A DNA stretch of 64,000 nucleotides from Phyllobates terribilis (taxonomy: Eukaryota): contig NW_027362762.1 in NCBI RefSeq assembly GCF_046119375.1, positions 127,348,001 through 127,412,000 of the forward strand, read 5' to 3'. Under the pieces are notes generated by a model. The model worked only from the letters and a program-made list of their open reading frames with translations. It did not search any database and was not told the DNA's origin. Shown one piece after another: positions 1 through 64,000 of this stretch. The stretch's first letter is position 1, and every line of letters begins with the position of its first letter. The translations under genes and the position numbers were made by a program.

Positions 1-2
1 TA

Positions 3-2516
3 CGCCCCTGTATTGATTATAGAGGACTCAATCAGATCACCGTAAAAAACAAATATCCTCTGCCGCTCATCTCCGAGTTGTTTGATCGCCTTAAGGGCGC
101 CAGGATCTTTTCCAAGCTGGATCTACGTGGAGAGTATAAACTGGTCCGAATCTGTCAAGGAGATGAGTGGAAGACGGCATTCAATACCCGGGACGGTCAC
201 TATGAATACCGTGTGATGCCCTTCGGTCTCTGCAATGCTCCCGCTGTCTTCCAAGAATTGGTCAACGACATCTTCCGTGATCTTCTTTACTCCTGCGTGG
301 TGGTATACCTGGACAATATCTTGGTCTTCTCTCCGGATCTTCCCTCACACCGGAGGGATGTTCGTCAGGCCCTGCTTAGGCTCAGGCAGAACCACCTCTA
401 TGCAAAATATGAGAAGTGTCTCTTCGAGCAGACCTCTCTTCCATTCCTGGGCTATGTTATCTCAAAGACAGGCCTACGAATGGATCCTGAGAAGCTCTCT
501 GCTGTCCTAAAGTGGCCCCGTCCGGAGGGGTTGAAGGCGATTCAGCGATTCCTAGGCTTCGCCAACTACTATCGTCTCTTCATCCCGCACTTCTCTTCTC
601 GGACTGCTCCCATATCTATGCTCACCCGTAAGGGAGCAAATCCCAAGGAATGGTCACCCGAAGCTGAGGAGGCCTTCCTTTCCTTAAAGCAAGCCTTCTC
701 CTCGGCCCCAGTGCTGCACCGTCCGGATTGCAACAAACAGTTCTACCTGGAGGTTGATGCTTCCTCCTCCGGAGCCAGAGCGGTGCTCACCCAAAAGTCT
801 TCTTCCGGGAGAATGGTAACCTGCGGCTTCTTCTACAAACTCTTCTCTTCCTCGGAGCGCAACTACACCATAGGAGACCGAGAACTGTTAGCCGTTAAAT
901 TGGCGCTGGAGGAGTGGCGTTACCTGCTTGAAGGGGCTCTATACCCGGTGATCATCTATACGGATCACAAAAACCTGGCATATCTCCAGAATGCCCAAAG
1001 ACTCAACCCGCGCCAGGCCCGGTGGTCCTTGTTCTTCGCTTGCTTCGACTTCGTCCTACACTTCCACCCGGCCCACAAGATTGTCAAAGCCGACGCCTTG
1101 TCCCGATCCTTCTTGTCCTTCGATTAAGAGGAGAAGCCTATGCACATCATCGACCCCTCCAAAGTGATGAATGTGGCCCCCTTGGATCTGACTCGTCTTC
1201 CACCCGGTAAGACGTTTGTAGCAGTACCAGATCGTGTGAAGGTTCTTCGCTGGGGTCATTCATCTAAACTAGCCGGCCATGCTGGCCAAAAGAAGACCTT
1301 CCTGCTCATCGCCCGACATTACTGGTGGCCTACCCTGTGCAAGGATGTGGTAGACTTCGTCTCAGCCTGTTTGTCCTGTGCCCGCAACAAAGTTCCCAGA
1401 CATCTACCAGTCGGTCATCTCCTGCCTCTTCCCGTACCTGATGCTCCATGGCAACACATTGCTATGGACTTTATCACAGATCTTCCTGTCTCTGCCGGTT
1501 GTACAGTCATTTGGGTGGTCGCCGACCGCTTTTCTAAAATGGCTCACTTCATTCCCCTGCCTGGTCTCCCGTCTGCATCAGTGCTAGCTAAAGACTTCTT
1601 CCTCCACATCTTCCGTCTCCATGGCCTACCCCTCCACATCGTGTCGGATCGAGGGGTTCAGTTCACCTCTCGTTTCTGGCGAGCTACGTGTAAGCTGCTG
1701 GATGTCACCCTGGATTTATCCTCCGCTTATCATCCACAGTCCAATGGTCAAGTGGAGCGGATCAACCAGATCCTTACCAGCTACCTCCGGCACTTTGTTA
1801 ACGCTCACCATACTGATTGGGTGGATCTCCTGCCATGGGCCGAATTCTCCTACAACAACCATGAGAGCGAATCATCTTCCAAGTCTCCGTTCTTTGTAGT
1901 CTATGGTCAACATCCCCGGATTCCGTTTTCCGTCTCCGCTTCTGTGGACAACCCTGCCGCGGAGTCTCTGGTCAGCGAATTTTCCACCATTTGGGAGAGT
2001 ACTAGGTCCGCGCTTCTTCAGTCCTCCGAGCGGATGAAGAGACATGCTGACAAGAGACGACAGGATCCGCCTCAATTCTGTCCGGGAGACAAGGTTTGGC
2101 TCTCCTCCAAACATGTTCGGCTCAAAATACCCTCCTATAAGTTGGGTCCTCGGTTCATCAGTCCATTTTAAGTTCTTAAGCAAATCAATCCAGTGGCCTA
2201 AAAGTTGAAACTCCCAGCCACCTTGCGGATTCCCAACTCCTTCCACGTATCTCTCCTCAAACCAGTTATCTTTAACTCTTTTTCCAACAATCCAGGTTCT
2301 TCCCCTGCTCCGGTTTCTGCTGAGGACGTGTTTGAGGTAGAGAATATTCTGGCCACCAAGAGGGTAAGAGGAAAAACCTTTTTTCTGGTGGATTGGAAGG
2401 GGTTTGGCCCAGAGGAGAGAACTTGGGAACCCAGGGAGAACATCCATGCCCCGCTTCTCCTTGAAAAATTTCTTTCTGGCCTAAAAAAGAGGGGCGTAAA
2501 GGGGGGGGTACTGTAG
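3..2516 (+). pseudogene. pol: pol (RT-RNaseH-IN-chromodomain) of element A, disabled
   Basis: ORFs 78-1127, 1140-2171 and 2205-2516 share one frame, separated by in-frame TAA stops at 1125, 2169 and 2199; RT motif reads YLDN instead of YLDD. Confidence 0.9.
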
Positions 2517-3427
2517 CATCGGCGTCTCTGCCCCCTACCAGGCAGAGACGCCGTCCTTCTCACCTCCCCGCTCCCCGCGCAGCGTCCTCCTGCGCTCCTC
2601 TTCCTGCTGTGCCGGCGCGCGCAGCTTCCTGGGCACTGTGCTTAGGGCGCGCGCGCTCCCTCTCTCTTAAAGGGGCCACGCGCGCCATCCTAAGGAGTCC
2701 CCGGCCAATGGCCGAGGGTCCTCCCATATATAAGTCACCTCCTCCAAAATGGAGGTGCCCGAGCAAAAGTTGTTGCACAGTATACTTACCTCTGCTTCAG
2801 CCCTCAGGTCCAGTTGCCAGCCTGACTACTGTTCCAGTCCGCCAGCCTGACTACTCTCCAGCCTGACAGTCTGCCTTCCTTACTACCCGCCAGTCTGTCT
2901 ATGGGCAAGTCCTCCAGCTTACCAGGAAGCACCTGCCAGTTACCTGCCAGCTACCTGCCGTGCCTACTAGCCCGCTCACCTGGGAGCACTCGCCTGTTAC
3001 CTGCCTGCTACCTGATAGCCTACCTGGAGGCTCCTGCTGTCACTTGCCGTGACCACCTGTCTGTTACCTATAGACTTCAACCTGCTCTGCCGTCACGTGC
3101 CGTGACCACCTGTGTGTTACCTACAGACTTCAACCTGCTCTGCCGTCACGTACCGTGACCACCCGTCGACTATCCAGAGACTTCTGCCTGCGTGTTATGT
3201 CCATCCGCTATACCGGTCCGTCCCAGTCTGCTGACCCGTGGGAGCCACCTGCTCTCTTACAAGGTCGTCCCCAGAGTAGCACCTGGTCCCTCTGCTCGGT
3301 CCCTCCCTGGTCACGGAGTCGTTAGCCGCCGTATGACCAGGGTCGGTCTGAGTTGATACTTAGTCACGCCCCTCTGGGTCCCTCCTTGCACCGCGGCACA
3401 GAGGTTCCACCACCCGGACCCGTAACA
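2512..3427 (+). repeat. 3' LTR of element A (916 bp)
   Basis: Starts TG just after PPT+TAC, ends CA; TATATAA at 2727; homologous to solo LTR 36202-36961. Confidence 0.9.
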
Positions 3428-3781
3428 GTAGTAACACTTTGTGATCACAAGGCACGTACCCTAAATGCTGTTACATGCAGTTGTCGGCTGTATAACACAG
3501 CTAGTATCTTTTAGGTATCAGCTATTGTGCCCACTGCATACACCTGCACATGGTGTGTGACAAACAGTTGAAACCGGAAGTTTACATACACTATATAAAA
3601 AGACACATATGCATGTTTTTCTTAATATCTGACATGAAATCAGAATAAACCTTTCCCATTTTAGATCAATTAGGATTACCATAATTTTTAATATTTGCCA
3701 AATGCCAGAATAATGAGAGAGAGAATGTTTTAAGGCATTTTTATTACTTACTGCCAAGTCAAAAGTTTACATACATTTTTA

Positions 3782-4804
3782 TCAGTATTTGGTACCATTG
3801 CCCTTAAACTGAATGACTTGGGTCAAACGTTCAGGATATCCTTCCACAAGCTTCTCACAATATTTGGTCGGAATTTGTGCCCATTCCTCCTGACAAAACT
3901 GGTGTAACTGATCCAGGTTTGTAGGTCGCCTTGCTCGCACCTGCATGTTCCGCTTTGCCAATAAATTTTCAGTAGGATTGAGATCAGGGCTTTGTGATGG
4001 CTACTCCAAAACATTGACTTTGTTATCCTTAAGCCACTTTGTTACCATTTTAGCAATATGCTTCGGGTCATTGTCCATTTGGAAGACTCATTTCTGCCCA
4101 AGCTTTAACTTTCTGACTGATGTCTTGAGATGCTGCTTCAGTATTGCCCCATAATCTTCTTTTCGCATGATGCCATCTATTTTGTGAAGTGCACCAGTCC
4201 CTCCTGCAGCAAAGCAACCTCACAACATGATGCTGCCACCCCCGTGTTTCACAGTTGGAATGGTGTTCTTAGGTTTCCAAGCTTCTCCCTTTTTCCTCCA
4301 AACGTAAGAATGATCATTATGCCCATAAATTTCAATTTTAGTTTCATCAGACCACAGGACATGTCTCCAAAAATTAAGGTCTTTGTTCCTGTGTGCATTT
4401 GCAAACATTAATCTGGCTTTTTTATGTTTATTTTGGTGTAATGGCTTCTTCCTGGCAGAGTGGCCTTTCAGCCCATGTTGATACAGTACTCGTTTCACTG
4501 TGGATATTGACAAAATCTTACCAGCTTGCGCCATCATCTTCACAAGGTCTTTTGCTTTTGTCCTTGGGCTGATATGCACATGTCGGACCAAAGTACGTTC
4601 ATCTCTGGGACACAGAACCCGTCTCCTTCCTGAGCGGTATGATGGCTGGACATTCCCATCTTGTTTGTACTTGCGTATAATTGTTTGTACAGATGAACGA
4701 GGCACCTTCAGATATCTTGAAATTGTATCCAAGGATGAGCCAGACTTGTGCAAGTCCACAATTCACTTCCTGATATCTTGGCTGATTTCTTTAGACTTTC
4801 GCAT
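3782..4804 (-). pseudogene. Tc1 (SB-like) transposase, 340 codons with nonsense mutations
   Basis: MRKSKEISQDIRK*IVDLHKSGSSL...[10 protein letters not shown]...[15 protein letters not shown]; one frame throughout, at least three internal TGA codons. Confidence 0.9.
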
Positions 4805-5016
4805 GATGCTGCACAAAGAAGCAGTGTGTTTCAGGTGTGCATTAAAGTACATCCACAGATATGTCTCTAATTAACTCAGATGTTGCCAAAAAAACTACCA
4901 GAAGCTTCCAAACACATGACATCATCATATGGGCAGTCCAACATTGTTTAAAGGCATAGTAATCTTAGTGTATGCAAACTTTTGACTTTGCAGTAAGTAA
5001 TAAAAATGCCTTAAAA

Positions 5017-5020
<4 letters not shown>

Positions 5021-5047
<27 letters not shown>
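5021..5047 (+). repeat. (CT)13 microsatellite inside the Tc1 terminal repeat
   Basis: Direct reading; the partner TIR has only a short GA run near 3715. Confidence 0.9.
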
Positions 5048-5051
<4 letters not shown>

Positions 5052-5537
5052 TTCTGGCATTTGGCAAATATTAAAAATTATGGTAATCCTGATTGACCTA
5101 AAACAGGAAAGGTTTATTCTGATTTCATGTAAGCTATTGAGAAAAACATGCATATGTGTATGTGTATGTGTATGTTTATATAGTGTATGTAAACTTCTGG
5201 TTTCAACTGTACATGTGCATCACGTCAGTAAGGGATTAATGGGAAAGGGAATATGCATATTTTTTATGCATATGAGATAAACAGATATTACACTCATGGT
5301 GAAAATAGATACATGTCCCATAAATGGATGAAAATCAGATCAAGTACATTAATGAAATAAGGTCCATTTTTGCTCATGAGCGTGTCTGAATTAGACCTTA
5401 TACTGTCAGGTATATTACACTGCAAAACAAAAGTATTTCAGTGCATTGTATGAACATTAGGTCAAGTACCAAAGTACCTAATAAAGTTTAAAAAAATATT
5501 AAAAACTGTAAACAAAAATACAAGATAAAAACAATTA

Positions 5538-6065
5538 TTAACCACTTAATGACCGCTGATACGCCTTTTAACGGCGGTAGTTAAGGGTACTTAGCTGAGA
5601 CCCTGGAGAACCTGATCAGGGCTGGTTTTTACAGTCCCCTGTCATGTGATTGCCGTTATTCACCGACCTCATAAAAAAAAGTCTGATTTAAAATCAATTT
5701 CTCTCTACTCTGATATGATCTAACATATCAGTGAAGAGGGAAATGAGGTCCCCGAGCCCCCCACAACACCAGCCCTCCTTCTTCTTCTGCTGAAAATGGC
5801 GGGTGCATGAGCAGTGCGCCCGCCAAGATCTGGCTCCATGCACCCAGCAACCACTGGGATTTTTCACATTGGCTGATGGCTTTTGATTACTGTGATAGAC
5901 TCTATCACAGTGATGAAAAGCCCCCTTTAATAGTTTCTGTAAACTTCTTGAATGTGGTTTTGAGCACCTTGAGGCGTGCGGTTTTTAGAATGGTGTCACT
6001 TTTGGGTATTTTCTGTCATACAGACCCCTCAAAGTCACTTCAAATGTGATGTGGTCCGTAAAATG
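5538..6065. mobile_element. Fragment of TTAA-type (Kolobok/T2-like) non-autonomous DNA element
   Basis: Begins TTAACCACTTAATGACC, like the starts at 17163 and 37484; family assignment from recall only. Confidence 0.4.
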
Positions 6066-6869
6066 ATGCTGTGCACAGGTACGTTTTTTTTCTAGCAGAA
6101 CGGATGACAAGGGCCAATACAGGTCTATGGATCAGTGAAAAACACGTAAAGCACACGGATGGCATCAGTGGGCCATCTGTGTTCGGTAGGTGTACTGTAA
6201 GTGTTTAACATTGTAAAGTATAGGAGAAGCGTTGTAATTTAATTCTTTCTTTAACCATACTGAAAAAACACTGATGACACACGGATGACACACTGATGGC
6301 ACCAGTACCATTTTTTCACGTACGAGTTTAAACACGTACATGTGAAGGAGGCCTAAGACTTCATAAAGAACTTTTCTCTGCCAGCACCAGTGTTATATTG
6401 TGTAATAACTCAGCATATCACATCTAATGAGTTCTAGATTGGGGAGTAGAGTAAATAGGTGAATAATATTTGGCAGGGTCACCCATCTGTTCTGGCATAC
6501 AGGCACATAATCAGAAAAAAACAGGAGTTCCACTATACTGATAAACTTTGCATTTGTGCCAAGACTATGGCTTATTTTTGGAACAAGACTCGTTTTCTAT
6601 TGATAAACCTTTTAATTACATTTGTTTATTTTTAGATTAAAGACTCCGTTCTTCTGTAGTGTTAACGGATTTATTTTTTCAGTCAACAATGAATAAAGCA
6701 AGCGGGGAATATCGCCAACAACTTGTCAGCCATTCCTGGGAGAAAAGCAGAAAGAACATTATATCAACAAATAAGCAGATTACTATAACATCTTCTGCTA
6801 TGTGACAGGACTGATAAGTCTACAGAATTCAGTCAAGGTGTGTCTATAGGGTGGGACTGAAGAGAAGAG

Positions 6870-7640
6870 GTCACTACTTGGAAAACCCCTTCTCATTCCC
6901 TATTTTCCCTATTTTTCCCGTTGTAAATAATGACATCTACACTCATCACCAGTGTCGGCACTGTTCCAGTGGTGTCGGCACTGTTCCAGTGGTGTCGGCA
7001 CTGGCTCTCCCAGGGATTGTGTGACATTATGTTACACAATACCTGCGGCCAATCAGCGCTTGCTTCACTTTGCCCTCCTTCAGACAAATCAAGACATCCA
7101 GAGGAAGTGAGAGAGCAGTAGGTCTCACTTCCTCCGATGTACAGTTAGGTCCATATATATTTGGACAGAGACAACATTTTCCTAATTTTGGTTCTAGATA
7201 TTACCACAATGAATTTTAAACAAAACAATTCAGATGCAGTTGAAGTTCAGACTTTCAGCTTTCATTTGAGGGTATCCACATTAAAATTGGATGAAGGGTT
7301 TAGGAGTTTCAGCTCCTTAACATGTGCCACCCTGTTTTTAAAGGGACCAAAAGTAATTGGACAATTGACTCCAAGGCTATTTCATGGACAGGTGTGGGCA
7401 ATCCCTTCGTTATGTCATTCTCAATTAAGCTGGACCTAACTGTATGTGATTTGTTGGAAGGAGAGGAGAGTGAAGACAGCACTGATTGGCCACAGGAATT
7501 GTATGACATAATGTCATGCAATCACTGGGGAGAGCCAGTGCTGACATTACTGGAACGGTGACAGCACCAGTGAAGAGTTATTTTACAAGGGGAAACCTAT
7601 GGATTGAGAAGGGATTTTCCGAGTAGTGGATAACCACTTA
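6870..7640. mobile_element. Fold-back T2-like MITE interrupted by a mini-Tc1
   Basis: Inverted arms (GGCCAATCAGCG...CACTT / AAGACAGCACTGATTGGCC; CACTACTTGGAAAACCCCTTCTC / GAGAAGGGATTTTCCGAGTAGTG); ends ...ACCACTTAA. Confidence 0.65.
7142..7442. mobile_element. 301-bp internally deleted Tc1 derivative
   Basis: TA-CAGTTAGGTCCA...TGGACCTAACTG-TA: terminal inverted repeat and TA duplication. Confidence 0.85.
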
Positions 7641-7812
7641 AATACATTGGAACAGGTTTTGTAAAGAATATGGATGACTTGTCAAGCTCTACACCGCTGT
7701 GAAGACATCTGCCTGTATCAGAACATGCCACAAAACATCACAGAGCCAGTATAGCGCTGCCGTGGATGTAGAAGACCAGAACAAAAAGCTAATAAAAGCT
7801 ATTTTATTGGAC

Positions 7813-7847
7813 TACGCATTTCGGAGACGGTACGTCTCCTTCATCAG
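7813..7847 (-). ncRNA. Minimal hammerhead ribozyme-like motif (Penelope-like element terminal repeat type), probably degenerate
   Basis: Minus strand CTGATGA-A-GGAGACG-TAC-CGTCTCC-GAAA-TGCGTA: both core boxes with a perfect 7-bp stem II; stem I weak. Confidence 0.6.
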
Positions 7848-9239
7848 GTATGTGGCGAAGGATACGGACTACCTACGAAAAGTGTAGTCCAATAGAAATG
7901 TCATCATCCCTTTTTATTCTGGTCTTCTACATCCACAGCAGCGCCCAGACCATACCACCATTCTTTACTCGTTTTGCCAGCTCCTGCGATGTTGGCACTG
8001 TTATTCCCAGGAATTATGTGACATTGCTATGTCATTTGACCACTGCAGCCAATCAGTGGCGTCTTATCTGCTGCAGACTTTCAGTATTTCATCAGAGAAG
8101 ATTTTCACCCTGGCAGAATAGTAAAGCCTACAGCCAATCAGCAGATAGTGATGTCACATAGTTGCCCATAATCCGGTAATCAGAGCACCAACATCACAGG
8201 AAAGGCCCAGTCCGGGAGACAACTATATACATTTTTTTTAAAAAATGTTGTGGGGCACTTAATCATTTAAGAACGAGTTGTCCACTAATGAACAATGCAC
8301 TTAACATCGAAAATTCTTTTTGACAGTATTTACAAGCATAGTCTACTACTCTGATATACAGAAAATTGGCTGGGGTGGAATATTTGTTGCAGTGAGATTA
8401 GATACTTGTACCTTTGCTGGGATTTATGTATTATATACCATATCTGTGCTATGTACATAACATTACATATAAACCAGCTGAGCAGCAAGACTATTTGTAA
8501 AAGAAAATGAAAGATTGTGTTGTATTAAAATGATTTATATTAAAATGCACATAATATTTTCTAAACTATTGACCGCGTTTCACACGAGCAATTATTTCCC
8601 TTACATAGTCCAATAATCCCCATTCCCTCCCCCAGCCTTTCATATTTTAACTCTATGAATCTTAATATAGACTCGGGATGCGGCTTAATTAAGCTACTTA
8701 TAAAAAGACCACTGGCGCTTCCCAACAATGGGAATTACAAGATAGTTACAATTAAGCTTCGCTTTTTTTTCTGCATTTTATTATAGATAAAGACATTTTG
8801 ACATTAATTATAATATGATTGGCCATAATTACTGTCATATTGCCTGTGACTTTACTGATTTTGCTGTTATGAACATTACGTGGTAGAAGCTCTGCCGGAT
8901 CGTGGAACAAATGCATTGTTCATCTCTATGGAGGATGCAAATACAGTTCACAAACTCCATCAGCCGGACCACTGAAGACCTAATGGCAACTTATATGCAA
9001 AATTCCCAACAGACCCCTTTAGTCACCGCTCTTTTCCATTTACTTTATCGCCTATAGTAGCTAAATTCCCAGTATGTTCTCCATGAAATCAACCACAAAT
9101 GAACATTTTACATTGACTAATTCACATTTATACTTCTATTGTACGGGGAAATAAATACAAGAGAAGACAAAAAAAGGATCAGTAATATGTAACCGGGGGT
9201 TCGCCCCACAAAGTCGGGTGCTTTGCTGCAATGTGCCTG

Positions 9240-11261
9240 TGTAACATACCTGGTGGTGGGCTTGCATGGTGCACCATCTCTCACTATGCAAGATCGCAAA
9301 CTTGATCTTCAGTCCAGTCTGCTAGCCTGGCTTCTATTCATGCTGTCTGTTTGTCTCTGTTCTGACTGCTTAGGGTGGCGGCCCGGTTACTTCCTGTTCT
9401 TGTAGCTGCTGTGGGCACACCCCTAATGCGTCCTCAGCCTATTGCTGTCTGTCACTGGATATTTAAACCAGCTCCACCTGGAAGCTGGTGCCTGAGCAAC
9501 TCTAACATTCAGTGTGCTCCTTGACTCTGAAAGTGCCAGGTCCTGATCTGTTCTTGCCTGTCCGCCAACCTGGGGGCTGTATTCCCAGGCCTGTCTGAAC
9601 TATCTCCTAGCCTGTTGTCTGTCCGCCTTCCTGGAGGCTGTATTTCCAGGCCAGTCTGAACACGCTCCTAGCCTGTTCGTCCCGCCTTCTGGGGGCCGCA
9701 TAACCAGACCCGCTCCTGTATCTCGCTGCAGTGTCAGTTCCTGTCTGAACACTCAGTTCCTGTCTGAACACTCTCCTAGTCTGTTACCTGTTTTTCTCTA
9801 TGTCCGTACCTTCCCTTTTTGTGCAGAGTCTGAACCTGCACCTAACTCCTACTCGTTGTCGCTATACTTCCGTTTGTGAGTTTAGAGTCCACTCGCTACT
9901 TCATTGCAAGTATCTTGTGTGTATCTGGTTCTGCCTTTCCCTTCCAGTCTGTTCCGTGTGAACAGAGCCCTGTCCCCTCTGCTCTGCCTTGCTCACCGCT
10001 CCGGCGGTTTCTGCCCGCTCTGCCTTGCTCACCGCTCCAGCGGTTTCTGCCCGCTCTGCCTTGCTCCCCGCTTCAGCGGTTTCTGCCCGCTCTGCCTTGC
10101 TCACCGCTCCGGCGGTTTCTGCCCGCTCTGCCTTGCTCACCGCTCCGGCGGTTTCTGCCCGCTCTGCCTTGCTCACCGCTCCGGCGGTTCCTGCCTGCTC
10201 TGCCTTGCAGACCACTCCGGCGGTTCCTGCCTGCTCTGCCTTGCTCACCGCTCCGGCGGTTCCTGCCTGCTCTGCTTTGCTCACCGCTCCGGCGGTTCCT
10301 GCCTGCTCTGCCTTGCTCACCGCTCCGGCGGTTCCTGCCTGCTCTGCTTTGCTCACCGCTCCGGCGGTTCCTGCCTGCTCTGCCTTGTTCACCGCTCCGG
10401 CGGTTCCTGCCTGCTCTGCCTTGCTCACCGCTCCGGCAGTTCCTGCCTGCTCTGCCTTGCTCACCGCTCCGGCGGTTCCTGCCTGCTCTGCTTTGCTCAC
10501 CGCTCCGGCGGTTCCTGCCTGCTCTGCCTTGCTCACTGCTCCGGCGGTTCCTGCCTGCTCTGCCTTGCTCACCGCTCCGGCGGTTCCTGCCTGCTCTGAC
10601 TTGCTCACCGCTCCGGCGGTTCCTGCCTGCTCTTACTTGCTCACCGCTCCGGCAGTTCCTGCCTGCTCTGCCTTGCTCACCGCTCTGGCGGTTTCTCCCT
10701 GCTCTGCTTGCTCACCGCTCCGGCGGTACCTCTCTGCTCCGCCTTGCCCACCGCTCCGGCGGTTTCCCTCTGCTCTGCTTGTCTACCGCATCTGCGGTTC
10801 TGTTCCTGAATTCCAGTCTGTACTGGACCCTATCCAGCCTGCGCTCCAATCTGCTAGTACCTCTCCGTCTGCACGCCAGCAGTACTTGTCAGTACCCTCC
10901 TGTCTGCATACCAGCCGTGCCTGCCAGTATCCAACTGTCTGCACTCCAGCCGTGCCTGCCAGTGCCCACCTGTCTGCATGCCAGGCGTACCTGCCAATAC
11001 CCACCTGTCTGTGTGCCAGCCTAACCTGCTTATTCCTGTATTCTCCAGTGTGGGTCAACAGCCGTGTCCGGGGTCTGGCCTGGAGTAGCACCTGGTCCCT
11101 CTGCTCGGTTCCTCCCTGGTGCACAGCGTCGTTAGCCGTCGTGCGACCTCGGTCGGATCGGGTAGATTCTTAGCTACGCCCCTCCAGGCACTCTCCGGTT
11201 CATGGCACAGTGGAATCACTAAATCACGCACACGCCCGTCAGCCCGGGCGTGTGCATAACA
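9240..11261 (+). mobile_element. Solo LTR D (2022 bp), same family as the LTRs of element C
   Basis: TGTAACATACC...GTGTGCATAACA; exact 5-bp TSD GCCTG (9235-9239, 11262-11266); ends match the reverse complement of 23772-25174. Confidence 0.92.
9981..10790 (+). repeat. 36-bp GC-rich minisatellite (~22 copies) inside LTR D
   Basis: Unit GCTCTGCCTTGCTCACCGCTCCGGCGGTTYCTGCCY; 12-aa period in all translated frames. Confidence 0.95.
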
Positions 11262-12259
11262 GCCTGATCATGCTGGTGGTGGTCAGCCTGGTAGTTTTGT
11301 CACCCTTGCTGATGCTGGCATGGCAGGTGGTACAAATGGCCTTTATGGGGTTGTCAGCAGAGTCTTTAAAAAAATTCCAGACTCTGGAAGACCTACCGGT
11401 TGTACTGGCAACGTCCCTCGTGTTGGTGTTATGGGGAACTGTAGCCCGCCCTCTGTGTGCGGCTACCATACTGCTTCTTCCTGCCTGTTGGGGTACTCTG
11501 CCTCCCTCCCCCTGTGTGCTGCTGGCCTCGCTCTGCGTGTCCTCCTGCCACGTTGGGTCAGTTACTAGATCATCCACCACCTCCTCCTCTTCCACTTGCG
11601 CACCACGATCTTCCTCCTCACTTCGTGGCAATTGTGTCTCGTCATCGTCCACCTCTTGTGACAAATTGCCAGCGTCGACTTCCTGTGGCCGTGGCTGTTC
11701 AAATATTTGGGCATCGCTACATGGGATCTCCTCTTCCACCACATCAAGCAGAGCAGGCGAGGGGAAAAAATATGGAAATGGACCAGTGAACAGCTCTTCA
11801 GAGTGTCCAAGTTTGGGATCAGTTGCTGTCTGATGACAATCGGCATGGTGGGAGGAAGGAGCATCAGGGTGAGGAGGAGTATGCGGTCGAGACTCACGGC
11901 TACTAAAACTTGACCGTGTGGAAGACAGACCGGAGGTGGTGGTGCCCAGGTAACTGGAAGTATTATCTGCTATCCAATTAATAACCTGTTCACACTGATC
12001 AGTTCGCAATACTGGTGTTGTAGTGTGCTTCCCTAGTAATTCGTTCAAGAAGTGGGAGCGAGAAGATGTGGCTGTTGGTTGTGGCACATTTTCACCTTGG
12101 CCACGGCCCCGTCCTCTACACGCACCATCACCAGAACGTCCAGTTCCACGTCCCTTGCCACGCGCCTTGCCCATTGTAAATGAAGTAAAATAGCTTACAC
12201 TCGCACTATCAATGGAAATAGGGTAATAAAAGGGAGATTAGAACCGTGGAAGAGGAAAA

Positions 12260-12782
12260 CCACAGTTCTATTTCTCTGGCCTACACCAGACTCTTTTAAA
12301 CAGATATATTGGTGTCTGAACAGTCAGGGAGACACTATTACAGATTTTTTTTGTGGCAAAAAATGCCAAAAGCAGGATAATACAGAGATTTGACCCGTGG
12401 AACTGCAAAACCACAGTTCTATTTCTCTGGCCTACACCAGACTCTTTTAAACAGATATATTGGTGTTGACCAGTCAGGGAGACACTATTACAGTTTTTTT
12501 TTACGGCAAAAAATGCCAAAAGCAGGATAATACAGAGATTTGACCCGTGGAACTGCAAAACCACAGTTCTATTTCTCTGGCCTACACCAGGCTCTTTTAA
12601 ACAGATATATTGGTGTCTGAACAGTCAGGGAGACACTATTACAGATTTTTTTGCGGCAAAAAATGCCAAAAGCAGGATAATACAGAGATTTGACCCATGG
12701 AACTGCAAAACCACAGTTCTATTTCTCTGGCCTACACCGGACTCTTTTAAACAGATATATTGGTGTCTGAACAGTCACAGAC
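12260..12782. repeat. 150-bp tandem repeat (~3.5 copies) upstream of the hAT transposase
   Basis: CCACAGTTCTATTTCTCTGG recurs at 12260, 12411, 12561, 12711. Confidence 0.93.
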
Positions 12783-13882
12783 ACACTCATTTTTTTTTTT
12801 TTTGGGGGGGGGGGATACCAAAAGGTCAATAAGACGCATATTTCTACAGTCTGACTGAGGGGAAAAAATACAGGATTTAGATGAAAAAAAAAAGGATTTT
12901 TCCTGGCCCCTGAGACCGGGGGATAAGCCTAGCAATTTGACCACCAGGAGCACACAGGACTGTAATGCACTGTTTGTTGGTATAACCACTGCATCTCCTA
13001 TACAGCCTGCCTGCCAGCCTGATATCTGGGATGGATATTAGTCCTGAGAAGGACTGTTTGTTTGATTTGGCAGGCTTTAGAGACCCTACCCTACCTATTT
13101 CGCACTATATATCTCTCCCTAACTCAGCAGCACTCTCCCTACACTGTCTGATCCGGAGCGACTGTGTCCAAGATGGCGGCGCGCGGTTTTAAATACTCGA
13201 GGTGACGCTGTGCGGCCAGCCAATCACTGTAATGCCCACAAACAACATGGCTGCGGCATTCCAGTGACTGGCTGGCAATCCCTGCATGTTCATTGGCTCT
13301 GTAAAGAGCGCCAAACGTGCAAGGCAGAGACCCGAGCTCCAGCCGGAGTAACCCGGAAATGCTTGGTGCTCGCCGAACATCCTGAGTAGTGAGATGCTCG
13401 GGCGAGTACCGAGCAGTGTCGAGCATGCGCGCTCAACACTAGTCCTAGTAGATTTTTCCCATGTGCTTAGGTGCTAATAATAGGAACAACTGCTCATCCT
13501 TCGGCCAGGTGCACACCACCTTATTTTCCATCCGAAAAAACACTGGTTCGTAATCAGACCAATGTTATTCTATGGGGCTGCGCACATGTCCAATTTTTTT
13601 GTCAGAGCGAGCCGGCCCAAGGTAAAAATCGCAGTATGCCCGAGTTGTATGTGATTCATCGGATTGCACTCAGCAAACCATGGAAACCATCGGGCTGCAA
13701 TCAGATGCCATCTGAGCACAGTCCAATTTCCAAGCACTGACACAATGGAGAAGATGGAGAAATTTTGTTCTCCATCTTCTCCACAGTATGCTCTAATTCT
13801 CTCATCTGAAAGAATGGGATCACACTATGCTGACGTTGATCAAACTCTGATCAGAGTGTCGTTTGCATAATCGACCTGATTA

Positions 13883-14401
13883 TGTCATGCAAGGTGCAGG
13901 AAAGACTAAGTGACACAAAGGGAAGGTGGGAAGGGGGCCTAGACTCTAGGGAAAGGGGGGAGTGGAGACCTACTAGGCTGAGCTGATATCTCCCTGACTC
14001 ACCTAAACGTCCCTATATTTGTTCCGCACCAATTGCCACACAGGAACCTGAGCGCTAGTTGAACCCTGCTAGCAACTAAAGACAACAAGGGGGAACAAAC
14101 AAGGAAAACAGCTTAGCTTTAGTCGACTTCAGAGAGATGCGCACAAGTCCTCTTAGCACCACAGAGGAAGAAGTACTGCTCTTGCTCAAGCCTTCACAAG
14201 GGTTCATGTGAATATCGCTGGCACCTCCCTCTAGCAAACAGCAGGTATTTAAACACCCAAGGCTGGTAATCAATTAGCAGGAGGAAGGTAGCCGCTGGGT
14301 CATAGCAACAGATTTAGGAAGATGTCTGCAATGCCAAACGAAGAGATCTCGTGCAACCAACTTCAGGGTGACTGTCTGTCCCATCTGACACACCCGTGAC
14401 A
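13883..14401. mobile_element. Solo LTR (519 bp)
   Basis: TGTCATG...CCGTGACA; flanks GATTA/GATTC (5-bp TSD, one mismatch). Confidence 0.7.
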
Positions 14402-14840
14402 GATTCTCTCAAATTAGATAATCTACGGCCGTCTTACCCTAGCCTCACTCTTTTCCAGATAACCAACATATGGTGAAAAAATGATTATAGGAGTTTCTAA
14501 ATTACCGAAAAAACAATAAAAGAAAAAACTTCTTGGAAAAATATATAATGGAAAAAATCTTTATTCAATAAATTCACACAATGGTTGAAAACATATAAAA
14601 GAAAGGTGTACTGCAGAGAATAAATGAGGTGGGATGCATAGCGTCAAAGCCTGTCCACAGAACGGAGATTTATACTGTAAAGGAACACTTCAATGTGGGC
14701 AGAACAATATGACCCAAATGAAGAATTATTTACATCCAAAAATCAAACAATCAGACAACCAAGTTATTGATCTTCCCTAAATAATTACAATAATGAAAAA
14801 ATACTCAATACAGTTTAGGTAAAGGTTTAGCAGCAAAATA

Positions 14841-15574
14841 CACGGTGTTCCAAATTATTATGCAAATAATATTTTCTCAGATTTTCCCAAATTACCTATA
14901 TGAATTGCAGTCATTGTAATTTTCCAGTCAAATAACTATTAGCGTACAATTGAAAGGTTTTTGTACAAACTGCCAAGGATAACAGAAAGGGGACAAACTT
15001 ATGGTGTGGCACCCATGCTACCCTGACCTCAACCCTATTGAGAACCTCTTGAGCATCATCAAAAGGAGTGTCTATGATGGCGGGAGGCAGTTCACATCTA
15101 AGCAACAGCTCTGGGAGGGTATTCTGTCCTCATGCAAAACAATTGAAGCAGAAACCATCCAAAACCTGACAAATTCAATGGACGAGAGAGTTCAGAAGCT
15201 CCTTTCGAACAAGGGGTCCTATGTGCAAATGTAACATCACCTAGAATAAAGTTTTGAGGTGAAAACTGTTTGATTTCAGTTTGTAATAACCTGCTAATGC
15301 TTATAATTGCAAAAATGACCATTTTTTTGTTCTTTATTAAAATGAAAAGGTTGAAAACTCTGCTGTGCATAATAATTTGGAACATGCATTTTGAGTGCAG
15401 TTTGAGTTTTTTATTTTTTTAAAAATATACTGTTATCATAGGCAGTTTGTACAAAAACCTTTCAATTGTACTCTAATAGTTATTTGACTGGAAAATTACA
15501 ATGACTGCAATTCATATAGGTAATTTGGGAAAATCTGAGAAAATATTATTTGCATAATAATTTGGAACACAGTG
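14841..15574 (+). mobile_element. Internally deleted Tc1 (734 bp) keeping the transposase C-terminus (15001-15234)
   Basis: TA-CACGGTGTTCCAAATTATTATGC...GCATAATAATTTGGAACACAGTG-TA; ~130-bp inverted arms; peptide PDLNPIENL. Confidence 0.9.
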
Positions 15575-15861
15575 TAGAGATGACTTGTATGCTATATAAA
15601 ATATACAATACCGTACCCAGGAGGATAAAGATAAATATAGAAAAGAATGCAGCTCAACATATGTGTGTGTTTGAATCAGTGGCTAAACCAATAGTAATAA
15701 ATCATAATAACAAAATGTCCCTTTAATGTTTTTTTTTTACTGATAGAAACCACATATAAGGTTAGAGTAGCTTAGTTGTATGATGTAAAGTAAACAATAT
15801 CAATTAGAAAAAAATAATGCTGGAATTGTGATGCAACCTATGAGTCTGAAATGTGATTTAA

Positions 15862-16301
15862 AGGGATTCTCCACTACTTGGACAACCCCTTCTCTAAATG
15901 TTTGGCTCCGAAAAAGAAAGAAAGCTTATATTCACCTCCCGTGCAGGTGCCGTTCCCACGGTGTCGGCACTCACGGTCCAGGGGCTCCCATGCTGTTGTT
16001 GTGACACATGACACCATCGCGGCACTGTTCCCACCTTCGGACAAATCAAAAATGAAGAGGAAATCCGGGCTGCAGCTGATCTGACTTCCTCTTCATGTTA
16101 AATGCGACAGGAGGCGGGGACTGTGACGCCAGCGGTGATTGGGCACTGGCGTCACGTGTTACAACAACAGCACCAGAGTCCCGGGACTGAGAGTGCCAAC
16201 ATGTAGCCAGCACGGGAGGGGAATATACAGTAAGCTTCTTTATTTGATTGGGGCCAAGCGTGGGGTATGACAAGGAATTGTCCAAGCAGTGGACAACTTC
16301 T
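15862..16301. mobile_element. T2-family MITE (440 bp)
   Basis: TTAA-AGGGATTCTCCACTACTTGGAC...GTCCAAGCAGTGGACAACTTCT-TTAA; inverted arms. Confidence 0.8.
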
Positions 16302-17162
16302 TTAAATAAGGAGACAAACAAAGACGCAATTACATGATTACTATGAAATCATAGTTACCACCAGTTCCCCTGAAACGTGTTTCGCTCCTGTGGCTTCCTC
16401 AGAAAAGGTGTAAGTCTTTCCATCAAAGACACATGACCCGTCTTCACCAATTCATAAAACCCATGGGAGAGGAAGCAGACTAACCTGAGTTTGGGCACTC
16501 CGTCTCCACATCCCCCATTTCCTTTACATGGATTATGTATGTCTTTTTGCAATATAATGGCTGTAGGAAGTAGTGGATTCCCATTTCATGCCTACTGTGC
16601 TAATAAATAAATCCAGTCCTAGATGTGCGACTCAGCAGTCAGCTCCCAATATATTACCCTAGTGCCAGATTACCAATTAAGCACAGTAGGCATCAGCCTA
16701 AAGGCCCTGCGTCCTTTCTAGGCCCTGCGCAATGGATGAAAAATAATATTTATTTGATATTGAAAGAAATGTACAATCAGCTTGCCGGCAGACATCAGAG
16801 GCCAGATGGAGCAAAGGAGCTCTGATTTCAACATTACAGAAAGCGCCAGTAAAATGATGTTTCAGCTGTTGTCAGGAATATTCGAGAATTCACGAGTGGT
16901 AGAGGAGGGGCAACTATATAATCGGACATGGCAACTGTATGATTGGCAAGAACGGGGAGTGGGAGTGGAGGAGAGGTAAGTGGCCGTGAGTTCTCGCCGA
17001 CTGTAGATCATAACAGAACATTCATGAGTAGAAGCGTGAGGAGAACAGATGAGTATATATAGGTTTACACCAAGGTCAACGTTAGTTATTTACCTTTTCT
17101 GGGTTATAATGAAGTTTGATTTACTTAATTTTCTTTCTGATTAATAAAATTAAATTTGTGTG

Positions 17163-19236
17163 TTACCCCTTCATGACCTTTGACGTATAGCTATATCATA
17201 GTGATCTTGCGCGGCACAATTGCTGTGCCCGCTCGATCGCCACTGGTAGCTCACTTGACATGATGGCCGAGCCCCGGCTGTCACAGCCTAGGAGCAGTGC
17301 CCGCCATGCCCCTGCCTGTTTAACCCCCTAAATATCACAATGATCAATATCGATCACAGCAGGATAGGAGAGGGAGTGGGCGAGGGGCGTCATGCTGGTG
17401 TATTGCAATGCATTATACCAGCGATCAGAGTAATAAAAGTTAAAGTCTCATAAAGTGACTAAGTAAAAAAGTTAAAAAAATGTAAAAAAAAATAAATGTA
17501 AAAATGTATTTTTTGAAAAAAATCACAAAATAAGTAAAACAATGAAAAAAAACATTATAACAATAAATACGTATATTTAAGTAAAAAAAATACACATATT
17601 TGGAATCGTTGCATCCGGAACGACCCAACCTATAAAACTGGCATATTAGTTAAACCCACCAGTTAACACCAAACAAAAAAAATGTAAAAATGTGGTAAAA
17701 ACGATGCTTTTTCATCATACCGCCAAACAAAGAGTGAAATAAAACGCGATCAAAAAGTCAAATGGAAATAAAATGAGCTGAAAACTTTATCTTGTCTCAC
17801 AAAAAACAAGCCGCCATACAGCTCCATCAGTGGAAAAATAAAAAAGCTACAGGTTTTAGAATCAAGCGATTCAAAAATATATATTTTTTCTATAAAATGG
17901 TTTTTATGGTGTAAAACAGGCAAAACGTAACAAAATTATATACATGTAGTATCGCTGTAATCGTACTAACCAGAACAGCATAAAAACCCCTTCAAAAAAT
18001 CAATTCCTGAATTGCTGGTTTTTGTTCATTCTGCCTACTAAAAATCAGAATAGAAAGTGATCAAAAAATGTTATGTACCCAGAAATGGTAACAATAAAAA
18101 CATCAACTCGTCCTGCAAAAAACAAGCCCTCACATGACTCTGTCGGCCGAACTATAGAAAGTGTGTGACAACAGCCAAACATAAAAAAACAATAAAAATC
18201 TGGTATCACTGTAATCGCACCCGAAGAATAAAGCTGTCTTATCACTTATACCACAACAGGAACGGTGTAAAAAATAAATAAAACCAATTCTTCACCTGCT
18301 GCTGATTTGTTCATTCTGCCTCCCAAACATTGTAATAAGGCTCGGCTCACATCTATCCTGCGCTCTGCGCTGAGAGCTTACATCGGGGTTTCCGTATAAA
18401 TCTCTGAAATACGTGATTCAGACGGAACCCCAGCAAAAGATTCCCTATAATGAAACAGATGGAGACACTGTGGACACCGTCTGACCTGTGATCCGGCGAT
18501 GTCTGTCTTTTTAAGCGTGCATAAAAGTACGATCTGACAACAGTTTGGTGAACCTCTGAAAAGATGGACAGAGTCCAGAGTAACTCTGCTGCCTCATTAT
18601 AGTGAATGGATCCCTCAGAGGTTTCATCTGAATCACATCATTCGGACATTTAGATGGAAACTCAATGTAAGTGCTCAGAGTAGAGCTCAGGATAAATGTG
18701 ATCCAAAATGTTATGTAAAATCTTCTCAATAAAAGCTTCAAATCAATCCACAAAAAAGCAAGTTCCCACTCAGGTTCGTCATCTGTTACTGGGGGCTTCC
18801 ATGTTACTGGTAGCACAATAGCTCTGGAGAAGCACTATGGCTCCTAGCCCCCCAAAAGAAATCCAGCAAATTCTGCACTCCCAAATCCAAATGCCCCCCT
18901 CCCTTCTGAGCCCCAGGGTGCCTAAGCCACATTTAGCATCCACATGTTTGGCATTTCTGTACGAATGAGTGCTCGCCTAGTTTATGGGTACATGTCTGTA
19001 GAAGCATGAGGTGGGCATAATGTACGGGCACTACAATGTATTGGCACTATAGTGGCAGATTTGCAATTTTCACTCAACAACATCCAATGCTCCTCATTTG
19101 TGGAAAACATCCATGTAGTCAAAATCATCACTACACTGTAGATAAATTCCCAGAGGGGGTCACTTGAGGGGAGATTCTGTTCTTCTGGCACTTAATGGTC
19201 CTGTATATGGAGTCCGCAAAGCTATTACATATGTAA
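17163..19236. mobile_element. Remnant of a long non-autonomous TTAA-type (Kolobok/T2-like) repeat, no coding capacity
   Basis: Starts TTACCCCTTCATGACC; A-rich internal modules with local duplications (e.g. GATTTGTTCATTCTGCCT twice); class from recall only. Confidence 0.4.
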
Positions 19237-21083
19237 TTAAAGGGATTTTCCAGGATTGCTCAAGGGTTGAAAACGAGTAGAGAATGCTATAAAAAAATAA
19301 CAAAAAACTTACTAGTAAAATCCCCCTCCATCTGAATCAGCCATCAATCACTAACCTCAGAGGTCAAATTTCATGGATGCAAATTCCACTGCAGAAGCTA
19401 ATGATTGTCTGCAGCGGTCACAGGAATGATGAAGGTGATGACACCAATGCAGGACTGTAGAAAGTAAAAAGTTGTCTGTAGACAGTTGGTTTATTCTGAA
19501 CTGGAAGTGACGCACCCCTGGGCCTTCGTCGCGCGGCATCGCGCGCACGGGAGCTTACCCGGAGCCGGATCTGTTGAGGGTTGTAGTCTCGTGGCGGTGA
19601 CCCGGTCCGTGCCCAGGGAGTCAAACTGAGCGGAGATGTATTAGCGGTAGATGTTGGACGACTACGCCACCCGTTGAGTACAGCTAAGGAGCTGCTGCTG
19701 CAGGGCAGACCGCTGAGGCCGGTGGTAGGATTGTGCAGCGTGATAGTATAACCCCCAACGGGAGGGGTATGGCCTCAGGGCAGCCGACGTGGATGATGGG
19801 GGTAGCAGGAACCACTCGGAGACGGTACGGTGTAGTTCAGGGTCTTTACTGGTGACAAAGATAGACCCTCCCGGAGTACTGGCTAGCGATTGGGGCCTGG
19901 TCAGTCCTTGAGCAGATGGGATCTCCCCTGGCCAGGCGGAGTTGTAGGCCTCCCAAACTAACTGTACTCTTCTGGCTACCTTGCTAGAGGCGGGTATAAG
20001 TAGCCCACGTCCCTGAGTGTACCGTGTGGTGCTCACCCGTATGGCCGGTGACTCGGGGCCTTCTAGTAGCTTCCGCTCCACGACGGCGGTGCTGGTCCCA
20101 TGCGTGTGACCGTGCCTTCGGGTTTCTTGGCCAGAGGACCTGAAATCCCCTGCCTGATGGATTCTGCTGCTGGGTAGGAGTTAGTCCCCACAGCCTCGGA
20201 CTCCGGGTCCGGTAAGAAATCTTCTCAGTCAGGGCGAGCTCTGCAGCTGCCAGCCCCTGACTCCTTGTAACACTGCTCCCACAGAGCTCCTGTTGTTTCT
20301 TCCCATAGCTGCTTCTCTTCTCTGTCTCTACTTATGGCATGGCCCAGGAGCTGGGCCCAGCCGGAGCCACAGCTCCCTGTCAGCCCTCCTGGCTGAACTC
20401 TCCCTCTGAACTCTCTAACCCTGCCTCAGCCCCAGGTTTATATAGGGGAAGTTCTTCCCCTCCCAGGACTGGGCAGGAGGTGTGGCATGCATAGGATTCC
20501 TGACCAAGAGACCTCCCACCTGCTCTCAGACATAACATTGCTGTTACTGTGGAAACCAGACCCCTGGGGTGCCACATTCCCCCCTAGTGAAATTTAGTAC
20601 TCCGGGACTAAACATATTTTTAGAAAAACATAACAAGGTATAAACAATAATAATACAATAAGAAAAACACATAAAGATGGTTACGGCGTGTCCGCAACCG
20701 GGTGCAGTTTTGAAGAAAAGCAAGGTGTCCATTTCACCAAAACAGGGAGACGTAACCAGGTAGGGGTCTGTCCTGCCCCGAGTCCTTAACAGTCTTTAGT
20801 CCATTCCTGGGTTACGCTCCAACCATGTACAAAGGATTCCCGGTAAATCCACCAAAGACTCCCATAAATTGCTAGAAACACATAATTATTTACAGGATAT
20901 GGCCGCTCTCAGTCCTCGGCCAGTGGGGATAAGGAATGGCTGCTCACAGTCCTCAGCCTGGTTTAAGATAGGGGCACATGGGGAACAATTCACTAATCCC
21001 AACGGGGACCATATTTTAATTAGCAGCAGTCCTTGTACACTTACGGGTAACTATTTACAGCTCTTTATTCACGCTACTTCCCT

Positions 21084-21485
21084 TCAGTAGCTATGTCCTC
21101 TTTGTGCTCCCTCCTGAGGGTAGTCCTCAGACCCGTCCGGGTCCTCTTGGCTTTCCTCGTATTGGTAGTACTGCAGCTCCTCCTCGGTTAGCTGGGTTAG
21201 TATCTCTGCGACAGTCCTCCTCCCAGGTGGCCAGGACTTTACCTCCCTTTGGGCTGCCCCGGTTAATTGGGCCACCAGGATGCTCACTTTTTGCTCCTCT
21301 GTGAGGGGGTACACCTGGAAGAGGCTATCCAGCTTTTCTCTAAAGTCATGCAGGGTATGTGACTCCCCTGAGTACTGGGGTAGCCAGGCTGCCCCCGGGA
21401 TATAGGGCATGGTGAAAGGCATGACCGCAACAGCGGTGGCGCTGGCGGGGGTTGAAGCGGTGAAGCTCTCCTCCGTATCCGACAT
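21084..21485 (-). CDS. 133-aa truncated Gag of element X (PNMA-like capsid N-terminal segment plus acidic tail)
   Basis: MSDTEES...WLPQYSGE...LHDFREKL...EEQKVSILVAQLTGAAQREV resembles gypsy/PNMA capsid, then EEELQYYQYEESQEDPD; expression unknown. Confidence 0.6.
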   Translation of the reverse strand: MSDTEESFTASTPASATAVAVMPFTMPYIPGAAWLPQYSGESHTLHDFREKLDSLFQVYPLTEEQKVSILVAQLTGAAQREVKSWPPGRRTVAEILTQLTEEELQYYQYEESQEDPDGSEDYPQEGAQRGHSY

Positions 21486-21901
21486 CCTTCTCCCCCCTAG
21501 TGGACCGTGGCCTACCTTGCGATGATCCTCTTCTGTAGGCCGCGGCTCCGCAGTGGATCGTCAGGGTTGAGGACCTTCCGTCGCACTCCTGTGACGTCGG
21601 CGTCTGCTGGGCTCCTTCCAGGACCTTACGCAACGTCCGGACGTGAGGCGGGGCTTCAGTTCTCGCGCGCTTTCGGAGTCCACGCCCCTCTTCTTCCCGC
21701 GCGGCGTCCTCAAGATGGCGTCCAATGGCGGGAAAACTCCACGTATGGCGGGAAGAAGGCTGAAGATGGCGCCGGATGGCAGGAAAACTCCACCGATGGC
21801 GGGAAGGAAGCGGAAGATGGCGCCGGATGGCGGGAATCTTCACCACAGGTAAGTTTGAACAGTCTTTTTCAGGCACGCAGTACCCGGTGGTTGCGGGCAC
21901 G

Positions 21902-21921
21902 GAATCCTGCCGACTACGCCA
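21902..21921 (-). promoter_or_regulatory. Primer-binding site of element X, complementary to the 3' end of tRNA-Ser(AGA/UGA)
   Basis: Plus strand GAATCCTGCCGACTACGCCA equals the last 20 nt (with CCA) of vertebrate tRNA-Ser; 5 nt from the 5' LTR end. Confidence 0.9.
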
Positions 21922-22884
21922 AAAGTTGACGCACCCCTGGGCCTTCGTCGCGCGGCATCGCGCGCACGGGAGCTTACCCGGAGCCGGATCTGTTGAGGGT
22001 TGTAGTCTCGTGGCGGTGACCCGGTCCGTGCCCAGGGAGTCAAACTGAGCGGCGATGTATTAGCGGTAGATGTTGGACGACTACGTCACCCATTGAGTAC
22101 AGCTAAGGAGCTGCTGCTGCAGGGCAGACCGCTGAGGCCGGTGGTAGGATTGTGCAGCGTGATAGTATAACCCCCAACGGGAGGGGCATGGCCTCAGGGC
22201 AGCCGACGTGGATGATGGGGGTAGCAGGAACCACTTGGAGACGGTACGGTGTAGTTCAGGGTCTTTACTGGTGACAAAGATAGACCCTCCCGGAGTACTG
22301 GCTAGCGATTGGGGCCTGGTCAGTCCTTGAGCAGATGGGATCTCCCCTGGCCAGGCGGAGTTGTAGGCCTCCCAAACTAACTGTACTCTTCTGGCTACCT
22401 TGCTAGAGGCGGGTATAAGTAGCCCACGTCCCTGAGTGTACCGTGTGGTGCTTGTTATGTTCTGCTACCAGAGCTAAGGAAAGAGAGGAGATCTGTCCCT
22501 ACGATAGAACTCAGCTGAATCCCTACGATGTAACAGGGAACCTGATCCTGCGATCAGACCTGCTAAAGTCCTAAGCTAGTCTGTACGAAGACCTATAGAT
22601 GTGGGGGAGGAATCCCTACAAGTACTAAGGACTGGGAGGAATATGGGACACCTCCTAACAGAAATAGTAGCAGACAGACGAACAAACAAAATATAAAGAA
22701 CATAGAGGTCAGTAAACCAAGCAAACTAACAGAGCAAGACACAGAGCACAGGCTAGCTAGAAAGTAGATATACAATGAAGTCCAGCAAAGCCAGAAGGGC
22801 GGAGCAGGATTAAATAGGCCAACAAGGTCATGTGACCAGCAAAGGAAAAAACCTAAGAGCAAGGTTCTAACAGTACCCCCCCTT

Positions 22885-23771
22885 CTAAGAGGATCCTCCG
22901 GATCCCCTAGGACCAGGCTTATCAGGAAATCTCCTGTGAAACGCTCTGATAAGTCTGGACGCGGAAACATCATCTGACCTCACCCAAGAGTTATCCTCGG
23001 GTCCGAAACCTTTCCAGGCCACAAGATACTGCAAACTACCTCTATACCGTCTAGAGTCAAGGATGCGAGAAATTTCATATTCCCCGTCCTCCACCACCGG
23101 AGGAACAGAGGCAGAGGCGTCACCATCTGACACAACAGCTTTTTTTAACAGAGAGACATGAAAGACCGGATTAATTCTCCAGGAGGTAGGAACCTCCAAC
23201 CTAACAGCAGATTGGTTGACAACCTGAAGCACCTTAAAGGGCCCTACAAACTTGGGACCCAATTTCTTAGAAGGAAACCTCAACCGCAGATTCCTAGAGG
23301 ACAACCAAACCATGTCACCAACAGCGAACAAAACCTCCTGTCGTTTCCTATCAAAGTAGTCTTTAGATTTTCTGTTGGCCTCCTGAAGATTACCACGCAC
23401 ATCCGTCCAAACTCTTTCCAAATCACCGGAAAAATTCTCCTCCTCAGGCACGGCAGATCCCAACTTGGAGAACGACCCAAACGACGGATGTCTCCCAGAA
23501 CAACAAAAAAAAGGCGAACAACCAGCAGAAGAAGATGTATGATTGTTCAGAGCAAATTCGGCAAGTGGCAGAAACTCAGACCACCCCTCTTGATTGTCTG
23601 CCACAAAACAACGCAAGAACTGCTCAACATCCTGGTTTTTCCTTTCTGTCTGGCCATTAGATTCAGGATGATATCCGGACGAAAACGACAAATGAATTCC
23701 CAACCTGTCACAAAAGGCACGCCAAAAACGAGCCACGAACTGAGGACCCCTATCAGAAACAATGTCAGTAG
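22885..23771 (-). pseudogene. gag-pol of B, 3' part: integrase core, GPY/F region, chromodomain
   Basis: DIVSDRGPQF...HPESNGQTER...GPFKV...YLVAWKGFGPEDNSWV; continuous with the 5' part after removing C. Confidence 0.93.
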
Positions 23772-26700
23772 TGTTATGCACACGCCCGGGCTAAGCGGCG
23801 TGTGCGTGTGATTGGTAGTGATTCCACTGGACCGTGCCGGAGAGTGAATGCCTGGAGGGGCGTGACTAAGTATTCACCCGATCCGACCAGGGTCGCACGA
23901 CGGCATACGACGCCAGTGCACCAAGGAGGAACCGAGCAGAGGGACCAGGTGCTACTCCAGGACAGACCCCGGACACGGCTGTTGACCCACACAGGGGAAT
24001 ACAGGAACAGGCTGGTAGGCTGGCACACAGACTGGTGGGTATAGGCAGGCACGACTGGTATGCAGGCAGGCGGGTATGCAGGCAGGGGGGTAAAGGCAAG
24101 CACAGCTAGAGTGCAGACAGGGAGGCACTAGCAGGTAGGAACACAGGCGGGATAGGACCCAGTACACACCGGGACACAGGAACAATACAGGCAAAGGGGT
24201 ACAGGCAAGCACGGCTAGAGTGCAGACAAGGCTGAGCAGGGAGGACAGGGCTCTGTTCACACGGAACAGACAGGAAGGGAAAGGCAGAGCCAGACACCCA
24301 CAGGGTACTTGCAGTGAAGTAGCGAGTGGACCACAAACTCACAAACGGGAGTACAGAGACAACTGGCAGGAGTTAGGTACGAGTACAGACTCTGCAGAAA
24401 AAGGAAGGGAACGGACATAGAGGCAAAAACAGGTAAAGGATAGGAGAGAGTTCAGACTGGAACTGAGTGTATGGAGGAGACCGACACTGCAGCGGGATAC
24501 AGGAGCGGGTCTGGGAATACTGCCCCCAGAGAGGCGGGACGAACAGGCAAGGAGCGTGTTCAGACAGGACAGACAAGATACAGGAGCGGGTCTAGGAAAT
24601 CGGCCCCTAGAAGGCAGGAGGAACAGGCTAGGAGCGTGTTCAGACAGGACAGACAAGAAAACACAGAAAGGACTCAGTACAGACACGGGAGCTGAAACCG
24701 CAAAGCAGGAGAAATACAGGACTCAGTTCAGACAAGGGAGCTGATACCACAAAGCAGAAGACATACAGGACACAGTTCAGACACGGGAGCTGATACCGCA
24801 AAGCAGGAGACATACAGGACTCAGTTCAGACACGGGAACTGATACAAAAAGCAGGAGACAAGAGACGGGACCTGGCACCTTCAGAGTGCAAGCACACACT
24901 GAAGGAAACACTATGCTCAGGCAGGGATAGAAGGGAGCTGCTGAGCTATATACCAAGTGACAGACAGCAATAGGCTGAGGACGCACAAGGGGTGTGACCC
25001 ACAGCAGGTACAAAAGGCAGGAAGTGATCGGGCGCCGCCCTTAAGCAGCAGAAACAGACACAAACAGACAGCATGGAGGGAAGCCAGAGAGACATTCTGG
25101 ACAGGAGATCAAGTGCGCCCTCTTGCACAGTGGGAGATGGACCACCATGCAAGGACGCCGCCAGGTATGTTACAGTACCTCCCCCCTTACGCCCCCTCTT
25201 CTTCAGGCCTGCCAGAATCTTCCGCAGGGAATTCGAGGGCCAGTCGTTCACTGGGTTGGAGGGGGACAGAGACTTAAGGGTAATCTCTGCTTCGAGGTAC
25301 ATCTTGTCAAGCTCACAGGAAGAAATAGACGGGTTATCACGTACATAATGAGGAAAAGTCACTGTCTCTTTGTTATCTGGTGGTATACCGGAGGATTCAG
25401 GAAACAACTGGAGGTCCTCCGCCGGGTCAGAAGAGTGCAGAGGCTCAGAGAAAACAACTGCTTCAGAGTACACTAGGTCGGACTCACTGGAGGAAGCAGG
25501 CGAGGTATCGGGTACCGAGTATAGGAAAGTCTCTGTCCATTCACCACCAGGTGGCACCCCGAAGGGTTCTGGAGACAGCTGGCGGTCCTCCGCCTGGTCA
25601 GAGGGGTGTAGAGACTCACGGGTAACCTCTGCTTCAGAGTACACTAGGTCGGACTCACTGGAGGAAGCAGGCGAGGTATCAGATCTAGGATATAGGAAAG
25701 TCTCTGTCCATTCACCACCAGGTGGCACCCCGAAGGATTCTGAACACAACTGGAGGTCCTCCGCCTGGTCGGAGGGGTGTAGAGACTCAGGAGTAACCTC
25801 TGCTTCGGAGTACACTAAGTTGGACTCACTGGACGAAGCGAGCGAGGTATCAGGTACAGAGTATAGGAGAGTCTCTGTCCTTTCGCTACCAGGTAGCACC
25901 CCGAAGGGTTCAGGAGACAACTGGAGATCCTCCGCCTGGTCGGAGGGGTGTAGAGACTCGGAGGTAACTACCACTTTGGGGTACCCATTGTCAGGCTCAC
26001 AGGACGAAGCGGACAAAGTATTGAGTACCGGGTGTAGAGAAGTCTCTCTCCATTTGTCATCGAGTGGTATCCCGGAGGGTTCAGGAGGCAACAGGGGATC
26101 CTCCGCCAGGTAGTAGAGGTGCACAGACTCTGAGGTAACCACAGCTTTGGAGCATCCTTGGACATGCACACCGGTTAAAGAGAAAGAAGCATCTGATGCC
26201 GGGTGCAGGAAGTTCTCCTGTGTGGAGTCTGGATGGGCAGAAGTCTCTTCGGCCAGGAGAACTGGTGCACTACCCACGCACATTACCCATTGGGGTTTCT
26301 CCGGGATACAGGGAGATGAAGCTTCAGTAGGGACTTCAAGGTTGGGGCCAGGAGGTCTCAGGGAGGACAGACCCCGGCGTGACGGCTTGCCTCTAAGTCT
26401 AGCACGTCTGGACTGCCTCTTGAGGTTGAGAGAAGTATTCCGGAAAGCGTAGTCACCCCGTGAGGATTCTGGGTGGGCAGTAGTCTCATTGGGCTGGAGG
26501 ACTATTGCGCTACCCACACACATCACCCGTCGGGGCTGCTCCGGGATATTGGGAAGTGAAGCTTCAGCAGGGGCTTCAGAGTTAGGGTCCTCGAAGACCA
26601 TACGAAAGGCCACCAGGAAGGCCTGCAGGTCAAGGATGACAGGATCCCATGCTTCCCATAGGGGGGTGACCCATTTCAAGGCATCACCCGCTAGGTAGTC

Positions 26701-28397
26701 AATCATAAAGGCCACTTTAGCCCAATCGGAAGGAAAATAGAGAGGGTAGGCCTTAAAGTGTAGCATGCATTGCTCCACAAATGCACGACACTGTCTTGGA
26801 TCCCCATAGTAACGTGGCGGATCCGCAGGAACGAGGGCTGATAGATCCATCTGGACGGGTGCGTAATTCGCCTGGAACTCAGCTAAAGGGGGAAAAAAAA
26901 TTTATTTATTTTATTTTAATGCATGTATTCGCTGGAAAAACTTCTCAAAGAGCGAAGGCCGTGGGGCTCAACGGGAACCATGGCCTGAGCATGCTGTTAT
27001 GCACACGCCCGGGCTAAGCGGCGTGTGCGTGTGATTGGTAGTGATTCCACTGGACCGTGCCGGAGAGTGAATGCCTGGAGGGGCGTGACTAAGTATTCAC
27101 CCGATCCGACCAGGGTCGCACGACGGCATACGACGCCAGTGCACCAAGGAGGAACCGAGCAGAGGGACCAGGTGCTACTCCAGGACAGACCCCGGACACG
27201 GCTGTTGACCCACACAGGGGAATACAGGAACAGGCTGGTAGGCTGGCACACAGACTGGTGGGTATAGGCAGGCACGACTGGTATGCAGGCAGGCGGGTAT
27301 GCAGGCAGGGGGGTAAAGGCAAGCACAGCTAGAGTGCAGACAGGGAGGCACTAGCAGGTAGGAACACAGGCGGGATAGGACCCAGTACACACCGGGACAC
27401 AGGAACAATACAGGCAAAGGGGTACAGGCAAGCACGGCTAGAGTGCAGACAAGGCTGAGCAGGGAGGACAGGGCTCTGTTCACACGGAACAGACAGGAAG
27501 GGAAAGGCAGAGCCAGACACCCACAGGGTACTTGCAGTGAAGTAGCGAGTGGACCACAAACTCACAAACGGGAGTACAGAGACAACTGGCAGGAGTTAGG
27601 TACGAGTACAGACTCTGCAGAAAAAGGAAGGGAACGGACATAGAGGCAAAAACAGGTAAAGGATAGGAGAGAGTTCAGACTGGAACTGAGTGTACGGAGG
27701 AGACCGACACTGCAGCGGGATACAGGAGCGGGTCTGGGAATACTGCCCCCAGAGAGGCGGGACGAACAGGCAAGGAGCGTGTTCAGACAGGACAGACAAG
27801 ATACAGGAGCGGGTCTAGGAAATCGGCCCCTAGAAGGCAGGAGGAACAGGCTAGGAGCGTGTTCAGACAGGACAGACAAGAAAACACAGAAAGGACTCAG
27901 TACAGACACGGGAGCTGAAACCGCAAAGCAGGAGAAATACAGGACTCAGTTCAGACAAGGGAGCTGATACCGCAAAGCAGAAGACATACAGGACACAGTT
28001 CAGACACGGGAACTGATACCGCAAAGCAGGAGACATACAGGACTCAGTTCAGACACGGGAACTGATACAAAAAGCAGGAGACAAGAGACGGGACCTGGCA
28101 CCTTCAGAGTGCAAGCACACACTGAAGGAAACACTATGCTCAGGCAGGGATAGAAGGGAGCTGCTGAGCTATATACCAAGTGACAGACAGCAATAGGCTG
28201 AGGACGCACAAGGGGTGTGACCCACAGCAGGTACAAAAGGCAGGAAGTGATCGGGCGCCGCCCTTAAGCAGCAGAAACAGACACAAACAGACAGCATGGA
28301 GGGAAGCCAGAGAGACATTCTGGACAGGAGATCAAGTGCGCCCTCTTGCACAGTGGGAGATGGACCACCATGCAAGGACGCCGCCAGGTATGTTACA
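23772..28397 (-). mobile_element. Non-autonomous LTR element C (LARD-like) inserted in the integrase of B
   Basis: 1403-bp LTRs 23772-25174 and 26995-28397 (three differences seen); 5-bp TSD AGTAG (23767-23771, 28398-28402); PPT ~25178-25205; 1820-bp internal region without pol. Confidence 0.96.
24946..26850 (-). CDS. 634-aa Gag capsid / acidic-repeat fusion protein of element C
   Basis: Uninterrupted ORF; PPRYYGDPRQCRAFVEQCMLHF...AKVAFMIDYLAGDALKW...FRMVFEDP is a sushi/RTL-type capsid; two ~43-aa repeats, a basic patch, five-plus 57-aa (171-bp) repeats; stop lies inside the 3' LTR. Confidence 0.75.
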   Translation of the reverse strand: MDLSALVPADPPRYYGDPRQCRAFVEQCMLHFKAYPLYFPSDWAKVAFMIDYLAGDALKWVTPLWEAWDPVILDLQAFLVAFRMVFEDPNSEAPAEASLPNIPEQPRRVMCVGSAIVLQPNETTAHPESSRGDYAFRNTSLNLKRQSRRARLRGKPSRRGLSSLRPPGPNLEVPTEASSPCIPEKPQWVMCVGSAPVLLAEETSAHPDSTQENFLHPASDASFSLTGVHVQGCSKAVVTSESVHLYYLAEDPLLPPEPSGIPLDDKWRETSLHPVLNTLSASSCEPDNGYPKVVVTSESLHPSDQAEDLQLSPEPFGVLPGSERTETLLYSVPDTSLASSSESNLVYSEAEVTPESLHPSDQAEDLQLCSESFGVPPGGEWTETFLYPRSDTSPASSSESDLVYSEAEVTRESLHPSDQAEDRQLSPEPFGVPPGGEWTETFLYSVPDTSPASSSESDLVYSEAVVFSEPLHSSDPAEDLQLFPESSGIPPDNKETVTFPHYVRDNPSISSCELDKMYLEAEITLKSLSPSNPVNDWPSNSLRKILAGLKKRGRKGGGTVTYLAASLHGGPSPTVQEGALDLLSRMSLWLPSMLSVCVCFCCLRAAPDHFLPFVPAVGHTPCASSAYCCLSLGI

Positions 28398-31300
28398 AGT
28401 AGGAACGCCATGAAGTCTGACAATTTCCTTGACAAAGGCCTTAGCGAGAGTTTTAGCGCAGGGCAGTTTGATGAAGGGAACCAAGTGACACATCTTACTA
28501 AAACGGTCCACGACCACCCAGATGACAGTAAAACCCTCAGAGGGGGGAAGGTCAGTTATAAAGTCCATAGCCAAATGTGTCCAAGGAGCACTGGGGACCT
28601 CCAAAGGACAAAGCAACCCCGCAGCAGGAGTATGTGAGGACTTAGATCTAGCACATACAGTACATTGGCGTACCCACTTAATGACTTCCTTCTGCCATCC
28701 AGGCCACCAAAAACTGCGACCCACCAGTCTCTTGGTCTCAGAGATTCCGGGATGACCTGCCAACCGAGATTCGTGACACTCAACAAACAAATCTCTCCTA
28801 AAGGTCCCAGGCACAAACAACCTCCCATGAGGAGTGTTAGATGGGGCATTCTCCTGAGCTTTAAGAATCTCATCTTCCAAAACGGACTCTAAAGCAGCTA
28901 TCACAACACCTTCTTGTAAAATGTTTTCCTCTTTCTCAGCACCGACTATGGGAGAAAAACTGCGAGACAAGGCATCCGCCTTAACATTCTTAGTACCAGG
29001 GATGTAAGTAACGGAGAAATTAAACCGCGAGAAAAACAGTGCCCACCTAGCCTGACGGGCATTCAGGCGCTTGGCAGCGTCAAGATATATCAGATTTTTA
29101 TGATCCGTAAGAACCTGAACGGGAAATTCCGCACCTTCCAAGAAGTGGCGCCAGTGTTCAAATGCGAGTTTAATAGCCAATAATTCCCGATTACCAATAT
29201 CGTAATTCAATTCAGTCTCCGAAAATTTTTTTGAAAAAAAGGCACAGGGATGTAATCCATCCCCGTTATCCTGAGACAATACTGCGCCAACCCCCACAGA
29301 GGAAGCATCAACCTCAACCAAAAACGGCCTAGTAACATCAGGCTGCATAAGGATGGGAGCAGAGGTGAACCTCTCCTTGAGATACACAAAAGCTTCAATG
29401 GCCTCAGAAGACCACTGAACCGCATCAGCACCTTTCCTGGTGAGATCAGTCAGAGGTTTGACAATACTAGAAAAATTTTTTATGAATTTTCTATAGTAAT
29501 TGGCGAAACCCAAAAACCTCTGTATCGATTTCAAACCAATAGGCCTAGGCCATTCCTGCACAGCCTGAACCTTAACCGGATCCATCTCAAAACCTTTGCT
29601 GGAGATAATGTAGCCCAAAAAACTAATTCTCTGTACAGCGAACTCACATTCTCCAGCTTAGCAAAAAGCGAATTGTCCATTAATAACTGTAATACCTCAC
29701 GCACGCTCCGCCAATGAGACTCCAGATCTGGCGAATAAATCAAAATGTCATCCAAATACACAACCACATTTTTACCGATCAAAGGTCTAAGGATGTCATT
29801 AATCAGATTCTGAAAAAATGCAGGAGCATTAGTAAGACCAAAAGGCATAACCAGATTCTCAAAATGACCCACAGGAGTGTTAAAAGCAGTCTTCCATTCA
29901 TCACCCTCCTTCATGCGCAACAGATTGTATGCCCCCTTAAGGTCAATTTTAGAGAACCACTTGCCCCCAATAACTGGTTAAACAGATCAGGAATCAATGG
30001 CAGTGGGTAAGGATTGCGTACCGTAATTTTGTTAATCTCACGAAAATCCAGACAAGGACGTAAACCGCCGTCCTTTTTTTTTACAAAAAAAAATCCAACC
30101 GCCACAGGAGACTTAGAGGGCCTAATGTGACCGGCGGCCAAACTTGTCTGTATGTATTCCTCCAAAGCCTTCCTCTCAGAAATAGTAAGGTTAAATAAAC
30201 GACTTTTAGGAAGAGTCGCTCCAGGGACAAATTCAATAGAACAATCATAGTCTCTATGGGGAGGCAAAACCTGCGATTCCTTCTCAGAAAAAACTCTCCA
30301 AAAATCCTGAATAGGAACAGGCAATTCTCCCCTATCCAAAGCTGCAATACGCCCGTTACAACACTTGTCATAACATTTATGGCTCCAGGATTTAATTTCA
30401 CTGGTAGACCAATCCAGTACAGGATTGTGACATTTTAACCAGGGCAATCCCAATATTACTGGAGAAGGCAAGTTATTCAACACTACCAAATCCAATTTCT
30501 CATGGTGAACACCATTAATAGTGAGAGGAAATTCACAGACCTTGAGAGTAATATTCTTCAAAGGGGAGCCATCCACAGAAACCACAGCAATGGGGGATGA
30601 TAAAGGTTCAGGTTTTAAATTGAGTTTTTCCACGAATCCCCCATCAATTACATTCAGTGTAGACCCGCAATCAACAAACACCCGAAATTCCATTAATTTT
30701 TCCTGAGCAATCGTGGAAGCAGCTAAAAATACACCCTTGGAATTTAAACAGGCAATACGGGCATGACTGACCATTTTTTTTTCTTTCTTCATACGAAGCT
30801 CACAGCCTTTAATCAAATGACCAGATTTTCCGCAATAGAAACACAAGCCTTTCGAAAAACGACGGTCTTTTTCTTGAGAGCGAGGTGCCACCGATCCAAT
30901 CTCCATCGGTTCACCACTGTTAGTACACACATTATCATAACCAGAAACTGACATAGCAGAGGATTTGCTCTCATTAACCCTAGCACGCAGTCTTCTATCC
31001 ACCCGAATAGCTAATTGCATAGCCTGTTGCAAATCCTCAGGTGTAGGATAAGCAATTAGCAGGTCTTTAACCCTTTCACTGAGCCCAGCAAGAAATAGAC
31101 TTTTCAGAGCAGAATCGTTCCACCCTGTTTGAGTGGACCAACGATGAAAATGTGTACAATATTTTTCGACATTACCTGATCCTTGTTTTAAACGTCTCAA
31201 CTCAGTTTCAGCTGATGCGACACGGTCAGGATCATCATATAATAGTCCTAAAGCAGAAAAAAAACTATCCACTGATCTGAAGCATGTATCACTAGGTTGC

Positions 31301-31581
31301 AAAGAAAAGGCCCACTCCTGAGGCTCTTTGCGCAAAAGTGACATTATGAACCCTACGCGCTGGGATTCATCCCCAGAGGACTTGGGTCTCAAACGAAAAT
31401 ACAATAAGCAAGCATTTTTAAATGAAAAAAATTCTCGATGTTCACCAAAAAATAAATCCGGCAAACATACCTTAGGCTCCAAGAAATGTGCTCCAGAACA
31501 GTTACTCACGTGCTGACGGAGCTCGGCCACTTCCAGAGAGAGTCCCTGCAGGCGATGAGCCAAATCCTGAACCGACACCAT
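28398..31581 (-). pseudogene. gag-pol of B, 5' part: capsid, CCHC knuckle, protease, RT, RNase H, integrase N-terminus
   Basis: CFYCGKSGHLIKGC; FVDCGS; VVYLDDI; VDASSVG; HLAMDF; two -1 frameshifts (~29960, ~29650); cut by element C at 28398. Confidence 0.93.
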
Positions 31582-33450
31582 GATGGAACAGAAAAATCTT
31601 TCCTTAGAGAATTTGCTGGCTGGACTTACTGTTATGTTCTGCTACCAGAGCTAAGGAAAGAGAGGAGATCTGTCCCTACGATAGAACTCAGCTGAATCCC
31701 TACGATGTAACAGGGAACCTGATCCTGCGATCAGACCTGCTAAAGTCCTAAGCTAGTCTGTACGAAGACCTATAGATGTGGGGGAGGAATCCCTACAAGT
31801 ACTAAGGACTGGGAGGAATATGGGACACCTCCTAACAGAAATAGTAGCAGACAGACGAACAAACAAAATATAAAGAACATAGAGGTCAGTAAACCAAGCA
31901 AACTAACAGAGCAAGACACAGAGCACAGGCTAGCTAGAAAGTAGATATACAATGAAGTCCAGCAAAACCAGAAGGGCGGAGCAGGATTAAATAGGCCAAC
32001 AAGGTCATGTGACCAGCAAAGGAAAAAACCTAAGAGCAAGGTTCTAACAGTGCTCACCCGTATGGCCGGTGACTCGGGGCCTTCTAGTAGCTTCCGCTCC
32101 ACGACGGCGGTGCTGGTCCCATGCGTGTGACCGTGCCTTCGGGTTTCTTGGCCAGAGGACCTGAAATCCCCTGCCTGACGGATTCTGCTGCTGGGTAGGA
32201 GTTAGTCCCCACAGCCTCGGACTCCGGGTCCGGTAAGAAATCTTCTCAGTCAGGGCGAGCTCTGCAGCTGCCAGCCCCTGACTCCTTGTAACACTGCTCC
32301 CACAGAGCTCCTGTTGTTTCTTCCCATAGCTGCTTCTCTTCTCTGTCTCTACTTCTGGCATGGCCCAGGAGCTGGGCCCAGCCGGAGCCACAGCTCCCTG
32401 TCAGCCCTCCTGGCTGAACTCTCCCTCTGAACTCTCTAACCCTGCCTCAGCCCCAGGTTTATATAGGGGAAGTTCTTCCCCTCCCAGGACTGGGCAGGAG
32501 GTGTGGCATGCATAGGATTCCTGACCAAGAGACCTCCCACCTGCTCTCAGACATAACATTGCTGTTACTGTGGAAACCAGACCCCTGGGGTGCCACAGAA
32601 GGAGAAAAAGGGGGCTTTCACTGCTTATTTTATGGGCACAAACAAATTTGAAAACCCCTGTTAAAATCCTACATTTGTTTTGATACCCAGAATACACAGG
32701 GCTATATTACTAGTGACTACTTCTTTGCATGTGATATGCAAGGTGAAATTGTCCTTGGAAAAATGTGAGTTGTATATAAGCAAAGAAAAGAAAACCACAA
32801 AGCTGCATTAAATCTGATGGCTGCGAGTCCTTCCTGGATTGCTGTCATTATTCCTGCAATTACAGTAGACTTTTTTTCAGCAGATGTGACCCCCATCTCA
32901 TTACTTCTTGACTATAGTGTTTGGGGGCCTGCACTATTGAACCCCTGTCTATAATTACAATGAAGGTGCTGGAGCTGTGTCATTAAAATGGGCAAATTAT
33001 CTTAGAGTAAATTAATTTTCTGTAAATCAAATCATCATGGCTATTAAAAAATTCTGTCAGGAGCCAAAATTAAAAATCACTTTTTTTTTGTTCTTGCATT
33101 TATGATCTGTAGCAAAATAGATTATTTTATTCATCCACTTAATTCCAATTAATTCCACGTGTCTCATTTATATATGCCCACACAATAGGGACCTAAAGTA
33201 AGCAAATATGAGATATGTAGCAATCCCGTAACATTATGATTCTTATAAAACCCACTTTCCTCTGAAAAAAAAAATATTATTTTGCAATAATTCTAGAACA
33301 TGGAAATTTTAGTAGATTACTTCTTTTGGTTTATAGGACAACAATTGTGGCACCTCTGTACCACTTGTTCCATTATGTGCCCTGTAGTCTGTAAGAAAAA
33401 CTCCCTGTTGGATCAGTAGTAAATGTGAAAATAGGAAATTTTGTAATATA

Positions 33451-35545
33451 CAGTTGAAACCAGAAGTTGTAGCAGTGGCCGTAAGGGCCTAGGGTACTTG
33501 GTAGCCGGGCCGGCAGTCTTCCAGGAAGGTCATGGTGGCAGGGGCGCAGCTCCGTGGCCCAGGCCGAGCAGAAGGAGGGAGTAGTTACAGGGGATTCATA
33601 GTCTTTATGTGACGCCACCTGTGGTGCCTGGTCAGGGATGACCAGCGCTGCTGTGTAGACCCTGGGGGATAGATGGTATAGCAGCTGGGATGAAACACTT
33701 CCCACAGGAAAGGCGGACCCCCAGGGACTGAGAAAGCTGATATGGAGGATGGCGGCAGGGGAAACAGGGTGCAGAGAGCAGGGCGGCAGCAGTGATGATA
33801 GTTGCGGTGGTAGCACAGCTGCGGGGAGGCGCAAAAGAAGAAGACAGACACGAGGAATGCAGTCCGGTTACCTTTACTGCAGAGAAAGCTGTGGAGTCCG
33901 CCGCACTGGTCACTAGGTCCAGTAGGGTCCGGTCAGCCTGGAAGCAATCGGAGTCCACCTCGTCAGGTGGGTTTGGAGGCCTGCCAGCTCCGCTTCTCCG
34001 TTGCGGGCCCCGCTGCCTGTGAGCTATCCTGCGGTCCCTTTTCTTCACTCCTGCCCTAAGCTCCGTACTAGCCGGTGGTGCGAACCTATAATGGGTACTG
34101 CCATCTTGGGTGCAGCTCTGGGCTCTAGTTATGCCGCTGTGCTGGCGGTCTCTGCTTGTGGCCTGAAAACTTTCAGTCTCCTGTCCCACAGATTTGGTTG
34201 CGGGGACGTGCAATGCCCGTACAACCCAGGACTCTGGCGTCCTCTGCTTCGCTGCCTGGGGTGAGCTCTTCACTTGCTCTGCTCCCCAGAACTTTCTCCT
34301 TCTCTCTCTGCTGCTTTCTCCCCCTCCTCCTTCCCTCTCACACTCACTGACTAACTCCTCCCCCCAACCAGAAAAGGCAGCTCCCCACGTCAGGTAAACC
34401 CCACATGCACACACAGGTTCTGATCCCTGACCTGAAGGGGGAGCTCTACACCCTATTTTGGGGAGCTCCTCCTGCTTTCAAGCGTAACATCACCTCTGGT
34501 GAAGGAGGCAACACCACTGTGGCAACCGGCCCATGGGGCGCCACATTTACATACACTATATAAAAAGACACATATGCATGTTTTTCTCAATATCTGACAT
34601 GAAATCCGAATAAACATTTCCCGTTTTAGGTTAATTAGGATTACCATATTTTTTAATATTTGCCAAATGCCAAAATAATGAGAGAGAGAATGTTTTAAGG
34701 CATTTTTATTACTTACTGCAAAGTCAAAAGTTTAGTTACATTTCATTAGTATTTGGTACCATTGCCCTTAAACTGAATGACTTGGGTCAAACGTTTGGGA
34801 TATCCTTCCACAAGCTTCTCACAATAGTTGGTCAGAATTTGGGCCCATTCCTCCTGACAAAACTGGTGTAACTGATCCAGGTTTGTAGGTCGCCTTGCTC
34901 GCACCTGCCTTTTCAGCTTTGCTCATAAATTTTCAATAGGATTTAGATCAGGGCTTTGTGATGGCCACTCCAAAACATTGACTTTGTTATCCTTAAGCCA
35001 CTTTGTTACCATTTTGGCAGTATGCTTCGGATCATTGTCCATTTGGAAGACTCATTTCCGCCCAAGCTTTAACTTTCTGGCTGATGTCTTGAGATGTTGC
35101 TTCAGTATTGCCCCATAATCTTCTTTTCGCATGATGCCATCTATTTTGTGAAGTGCACCAGTCCCTCCTGCAGCAAAACAACCCCACAACATGATGCTGC
35201 CACCCTCGTGTTTCACAGTTGGGATGGTGTTCTTAGGCTTCCAAGCTCCTCCCTTTTTCCTCCAAAAGTAACAATGGTCATTATGCCCAAAAAGTTAAAT
35301 TTTAGTTTCATCAGACCACAAGACATGTCTCCCAAAATTTAGGTCTTTGTTCCTGTGTGCATTTGCAAACATTAATCTGGCTTTTTCATTTTTCTTTTGG
35401 AGTAATGGCTTCTTCCTGGCAGAGTGGCCTTTCAGCCCATGTTGATACAGTACTCATTTCACTGTGGATATTTACACAATCTTACCAGCTTCTGCCATCA
35501 TCTTCACAAGGTCTTTTGCTTTTGTCCTTGGGTTGATATGCACAT
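33451..35545 (-). mobile_element. Second SB-like Tc1 copy, missing its 5' half, terminal repeat split by a solo LTR
   Basis: TA-CAGTTGAAACCAGAAGT at 33451, TIR resumes TTTACATACAC at 34546; 34560-35545 closely matches 3590-4580. Confidence 0.88.
33468..34545 (-). mobile_element. Solo LTR (1078 bp), same broad class as the X LTRs
   Basis: Minus-strand start TGTGGCGCCCC (X: TGTGGCACCCC), end GCTACA; similar length to X LTR; no clean TSD. Confidence 0.75.
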
Positions 35546-35751
35546 GCACATGTTCTCAAAATTCTCAATTCTCGGACAAAATCTGTCTTCAGTGAAAACT
35601 GATTTTCCCACTAAGGAAATAGGAGATGGCAATTGCTGCTTATAAATTTCTATGGAGAAGTGTAACTGTCGTTTCAGAAGAACTTGCAGAAGAATGTCTG
35701 TGTTTGCTCTTGCTCCGCCCCCCTACTTCCCTCTCCATAGAAGTTTAAAAG

Positions 35752-36175
35752 CATAGTTACATAGTTACATAGTTACATAGTTTATAAGGCCGAAAAAAGA
35801 CAAGCGTCCATCCAGTTCAGCCTATTTCTTGTGCACTGCAGCTATTCCGCAGCGTTGATCCAGGGGAAGGCAACAAAAAACCATGCGGTATAGGCCAATT
35901 TACATCATTGAGGAAAAATTCACTTCCCGACACCAATCTGGCAGTCAGATTAAATCCCTGGATTAATTAACTAAGCATAAGATGTAATTTTATTGTTCTC
36001 AAGAAAGGCGTCCAGGCCTCTCTTGAACTCATTAAGTGAGTTGGACATCACCACTTCCTCTCCCAGAGAGTTCCAGAGTCTCACGGCTCTGACCGTAAAG
36101 AATCCCCTTCTATGCTGGTGCAGGAACCTCCTTTCCTCCATACGCATAGTGTGCCCCCTCGTCTTTGTCACTTTG
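35752..36175 (-). mobile_element. 3' end of a CR1/L2-type LINE with (ATGTAACT)n tail
   Basis: Peptide KTRGH.MR.EERRF.HQHRRGFFTVRAVRLWNSL..EVV.S.SLNEFKRGLDAFL; TAGTTACA repeats 35752-35783. Confidence 0.85.
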
Positions 36176-36201
36176 TCACCAATTGTCTTCTCCTATCTCA
36201 G

Positions 36202-36961
36202 TTTTACGGGATCGGGTGGTGGAACCTCTGTGCTGGGATACAAGGAGTGACCAGAGGGGCGTAACTAAGCACCTACTCTGACTGACCCTGGCCACACGGC
36301 GGCTTAGTTAACTCCGTGAACCAAGGAGGGACCGGGCAGGGGAGCCAGATGCCGCTCTGGGACCGACCTTGTGGGAGAGCAGGCGACTCCCAAGGGTCAG
36401 GTGGCTGAGGCTGACAGGTACAGCGGCAGGTAGCTTGACGGGTGATCCGGGTAGGCAAGCAGGTGGATACGGCAGGTAACCTGACAGGTGATCCGGGTAG
36501 GCAAGTCGGCGAGCATTGCAGGTAGACAGGCTGGCGGGCATGGCAGAAAGACAGGCTGGCGGGCACAGCTGACAGACAGGCTGGCGGGCACGGCTGAAAG
36601 ATAGGCTGGCGGGCACGGCTGATAGACAGGCAGGCGGGCACGGCTGACAGACAGACTGGTGGGCACTGGAACCTGAGGGCTGAGGAGAGTGTTAGCACAC
36701 AAACAACAACCTTGCACAGGCACCTCCATTTTGGAGAAGGTGCTTAATATAGGAGTGGTCCTCCGGCCATTGGCCGGGGACTCTTTAGGACGGCGCGCGA
36801 GGCCCCTTTAAGAGGGAGGGAGCGCGCGCGCACAGTACCCGGGAAGCTGCGCACGGTGCGCAACAGTAGCAGCAGGGGAGCTGGAGGACGCCGGACCGGG
36901 ACCGCGGCGGTGAGGGGAAAGGCGTCTCTGCCCGGCAGGAGGCAGAGACGCTGATGCTAAA
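36202..36961 (-). mobile_element. Solo LTR of family A (760 bp) with TT...AA termini
   Basis: Both ends align to LTR 2512-3427; exact 5-bp TSD CTCAG (36197-36201, 36962-36966). Confidence 0.88.
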
Positions 36962-37483
36962 CTCAGTATTGGGAAAATCTGTCTTCACTAAGTACAGATT
37001 TTACCCATGAATTACTAGTGAAAGATCAGTCCAGGAGGAAAAAGAAGCAGATTTCTCTGATTATATTACAAAGTTGCTTATTTTCATGTGTACTATTGAT
37101 TTACGAAATAAAAATGGAAATGACCGTTACTCTTCAAGCCTTCTTTCTATGGATATGATAAAAACAAAACATTTTGGGAGACACCTGAGAGCTTCGTATT
37201 GCTTGTTGTCTCCTCTTTCATTAACATTTCTATATACAGTAATATTGCTAGGGATTTAGGGAGTAATTCAAATGATTGCATGAGATCAACGTTCGTAAGG
37301 AACTGATGCACAGAACTCATGCTGGATGGGTGCACATCCAATAAATCCAATAAATATAGAGAACTTGACACTCCTTGATGCAAATGGAGATATTTATTGA
37401 ATAAGCAATCCAAGAAAAAATTGTGTTTTTATAACTATTTTCTGAGACCCATAGTTAAAGGGGTGGTCTGGATGTCAAAGATT

Positions 37484-37952
37484 TTAACCCCTTTCATGAC
37501 TGATGACATATAGGTACGTCATTGGTCGTTTTCCTGCCTTTGATGCGGGCTGTGGCGCTGAGCCCCCATCTTTCTCCGCACATGATAGCTGATCTGATCA
37601 TCTGTCATGTGCCTCTAACAGCCACAGGTGGATCTGAGATCAACCCGCGTCTGTTAACAAAAATATAAATGCAACAATTTTGTTTTTGCTCCCATTTTTC
37701 AAGAGTTGAACTGAAAGATTTAAGACTTTTTCTATGTACACAAAAGGTCCTTTACTCTCAAATATTGTTTACAAATTTGTCTAAATCTGTGTTAGTGAGC
37801 ACTTCACCATGCACATGACAGGTGTTATATCAAGATGCTGATAAGACAGCATGATTATTGCACAGGTGTACCTTAGGCTGGCCACAATAAAAGGCCACTC
37901 TAAAATGTGCAGTTTTATCACACAACACAATGTCATAGATGTCTCAAGTTTC
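37484..37952. mobile_element. Adjacent DNA-transposon fragments: TTAACCCCTT-type start, then a Tc1-like terminal region from ~37655
   Basis: TTAACCCCTTTCATGAC motif; AACAAAAATATAAATGCAAC...CACAGGTG Tc1-like end; recall-based. Confidence 0.4.
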
Positions 37953-38530
37953 CTTCTGTTTCCTTTTATGAAGTAGGAGGCATGTAATCTAACTTTATAC
38001 TTTATTTTGTATTTCGTGGTTTAGATTACTCACTCTGGGATCTTTCCTTTTTTCAGTACACTTTTCCTTTTGTAGGTAATTCACACTCTGCTCTGCCCTC
38101 CGGTTCTTTAGGAGGAACATGAAGTGGTCGATGGCCTTTCAGGCAGCATAGATCCGAGTTGCCATATTCTAGTGTTTTGTTAGGGATATCTCTGCTCATG
38201 CAGGAACCACTGGGGACTGTGGGTCAGGATCTCAAGCCTGTACAGGGACTAATAGGGTCAGTGGCAGTTTTTAAGTTTGTTACCTATTTTCCCGGGTGAG
38301 TTGCTACTCTATCATTACAGTAGACACAGAGCCCCTGGTGCCAGTGATGTGTCACTTACTGGGCTGCTTGTTTTAGTTTTGATAAAATCATTCTTTTATC
38401 AACAGGAAATTATCACTAGAGGACTAGTTAAGCTACAGTTATATGAAAAAGTTTGGGCACCCCTATTAATCTTAAGCTTAATGTTTTCTAAAAATTGGTG
38501 GTTTTGCAACAGCAATTTCAGTTTGATATA

Positions 38531-40163
38531 CAGTGGGTACGGAAAGTATTCAGACCCCTTTAAATTTTTCACTCTTTGTTTCATAGCAGCCATTTGGTAA
38601 ATTCTAAAAAGTTCATTTTTTTCTCATTAAAGTACACTCTGCACTCCATCTTGACTGAAAAAAAACAGAAATGTAGACATTTTTGCAAATTTATTAAAAA
38701 AGAAAAACTGAAATATCACATGGTCATAAGTATTCAGACCTTTTGACCAGACACCCATATTTAAGTCACATGCTGTCTATTTCCTTGTGATCCTCCTTGA
38801 GATGGTTCTACTCCTTCATTGGAGTCCAGCTGTGTTTAATTAAACTGATAGGACTTGATTTGGAAAGGCACACACCTGTCTGTATAAGACCTCACAGCTC
38901 ACAGAGCATGTCAGACCAAATGAGAATCATGAGCTCAAAGGAACTGCCCAAGGAGCTCAGAGACAGAATTGTGGCAAGGCACGGATCTGGCCAAGGTTAC
39001 AAAAGAATTTCTGCATTACTCAAGGTTCCTAAGAGCACAGTGGCCTCCATAATCCTTAAATGGAAGAAGTTTGGGACCACCAGAAGTCTTCCTAGACCTG
39101 GCCGTCCAGCAAAACTGAGCAATCGTGGGAGAAGAGCCTTGGTGAGAGAAGTAAAGAAGAACCCCAAGATCACTGTGGCTGAGCTCCAGAGATGCAGTAG
39201 GGAGATGGGAGAAAGTTTCACAAAGTCAACTATCACTGCAGTCCTCCACCAGTCGGGCCTTTATGCAGAGTGGCCCGATGGAAGCCTCTCCTCAGTGCAA
39301 GACATATGAAAGCCCGCATAGAGTTTGCTCAAAAACACGTGAAGGACTCACAGACTATAAGAAATAAGATTCTCTGGTCTGATGAGACGAAGATAGAACT
39401 TTTTGGTGATAATTCGAAGCGATATGTGTGGAGAAAACCAGGCACTGCTCATCACCTGCCCAATACAATCCCAACAGTGAAACATGGTGATGGCAGCATC
39501 ATGCTATGGGGGTCTTTTTCAGCTGCAGGGACAGGATGACTGGTTGTAATTGAAGGAAACATGAATGCGGCCAAGTACAGAGATATCCTGGATGAAAACC
39601 TCTTCCAGAGTGCTCTGGACCTCAGACTTGGACGAAGGTTCAGCTTCCAACAAGACAATGACCCTAAGCACACAGCTAAAATAACAATGGAGTGGCTTCA
39701 GAACAACTCTGTGACCATTCTTGACTGGCCCAGCCAGAGCCCTGACCTAAACCCAATTGGGCATCTCTGGAGAGACCTGAAAATGGCTGTCCACCAACGT
39801 TCACCATCTAACCTGACGGAACTGGAGAGGATCTGCAAGGAAGAATGGCAGAGGATCTCCAAATCAAGGTGTGAAAAACTTGTTGCATCATTCCCAAGGA
39901 GACTCATGGCTGTAGTAGCTCAAAAGGATGATTCTACTGAATACTGAGCAAAGGGTCTGAATACTTATGACCATGTGATATTTCAGTTTTTCTTTTTTAA
40001 TAAATTTACAAAAATTTCTATATTTCTGTTTTTTTTCAGTCAAGATGGGGTGCAGAGTGTACTTTAATGAGAAAAAAAAGAACTTTTTAGAATTTACCAA
40101 ATGACTGCAATGAAACAAAGAGTGAAAAATTTAAAGGGGTCTGAATACTTTCCGTACCCACTG
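38531..40163 (+). mobile_element. Full-length Tc1 element F (1633 bp)
   Basis: TA-CAGTGGGTACGGAAAGTATTCAGACCCC...TGAATACTTTCCGTACCCACTG-TA. Confidence 0.95.
38929..39947 (+). pseudogene. Transposase of Tc1 F
   Basis: MSSKELPKELRDRIV...; frameshift ~39265; TGA at 39537; WSDETK, QDNDPKH, SPDLNPI motifs. Confidence 0.9.
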
Positions 40164-40298
40164 TATGTAATAACTGTTGGACACAGTAATGTTTCTGCCT
40201 TGAAATGAGGTTTATTGTACTAACAGAAAATGTGCAATCTGCATTCAAACAAAATTTGACAGGTGCATAAGTATGGGCACCTCACCAGAAAAGTGACA

Positions 40299-41136
40299 TT
40301 AATATTTAGTAGATCCTCCTTTTTCAAAAATAACAGCCTCTAGTCGCTTCCTGTAGCTTTTAATGATTTCCTGGATCCTGGATGAAGGTATTTTTGACCA
40401 TTCCTCTTTACAAAACAATTCTAGTTCAGTTAAGTTTGATGGTCGCCGAGCATGGACAGCCCTCTTCAAATGATCCCACAGATGTTCAATGATATTCAGG
40501 TCTGGGGACTGGGATGGCCATTCCAGAACATTGTAATTGTTCCTCTGCATGAATGCCTGAGTAGATTTGGAGCAGTGTTTTGGATCATTGTCTTGCTGAA
40601 AGATCCATCCCCTGCGTAACTTCAACTTTGTCACTGATTCTTGAACATTATAGTCAAGAATCTGCTGATACTGAGTGGAATCCATGCGTCCCTCAACTTT
40701 AACAAGATTCCCGGTGCCGGCATTGGCCACACAGCCCCAAAGCATGATGGAACCTCCACCAAATTTTACTGTGGGTAGCAAGTGTTTTTCTTGGAATGCT
40801 GTGTTTTTTTGCCGCCATGCATAACGCCTTTTTGTATGACCAAACAACTCAATCTTGGTTTCATCAGTCCACAGGACCTTCTTCCAAAAAGAAATTGGCT
40901 TCTCCAAATGTGCTTTTGCACATTTGTGGCGTGCTTGCAGAAACAGCTTCTTTCGCATCACTCTCCCATACAGCTTCTCCTTGTGCAAAGTGCGTTGTAT
41001 AGTTGACCGATGCACAGTGACACCATCTTCAGCAAGTTGATGCTGCAGCTCTCTGGGGGTGGTCTGAGGATTGTCCTTGACTGATCTCACCATTCTTCTT
41101 CTCTGCCTTTCTGATGTTTTTCTTGGCCTGCCACTT
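40299..41136 (-). pseudogene. Transposase of Tc1 E lacking the N-terminal DNA-binding region; DD34E intact
   Basis: VLWTDETK...QQDNDPKH...SPDLNIIEHLW...GGSTKY. Confidence 0.88.
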
Positions 41137-41261
41137 CAACAGTAATTACATATATCAAACTGAAATAGCAGTTGCAAAAACACCAATTTTTATAAAACAT
41201 TAAGCTTAAGATTAATAGGGGTGCCCAAACTTTTTCATATAACTGTATATATAGTCCTCTA

Positions 41262-41640
41262 TATTTATAGAAACCTAGAATGTTACTGTTGGAAAGGACC
41301 TCCTGGGTCATTGTGTCCAATCCCCTGCCCAATGGAGGATTCACTAAACCATCTCACACAGATATCTGTCCAACCTCTGTTTGAAGACTTCAATTGAAGG
41401 AGAACTCACTACCTCTCGTGGCCACCTGTTCCACTCATTGATCACCCTCACTGGCAAAAAGTTTTTTCTAATATCTAATCTGTATCTTCTCCCTTTCAGT
41501 TTCATCTCATTGCTTCTTGGGTTTCCATGTGCAAATCAAAATAAGGATCCCTCTATACTGTGACATCCCTTCAGATATTTGTAGAGAGCTATTAAGTCTC
41601 GTCTTAGCCTTAGCCTTCTTTTTTGCAAGCAAAACATTCT
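41262..41640 (-). mobile_element. CR1-type LINE 3' fragment
   Basis: TAGAAACCTAGAATG...TTGGAAAGGACCTCC...GGCCACCTGTTCCACTCATTGATCACCCTCAC, typical reverse-strand CR1 3' end. Confidence 0.7.
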
Positions 41641-41667
41641 CAGATCATTTCACAGTTGATTGTAGGA

Positions 41668-41992
41668 CCTAGCTTAAAGTCCTCTCACCTTCCTGTTAGC
41701 TCTTCTTTGCACTTGCTCCATGAGTTCTGTATAACCCCGGCCCCTCCACTGACAGACAGCTTTCTGCCTATGCACAGTACACACAGAAAGCTGCCAATGA
41801 TTGGTGTGAGTGGGGTTATACAGAGCTCAACATTCAGAGAACTGCTAGATCTGTAGCAGAGGAAACAGGGACTTTATTACAATAAAAGCAAGCAGCCCAA
41901 TAAGTAACACATCACTGGAATCAGGATCTCCGCCCCTACATCATGCTGATCTCAGATAGGGTAGCAAAAACTTGGTGACAAATTCCCTTTAA
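41668..41992. mobile_element. T2-like MITE remnant
   Basis: TTAAAG...start and GGTGACAAATTCCCTTTAA end; degenerate. Confidence 0.45.
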
Positions 41993-43339
41993 AAAATCTA
42001 GAAGACAAAATATGAGCGCTCCATAGTGAAGTCCTGGTGATAAGAAACAAGGAAGAATAGATGGAGGCTGCTCTCCTGGTGGAGTTGTGCAGGTCAGGCA
42101 CAACTCTGATGAGAGTTGTAGTGAAGTTGTATTCATCATATAGACTGATGCTCCAGAAGTTGAAGCCAAAAGAACAGCTCATTAAACAATTATGAGGATA
42201 AAAATGATATAAAAGAAATGTTGTGATGAGCGCTGTCACCATGAAAACAAGGATGAGAAGGTAGAAAAACAGCAAACATTTATTAATTAATTAATTAATA
42301 AATGTTTGTTGTTTTTCTACATCTTCTCATGCTAGTCTTCATTGTGACAGCACCCACCACAATGGGTTTTCTTTTCTTCTCATTTTTTACCTCGCAATTC
42401 TTTAAAAAGTCTAGGGGTGATGACTAATTAGAAAAAGTTTCCTTGATTGTTGTTCATTTATTTTCTTGTGATCTCTTATTCTCTCCCGTCCTCCACTTCT
42501 GGGGCCCTCGCTGTTACCTGACCTGTTTTGAGTCCATTAACTAAGAAATAAAACCAGGACTACACACTTGCAGCATCATACATTGTGGTGACATGGAGCG
42601 GTTTTCGAGCCTGAATACCTTGATCACGAGGAGAACAGATATTGAGGAGTTAGTCATCCATGTACAAGCAGTAAATGTTATCCTCCACGCAACGAAAGCG
42701 GCTGCAGCTTACCTGCAATAGATCATGGGCTTTAAAAAGCCCCACGGGCAATGACATTTAGTGCAACAAGTAATTGTGTAATTAGGTGCATGGCGGCTAC
42801 AGCAGAGATTGTAGAGAACAAATAAACAGGCGGGAAGACTAATATTCCGGGGAAAATCTAAACCTCAACACAATGCGGATGAGCAATAGATAGTGAATCC
42901 CTGCCGGGCTCGCTATCCTCCAAAGCCTTCTCAATCTCCTGGTATATCGCTCCACAGACTCTTATTTAGTTTGAAATCTAAGAGATTTACTTCCTGGCTA
43001 ACAAAAAAAGGAACATTTCTGCAGAAAAAGACTATAATTTGTAGTAAGATGGGAGATCACGTCTGTGTTCCTTCCTTGTTATCATGAAAGCATTTGAAAT
43101 AAAACCAGCAAATACCACACGAAATAACAACTCTACAATATATTTCCCTAAAACTCTACAATGTGCTGTTCCTCTGTTATTCCTACTAGAAATTCATGAA
43201 TAAATTGACAACTGGGCATTACCAGTTAGAGGTGTGCCCCTACTCTTACTCTTATACTGTCCAATCAGTGCTGGACTTTGTAAGAACACACCCCTTTGTC
43301 AAAGAGAACCATAACACCCAGTTGTATATTTGTATGATC

Positions 43340-44945
43340 TGTATTTTTAGGGGGTATTATCTGGATTCTGTATATGTTTATGGGGTCTGGGCTGTAATTA
43401 TTTGGTGGGTTTGATTTGACATCTGCATTTTTTGGGGGTAGTCATGTCTGAGGGCTGTATTTACCACATTTAGGGGTATCTATCTCTGAAGACAGCATAT
43501 ATTTAGAACTTCCGGCCTTGGATTTGTATTTATTTAGACGCTCGGCATATTTTTAGGAATTATGGGGATTTGGTTTAGGGTCTGTTTTATTAGTTTTTTT
43601 TGAGAGTACTGTATATTTTAGGGCATATATATCTGGTTCTGACTTAAGGTTTGTTTTAGGGGTTCTGGAGTCTTTGTTTATATAGGTGGACTATATCTTT
43701 TTAGGGGGTCTGGTCTAAGGTCTGAATTTATTTAGGGGGTCTGGTGTACGTTCTGTATTTATTTGGGGGATTTGTATCTTTTTTAGGGGTTCTTGTCTAG
43801 AGTCTGTATTTATTTATGGGTTTTGTATATATTAGGGGGTCTGAATCTTGTTAATGGTTCTGGGGATTATATTTATGCAAGTGGTCTGGTCTCTGTTTTG
43901 TATTTAGAGGGTCTAGTCGGAGACCTGAATTTACTTATAGGGTCTGTATTTATTTGGGATCTGTATCTTTTTAAGGGTTCTGGTCTTGAGTCTATTTTAA
44001 GGGATCCATATTTTAGGGGTCTGCATGTTGTTAAGGGTTCTGGGGTTTGTATTTATGTGGGTGGTCTGGTCTCTGTTCTGTATTTACTAGGTCTGGTCTG
44101 GGGACTTAATTTATTTAGGGGATCTGTATTCTTTTTTCAGGGGTTCTTGTCTAGGGTCTAATTTATGGGGTCCAGTCTAGGGTCTGTATTTATTCAGGGG
44201 GGTTGTATATTGTAGGGGGTCTGTATCTTGTTAGGGGTTTTGGGGTTTGTATTTATGGGGGTAATCTGGTCTCTGTTATGTATTTGGAGGGTCTAGTCTG
44301 AGGCCTGAATTTACTTACGGGGTCTGTATTTATTTGGAGATCTGTATCTTTTTCAGGGGTTCTGGTCTAGAGTCTACTTTCGCACTTTCGGAGATCCAGT
44401 CTAGGGTTTGTATATTTTAGGGGTCTGCATGTTATTAGGAGTTCTGGGGTTTGTATTTATGTGATTGGTCTGGTATCTGTTGTGTATTTAGAGTGTCTGG
44501 TCTGGGGTCTGTATTTATTTAGGGGGTGTGTATATTTTAGAGGGTCTGTATATTTTAGAGGGTCTGTATCTTGTTAGCGGTTCTTGGGGTTGTATTTATG
44601 TTGGTGGTCTGTAATTTTAGGGTGTTTGGTCTGGGGCTATTCAGGGGGTCTGTTCTGGAATCTGCATTTACTTAGGTGGTATGAGGTTCTGGTCTAAGGC
44701 TATTTTAAGGAGGTCTAGTCTGGGGTCTTTAGGGAGTCTGGGTACTATATGTATTTAGAGTACGTGTCTCTTTTTAAGGTCTGCTTTTGGGGGTGGTCTT
44801 TTCTGGGTCCATATTTATGTAGATGGCATGGCCTGGAGTCTGTATTTCTTTAGAGGGTATCTCTGAAGTCTGCATTTACTCTGGGGTCTGAATTTATTTA
44901 GGGTGTCTAGTCTGAGGACTTTAATATTTTAATGTTTGGGGGGGA
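43340..44945 (+). repeat. G/T-skewed degenerate minisatellite (GGGGTCTGTATTTATTTA-like); duplicated at 46365-47970
   Basis: Dozens of imperfect GGGGTCTG/TGTATTTATTTA motifs. Confidence 0.8.
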
Positions 44946-45144
44946 GACTTAGTCTTTAACATTAATGATGGCAACATAAATCTGTATTTACATTTTCCAC
45001 AGAATAAAACGGAATTTCTGTGAAATGTTTATTGAAATAATTACTATTGTGTTTTTTAAATTAAATTATTTTTCTACTGTTTTAATGAACATCTAATACT
45101 GATACACATATTTTCTTTAACGCATGACAGTACATGTATATATA

Positions 45145-46126
45145 CAGTGGGTACAGAAAGTATTCAGACCCCTTTAAATTTTTCGCTCTTTGTTTCATTG
45201 CAGCCATTTGGTAAATTTTAAAAAGTTCATTTTTTTTCTCATTAAAGTACACTCTGCACCCCATCTTGACTGAAAAAAAACAGAAATGTAGAAATTTTTG
45301 CAAATTTATTAAAAAAGAAAAACTGAAATATCACATGGGCATAAGTATTCAGACCCTTTGCTCAGACACTCATATTTAAGTCACATGCTGTCCATTTCCT
45401 TGTGATCCTCCTTGAGATGGTTCTACTTCTTCATTGGAGTCCAGCTGTGTTTAATTAAACTGGTAGGACTTGATTTGGAAAGGCACACACCTGTCTATAT
45501 AAGACCTCACAGCTCACAGTGCATGTCAGACCAAATGAGAATTATGAGCTCAAAGGAACTGCCTAAGGAGCTCAGAGACAGAATTGTGGCAAGGCACAGA
45601 TCTGGCCAAGGTTACAAAAGAATTTCTGCATTACTCAAAGTTCCTAAGAGCACAGTGGCCTCCATAATCCTTAAATGGAAGAAGTTTGGGACCACCAGAA
45701 GTCTTCCTAGACCTGGCCATCCAGCCAAACTGAGCAATCGTGGGAGAAGAGCTCTGGTGAGAGAGGTACAGAAGAACCCCAAGATCACTGTAGCTGAGCT
45801 CCAGAGATGCAGTAGGGAGATGGGAGAAAGTTCCATATCGTCAACTACCACTGCAGCCCTCCACCAGTCGGGCCTTTATGGCTGAGTGGCCTGACGGAAG
45901 CCTCTCCTCAGTGCAAGACATATGAAAGCCCGCATAGTGTTTGCTCAAAAACAGATGAAGGACTCCCAGACTATGAGAAATAAGATTCTCTGGTCTAATG
46001 AGACGAAGATAGAACTTTTTGGTGAGAATTCTAAGCGGTATGTGTGGAGAAAACCAGGCACTGCTCATCACCTGCCCAATACAATCCCAACAGTGAAACA
46101 TGGTGGTGGCAGCATCATGCTATGGG
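45145..46126 (+). mobile_element. Tc1 (F family) truncated at the duplication junction
   Basis: TA-CAGTGGGTACAGAAAGTATTC start; ends at GGGSIMLW. Confidence 0.92.
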
Positions 46127-48169
46127 CAACCAGCAAATACCACACGAAATAACAACTCTACAATATATTTCCCTAAAACTCTACAATGTGCTGTTCCTCT
46201 GTTATTCCTACTAGAAATTCATGAATAAATTGACAACTGGGCATTACCAGTTAGAGGTGTGCCCCTACTCTTACTCTTATACTGTCCAATCAGTGCTGGA
46301 CTTTGTAAGAACACACCCCTTTGTCAAAGAGAACCATAACACCCAGTTGTATATTTGTATGATCTGTATTTTTAGGGGGTATTATCTGGATTCTGTATAT
46401 GTTTATGGGGTCTGGGCTGTAATTATTTGGTGGGTTTGATTTGACATCTGCATTTTTTGGGGGTAGTCATGTCTGAGGGCTGTATTTACCACATTTAGGG
46501 GTATCTATCTCTGAAGACAGCATATATTTAGAACTTCCGGCCTTGGATTTGTATTTATTTAGACGCTCGGCATATTTTTAGGAATTATGGGGATTTGGTT
46601 TAGGGTCTGTTTTATTAGTTTTTTTTGAGAGTACTGTATATTTTAGGGCATATATATCTGGTTCTGACTTAAGGTTTGTTTTAGGGGTTCTGGAGTCTTT
46701 GTTTATATAGGTGGACTATATCTTTTTAGGGGGTCTGGTCTAAGGTCTGAATTTATTTAGGGGGTCTGGTGTACGTTCTGTATTTATTTGGGGGATTTGT
46801 ATCTTTTTTAGGGGTTCTTGTCTAGGGTCTGTATTTATTTATGGGTTTTGTATATATTAGGGGGTCTGAATCTTGTTAATGGTTCTGGGGATTATATTTA
46901 TGCAAGTGGTCTGGTCTCTGTTTTGTATTTAGAGGGTCTAGTCGGAGACCTGAATTTACTTATAGGGTCTGTATTTATTTGGGATCTGTATCTTTTTAAG
47001 GGTTCTGGTCTTGAGTCTATTTTAGGGGATCCATATTTTAGGGGTCTGCATGTTGTTAAGGGTTCTGGGGTTTGTATTTATGTGGGTGGTCTGGTCTCTG
47101 TTCTGTATTTACTAGGTCTGGTCTGAGGACTTAATTTATTTAGGGGATCTGTATTCTTTTTTCAGGGGTTCTTGTCTAGGGTCTAATTTATGGGGTCCAG
47201 TCTAGGGTCTGTATTTATTCAGGGGGGTTGTATATTGTAGGGGGTCTGTATCTTGTTAGGGGTTTTGGGGTTTGTATTTATGGGGGTAATCTGGTCTCTG
47301 TTATGTATTTGGAGGGTCTAGTCTGAGGCCTGAATTTACTTACGGGGTCTGTATTTATTTGGAGATCTGTATCTTTTTCAGGGGTTCTGGTCTAGAGTCT
47401 ACTTTCGTACTTTCGGAGATCCAGTCTAGGGTTTGTATATTTTAGGGGTCTGCATGTTATTAGGAGTTCTGGGGTTTGTATTTATGTGATTGGTCTGGTA
47501 TCTGTTGTGTATTTAGAGTGTCTGGTCTGGGGTCTGTATTTATTTAGGGGGTGTGTATATTTTAGAGGGTCTGTATATTTTAGAGGGTCTGTATCTTGTT
47601 AGCGGTTCTTGGGGTTGTATTTATGTTGGTGGTCTGTAATTTTAGGGTGTTTGGTCTGGGGCTATTCAGGGGGTCTGTTCTGGAATCTGCATTTACTTAG
47701 GTGGTATGAGGTTCTGGTCTAAGGCTATTTTAAGGAGGTCTAGTCTGGGGTCTTTAGGGAGTCTGGGTACTATATGTATTTAGAGTACGTGTCTCTTTTT
47801 AAGGTCTGCTTTTGGGGGTGGTCTTTTCTGGGTCCATATTTATGTAGATGGCATGGCCTGGAGTCTGTATTTCTTTAGAGGGTATCTCTGAAGTCTGCAT
47901 TTACTCTGGGGTCTGAATTTATTTAGGGTGTCTAGTCTGAGGACTTTAATATTTTAATGTTTGGGGGGGAGACTTAGTCTTTAACATTAATGATGGCAAC
48001 ATAAATCTGTATTTACATTTTCCACAGAATAAAACGGAATTTCTGTGAAATGTTTATTGAAATAATTACTATTGTGTTTTTTAAATTAAATTATTTTTCT
48101 ACTGTTTTAATGAACATCTAATACTGATACACATATTTTCTTTAACGCATGACAGTACATGTATATATA

Positions 48170-49792
48170 CAGTGGGTACAGAAAGTATTCAGACCCCTTT
48201 AAATTTTTCGCTCTTTGTTTCATTGCAGCCATTTGGTAAATTTTAAAAAGTTCATTTTTTTTCTCATTAAAGTACACTCTGCGCCCCATCTTGACTGAAA
48301 AAAAAACAGAAATGTAGAAATTTTTGCAAATTTATTAAAAAAGAAAAACTGAAATATCACATGGGCATAAGTATTCAGACCCTTTGCTCAGACACTCATA
48401 TTTAAGTCACATGCTGTCCATTTCCTTGTGATCCTCCTTGAGATGGTTCTACTTCTTCATTGGAGTCCAGCTGTGTTTAATTAAACTGGTAGGACTTGAT
48501 TTGGAAAGGCACACACCTGTCTATATAAGACCTCACAGCTCACAGTGCATGTCAGACCAAATGAGAATTATGAGCTCAAAGGAACTGCCTAAGGAGCTCA
48601 GAGACAGAATTGTGGCAAGGCACAGATCTGGCCAAGGTTACAAAAGAATTTCTGCATTACTCAAAGTTCCTAAGAGCACAGTGGCCTCCATAATCCTTAA
48701 ATGGAAGAAGTTTGGGACCACCAGAAGTCTTCCTAGACCTGGCCATCCAGCCAAACTGAGCAATCGTGGGAGAAGAGCTCTGGTGAGAGAGGTACAGAAG
48801 AACCCCAAGATCACTGTAGCTGAGCTCCAGAGATGCAGTAGGGAGATGGGAGAAAGTTCCACATCGTCAACTACCACTGCAGCCCTCCACCAGTCGGGCC
48901 TTTATGGCTGAGTGGCCTGACGGAAGCCTCTCCTCAGTGCAAGACATATGAAAGCCCGCATAGTGTTTGCTCAAAAACAGATGAAGGACTCCCAGACTAT
49001 GAGAAATAAGATTCTCTGGTCTAATGAGACGAAGATAGAACTTTTTGGTGAGAATTCTAAGCGGTATGTGTGGAGAAAACCAGGCACTGCTCATCACCTG
49101 CCCAATACAATCCCAACAGTGAAACATGGTGGTGGCAGCATCATGCTATGGGGGTGTTTTTCAGCTACAGTGACAGGACTACTTGTTGCAATTGAAGAAA
49201 ACATGAATGCAGCCAAGTACAGAGATATCCTGGATGAAAACCTCTTCCAGAGTGCTCTGGACCTCAGATTTGGTCGAAGGTTCACCTTCCAACAAGACAA
49301 CGACCCTAAGCACACATCTAAAATAACAAAGGAGTTGCTTCAGAACAACTCTGTGACCATTTTTGACTGGCCCAGCCAGAGGCCTGACTTAAACCCAATT
49401 GAGCATCTCTGGAGAGACCTGAAAATGGCTGTCCACTAACGTGACGGAACTGGAGAGGATCTGCAAGGAAGAATGGCAGAGGATCCCCAAATCCAGGTGT
49501 GAATAACTTGTTGCATCATTCCCAAGAAGACTTATGGCTGCACTAGCTCAAAAGGGTGTTTCTACTCAATACTGAGCAAAGGGTCTGAATACTTATGACT
49601 ATGTGATATTTCAGTTTGTTTTTTTTAATAAATTTGCAAAAATTTCTACATTTCTGTTTTTTTTCAGTCAAGATGGGGTGCAGAGTGTACTTTAATGAGA
49701 AAAAATATGAACTTTTTAGAATTTACCAAATGGCTGCAATGAAGCAAAGAGTAAAAAATTTAAAGGGGTCTGAATACTTTCCGCACCCACTG
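48170..49792 (+). mobile_element. Full-length Tc1 (F family) with disabled transposase
   Basis: Both TIRs and TA flanks; stops at 48909 and 49437. Confidence 0.93.
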
Positions 49793-49846
49793 TACAGCAT
49801 ATAAATATATATATATATACATGTATATATATTTATATATATGTAT

Positions 49847-50045
49847 TGTAAGATGGCTACCGGACATGTCCTTGAGGGGACATATGTATCGCTGAGGTAG
49901 GGAGCTTCAGTGATGTAAAACCGGGAAAGCATGCTCCAGCACACATAGTCATAAGAGACGGGAGGGATTGGCTGCTCACATATCCCCACCCCAGGGCGTG
50001 TGTATAAAATGGAGACCGAGTGTCTCATTCAGTGTCTGTGGATGG
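49847..50045 (+). repeat. Probable 5' portion of an LTR joined by deletion to the integrase that follows
   Basis: Starts TGTAAG after an AT microsatellite; GTATAAAA box near 50001; no partner LTR in window. Confidence 0.4.
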
Positions 50046-50573
50046 AGGTGTGGATCCTCCAGAGGTTCTATTGGCCCGATTGTCACCCAAAAATTGTAAA
50101 TTGTTGTAGGTCATTTCCCACCTGCCAACTGATCTCCCCGGTGGCCCACTTCCGGAGCCCCTTAGTGCCGTTGCCAATCATTGAGGTGCTATTTGATCGC
50201 ATAGCAATGGATCTAGTGAGACCCCTGGTCAAATCTGCCAGAGGATATCAGTATATCCTGGTAGTACTGGACTACACGGTATCCGGAGGCCGTGCCACTA
50301 CGTACACACGTGGTCAAAATTGTTGGTACCCCTCGTTTAATGAAAGAAAAACCCACAATGGTCACAGAAATAACTTGAATCTGAGAAAACTAATAATAAA
50401 TTAAAAATCTATGAAAATGAACAAATGAAAGTCAGTCATTGCTTTTCAACCCTGCTTCAACAGAATTTTAAAAAAAATTTAACTCTTGAAATAGGCCTGG
50501 ACAGAAATGATGATACCCCTGAAAATAATGTGACAAATCGGACATGTTAAATCAAGTTGTGTCCACTAATTAG

Positions 50574-52347
<1,774 letters not shown>

Positions 52348-54472
52348 GTTAAGAGTATCATCATTTCTGTCCAAACCTATTTCATGAGTTTAATTTTTTT
52401 TTAAATTCGGTGGAAGCAGGGTTCAAAAGCAATGACTGACTTACATTTGTTCATTTTCATAGATTTTTAATTTATTATTACTTTTGTCAGATTCAAGTTA
52501 TTTCTGTGACCATTGTAGGTTTTTCTTTCATTAAATGAGGGGTGGCAACAACTTTGACCACGTATGTAACTCCTCTGCCAAATGTATAGCCCGGGAGTTG
52601 GTCCACATCTTCGCTAGAACGGGGTTGCCTAAGGAGATCCTAACGGACCAAGGGACCCCATTTATGTCAAGGGTGATGAGGGAGTTGTGCAAAACCCTGC
52701 AAATCACACAACTCAGGACTTCAGTCTACCATCCCCAGACAGATGGGTTAGTGGAAAGGTTTAATAAAACCTTGAAGGCCATGTTAAAGAAGTTCGTAGA
52801 GAAAGACGGCCGAGATTGGGGTTTGTCTACTGCCGTACCTTCTGTTCTCCATTAGAGAAGTCCCACAGGCCTCTACTGAATTCTCCCTGTTTGAGCTGTT
52901 ATATGGCCGACACCCCCGCAGACTCCTGGATGTAGCAAAGGTGGAGTCTACACCCTACAGGAGTGAAATCGAACATGTGGCCCAGATGCAAGAGAGGATA
53001 GCAGAGGTGATGCCCATTATGAAAGAACACCTCCTCAAAACACAAGAGGCACAGTGGAGGGTGTACAATAGATCAGGCAGGGTGAGACACTTCAAGCCTG
53101 GGGATCGGGTACTAGTGCTGGTACCTACGGTAGAGAGCAAATTCCTGGCCAAGTGGCAGGGCCGCTATGAAGCGGTTGAAAAGATTGGCGACGTCAACTA
53201 TAGGGTCCACCAACCAGGAAGAAGGAAGCCCTACCAGGTGAACCACGTCAACCTCATTAAGCCATGGCAAAACAGGGAGCCTGTGGAAGCTCCGTGTTTG
53301 GTGGGGAAGACTAAAACCAACGTGGAGGAAATCAAGGTGGCAGAGTCGCAGTCACGTGCCCGGAAGCAACAATGCCGACAGTTGCTGCAGCAGAACAGGG
53401 ACCTGTTCTTGGATCTACTGGGCTGTACTCAGGTCATAGAGCATGAAGTGCTTACGGAGCCTCTTGTCCGAGTGAATATGAAGCCGTATCGGATTACTGA
53501 AGCCGTATCGGATTACTGAAGCCCGCCAAGAGGTAATCTCAAAGGAGGTGAAGCGCATGCTGAATCTGGGGGTCATCAAAGAGTCCAAGAGTGGCTGGTC
53601 CAGTCCCATAGTCTTAGTGCCGAAACCAGATGGCGAATGGTGGTTCTGCAATGACTATAGGAAACTGAATGAAGTCTCTAAATTTGATTTGTACCCAATG
53701 CCCAGGGTAGATGAACTAATTGAAAGGCTAGGGCCGGACAGGTATATTACCACCCTTGACCTCACAAAAGGGTATTGGCAGATTCCTATGTCCCAAGAAC
53801 GCCAGATGGGTGTTTGAAATACACCAGGATGCCTTTTGGGTTACAAGGAGCACCTGCTGCCTTCCAGAGAGCAATGGACTGGATTTTAGCTTCCCACAAG
53901 AAGTATGGAGCAGCCTACCTTGATGATATCATGATCTACTGTACACCCAGGGTTGGGGTAGCCATCTCAGCGATATTCGATGCTCTACGGATTTTCCATC
54001 AACCCGAAGAAATGTGCCATGGGCATGGAGGAGGCCAGATGTTTGGGCTATGTCATAGGTAGAGGCGTGATAAAGCCTCAAGTAAATAAAACTGACACCA
54101 TCCGGGGTTGGCCACAACCTCTCACAAAAAAGCAGGTCAGAGTGTTCCTGGGCATCGTGGGCTACTACCGCCGGTTCATCTCTAACTTCGCCATGACAGC
54201 CGCCCCTTTGACAGACCTCATTAAGGGGACAAAATTGGCTATGGCTAAGTGGTCTCCAGAAACTGAGATGACTTTCCAGGAACTCAAGCAAGCCCTGTGT
54301 AAATAGCCGGTGTTGGTGACATTCAGATTTCTCGAAGGAGTTTATGGTTCAGACAGACGCGTCAGATGTCGGGCTGGGTGCTGTACTCCTTTCACAGAGA
54401 TGAACGGCAAAGAGCACCCCATAATGTATTTAAGCCGGAAGCTGATGTCTTGTGAGAGAAATTACTCCATAG

Positions 54473-57400
54473 TAGAGATGAGCGTTGTTCTACTCGAACT
54501 GTTCGCCAATCTCAAATTCGAGCTGTTTTGGGCGGTGTTCGAGCCGTTCGGCGAACACGAACGATTTGAGAAAAATTCGGCTGTTCGAGGTTATGTTCGA
54601 TAACTGTTCGTGCACCAAAATCATAACTGGATTTTTTCTCAGTAATGATGAAAATTAATGTTAATACGCAGTTTGAGTGTACAGCGGGGTGGGGGGAGGG
54701 GCAGGGGATGGATCTCTGCAGGAATAATGAAGATCTCCATTTTTTTTTCTCTTTCCCGCATTTACAGTGGGGAGGTGCAATCTGTCAGCCTATCAGCAGC
54801 GCACACACGGAGCGAAGTGCTTTTTTCACACAAGCAAGGGCATGTGTCATTGGCAGTGTATGTCACATGTCCTTGCCCTATAAGACCAAGCCATTTTCCC
54901 CGTCGCCACCATTTTCTCACTGCTGCAGCTGCGTGTTAGACGGCACCGCTGTTGCTGTGTGCGCTATACCTTGTTAATTTCAAGCCAATTTTCGCACAAA
55001 TCTACAGATAGCTTGGGAGTAGGGAATAGTTGTGATTGCAGTCCTTTTAAGGACTAGGTTACAGCATTTCCTACGACTTTTATCAGGCAGGTCTGTGCTC
55101 TTAAATAGATAGATTGTGGGAGTAAAGACTAATTGTAATTGCAGTCCTTTTCAGGACTAGGTTACATCAGTTCCTATCAGTTTTTGCCAGGCAGGTCTGT
55201 GCCAGTGCTGTGCAAGTTTTTTTCACAGCATTTGGCTGAATCTAGCAAAGCTAATCCTTTTTGGCCTATTGCAGAGTGTGTTAGTCAGTGGAGTAGCCTA
55301 TCTGTGTTGCAAGATATACCACCTGTGTATAGAATACCAATTTTTTTACTGCACCTAGTGAAATAAAATCTTTTGGGCATAGCATCATTCTATTAGTCCA
55401 TCTATACTGACCTCCATCAGGTTGCAAATTGAATATAATTTTTTTCTGCATCTAGCTCTGAAAAAATATTTGGGCTTCTAGCAGTGTGTGGGACTTGTTC
55501 TATTAGTCCATCTATACTGACCTCCATCAGGTTGCAAACTGAATATAATTTTTTTCTGCATCTAGCTCTGAAAAAATATTTGGCCTTCTAGCAGTGTGTG
55601 GGACTTTCTCTATTAGTCCATCTATACTGACCTCCATCAGGTTGCAAACTGAATATATTTTTTTTCTACATCTACCTCTGAAAAAATATTGGGCTTCTAG
55701 TTGTGTGTGGGACTTGTTCTATTAATCCATCTATACAGACCTCCATCAGGTTGCAAACTGAATATAATTTTTTTCTGCATCTACCTCTGAAAAAATATTT
55801 GGGCTTCTAGCTGTGTGTGGGACTTGTTCTATTAGTCCATCTATACTGACCTCCATCAGGTTGCAAATTAAAAATAATTTTTATCTGCATCTACCTCTGA
55901 AAAAATATTTGGGCTTCTAGCTGTGTGTGGGACTTGTTCTATTAGTCCATCTATACTGACCTCCATCAGGTTGCAAACTGAATATAATTTTTTTCTGCAT
56001 CTAGCTCTGAAAAAATATTTGGCCTTCTAGCAGTGTGTGGGACTTTCTCTATTAGTCCATCTATACTGACCTCCATCAGGTTGCAAATTAAAAATAATTT
56101 TTATCTGCATCCAGCTCTGAAAAAATATTTGGCCTTCTAGCAGTGTGTGGGACTTTCTCTATTAGTCCATCTATACTGATCTCCATCAGGTTGCAAATTA
56201 AAAATAATTTTTTGTCTGCATCTAGCTCTGAAAAAATATTTGGCCTTCTAGCAGTGTGTGGGACTTTCTCTATTAGTCCATCTATACTGACCTCCATCAG
56301 GTTGCAAACTGAATATATTTTTTTTCTGCATCTACCTCTGAAAAAATATTGGGCTTCTAGCTGTGTGTGGGACTTGTTCTATTAATCCATCTATACAGAC
56401 CTCCATCAGGTTGCAAACTGAATATAATTTTTTTCTGCATCAACCTCTGAAAAAATATTTGGGCTTCTAGCTGTGTGTGGGACTTGTTCTATTAGTCCAT
56501 CTATACTGACCTCCATCAGGTTGCAAACTGAATATAATTTTTTTCTGCATCTAGCTCTGAAAAAATATTTGGGCTTCTAGCTGTGTGTGGGACTTTCTCT
56601 ATTAGTCCATCTATACTGACCTCCATCAGGTTGCAAATTAAAAATAATTTTTTGTCTGCATCTAGCTCTGAAAAAATATTTGGCCTTCTAGCAGTGTGTG
56701 GGACTTTCTCTATTAGTCCATCTATACTGACCTCCATCAGGTTGCAAACTGAATATATTTTTTTTCTGCATCTACCTCTGAAAAAATATTGGGCTTCTAG
56801 CTGTGTGTGGGACTTGTTCTATTAATCCATCTATACAGACCTCCATCAGGTTGCAAACTGAATATAATTTTTTTCTGCATCTACCTCTGAAAAAATATTT
56901 GGGCTTCTAGCTGTGTGTGAGACTTGTTCTATTAGTCCATCTATACTGACCTCCATCAGGTTGCAAACTGAAAATAATTTTTTGTCTGCATCTAGCTCTG
57001 AAAAAATATTTGGCCTTCTAGCAGTGTGTGGGACTTTCTCTATTAGTCCATCTATACTGACCTCCATCAGGTTGCAAATTAAAAATAATTTTTATCTGCA
57101 TCTACCTCTGAAAAAATATTTGGGCTTCTAGCAGTGTGTGGGACTTGTTCTATTAGTCCATCTATACTGACCTCCATCAGGTTGCAAACTGAATATAATT
57201 TTTTTCTGCATCTAGCTCTGAAAAAATATTTGGCCTTCTAGCAGTGTGTGGGACTTTCTCTATTAGTCCATCTATACTGACCTCCATCAGGTTGCAAACT
57301 GAATATATTTTTTTTCTGCATCTACCTCGGAAAAAATATTGGGCTTCTACCTGTGTGTGGGACTTGTTCTATTAATCCATCTATACAGACCTCCATCAGG

Positions 57401-60400
57401 TTGCAAACTGAATATAATTTTTTTCTGCATCTACCTCTGAAAAAATATTTGGGCTTCTAGCTGTGTGTGGGACTTGTTCTATTAGTCCATCTATACTGAC
57501 CTCCATCAGGTTGCAAATTAAAAATAATTTTTATCTGCATCTACCTCTGAAAAAATATTTGGGCTTCTAGCTGTGTGTGGGACTTGTTCTACTAGTCCAT
57601 CTATACTGACCTCCATCAGGTTGCAAACTGAATATAATTTTTTTCTGCATCTAGCTCTGAAAAAATATTTGGCCTTCTAGCAGTGTGTGGGACTTTCTCT
57701 ATTAGTCCATCTATACTGACCTCCATCAGGTTGCAAACGGAATATATTTTTTTTCTGCATCTACCTCTGAAAAAATATTGGGCTTCTAGCTGTGTGTGGG
57801 ACTTGTTCTATTAATCCATCTATACAGACCGCCATCAGGTTGCAAACTGAATATAATTATTTTCTGCATCTACCTCTGAAAAAATATTTGGGCTTCTAGC
57901 TGTGTGTGGGACTTGTTCTATTAGTCCATCTATACTGACCTCCATCAGGTTGCAAATTAAAAATAATTTTTATCTGCATCTACCTCTGAAAAAATATTTG
58001 GGCTTCTAGCTGTGTGTGGGACTTGTTCTAGTAGTCCATCTATACTGACCTCCATCAGGTTGCAAACTGAATATAATTTTTTTCTGCATCTAGCTCTGAA
58101 AAAATATTTGGCCTTCTAGCAGTGTGTTGGACTTTCTCTATTAGTCCATCTATACTGACCTCCATCAGGTTGCAAACTGAATACATTTTTTTCTGCATCT
58201 ACCTCTGAAAAAATATTGGGCTTCTAGCTGTGTGTGGGACTTGTTCTATTAATCCATCTATACAGACCTCCATCAGGTTGCAAACTGAATATAATTTTTT
58301 TCTGCATCTACCTCTGAAAAAATATTTGGGCTTCTAGCTGTGTGTGGGACTTGTTCTATTAGTCCATCTATACTGACCTCCATCAGGTTGCAAATTAAAA
58401 ATAATTTTTATCTGCATCTACCTCTGAAAAAATATTTGGGCTTCTAGCTGTGTGTGGGACTTGTTCTATTAGTCCATCTATACTGACCTCCATCAGGTTG
58501 CAAATTAAAAATAATTTTTTGTCTGCATCTAGCTCTGAAAAAATATTTGGCCTTCTAGCAGTGTGTGGGACTTTCTCTATTAGTCCATCTATACTGACCT
58601 CCATCAGGTTGCAAACTGAATATATTTTTTTTCTACATCTACCTCTGAAAAAATATTGGGCTTCTAGTTGTGTGTGGGACTTGTTCTATTAATCCATCTA
58701 TACAGACCTCCATCAGGTTGCAAACTGAATATAATTTTTTTCTGCATCTACCTCTGAAAAAATATTTGGGCTTCTAGCTGTGTGTGGGACTTGTTCTATT
58801 AGTCCATCTATACTGACCTCCATCAGGTTGCAAATTAAAAATAATTTTTATCTGCATCTACCTCTGAAAAAATATTTGGGCTTCTAGCTGTGTGTGGGAC
58901 TTGTTCTATTAGTCCATCTATACTGACCTCCATCAGGTTGCAAACTGAATATAATTTTTTTCTGCATCTAGCTCTGAAAAAATATTTGGCCTTCTAGCAG
59001 TGTGTGGGACTTTCTCTATTAGTCCATCTATACTGACCTCCATCAGGTTGCAAATTAAAAATAATTTTTATCTGCATCCAGCTCTGAAAAAATATTTGGC
59101 CTTCTAGCAGTGTGTGGGACTTTCTCTATTAGTCCATCTATACTGATCTCCATCAGGTTGCAAATTAAAAATAATTTTTTGTCTGCATCTAGCTCTGAAA
59201 AAATATTTGGCCTTCTAGCAGTGTGTGGGACTTTCTCTATTAGTCCATCTATACTGACCTCCATCAGGTTGCAAACTGAATATATTTTTTTTCTGCATCT
59301 ACCTCTGAAAAAATATTGGGCTTCTAGCTGTGTGTGGGACTTGTTCTATTAATCCATCTATACAGACCTCCATCAGGTTGCAAACTGAATATAATTTTTT
59401 TCTGCATCTACCTCTGAAAAAATATTTGGGCTTCTAGCTGTGTGTGGGACTTGTTCTATTAGTCCATCTATACTGACCTCCATCAGGTTGCAAACTGAAT
59501 ATAATTTTTTTCTGCATCTAGCTCTGAAAAAATATTTGGGCTTCTAGCTGTGTGTGGGACTTTCTCTATTAGTCCATCTATACTGACCTCCATCAGGTTG
59601 CAAATTAAAAATAATTTTTTGTCTGCATCTAGCTCTGAAAAAATATTTGGCCTTCTAGCAGTGTGTGGGACTTTCTCTATTAGTCCATCTATACTGACCT
59701 CCATCAGGTTGCAAACTGAATATATTTTTTTTCTGCATCTACCTCTGAAAAAATATTGGGCTTCTAGCTGTGTGTGGGACTTGTTCTATTAATCCATCTA
59801 TACAGACCTCCATCAGGTTGCAAACTGAATATAATTTTTTTCTGCATCTACCTCTGAAAAAATATTTGGGCTTCTAGCTGTGTGTGGGACTTGTTCTATT
59901 AGTCCATCTATACTGACCTCCATCAGGTTGCAAACTGAAAATAATTTTTTCTCTGCATCTAGCTCTGAAAAAATATTTGGCCTTCTAGCAGTGTGTGGGA
60001 CTTTCTCTATTAGTCCATCTATACTGACCTCCATCAGGTTGCAAATTAAAAATAATTTTTATCTGCATCTACCTCTGAAAAAATATTTGGGCTTCTAGCA
60101 GTGTGTGGGACTTGTTCTATTAGTCCATCTATACTGACCTCCATCAGGTTGCAAACTGAATATAATTTTTTTCTGCATCTAGCTCTGAAAAAATATTTGG
60201 CCTTCTAGCAGTGTGTGGGACTTTCTCTATTAGTCCATCTATACTGACCTCCATCAGGTTGCAAACTGAATATATTTTTTTTCTGCATCTACCTCGGAAA
60301 AAATATTGGGCTTCTACCTGTGTGTGGGACTTGTTCTATTAATCCATCTATACAGACCTCCATCAGGTTGCAAACTGAATATAATTTTTTTCTGCATCTA

Positions 60401-63400
60401 CCTCTGAAAAAATATTTGGGCTTCTAGCTGTGTGTGGGACTTGTTCTATTAGTCCATCTATACTGACCTCCATCAGGTTGCAAATTAAAAATAATTTTTA
60501 TCTGCATCTACCTCTGAAAAAATATTTGGGCTTCTAGCTGTGTGTGGGACTTGTTCTACTAGTCCATCTATACTGACCTCCATCAGGTTGCAAACTGAAT
60601 ATAATTTTTTTCTGCATCTAGCTCTGAAAAAATATTTGGCCTTCTAGCAGTGTGTGGGACTTTCTCTATTAGTCCATCTATACTGACCTCCATCAGGTTG
60701 CAAACTGAATATATTTTTTTTCTGCATCTACCTCTGAAAAAATATTGGGCTTCTAGCTGTGTGTGGGACTTGTTCTATTAATCCATCTATACAGACCGCC
60801 ATCAGGTTGCAAACTGAATATAATTTTTTTCTGCATCTACCTCTGAAAAAATATTTGGGCTTCTAGCTGTGTGTGGGACTTGTTCTATTAGTCCATCTAT
60901 ACTGACCTCCATCAGGTTGCAAATTAAAAATAATTTTTATCTGCATCTACCTCTGAAAAAATATTTGGGCTTCTAGCTGTGTGTGGGACTTGTTCTAGTA
61001 GTCCATCTATACTGACCTCCATCAGGTTGCAAACTGAATATAATTTTTTTCTGCATCTAGCTCTGAAAAAATATTTGGCCTTCTAGCAGTGTGTTGGACT
61101 TTCTCTATTAGTCCATCTATACTGACCTCAATCAGGTTGCAAACTGAATACATTTTTTTCTGCATCTACCTCTGAAAAAATATTGGGCTTCTAGCTGTGT
61201 GTGGGACTTGTTCTATTAATCCATCTATACAGACCTCCATCAGGTTGCAAACTGAATATAATTTTTTTCTGCATCTACCTCTGAAAAAATATTTGGGCTT
61301 CTAGCTGTGTGTGGGACTTGTTCTATTAGTCCATCTATACTGACCTCCATCAGGTTGCAAATTAAAAATAATTTTTATCTGCATTTACCTCTGAAAAAAT
61401 ATTTGGCCTTCTAGCAGTGTGTGGGACTTTCTCTATTAGTCCATCTATACTGACCTCCATCAGGTTGCAAACTGAATATATTTTTTTTCTGCATCTACCT
61501 CTGAAAAAATATTGGGCTTCTAGCTGTGTGTGGGACTTGTTCTATTAATCCATCTATACAGACCTCCATCAGGTTGCAAACTGAATATAATTTTTTTCTG
61601 CATCTACCTCTGAAAAAATATTTGGGCTTCTAGCTGTGTGTGGGACTTGTTCTATTAGTCCATCTATACTGACCTCCATCAGGTTGCAAACTGAAAATAA
61701 TTTTTTGTCTGCATCTAGCTCTGAAAAAATATTTGGCCTTCTAGCAGTGTGTGGGACTTTCTCTATTAGTCCATCTATACTGACCTCCATCAGGTTGCAA
61801 ATTAAAAATAATTTTTATCTGCATCTACCTCTGAAAAAATATTTGGGCTTCTAGCAGTGTGTGGGACTTGTTCTATTAGTCCATCTATACTGACCTCCAT
61901 CAGGTTGCAAACTGAATATAATTTTTTTCTGCATCGAGCTCTGAAAAAATATTTGGCCTTCTAGCAGTGTGTGGGACTTTCTCTATTAGTCCATCTATAC
62001 TGACCTCCATCAGGTTGCAAACTGAATATATTTTTTTTCTGCATCTACCTCGGAAAAAATATTGGGCTTCTACCTGTGTGTGGGACTTGTTCTATTAATC
62101 CATCTATACAGACCTCCATCAGGTTGCAAACTGAATATAATTTTTTTCTGCATCTACCTCTGAAAAAATATTTGGGCTTCTAGCTGTGTGTGGGACTTGT
62201 TCTATTAGTCCATCTATACTGACCTCCATCAGGTTGCAAATAAAAAATAATTTTTATCTGCATCTACCTCTGAAAAAATATTTGGGCTTCTAGCTGTGTG
62301 TGGGACTTGTTCTACTAGTCCATCTATACTGACCTCCATCAGGTTGCAAACTGAATATAATTTTTTTCTGCATCTAGCTCTGAAAAAATATTTGGCCTTC
62401 TAGCAGTGTGTGGGACTTTCTCTATTAGTCCATCTATACTGACCTCCATCAGGTTGCAAACTGAATATATTTTTTTTCTGCATCTACCTCTGAAAAAATA
62501 TTGGGCTTCTAGCTGTGTGTGGGACTTGTTCTATTAATCCATCTATACAGACCGCCATCAGGTTGCAAACTGAATATAATTTTTTTCTGCATCTACCTCT
62601 GAAAAAATATTTGGGCTTCTAGCTGTGTGTGGGACTTGTTCTATTAGTCCATCTATACTGACCTCCATCAGGTTGCAAATTAAAAATAATTTTTATCTGC
62701 ATCTACCTCTGAAAAAATATTTGGGCTTCTAGCTGTGTGTGGGACTTGTTCTAGTAGTCCATCTATACTGACCTCCATCAGGTTGCAAACTGAATATAAT
62801 TTTTTTCTGCATCTAGCTCTGAAAAAATATTTGGCCTTCTAGCAGTGTGTTGGACTTTCTCTATTAGTCCATCTATACTGACCTCCATCAGGTTGCAAAC
62901 TGAATACATTTTTTTCTGCATCTACCTCTGAAAAAATATTGGGCTTCTAGCTGTGTGTGGGACTTGTTCTATTAATCCATCTATACAGACCTCCATCAGG
63001 TTGCAAACTGAATATAATTTTTTTCTGCATCTACCTCTGAAAAAATATTTGGGCTTCTAGCTGTGTGTGGGACTTGTTCTATTAGTCCATCTATACTGAC
63101 CTCCATCAGGTTGCAAATTAAAAATAATTTTTATCTGCATCTACCTCTGAAAAAATATTTGGGCTTCTAGCTGTGTGTGGAACTTGTTCTAGTAGTCCAT
63201 CTATACTGACCTCCATCAGGTTGCAAACTGAATATAATTTTTTTCTGCATCTAGCTCTGAAAAAATATTTGGTCTTCTAGCAGTGTGTTGGACTTTCTCT
63301 ATTAGTCCATCTATACTGACCTCCATCAGGTTGCAAACTGAATATATTTTTTTTCTGCATCTACCTCTGAAAAAATATTGGGCTTCTAGCTGTGTGTGGG

Positions 63401-64000
63401 ACTTGTTCTATTAATCCATCTATACAGACCTCCATCAGGTTGCAAACTGAATATAATTTTTTTCTGCATCTACCTCTGAATAAATATTTGGGCTTCTAGC
63501 TGTGTGTGGGACTTGTTCTATTAGTCCATCTATACTGACCTCCATCAGGTTGCAAATTAAAAATAATTTTTATCTGCATCTACCTCTGAAAAAATATTTG
63601 GGCTTCTAGCTGTGTGTGGGACTTGTTCTACTAGTCCATCTATACTGACCTCCATCAGGTTGCAAACTGAATATAATTTTTTTCTGCATCTAGCTCTGAA
63701 AAAATATTTGGCCTTCTAGCAGTGTGTGGGACTTTCTCTATTAGTCCATCTATACTGACCTCCATCAGGTTGCAAACTGAATATATTTTTTTTCTGCATC
63801 TACCTCTGAAAAAATATTGGGCTTCTAGCTGTGTGTGGGACTTGTTCTATTAATCCATCTATACAGACCTCCATCAGGTTGCAAACTGAATATAATTTTT
63901 TTCTGCATCTACCTCTGAAAAAATATTTGGGCTTCTAGCTGTGTGTGGGACTTGTTCTATTAGTCCATCTATACTGACCTCCATCAGGTTGCAAATTAAA
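54473..64000 (+). mobile_element. Left end of a hAT-type element inserted in the gypsy RNase H; runs into the satellite, right end not in window
   Basis: TAGAGATGAGCG terminus with GTTCG/CGAAC subterminal repeats; interrupts ERNYSIV; whether the whole satellite is internal to it is inferred. Confidence 0.6.
55388..64000 (+). repeat. 110-bp tandem satellite, ~78 units, higher-order structure
   Basis: Unit TTCTATTAGTCCATCTATACTGACCTCCATCAGGTTGCAAACTGAATATAATTTTTTTCTGCATCTACCTCTGAAAAAATATTTGGGCTTCTAGCTGTGTGTGGGACTTG (109-111 bp). Confidence 0.98.

Follow-up and report, generated by a model that had tools for sequence, protein, structure and literature searches.

A young non-autonomous Tf1/sushi-type LTR element of Phyllobates terribilis with a long open frame, apparently a collapsed Gag-Pol, and a constrained capsid N-lobe

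Non-autonomous LTR elements are commonly seen as non-coding passengers, and the single-lobe capsid proteins Ty1 p22 and Drt2 restrict transposition. For mouse IAP 1Δ1, the fusion protein reportedly promotes retrotransposition of its own element in cis (PMC6466679, PMC7411935), and RTL8 is described as binding the N-lobe of PEG10 and entering PEG10 particles (PMC11684626). Zebrafish Bik and Xenopus Xretpos/1a11 have tens of ORF copies, and self-priming has been described for Tf1/sushi elements (PMC6317226).

The 64,000-nt stretch of Phyllobates terribilis DNA analysed here (the window; contig NW_027362762.1) contains a young non-autonomous Tf1/sushi-type LTR element, element C, inserted in the integrase gene of a gypsy element, B (Table 1). 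It has the TG...CA LTR ends and 5-nt target-site duplication of a Tf1/sushi chromovirus; the near-identical 1403-bp LTRs and exact duplication described in the earlier note are borne out, and an exact duplication is present in 37 of the 40 family copies in which both LTRs are readable. Priming is likewise of the Tf1/sushi kind, with a self-primer ~25 nt downstream of a TATA-like box in the 5' LTR, where the transcript probably begins (~LTR nt 253). The leader would then be 1,295 nt long with seven upstream ATGs. Within it, the AG of a candidate splice acceptor and the C that follows are kept in 100 of 101 leaders, the pyrimidine tract being altered in five of those; no RNA run was listed among those that contain element C, four runs of unspecified type cover it as contigs, and none of the 15 of 21 joints listed connects the LTR to this putative acceptor. 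Protease, reverse transcriptase and integrase are missing, as had been noted: a profile search of element C returned no PR, RT, RH or IN, and none of 60 family copies, taken by position order and LTR/PBS junction, carries pol inside.

Table 1 Features of element C and its host element in the window.
Feature	Position	Strand	Remark
Element C	23772-28397	-	LTR pair and target-site duplication
5' LTR, 1,403 nt	26995..28397	-	TGTAAC...CATAACA
3' LTR, 1,403 nt	23772..25174	-	3 substitutions relative to 5' LTR
Target-site duplication AGTAG	28398..28402; second copy 23767-23771	.	
TATA-like TATATAG, LTR nt 223-229	28169..28175	-	putative promoter
Self-primer, LTR nt 253-262	28136..28145	-	exact 10-nt complement of primer-binding site
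Self-priming primer-binding site ATGCTCAGGC	26983..26992	-	10-nt complement of LTR self-primer
Ancestral gag start (GCCATGG), today a 21-codon upstream ORF	26916..26981	-	homologous to MEPGG... start of A-family gag
Pyrimidine tract and AG, 32 nt upstream of ATG	26883..26900	-	candidate splice acceptor
634-codon ORF (collapsed Gag-Pol)	24946..26850	-	open frame without internal stop
Capsid N-terminal lobe (DUF4939, aa ~9-89)	26584..26826	-	sole part under amino-acid constraint
Two ~43-aa repeats, 80-aa period, around basic patch	26217..26587	-	decayed capsid C-lobe/spacer region
Basic patch, aa 144-159	26421-26374	-	between the ~43-aa repeats
Tandem 171-nt/57-aa Ser-Pro-Glu-Asp-rich units	25259..26217	-	frame kept, sequence near neutral
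Last pol/chromodomain helix remnant	25175..25218	-	overlaps polypurine tract (~25203-25175)
LTR-encoded C-terminal 75 aa	24949..25173	-	incidental read-through; frame and stop vary among copies
Host element B, 420-nt LTRs, 1 mismatch, TSD AGCAC	22453..32049	-	split by element C

Almost the whole internal region is occupied by one frame of 634 codons, open as the earlier note had it; the other five frames across the span contain 13-46 stops each. The openness of this single copy carries little weight, intactness being what one expects of young copies: among 36 family copies with LTR divergence below 0.3%, the ORF is intact in 33, with 35.0 expected. The sole Pfam match of the protein is DUF4939 (aa 11-86, E 2.5e-6, 27.8 bits), slightly below the cut-off of 29 bits, and sibling copies score 30.9 and 59 bits. 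The predicted lobe superimposes on dArc1 47-125 (Z 9.3, rmsd 2.7-3.0, 77 aligned), a modest match for a helical domain, and on capsid lobes including p22 and Drt2 (Z 8.5-9.0); no Foldseek match passed E <= 0.001, although capsid lobes filled the top rows, and a PDB sequence search with the ORF protein gave no real match. Profile and predicted fold together agree with the sushi-type capsid segment proposed for the start of the ORF. As N- and C-lobes are not separable by fold alone, its assignment as an N-lobe comes from collinearity with the gag of a related family, A. Outside relatives align only to ~residues 2-144 (HMMER, 150 matches listed, 1.84 billion representatives), and none of the listed matches is best beyond ~residue 144. 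A search of a 5.8-billion set, restricted to the near-length class, returned no homologue of the whole protein or of residues 1-100, a null that is uninformative given the 1,188 capsid relatives recovered with HMMER.

The lobe is present in 100 of 102 copies scored, and one subfamily (4/60 copies) has two diverged lobes in tandem. The ORF is strongly homologous to A gag as far as ~aa 99, beyond which the homology decays, and it has neither the C-lobe helix LRQGSLTVGQY nor the CCHC knuckle; with half a capsid, no C-lobe and no nucleocapsid knuckle, element C presumably could not build a particle alone. The two ~43-aa repeats flanking a basic patch were correctly recognized earlier (26587-26457 and 26347-26217, 79% nucleotide identity), as were the acidic 57-aa repeats, which we detect as a 171-nt array at 25388-26152 (4.5 copies, 81% matches) with five AED anchors spaced 57 aa apart. 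The number of these units differs from copy to copy. Derivation of the unit from the integrase SH3 region found no support (p 0.16-0.97), and an early hint in one unit of an origin at the gag lobe junction did not recur consistently. Downstream, ILAGLKKRGRKGGG shares its frame with the C-terminus of pol in autonomous-type elements (LEKFLSGLKKRGRKGG), in keeping with the remnant described earlier. The stop, placed earlier ~228 nt into the LTR, has its last base at nt 229 of the 3' LTR, where it is the TAG of that LTR's copy of TATATAG (24946-24948); in 71 intact copies that were fetched it lies anywhere from -11 to +463 nt relative to the 3' LTR start.

This arrangement is collinear with A-family Gag-Pol, and the ORF is a collapsed Gag-Pol. 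Longer relatives retain decayed zinc-knuckle, protease, RT-start and chromodomain sequence in one and the same frame; the chromodomain remnant is 41-45% identical to the A-family region (profile match E 6.9e-5) and, the only trace of this Tf1/sushi hallmark, is mostly deleted in the present copy. The ORF does derive by deletion, stepwise from Gag-Pol, contrary to the suggestion that it is no simple deletion product. It reaches the chromodomain remnant and polypurine tract, and therefore replaces Gag-Pol rather than lying upstream of one. The parent family of C looks decayed. As a present helper the A family was rejected, with a frame of at least 1,200 aa in 0 of 150 matches, and with all 30 examined of 349 junction matches decayed or C-type. 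Lobe variants share C-specific residues missing from A gag and therefore likely diverged after truncation. In a sister family the frame runs without a stop over 275 codons of NC-PR-RT sequence that is different and decayed, where the other frames have 6-15 stops. There, a G-to-T stop near codon 195 is common to 3 of 20 copies and probably inherited, which speaks against strict openness; it breaks the long frame and spares the lobe.

The C family gives 8,669 motif matches in the genome, from which we estimate, to an order of magnitude, ~40 Mb of 10.6 Gb at roughly 5 kb per copy. From the youngest to the oldest age class, the ORF is intact in 33/36, 9/14, 6/15 and 1/12 copies. Young copies have the LTR end CATAACA (median divergence 0.15%) and older ones CATTACA (median 1.4%); this link with age is in part a product of sampling, the LTR end having served to pick the first 60 copies. 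Of 102 copies, 30 are broken, every lesion being private. Among ~700 inherited substitutions we see 0-1 inherited stops where 19.1 are expected; 22.4 private stops are expected and 18 stop states are seen in all, the expected counts being inflated because recombination lengthens trees. No small indel is shared in the ORF head (94 copies) and two are in the tail (68 copies), both in frame, whereas U3 has 10 with only 1 in frame. Shared rearrangements other than of whole units (195, 267, 279, 147 and 114 nt) all have lengths divisible by three.

Amino-acid constraint was found in the N-lobe, where omega is 0.52 on shared branches (p = 0.0004) and 0.96 on private branches, with synonymous:nonsynonymous substitutions of 34:39 and 17:45, respectively (Fisher p = 0.03). 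The constraint on the lobe is moderate in strength, with a pairwise omega of 0.31-0.77, rising to at most 0.85 without CpG codons. On shared branches omega is 1.37 in the ORF middle and 1.10 in the tail. A basic patch conserved as an RNA-binding island appeared in a motif-selected set and was lost in an unbiased subset (4/17 codons versus 29/88 in the flanks, p = 0.57); with the zinc knuckle gone, no RNA-binding part is evident in the ORF sequence. Selection on the protein, as the earlier note proposed, is upheld in part when ORF integrity and dN/dS are followed over the copies: there is no clearly inherited lesion and the lobe is constrained, but the repeats, middle and tail are near neutral (0.8-1.4), and the 57-aa units, on which that proposal had centred, have an omega of 0.82 (p = 0.07 against 1). 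Selection thus acts at the level of lineages, keeping the open frame and the capsid N-lobe, and decay after insertion is neutral.

The leading candidate for a helper is B, an intact, distant family that is likely to mobilize C. Element B is a young self-priming chromovirus; LTR divergence is 0.20% for B, against 0.21% for C, and by hand count, 72 of 150 B matches have frames of 1,361-1,381 aa. Its LTRs end in CATAACA, as do those of young C, and both families amplified massively over the same period. Both the 99 target sites of C and the 18 of B show a preference for C/G at positions 1 and 5, the B sample being too small to discriminate.

How could such a frame be kept? In the reading we favour, at somewhat better than an even chance, element C is a cis-acting passenger whose collapsed Gag-Pol, with its constrained N-lobe, joins helper particles, likely those of B, for the benefit of its own RNA. 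The ORF would be translated and its N-lobe would bind helper Gag, by analogy with the N-lobe-only RTL8, which binds PEG10; translating the internal region to its end may stabilize the RNA or hold the nascent lobe on it, the need for translation would allow open-frame lineages alone to spread, and the acidic repeats may be a replaceable spacer. A more specific version, in which an N-lobe-only Gag outlived its parent family, switched to a distant helper and takes its own RNA into particles during translation, the tail acting as tether or decay shield, is possible, if on balance doubtful. Several observations run against the favoured reading: the leader has seven upstream ATGs before the ORF, constraint on the lobe is moderate, no RNA-binding part is evidently retained, sister-family copies have a stop in common, the C lobe is only 23% identical to the B capsid and 44-48% identical to that of the decayed A family, and the nearest protein precedent, RTL8, lowers particle yield. 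It is rather unlikely, we think, that the RNA simply needs near-complete translation (to escape NMD or for packaging remodelling) while the protein is inert, the lobe signal being residual or recombined from autonomous gag alleles. Omega near 1 over ~85% of the ORF, the unrelated filler that serves equally well in the sister family and the loosely placed stop all suit that account; it fits poorly with constraint confined to the lobe and to shared branches, with C-specific lobe residues probably acquired after truncation, with the near-universal and once doubled lobe, and with the sister-family stop that loses the long frame and spares the lobe.

The earlier note had offered two roles, a capsid-joining parasite and a p22-like repressor of helper Gag. 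The parasite fits better, because constraint is seen on replicating lineages and is gone after insertion. A dominant-negative half-capsid, throttling helper particles to the benefit of host or element, has a precedent in RTL8, an N-lobe-only protein reported to reduce PEG10 particle release (PMC11684626), and the predicted fold resembles p22 and Drt2; we nevertheless consider it improbable, as a host repressor predicts constraint at fixed loci whereas C decays neutrally, its lobe is the N-lobe and p22 the C-lobe, and C and B expanded massively at one time. Very improbable, and largely refuted, is the absence of any selection: youth accounts for the intactness of a single copy and changes in 171-nt unit number preserve the frame automatically, yet subfamilies up to ~15% apart have passed on almost no stops, other frames gain and lose stops freely, and the LTR collects shared frameshifting indels where the ORF has none. 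Least probable of all is that the repeats are the ordinary gag of an unsampled autonomous family. Only best candidates were scored, which leaves room for some rare autonomous element that shares this LTR, but pol is missing from all 60 junction copies and the listed outside matches stop at ~residue 144; nor do the repeats form part of the usual gag in any known autonomous family, an outcome the earlier note had set against its own proposal.

Among described systems, mouse IAP 1Δ1 resembles C in being a non-autonomous element derived by deletion, in which gag and pol are fused in frame into one ORF and a helper is needed in trans, as far as the reports describe it (PMC6466679, PMC7411935). IAP belongs to the class II ERVs; its deletion is a single one of 1.9 kb and its helper is almost identical to it. 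C, by contrast, derives from a Ty3/gypsy chromovirus and keeps the N-lobe only; its middle has been rebuilt out of tandem repeats, its parent family is decayed, and the capsid of its candidate helper is 23% identical, a candidate helper switch between families. Zebrafish Bik-1/2, Xenopus 1a11/Xretpos and plant TR-GAG are likewise LTR elements without pol that have a Gag-related ORF (PMC12067270, PMC4585706, PMC13570524), in their case for full or largely full Gag-like proteins; C has one capsid lobe where the TR-GAG and Bik type has two, and no nucleocapsid knuckle. Bovine ERVK[2-1-LTR] D-type elements and ETn/MusD are also non-autonomous, outnumber their helper or parent and keep gag and pol end portions; D-type elements are reported without intact ORFs, and that of C is intact and under selection (PMC10924933). 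Ty1 p22 and Drt2 share with C a single capsid lobe of matching fold; theirs is the C-terminal lobe according to PDB titles and they are restriction factors, while that of C is N-terminal by A-gag collinearity and rides on an expanding element. The thousands of natural C copies offer population-scale evidence of a defective Gag-Pol kept for a cis advantage, described experimentally so far for mouse IAP 1Δ1, and the family separates two usually confounded constraints, an open frame over the whole region and the protein sequence of one capsid lobe. The likeness to RTL/LDOC1 genes raised in the earlier note holds for architecture, RTL8 and LDOC1 (RTL/SIRH) being described as DUF4939 proteins truncated to the N-lobe and followed by disordered sequence (PMC10516033), as in C; it fails for constraint, since those are fixed host genes without LTRs, and C is flanked by LTRs, dispersed in thousands of copies and unconstrained in its lobe after insertion. 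If the more specific reading, with its switch to a distant helper, is right, C would represent the RTL8/LDOC1 half-capsid in mobile form, and such truncations could therefore arise selfishly ahead of domestication, a selfish route toward the design of these domesticated genes.

Element C, a young non-autonomous Tf1/sushi-type LTR element, is a real feature and has the structure proposed for it in the earlier note: its near-identical 1,403-nt LTRs differ at 3 sites, the target site duplication is exact, a single 634-codon ORF is free of stops, and that ORF carries repeats, a basic patch and a pol-like tail as described. The insertion lies in the integrase gene of element B, a young chromovirus. 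The 10-nt primer-binding site (PBS) is perfectly complementary to LTR nt 253–262, which lie 25 nt below a TATA-like box, a layout that, judged from sequence, needs no tRNA and is the self-priming arrangement described for Tf1/sushi elements (PMC6317226). Past the polypurine tract (PPT) the 71 intact fetched copies fall into groups of 59, 8 and 4 by frame, which makes the C-terminal 75 aa encoded by the LTR incidental.

Features located in the window
Feature	Position	Strand	Remarks
Element C	23772-28397	minus	LTR pair and AGTAG duplication
ORF of element C	26850-24946	minus	
3' part of decayed A-family chromovirus	1-3428	plus	
Solo LTR, family related to C	9240-11261	plus	79-86% identity to C LTR; TSD GCCTG; expanded 36-nt array at 9979-10800
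Several transposase-like fragments with terminal inverted repeats	4220-4762, 38434-41247, 45139-52568		presumably Tc1/mariner-like, by motifs
Apparent 3-kb tandem duplication	43700-45885 and 46725-48911		
Satellite array	55242-64000		~78 copies of 110-nt unit, 439-nt higher-order period

The 10.6-Gb genome contains at least 5,274 exact occurrences of the C LTR/PBS junction, at least 8,669 matches to an internal motif and at least 11,684 to an LTR motif. Sixty copies were taken from the junction list in positional order, skipping adjacent tandem neighbours; none of these 60 has an internal pol, their internal regions span 1.5–2.5 kb, 53 are open from ATG to PPT, and the mean LTR-pair difference is 0.21% (40 readable copies). 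The motif list supplied another 40 and a PPT search 4; without 3 of these 44 that could not be parsed, and with the window copy, the dataset numbers 102 (72 intact). All sampled copies except four lie within the initial 80 Mb of a single contig, and loci L001–L060, picked by ORF similarity, were left out of the statistics. Copies spaced 3.1–4.2 kb apart (G000:C1:86492383-86504728, 880484525-880495282 and 29113096-29117112) apparently form head-to-tail arrays with common LTRs, as seen directly in L085 only. A subfamily (L065, L090, L094, L103) has two tandem diverged capsid N-lobes (dS ~0.3).

Intactness of individual copies tracks age and does not exceed neutral expectation (33/36, 9/14, 6/15 and 1/12 intact by rising age class; 77 datable copies), yet on branches shared by at least two copies, with ~700 substitutions, 0–1 stops were observed against 19 expected, a figure whose underlying tree length is inflated by recombination. 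Lineages and single copies differ in this respect. The count is 0–1 because the single stop state found in two copies sits in different units of different subfamilies; for private stops 22.4 were expected, and stop states total 18. Among the 54 copies of the first set that are intact, the other frames contain 2–14 shared stop columns per segment and the ORF frame none. Counted without events at the cut edges of alignments, shared small indels are lacking from the ORF head, and the tail has 2 (3 and 6 nt); by comparison, U3 has 10 and the vicinity of the U5 end 4, with 1 in frame in each, although LTRs may be more prone to indels and some deletions join in-register repeats, retaining frame for free. 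This is strong evidence for frame selection. Shared/private omega is 0.52/0.96 for the capsid lobe (p = 0.0004; 100 copies; pairwise range 0.31–0.77), 1.37/1.64 for the middle, which holds the two ~43-aa repeats (86 copies), 0.82/0.73 for the 57-aa units (p = 0.07; 101 copies) and 1.10/1.18 for the tail (62 copies), and the basic patch showed no special conservation. Selection on the protein, which the earlier note had read from the 57-aa units, is therefore supported for the lobe and not for those units.

The capsid-like start of the ORF was borne out by profile and structure prediction. Its sole Pfam match is DUF4939 (aa 11–86), and over the first ~90 aa identity is 44–48% to the first capsid lobe in A, an apparently decayed chromovirus family, and 23% to that of B. 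The confident five-helix model (pLDDT 86) aligns with dArc1 residues 47–125 (Z 9.3, rmsd 2.7–3.0, 77 aligned), and its match to Ty1 C-lobes is about as good (Z 9.0); fold alone cannot tell the lobes apart, and we assign an N-lobe because the segment is collinear with A gag. There is moderate evidence for a working half-capsid. A sister family (L174, L201–L230) aligns (E down to 1e-39) to A Gag-Pol over capsid, zinc-knuckle region, protease and RT start; its C-lobe is shortened and the protease active-site stretch deleted. Longer C copies terminate in a decayed chromodomain, of which the window copy's lineage has lost 195 nt, and the ancestral gag ATG persists as a 21-codon upstream ORF. The ORF is therefore a Gag-Pol that has collapsed in steps, each keeping the frame, and has been filled up again by tandem repeats, which makes it a deletion product, contrary to the earlier note. 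Sister families (L174, L179, L201–L230) share the N-lobe and PPT end of C, between which lies decayed sequence from the zinc knuckle, the protease (minus its catalytic motif region) and the RT start, a series that, as aligned, is one of stepwise collapse; the flanks of L199 hold an older relative.

Twenty of 30 sister-family loci are complete. Among them, three stops are present in more than one copy: two occur in two copies each and the third in three. That third stop is a transversion and probably inherited, even though its carriers have few other variants in common; a lineage is therefore able to replicate, for a short time at least, while its open frame covers no more than the lobe and basic patch.

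Between families A and B, which the comparison covers, the case for B as helper is circumstantial. The autonomous-type family closest to C is A, which appears decayed: its longest frame is 1,180 aa among 150 matches listed. B, by contrast, is abundant and young. Frames of 1,361–1,381 aa occur in 72 of 150 B matches listed (hand count; matches picked by protein identity) and a 1,355-aa ORF in 10 of 20 fetched copies; B LTRs diverge by 0.20% (partial LTRs, 18 copies), and the 420-nt LTRs of the B element in the window differ at 1 site. B is also self-priming and has the same PPT junction as C, and the LTR end CATAACA occurs in B and young C copies and is absent from older C copies. In the window, L069 and L084, C has inserted within or next to young B elements, at differing sites, which may merely mirror B abundance. 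Decayed A-family chromovirus sequence (3' part) occurs at window 1–3428 and in locus L141, and L141 also holds another C-type LTR, ~6.5 kb left of the window.

Selection acts on replicating lineages and ends at insertion, so the ORF would benefit its own carrier element. We lean, by a little, towards the simplest model, a two-part one inferred at every step, in which the lobe joins helper Gag while translating the internal region to its end shields C RNA from decay, or else holds the nascent lobe on its own RNA. Were the mRNA spliced at an acceptor-like site, the PBS would be absent and the advantage would have to work at the level of the cell, at times when active source copies are few. That translation through the ORF is all that matters seems rather unlikely, and a repressor role for the C protein improbable.

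We found no description of a mobile sushi derivative with only the N-lobe in the literature searched, for which PMC4340606 gives sushi-ichi background; Repbase or Dfam may list the family without such analysis. Gag-only elements are reported from zebrafish, Xenopus and plants (PMC12067270, PMC4585706, PMC13570524). C is not of the TR-GAG/Bik type, since it lacks a full Gag. Half-capsid RTL genes, as described (PMC10516033, PMC11684626), have the same protein design, but C is not one of them because it is mobile and without constraint after insertion. In IAP 1Δ1 a Gag-Pol fusion is reported to help transposition in cis (PMC6466679, PMC7411935, PMC10924933), and by analogy C may work likewise.
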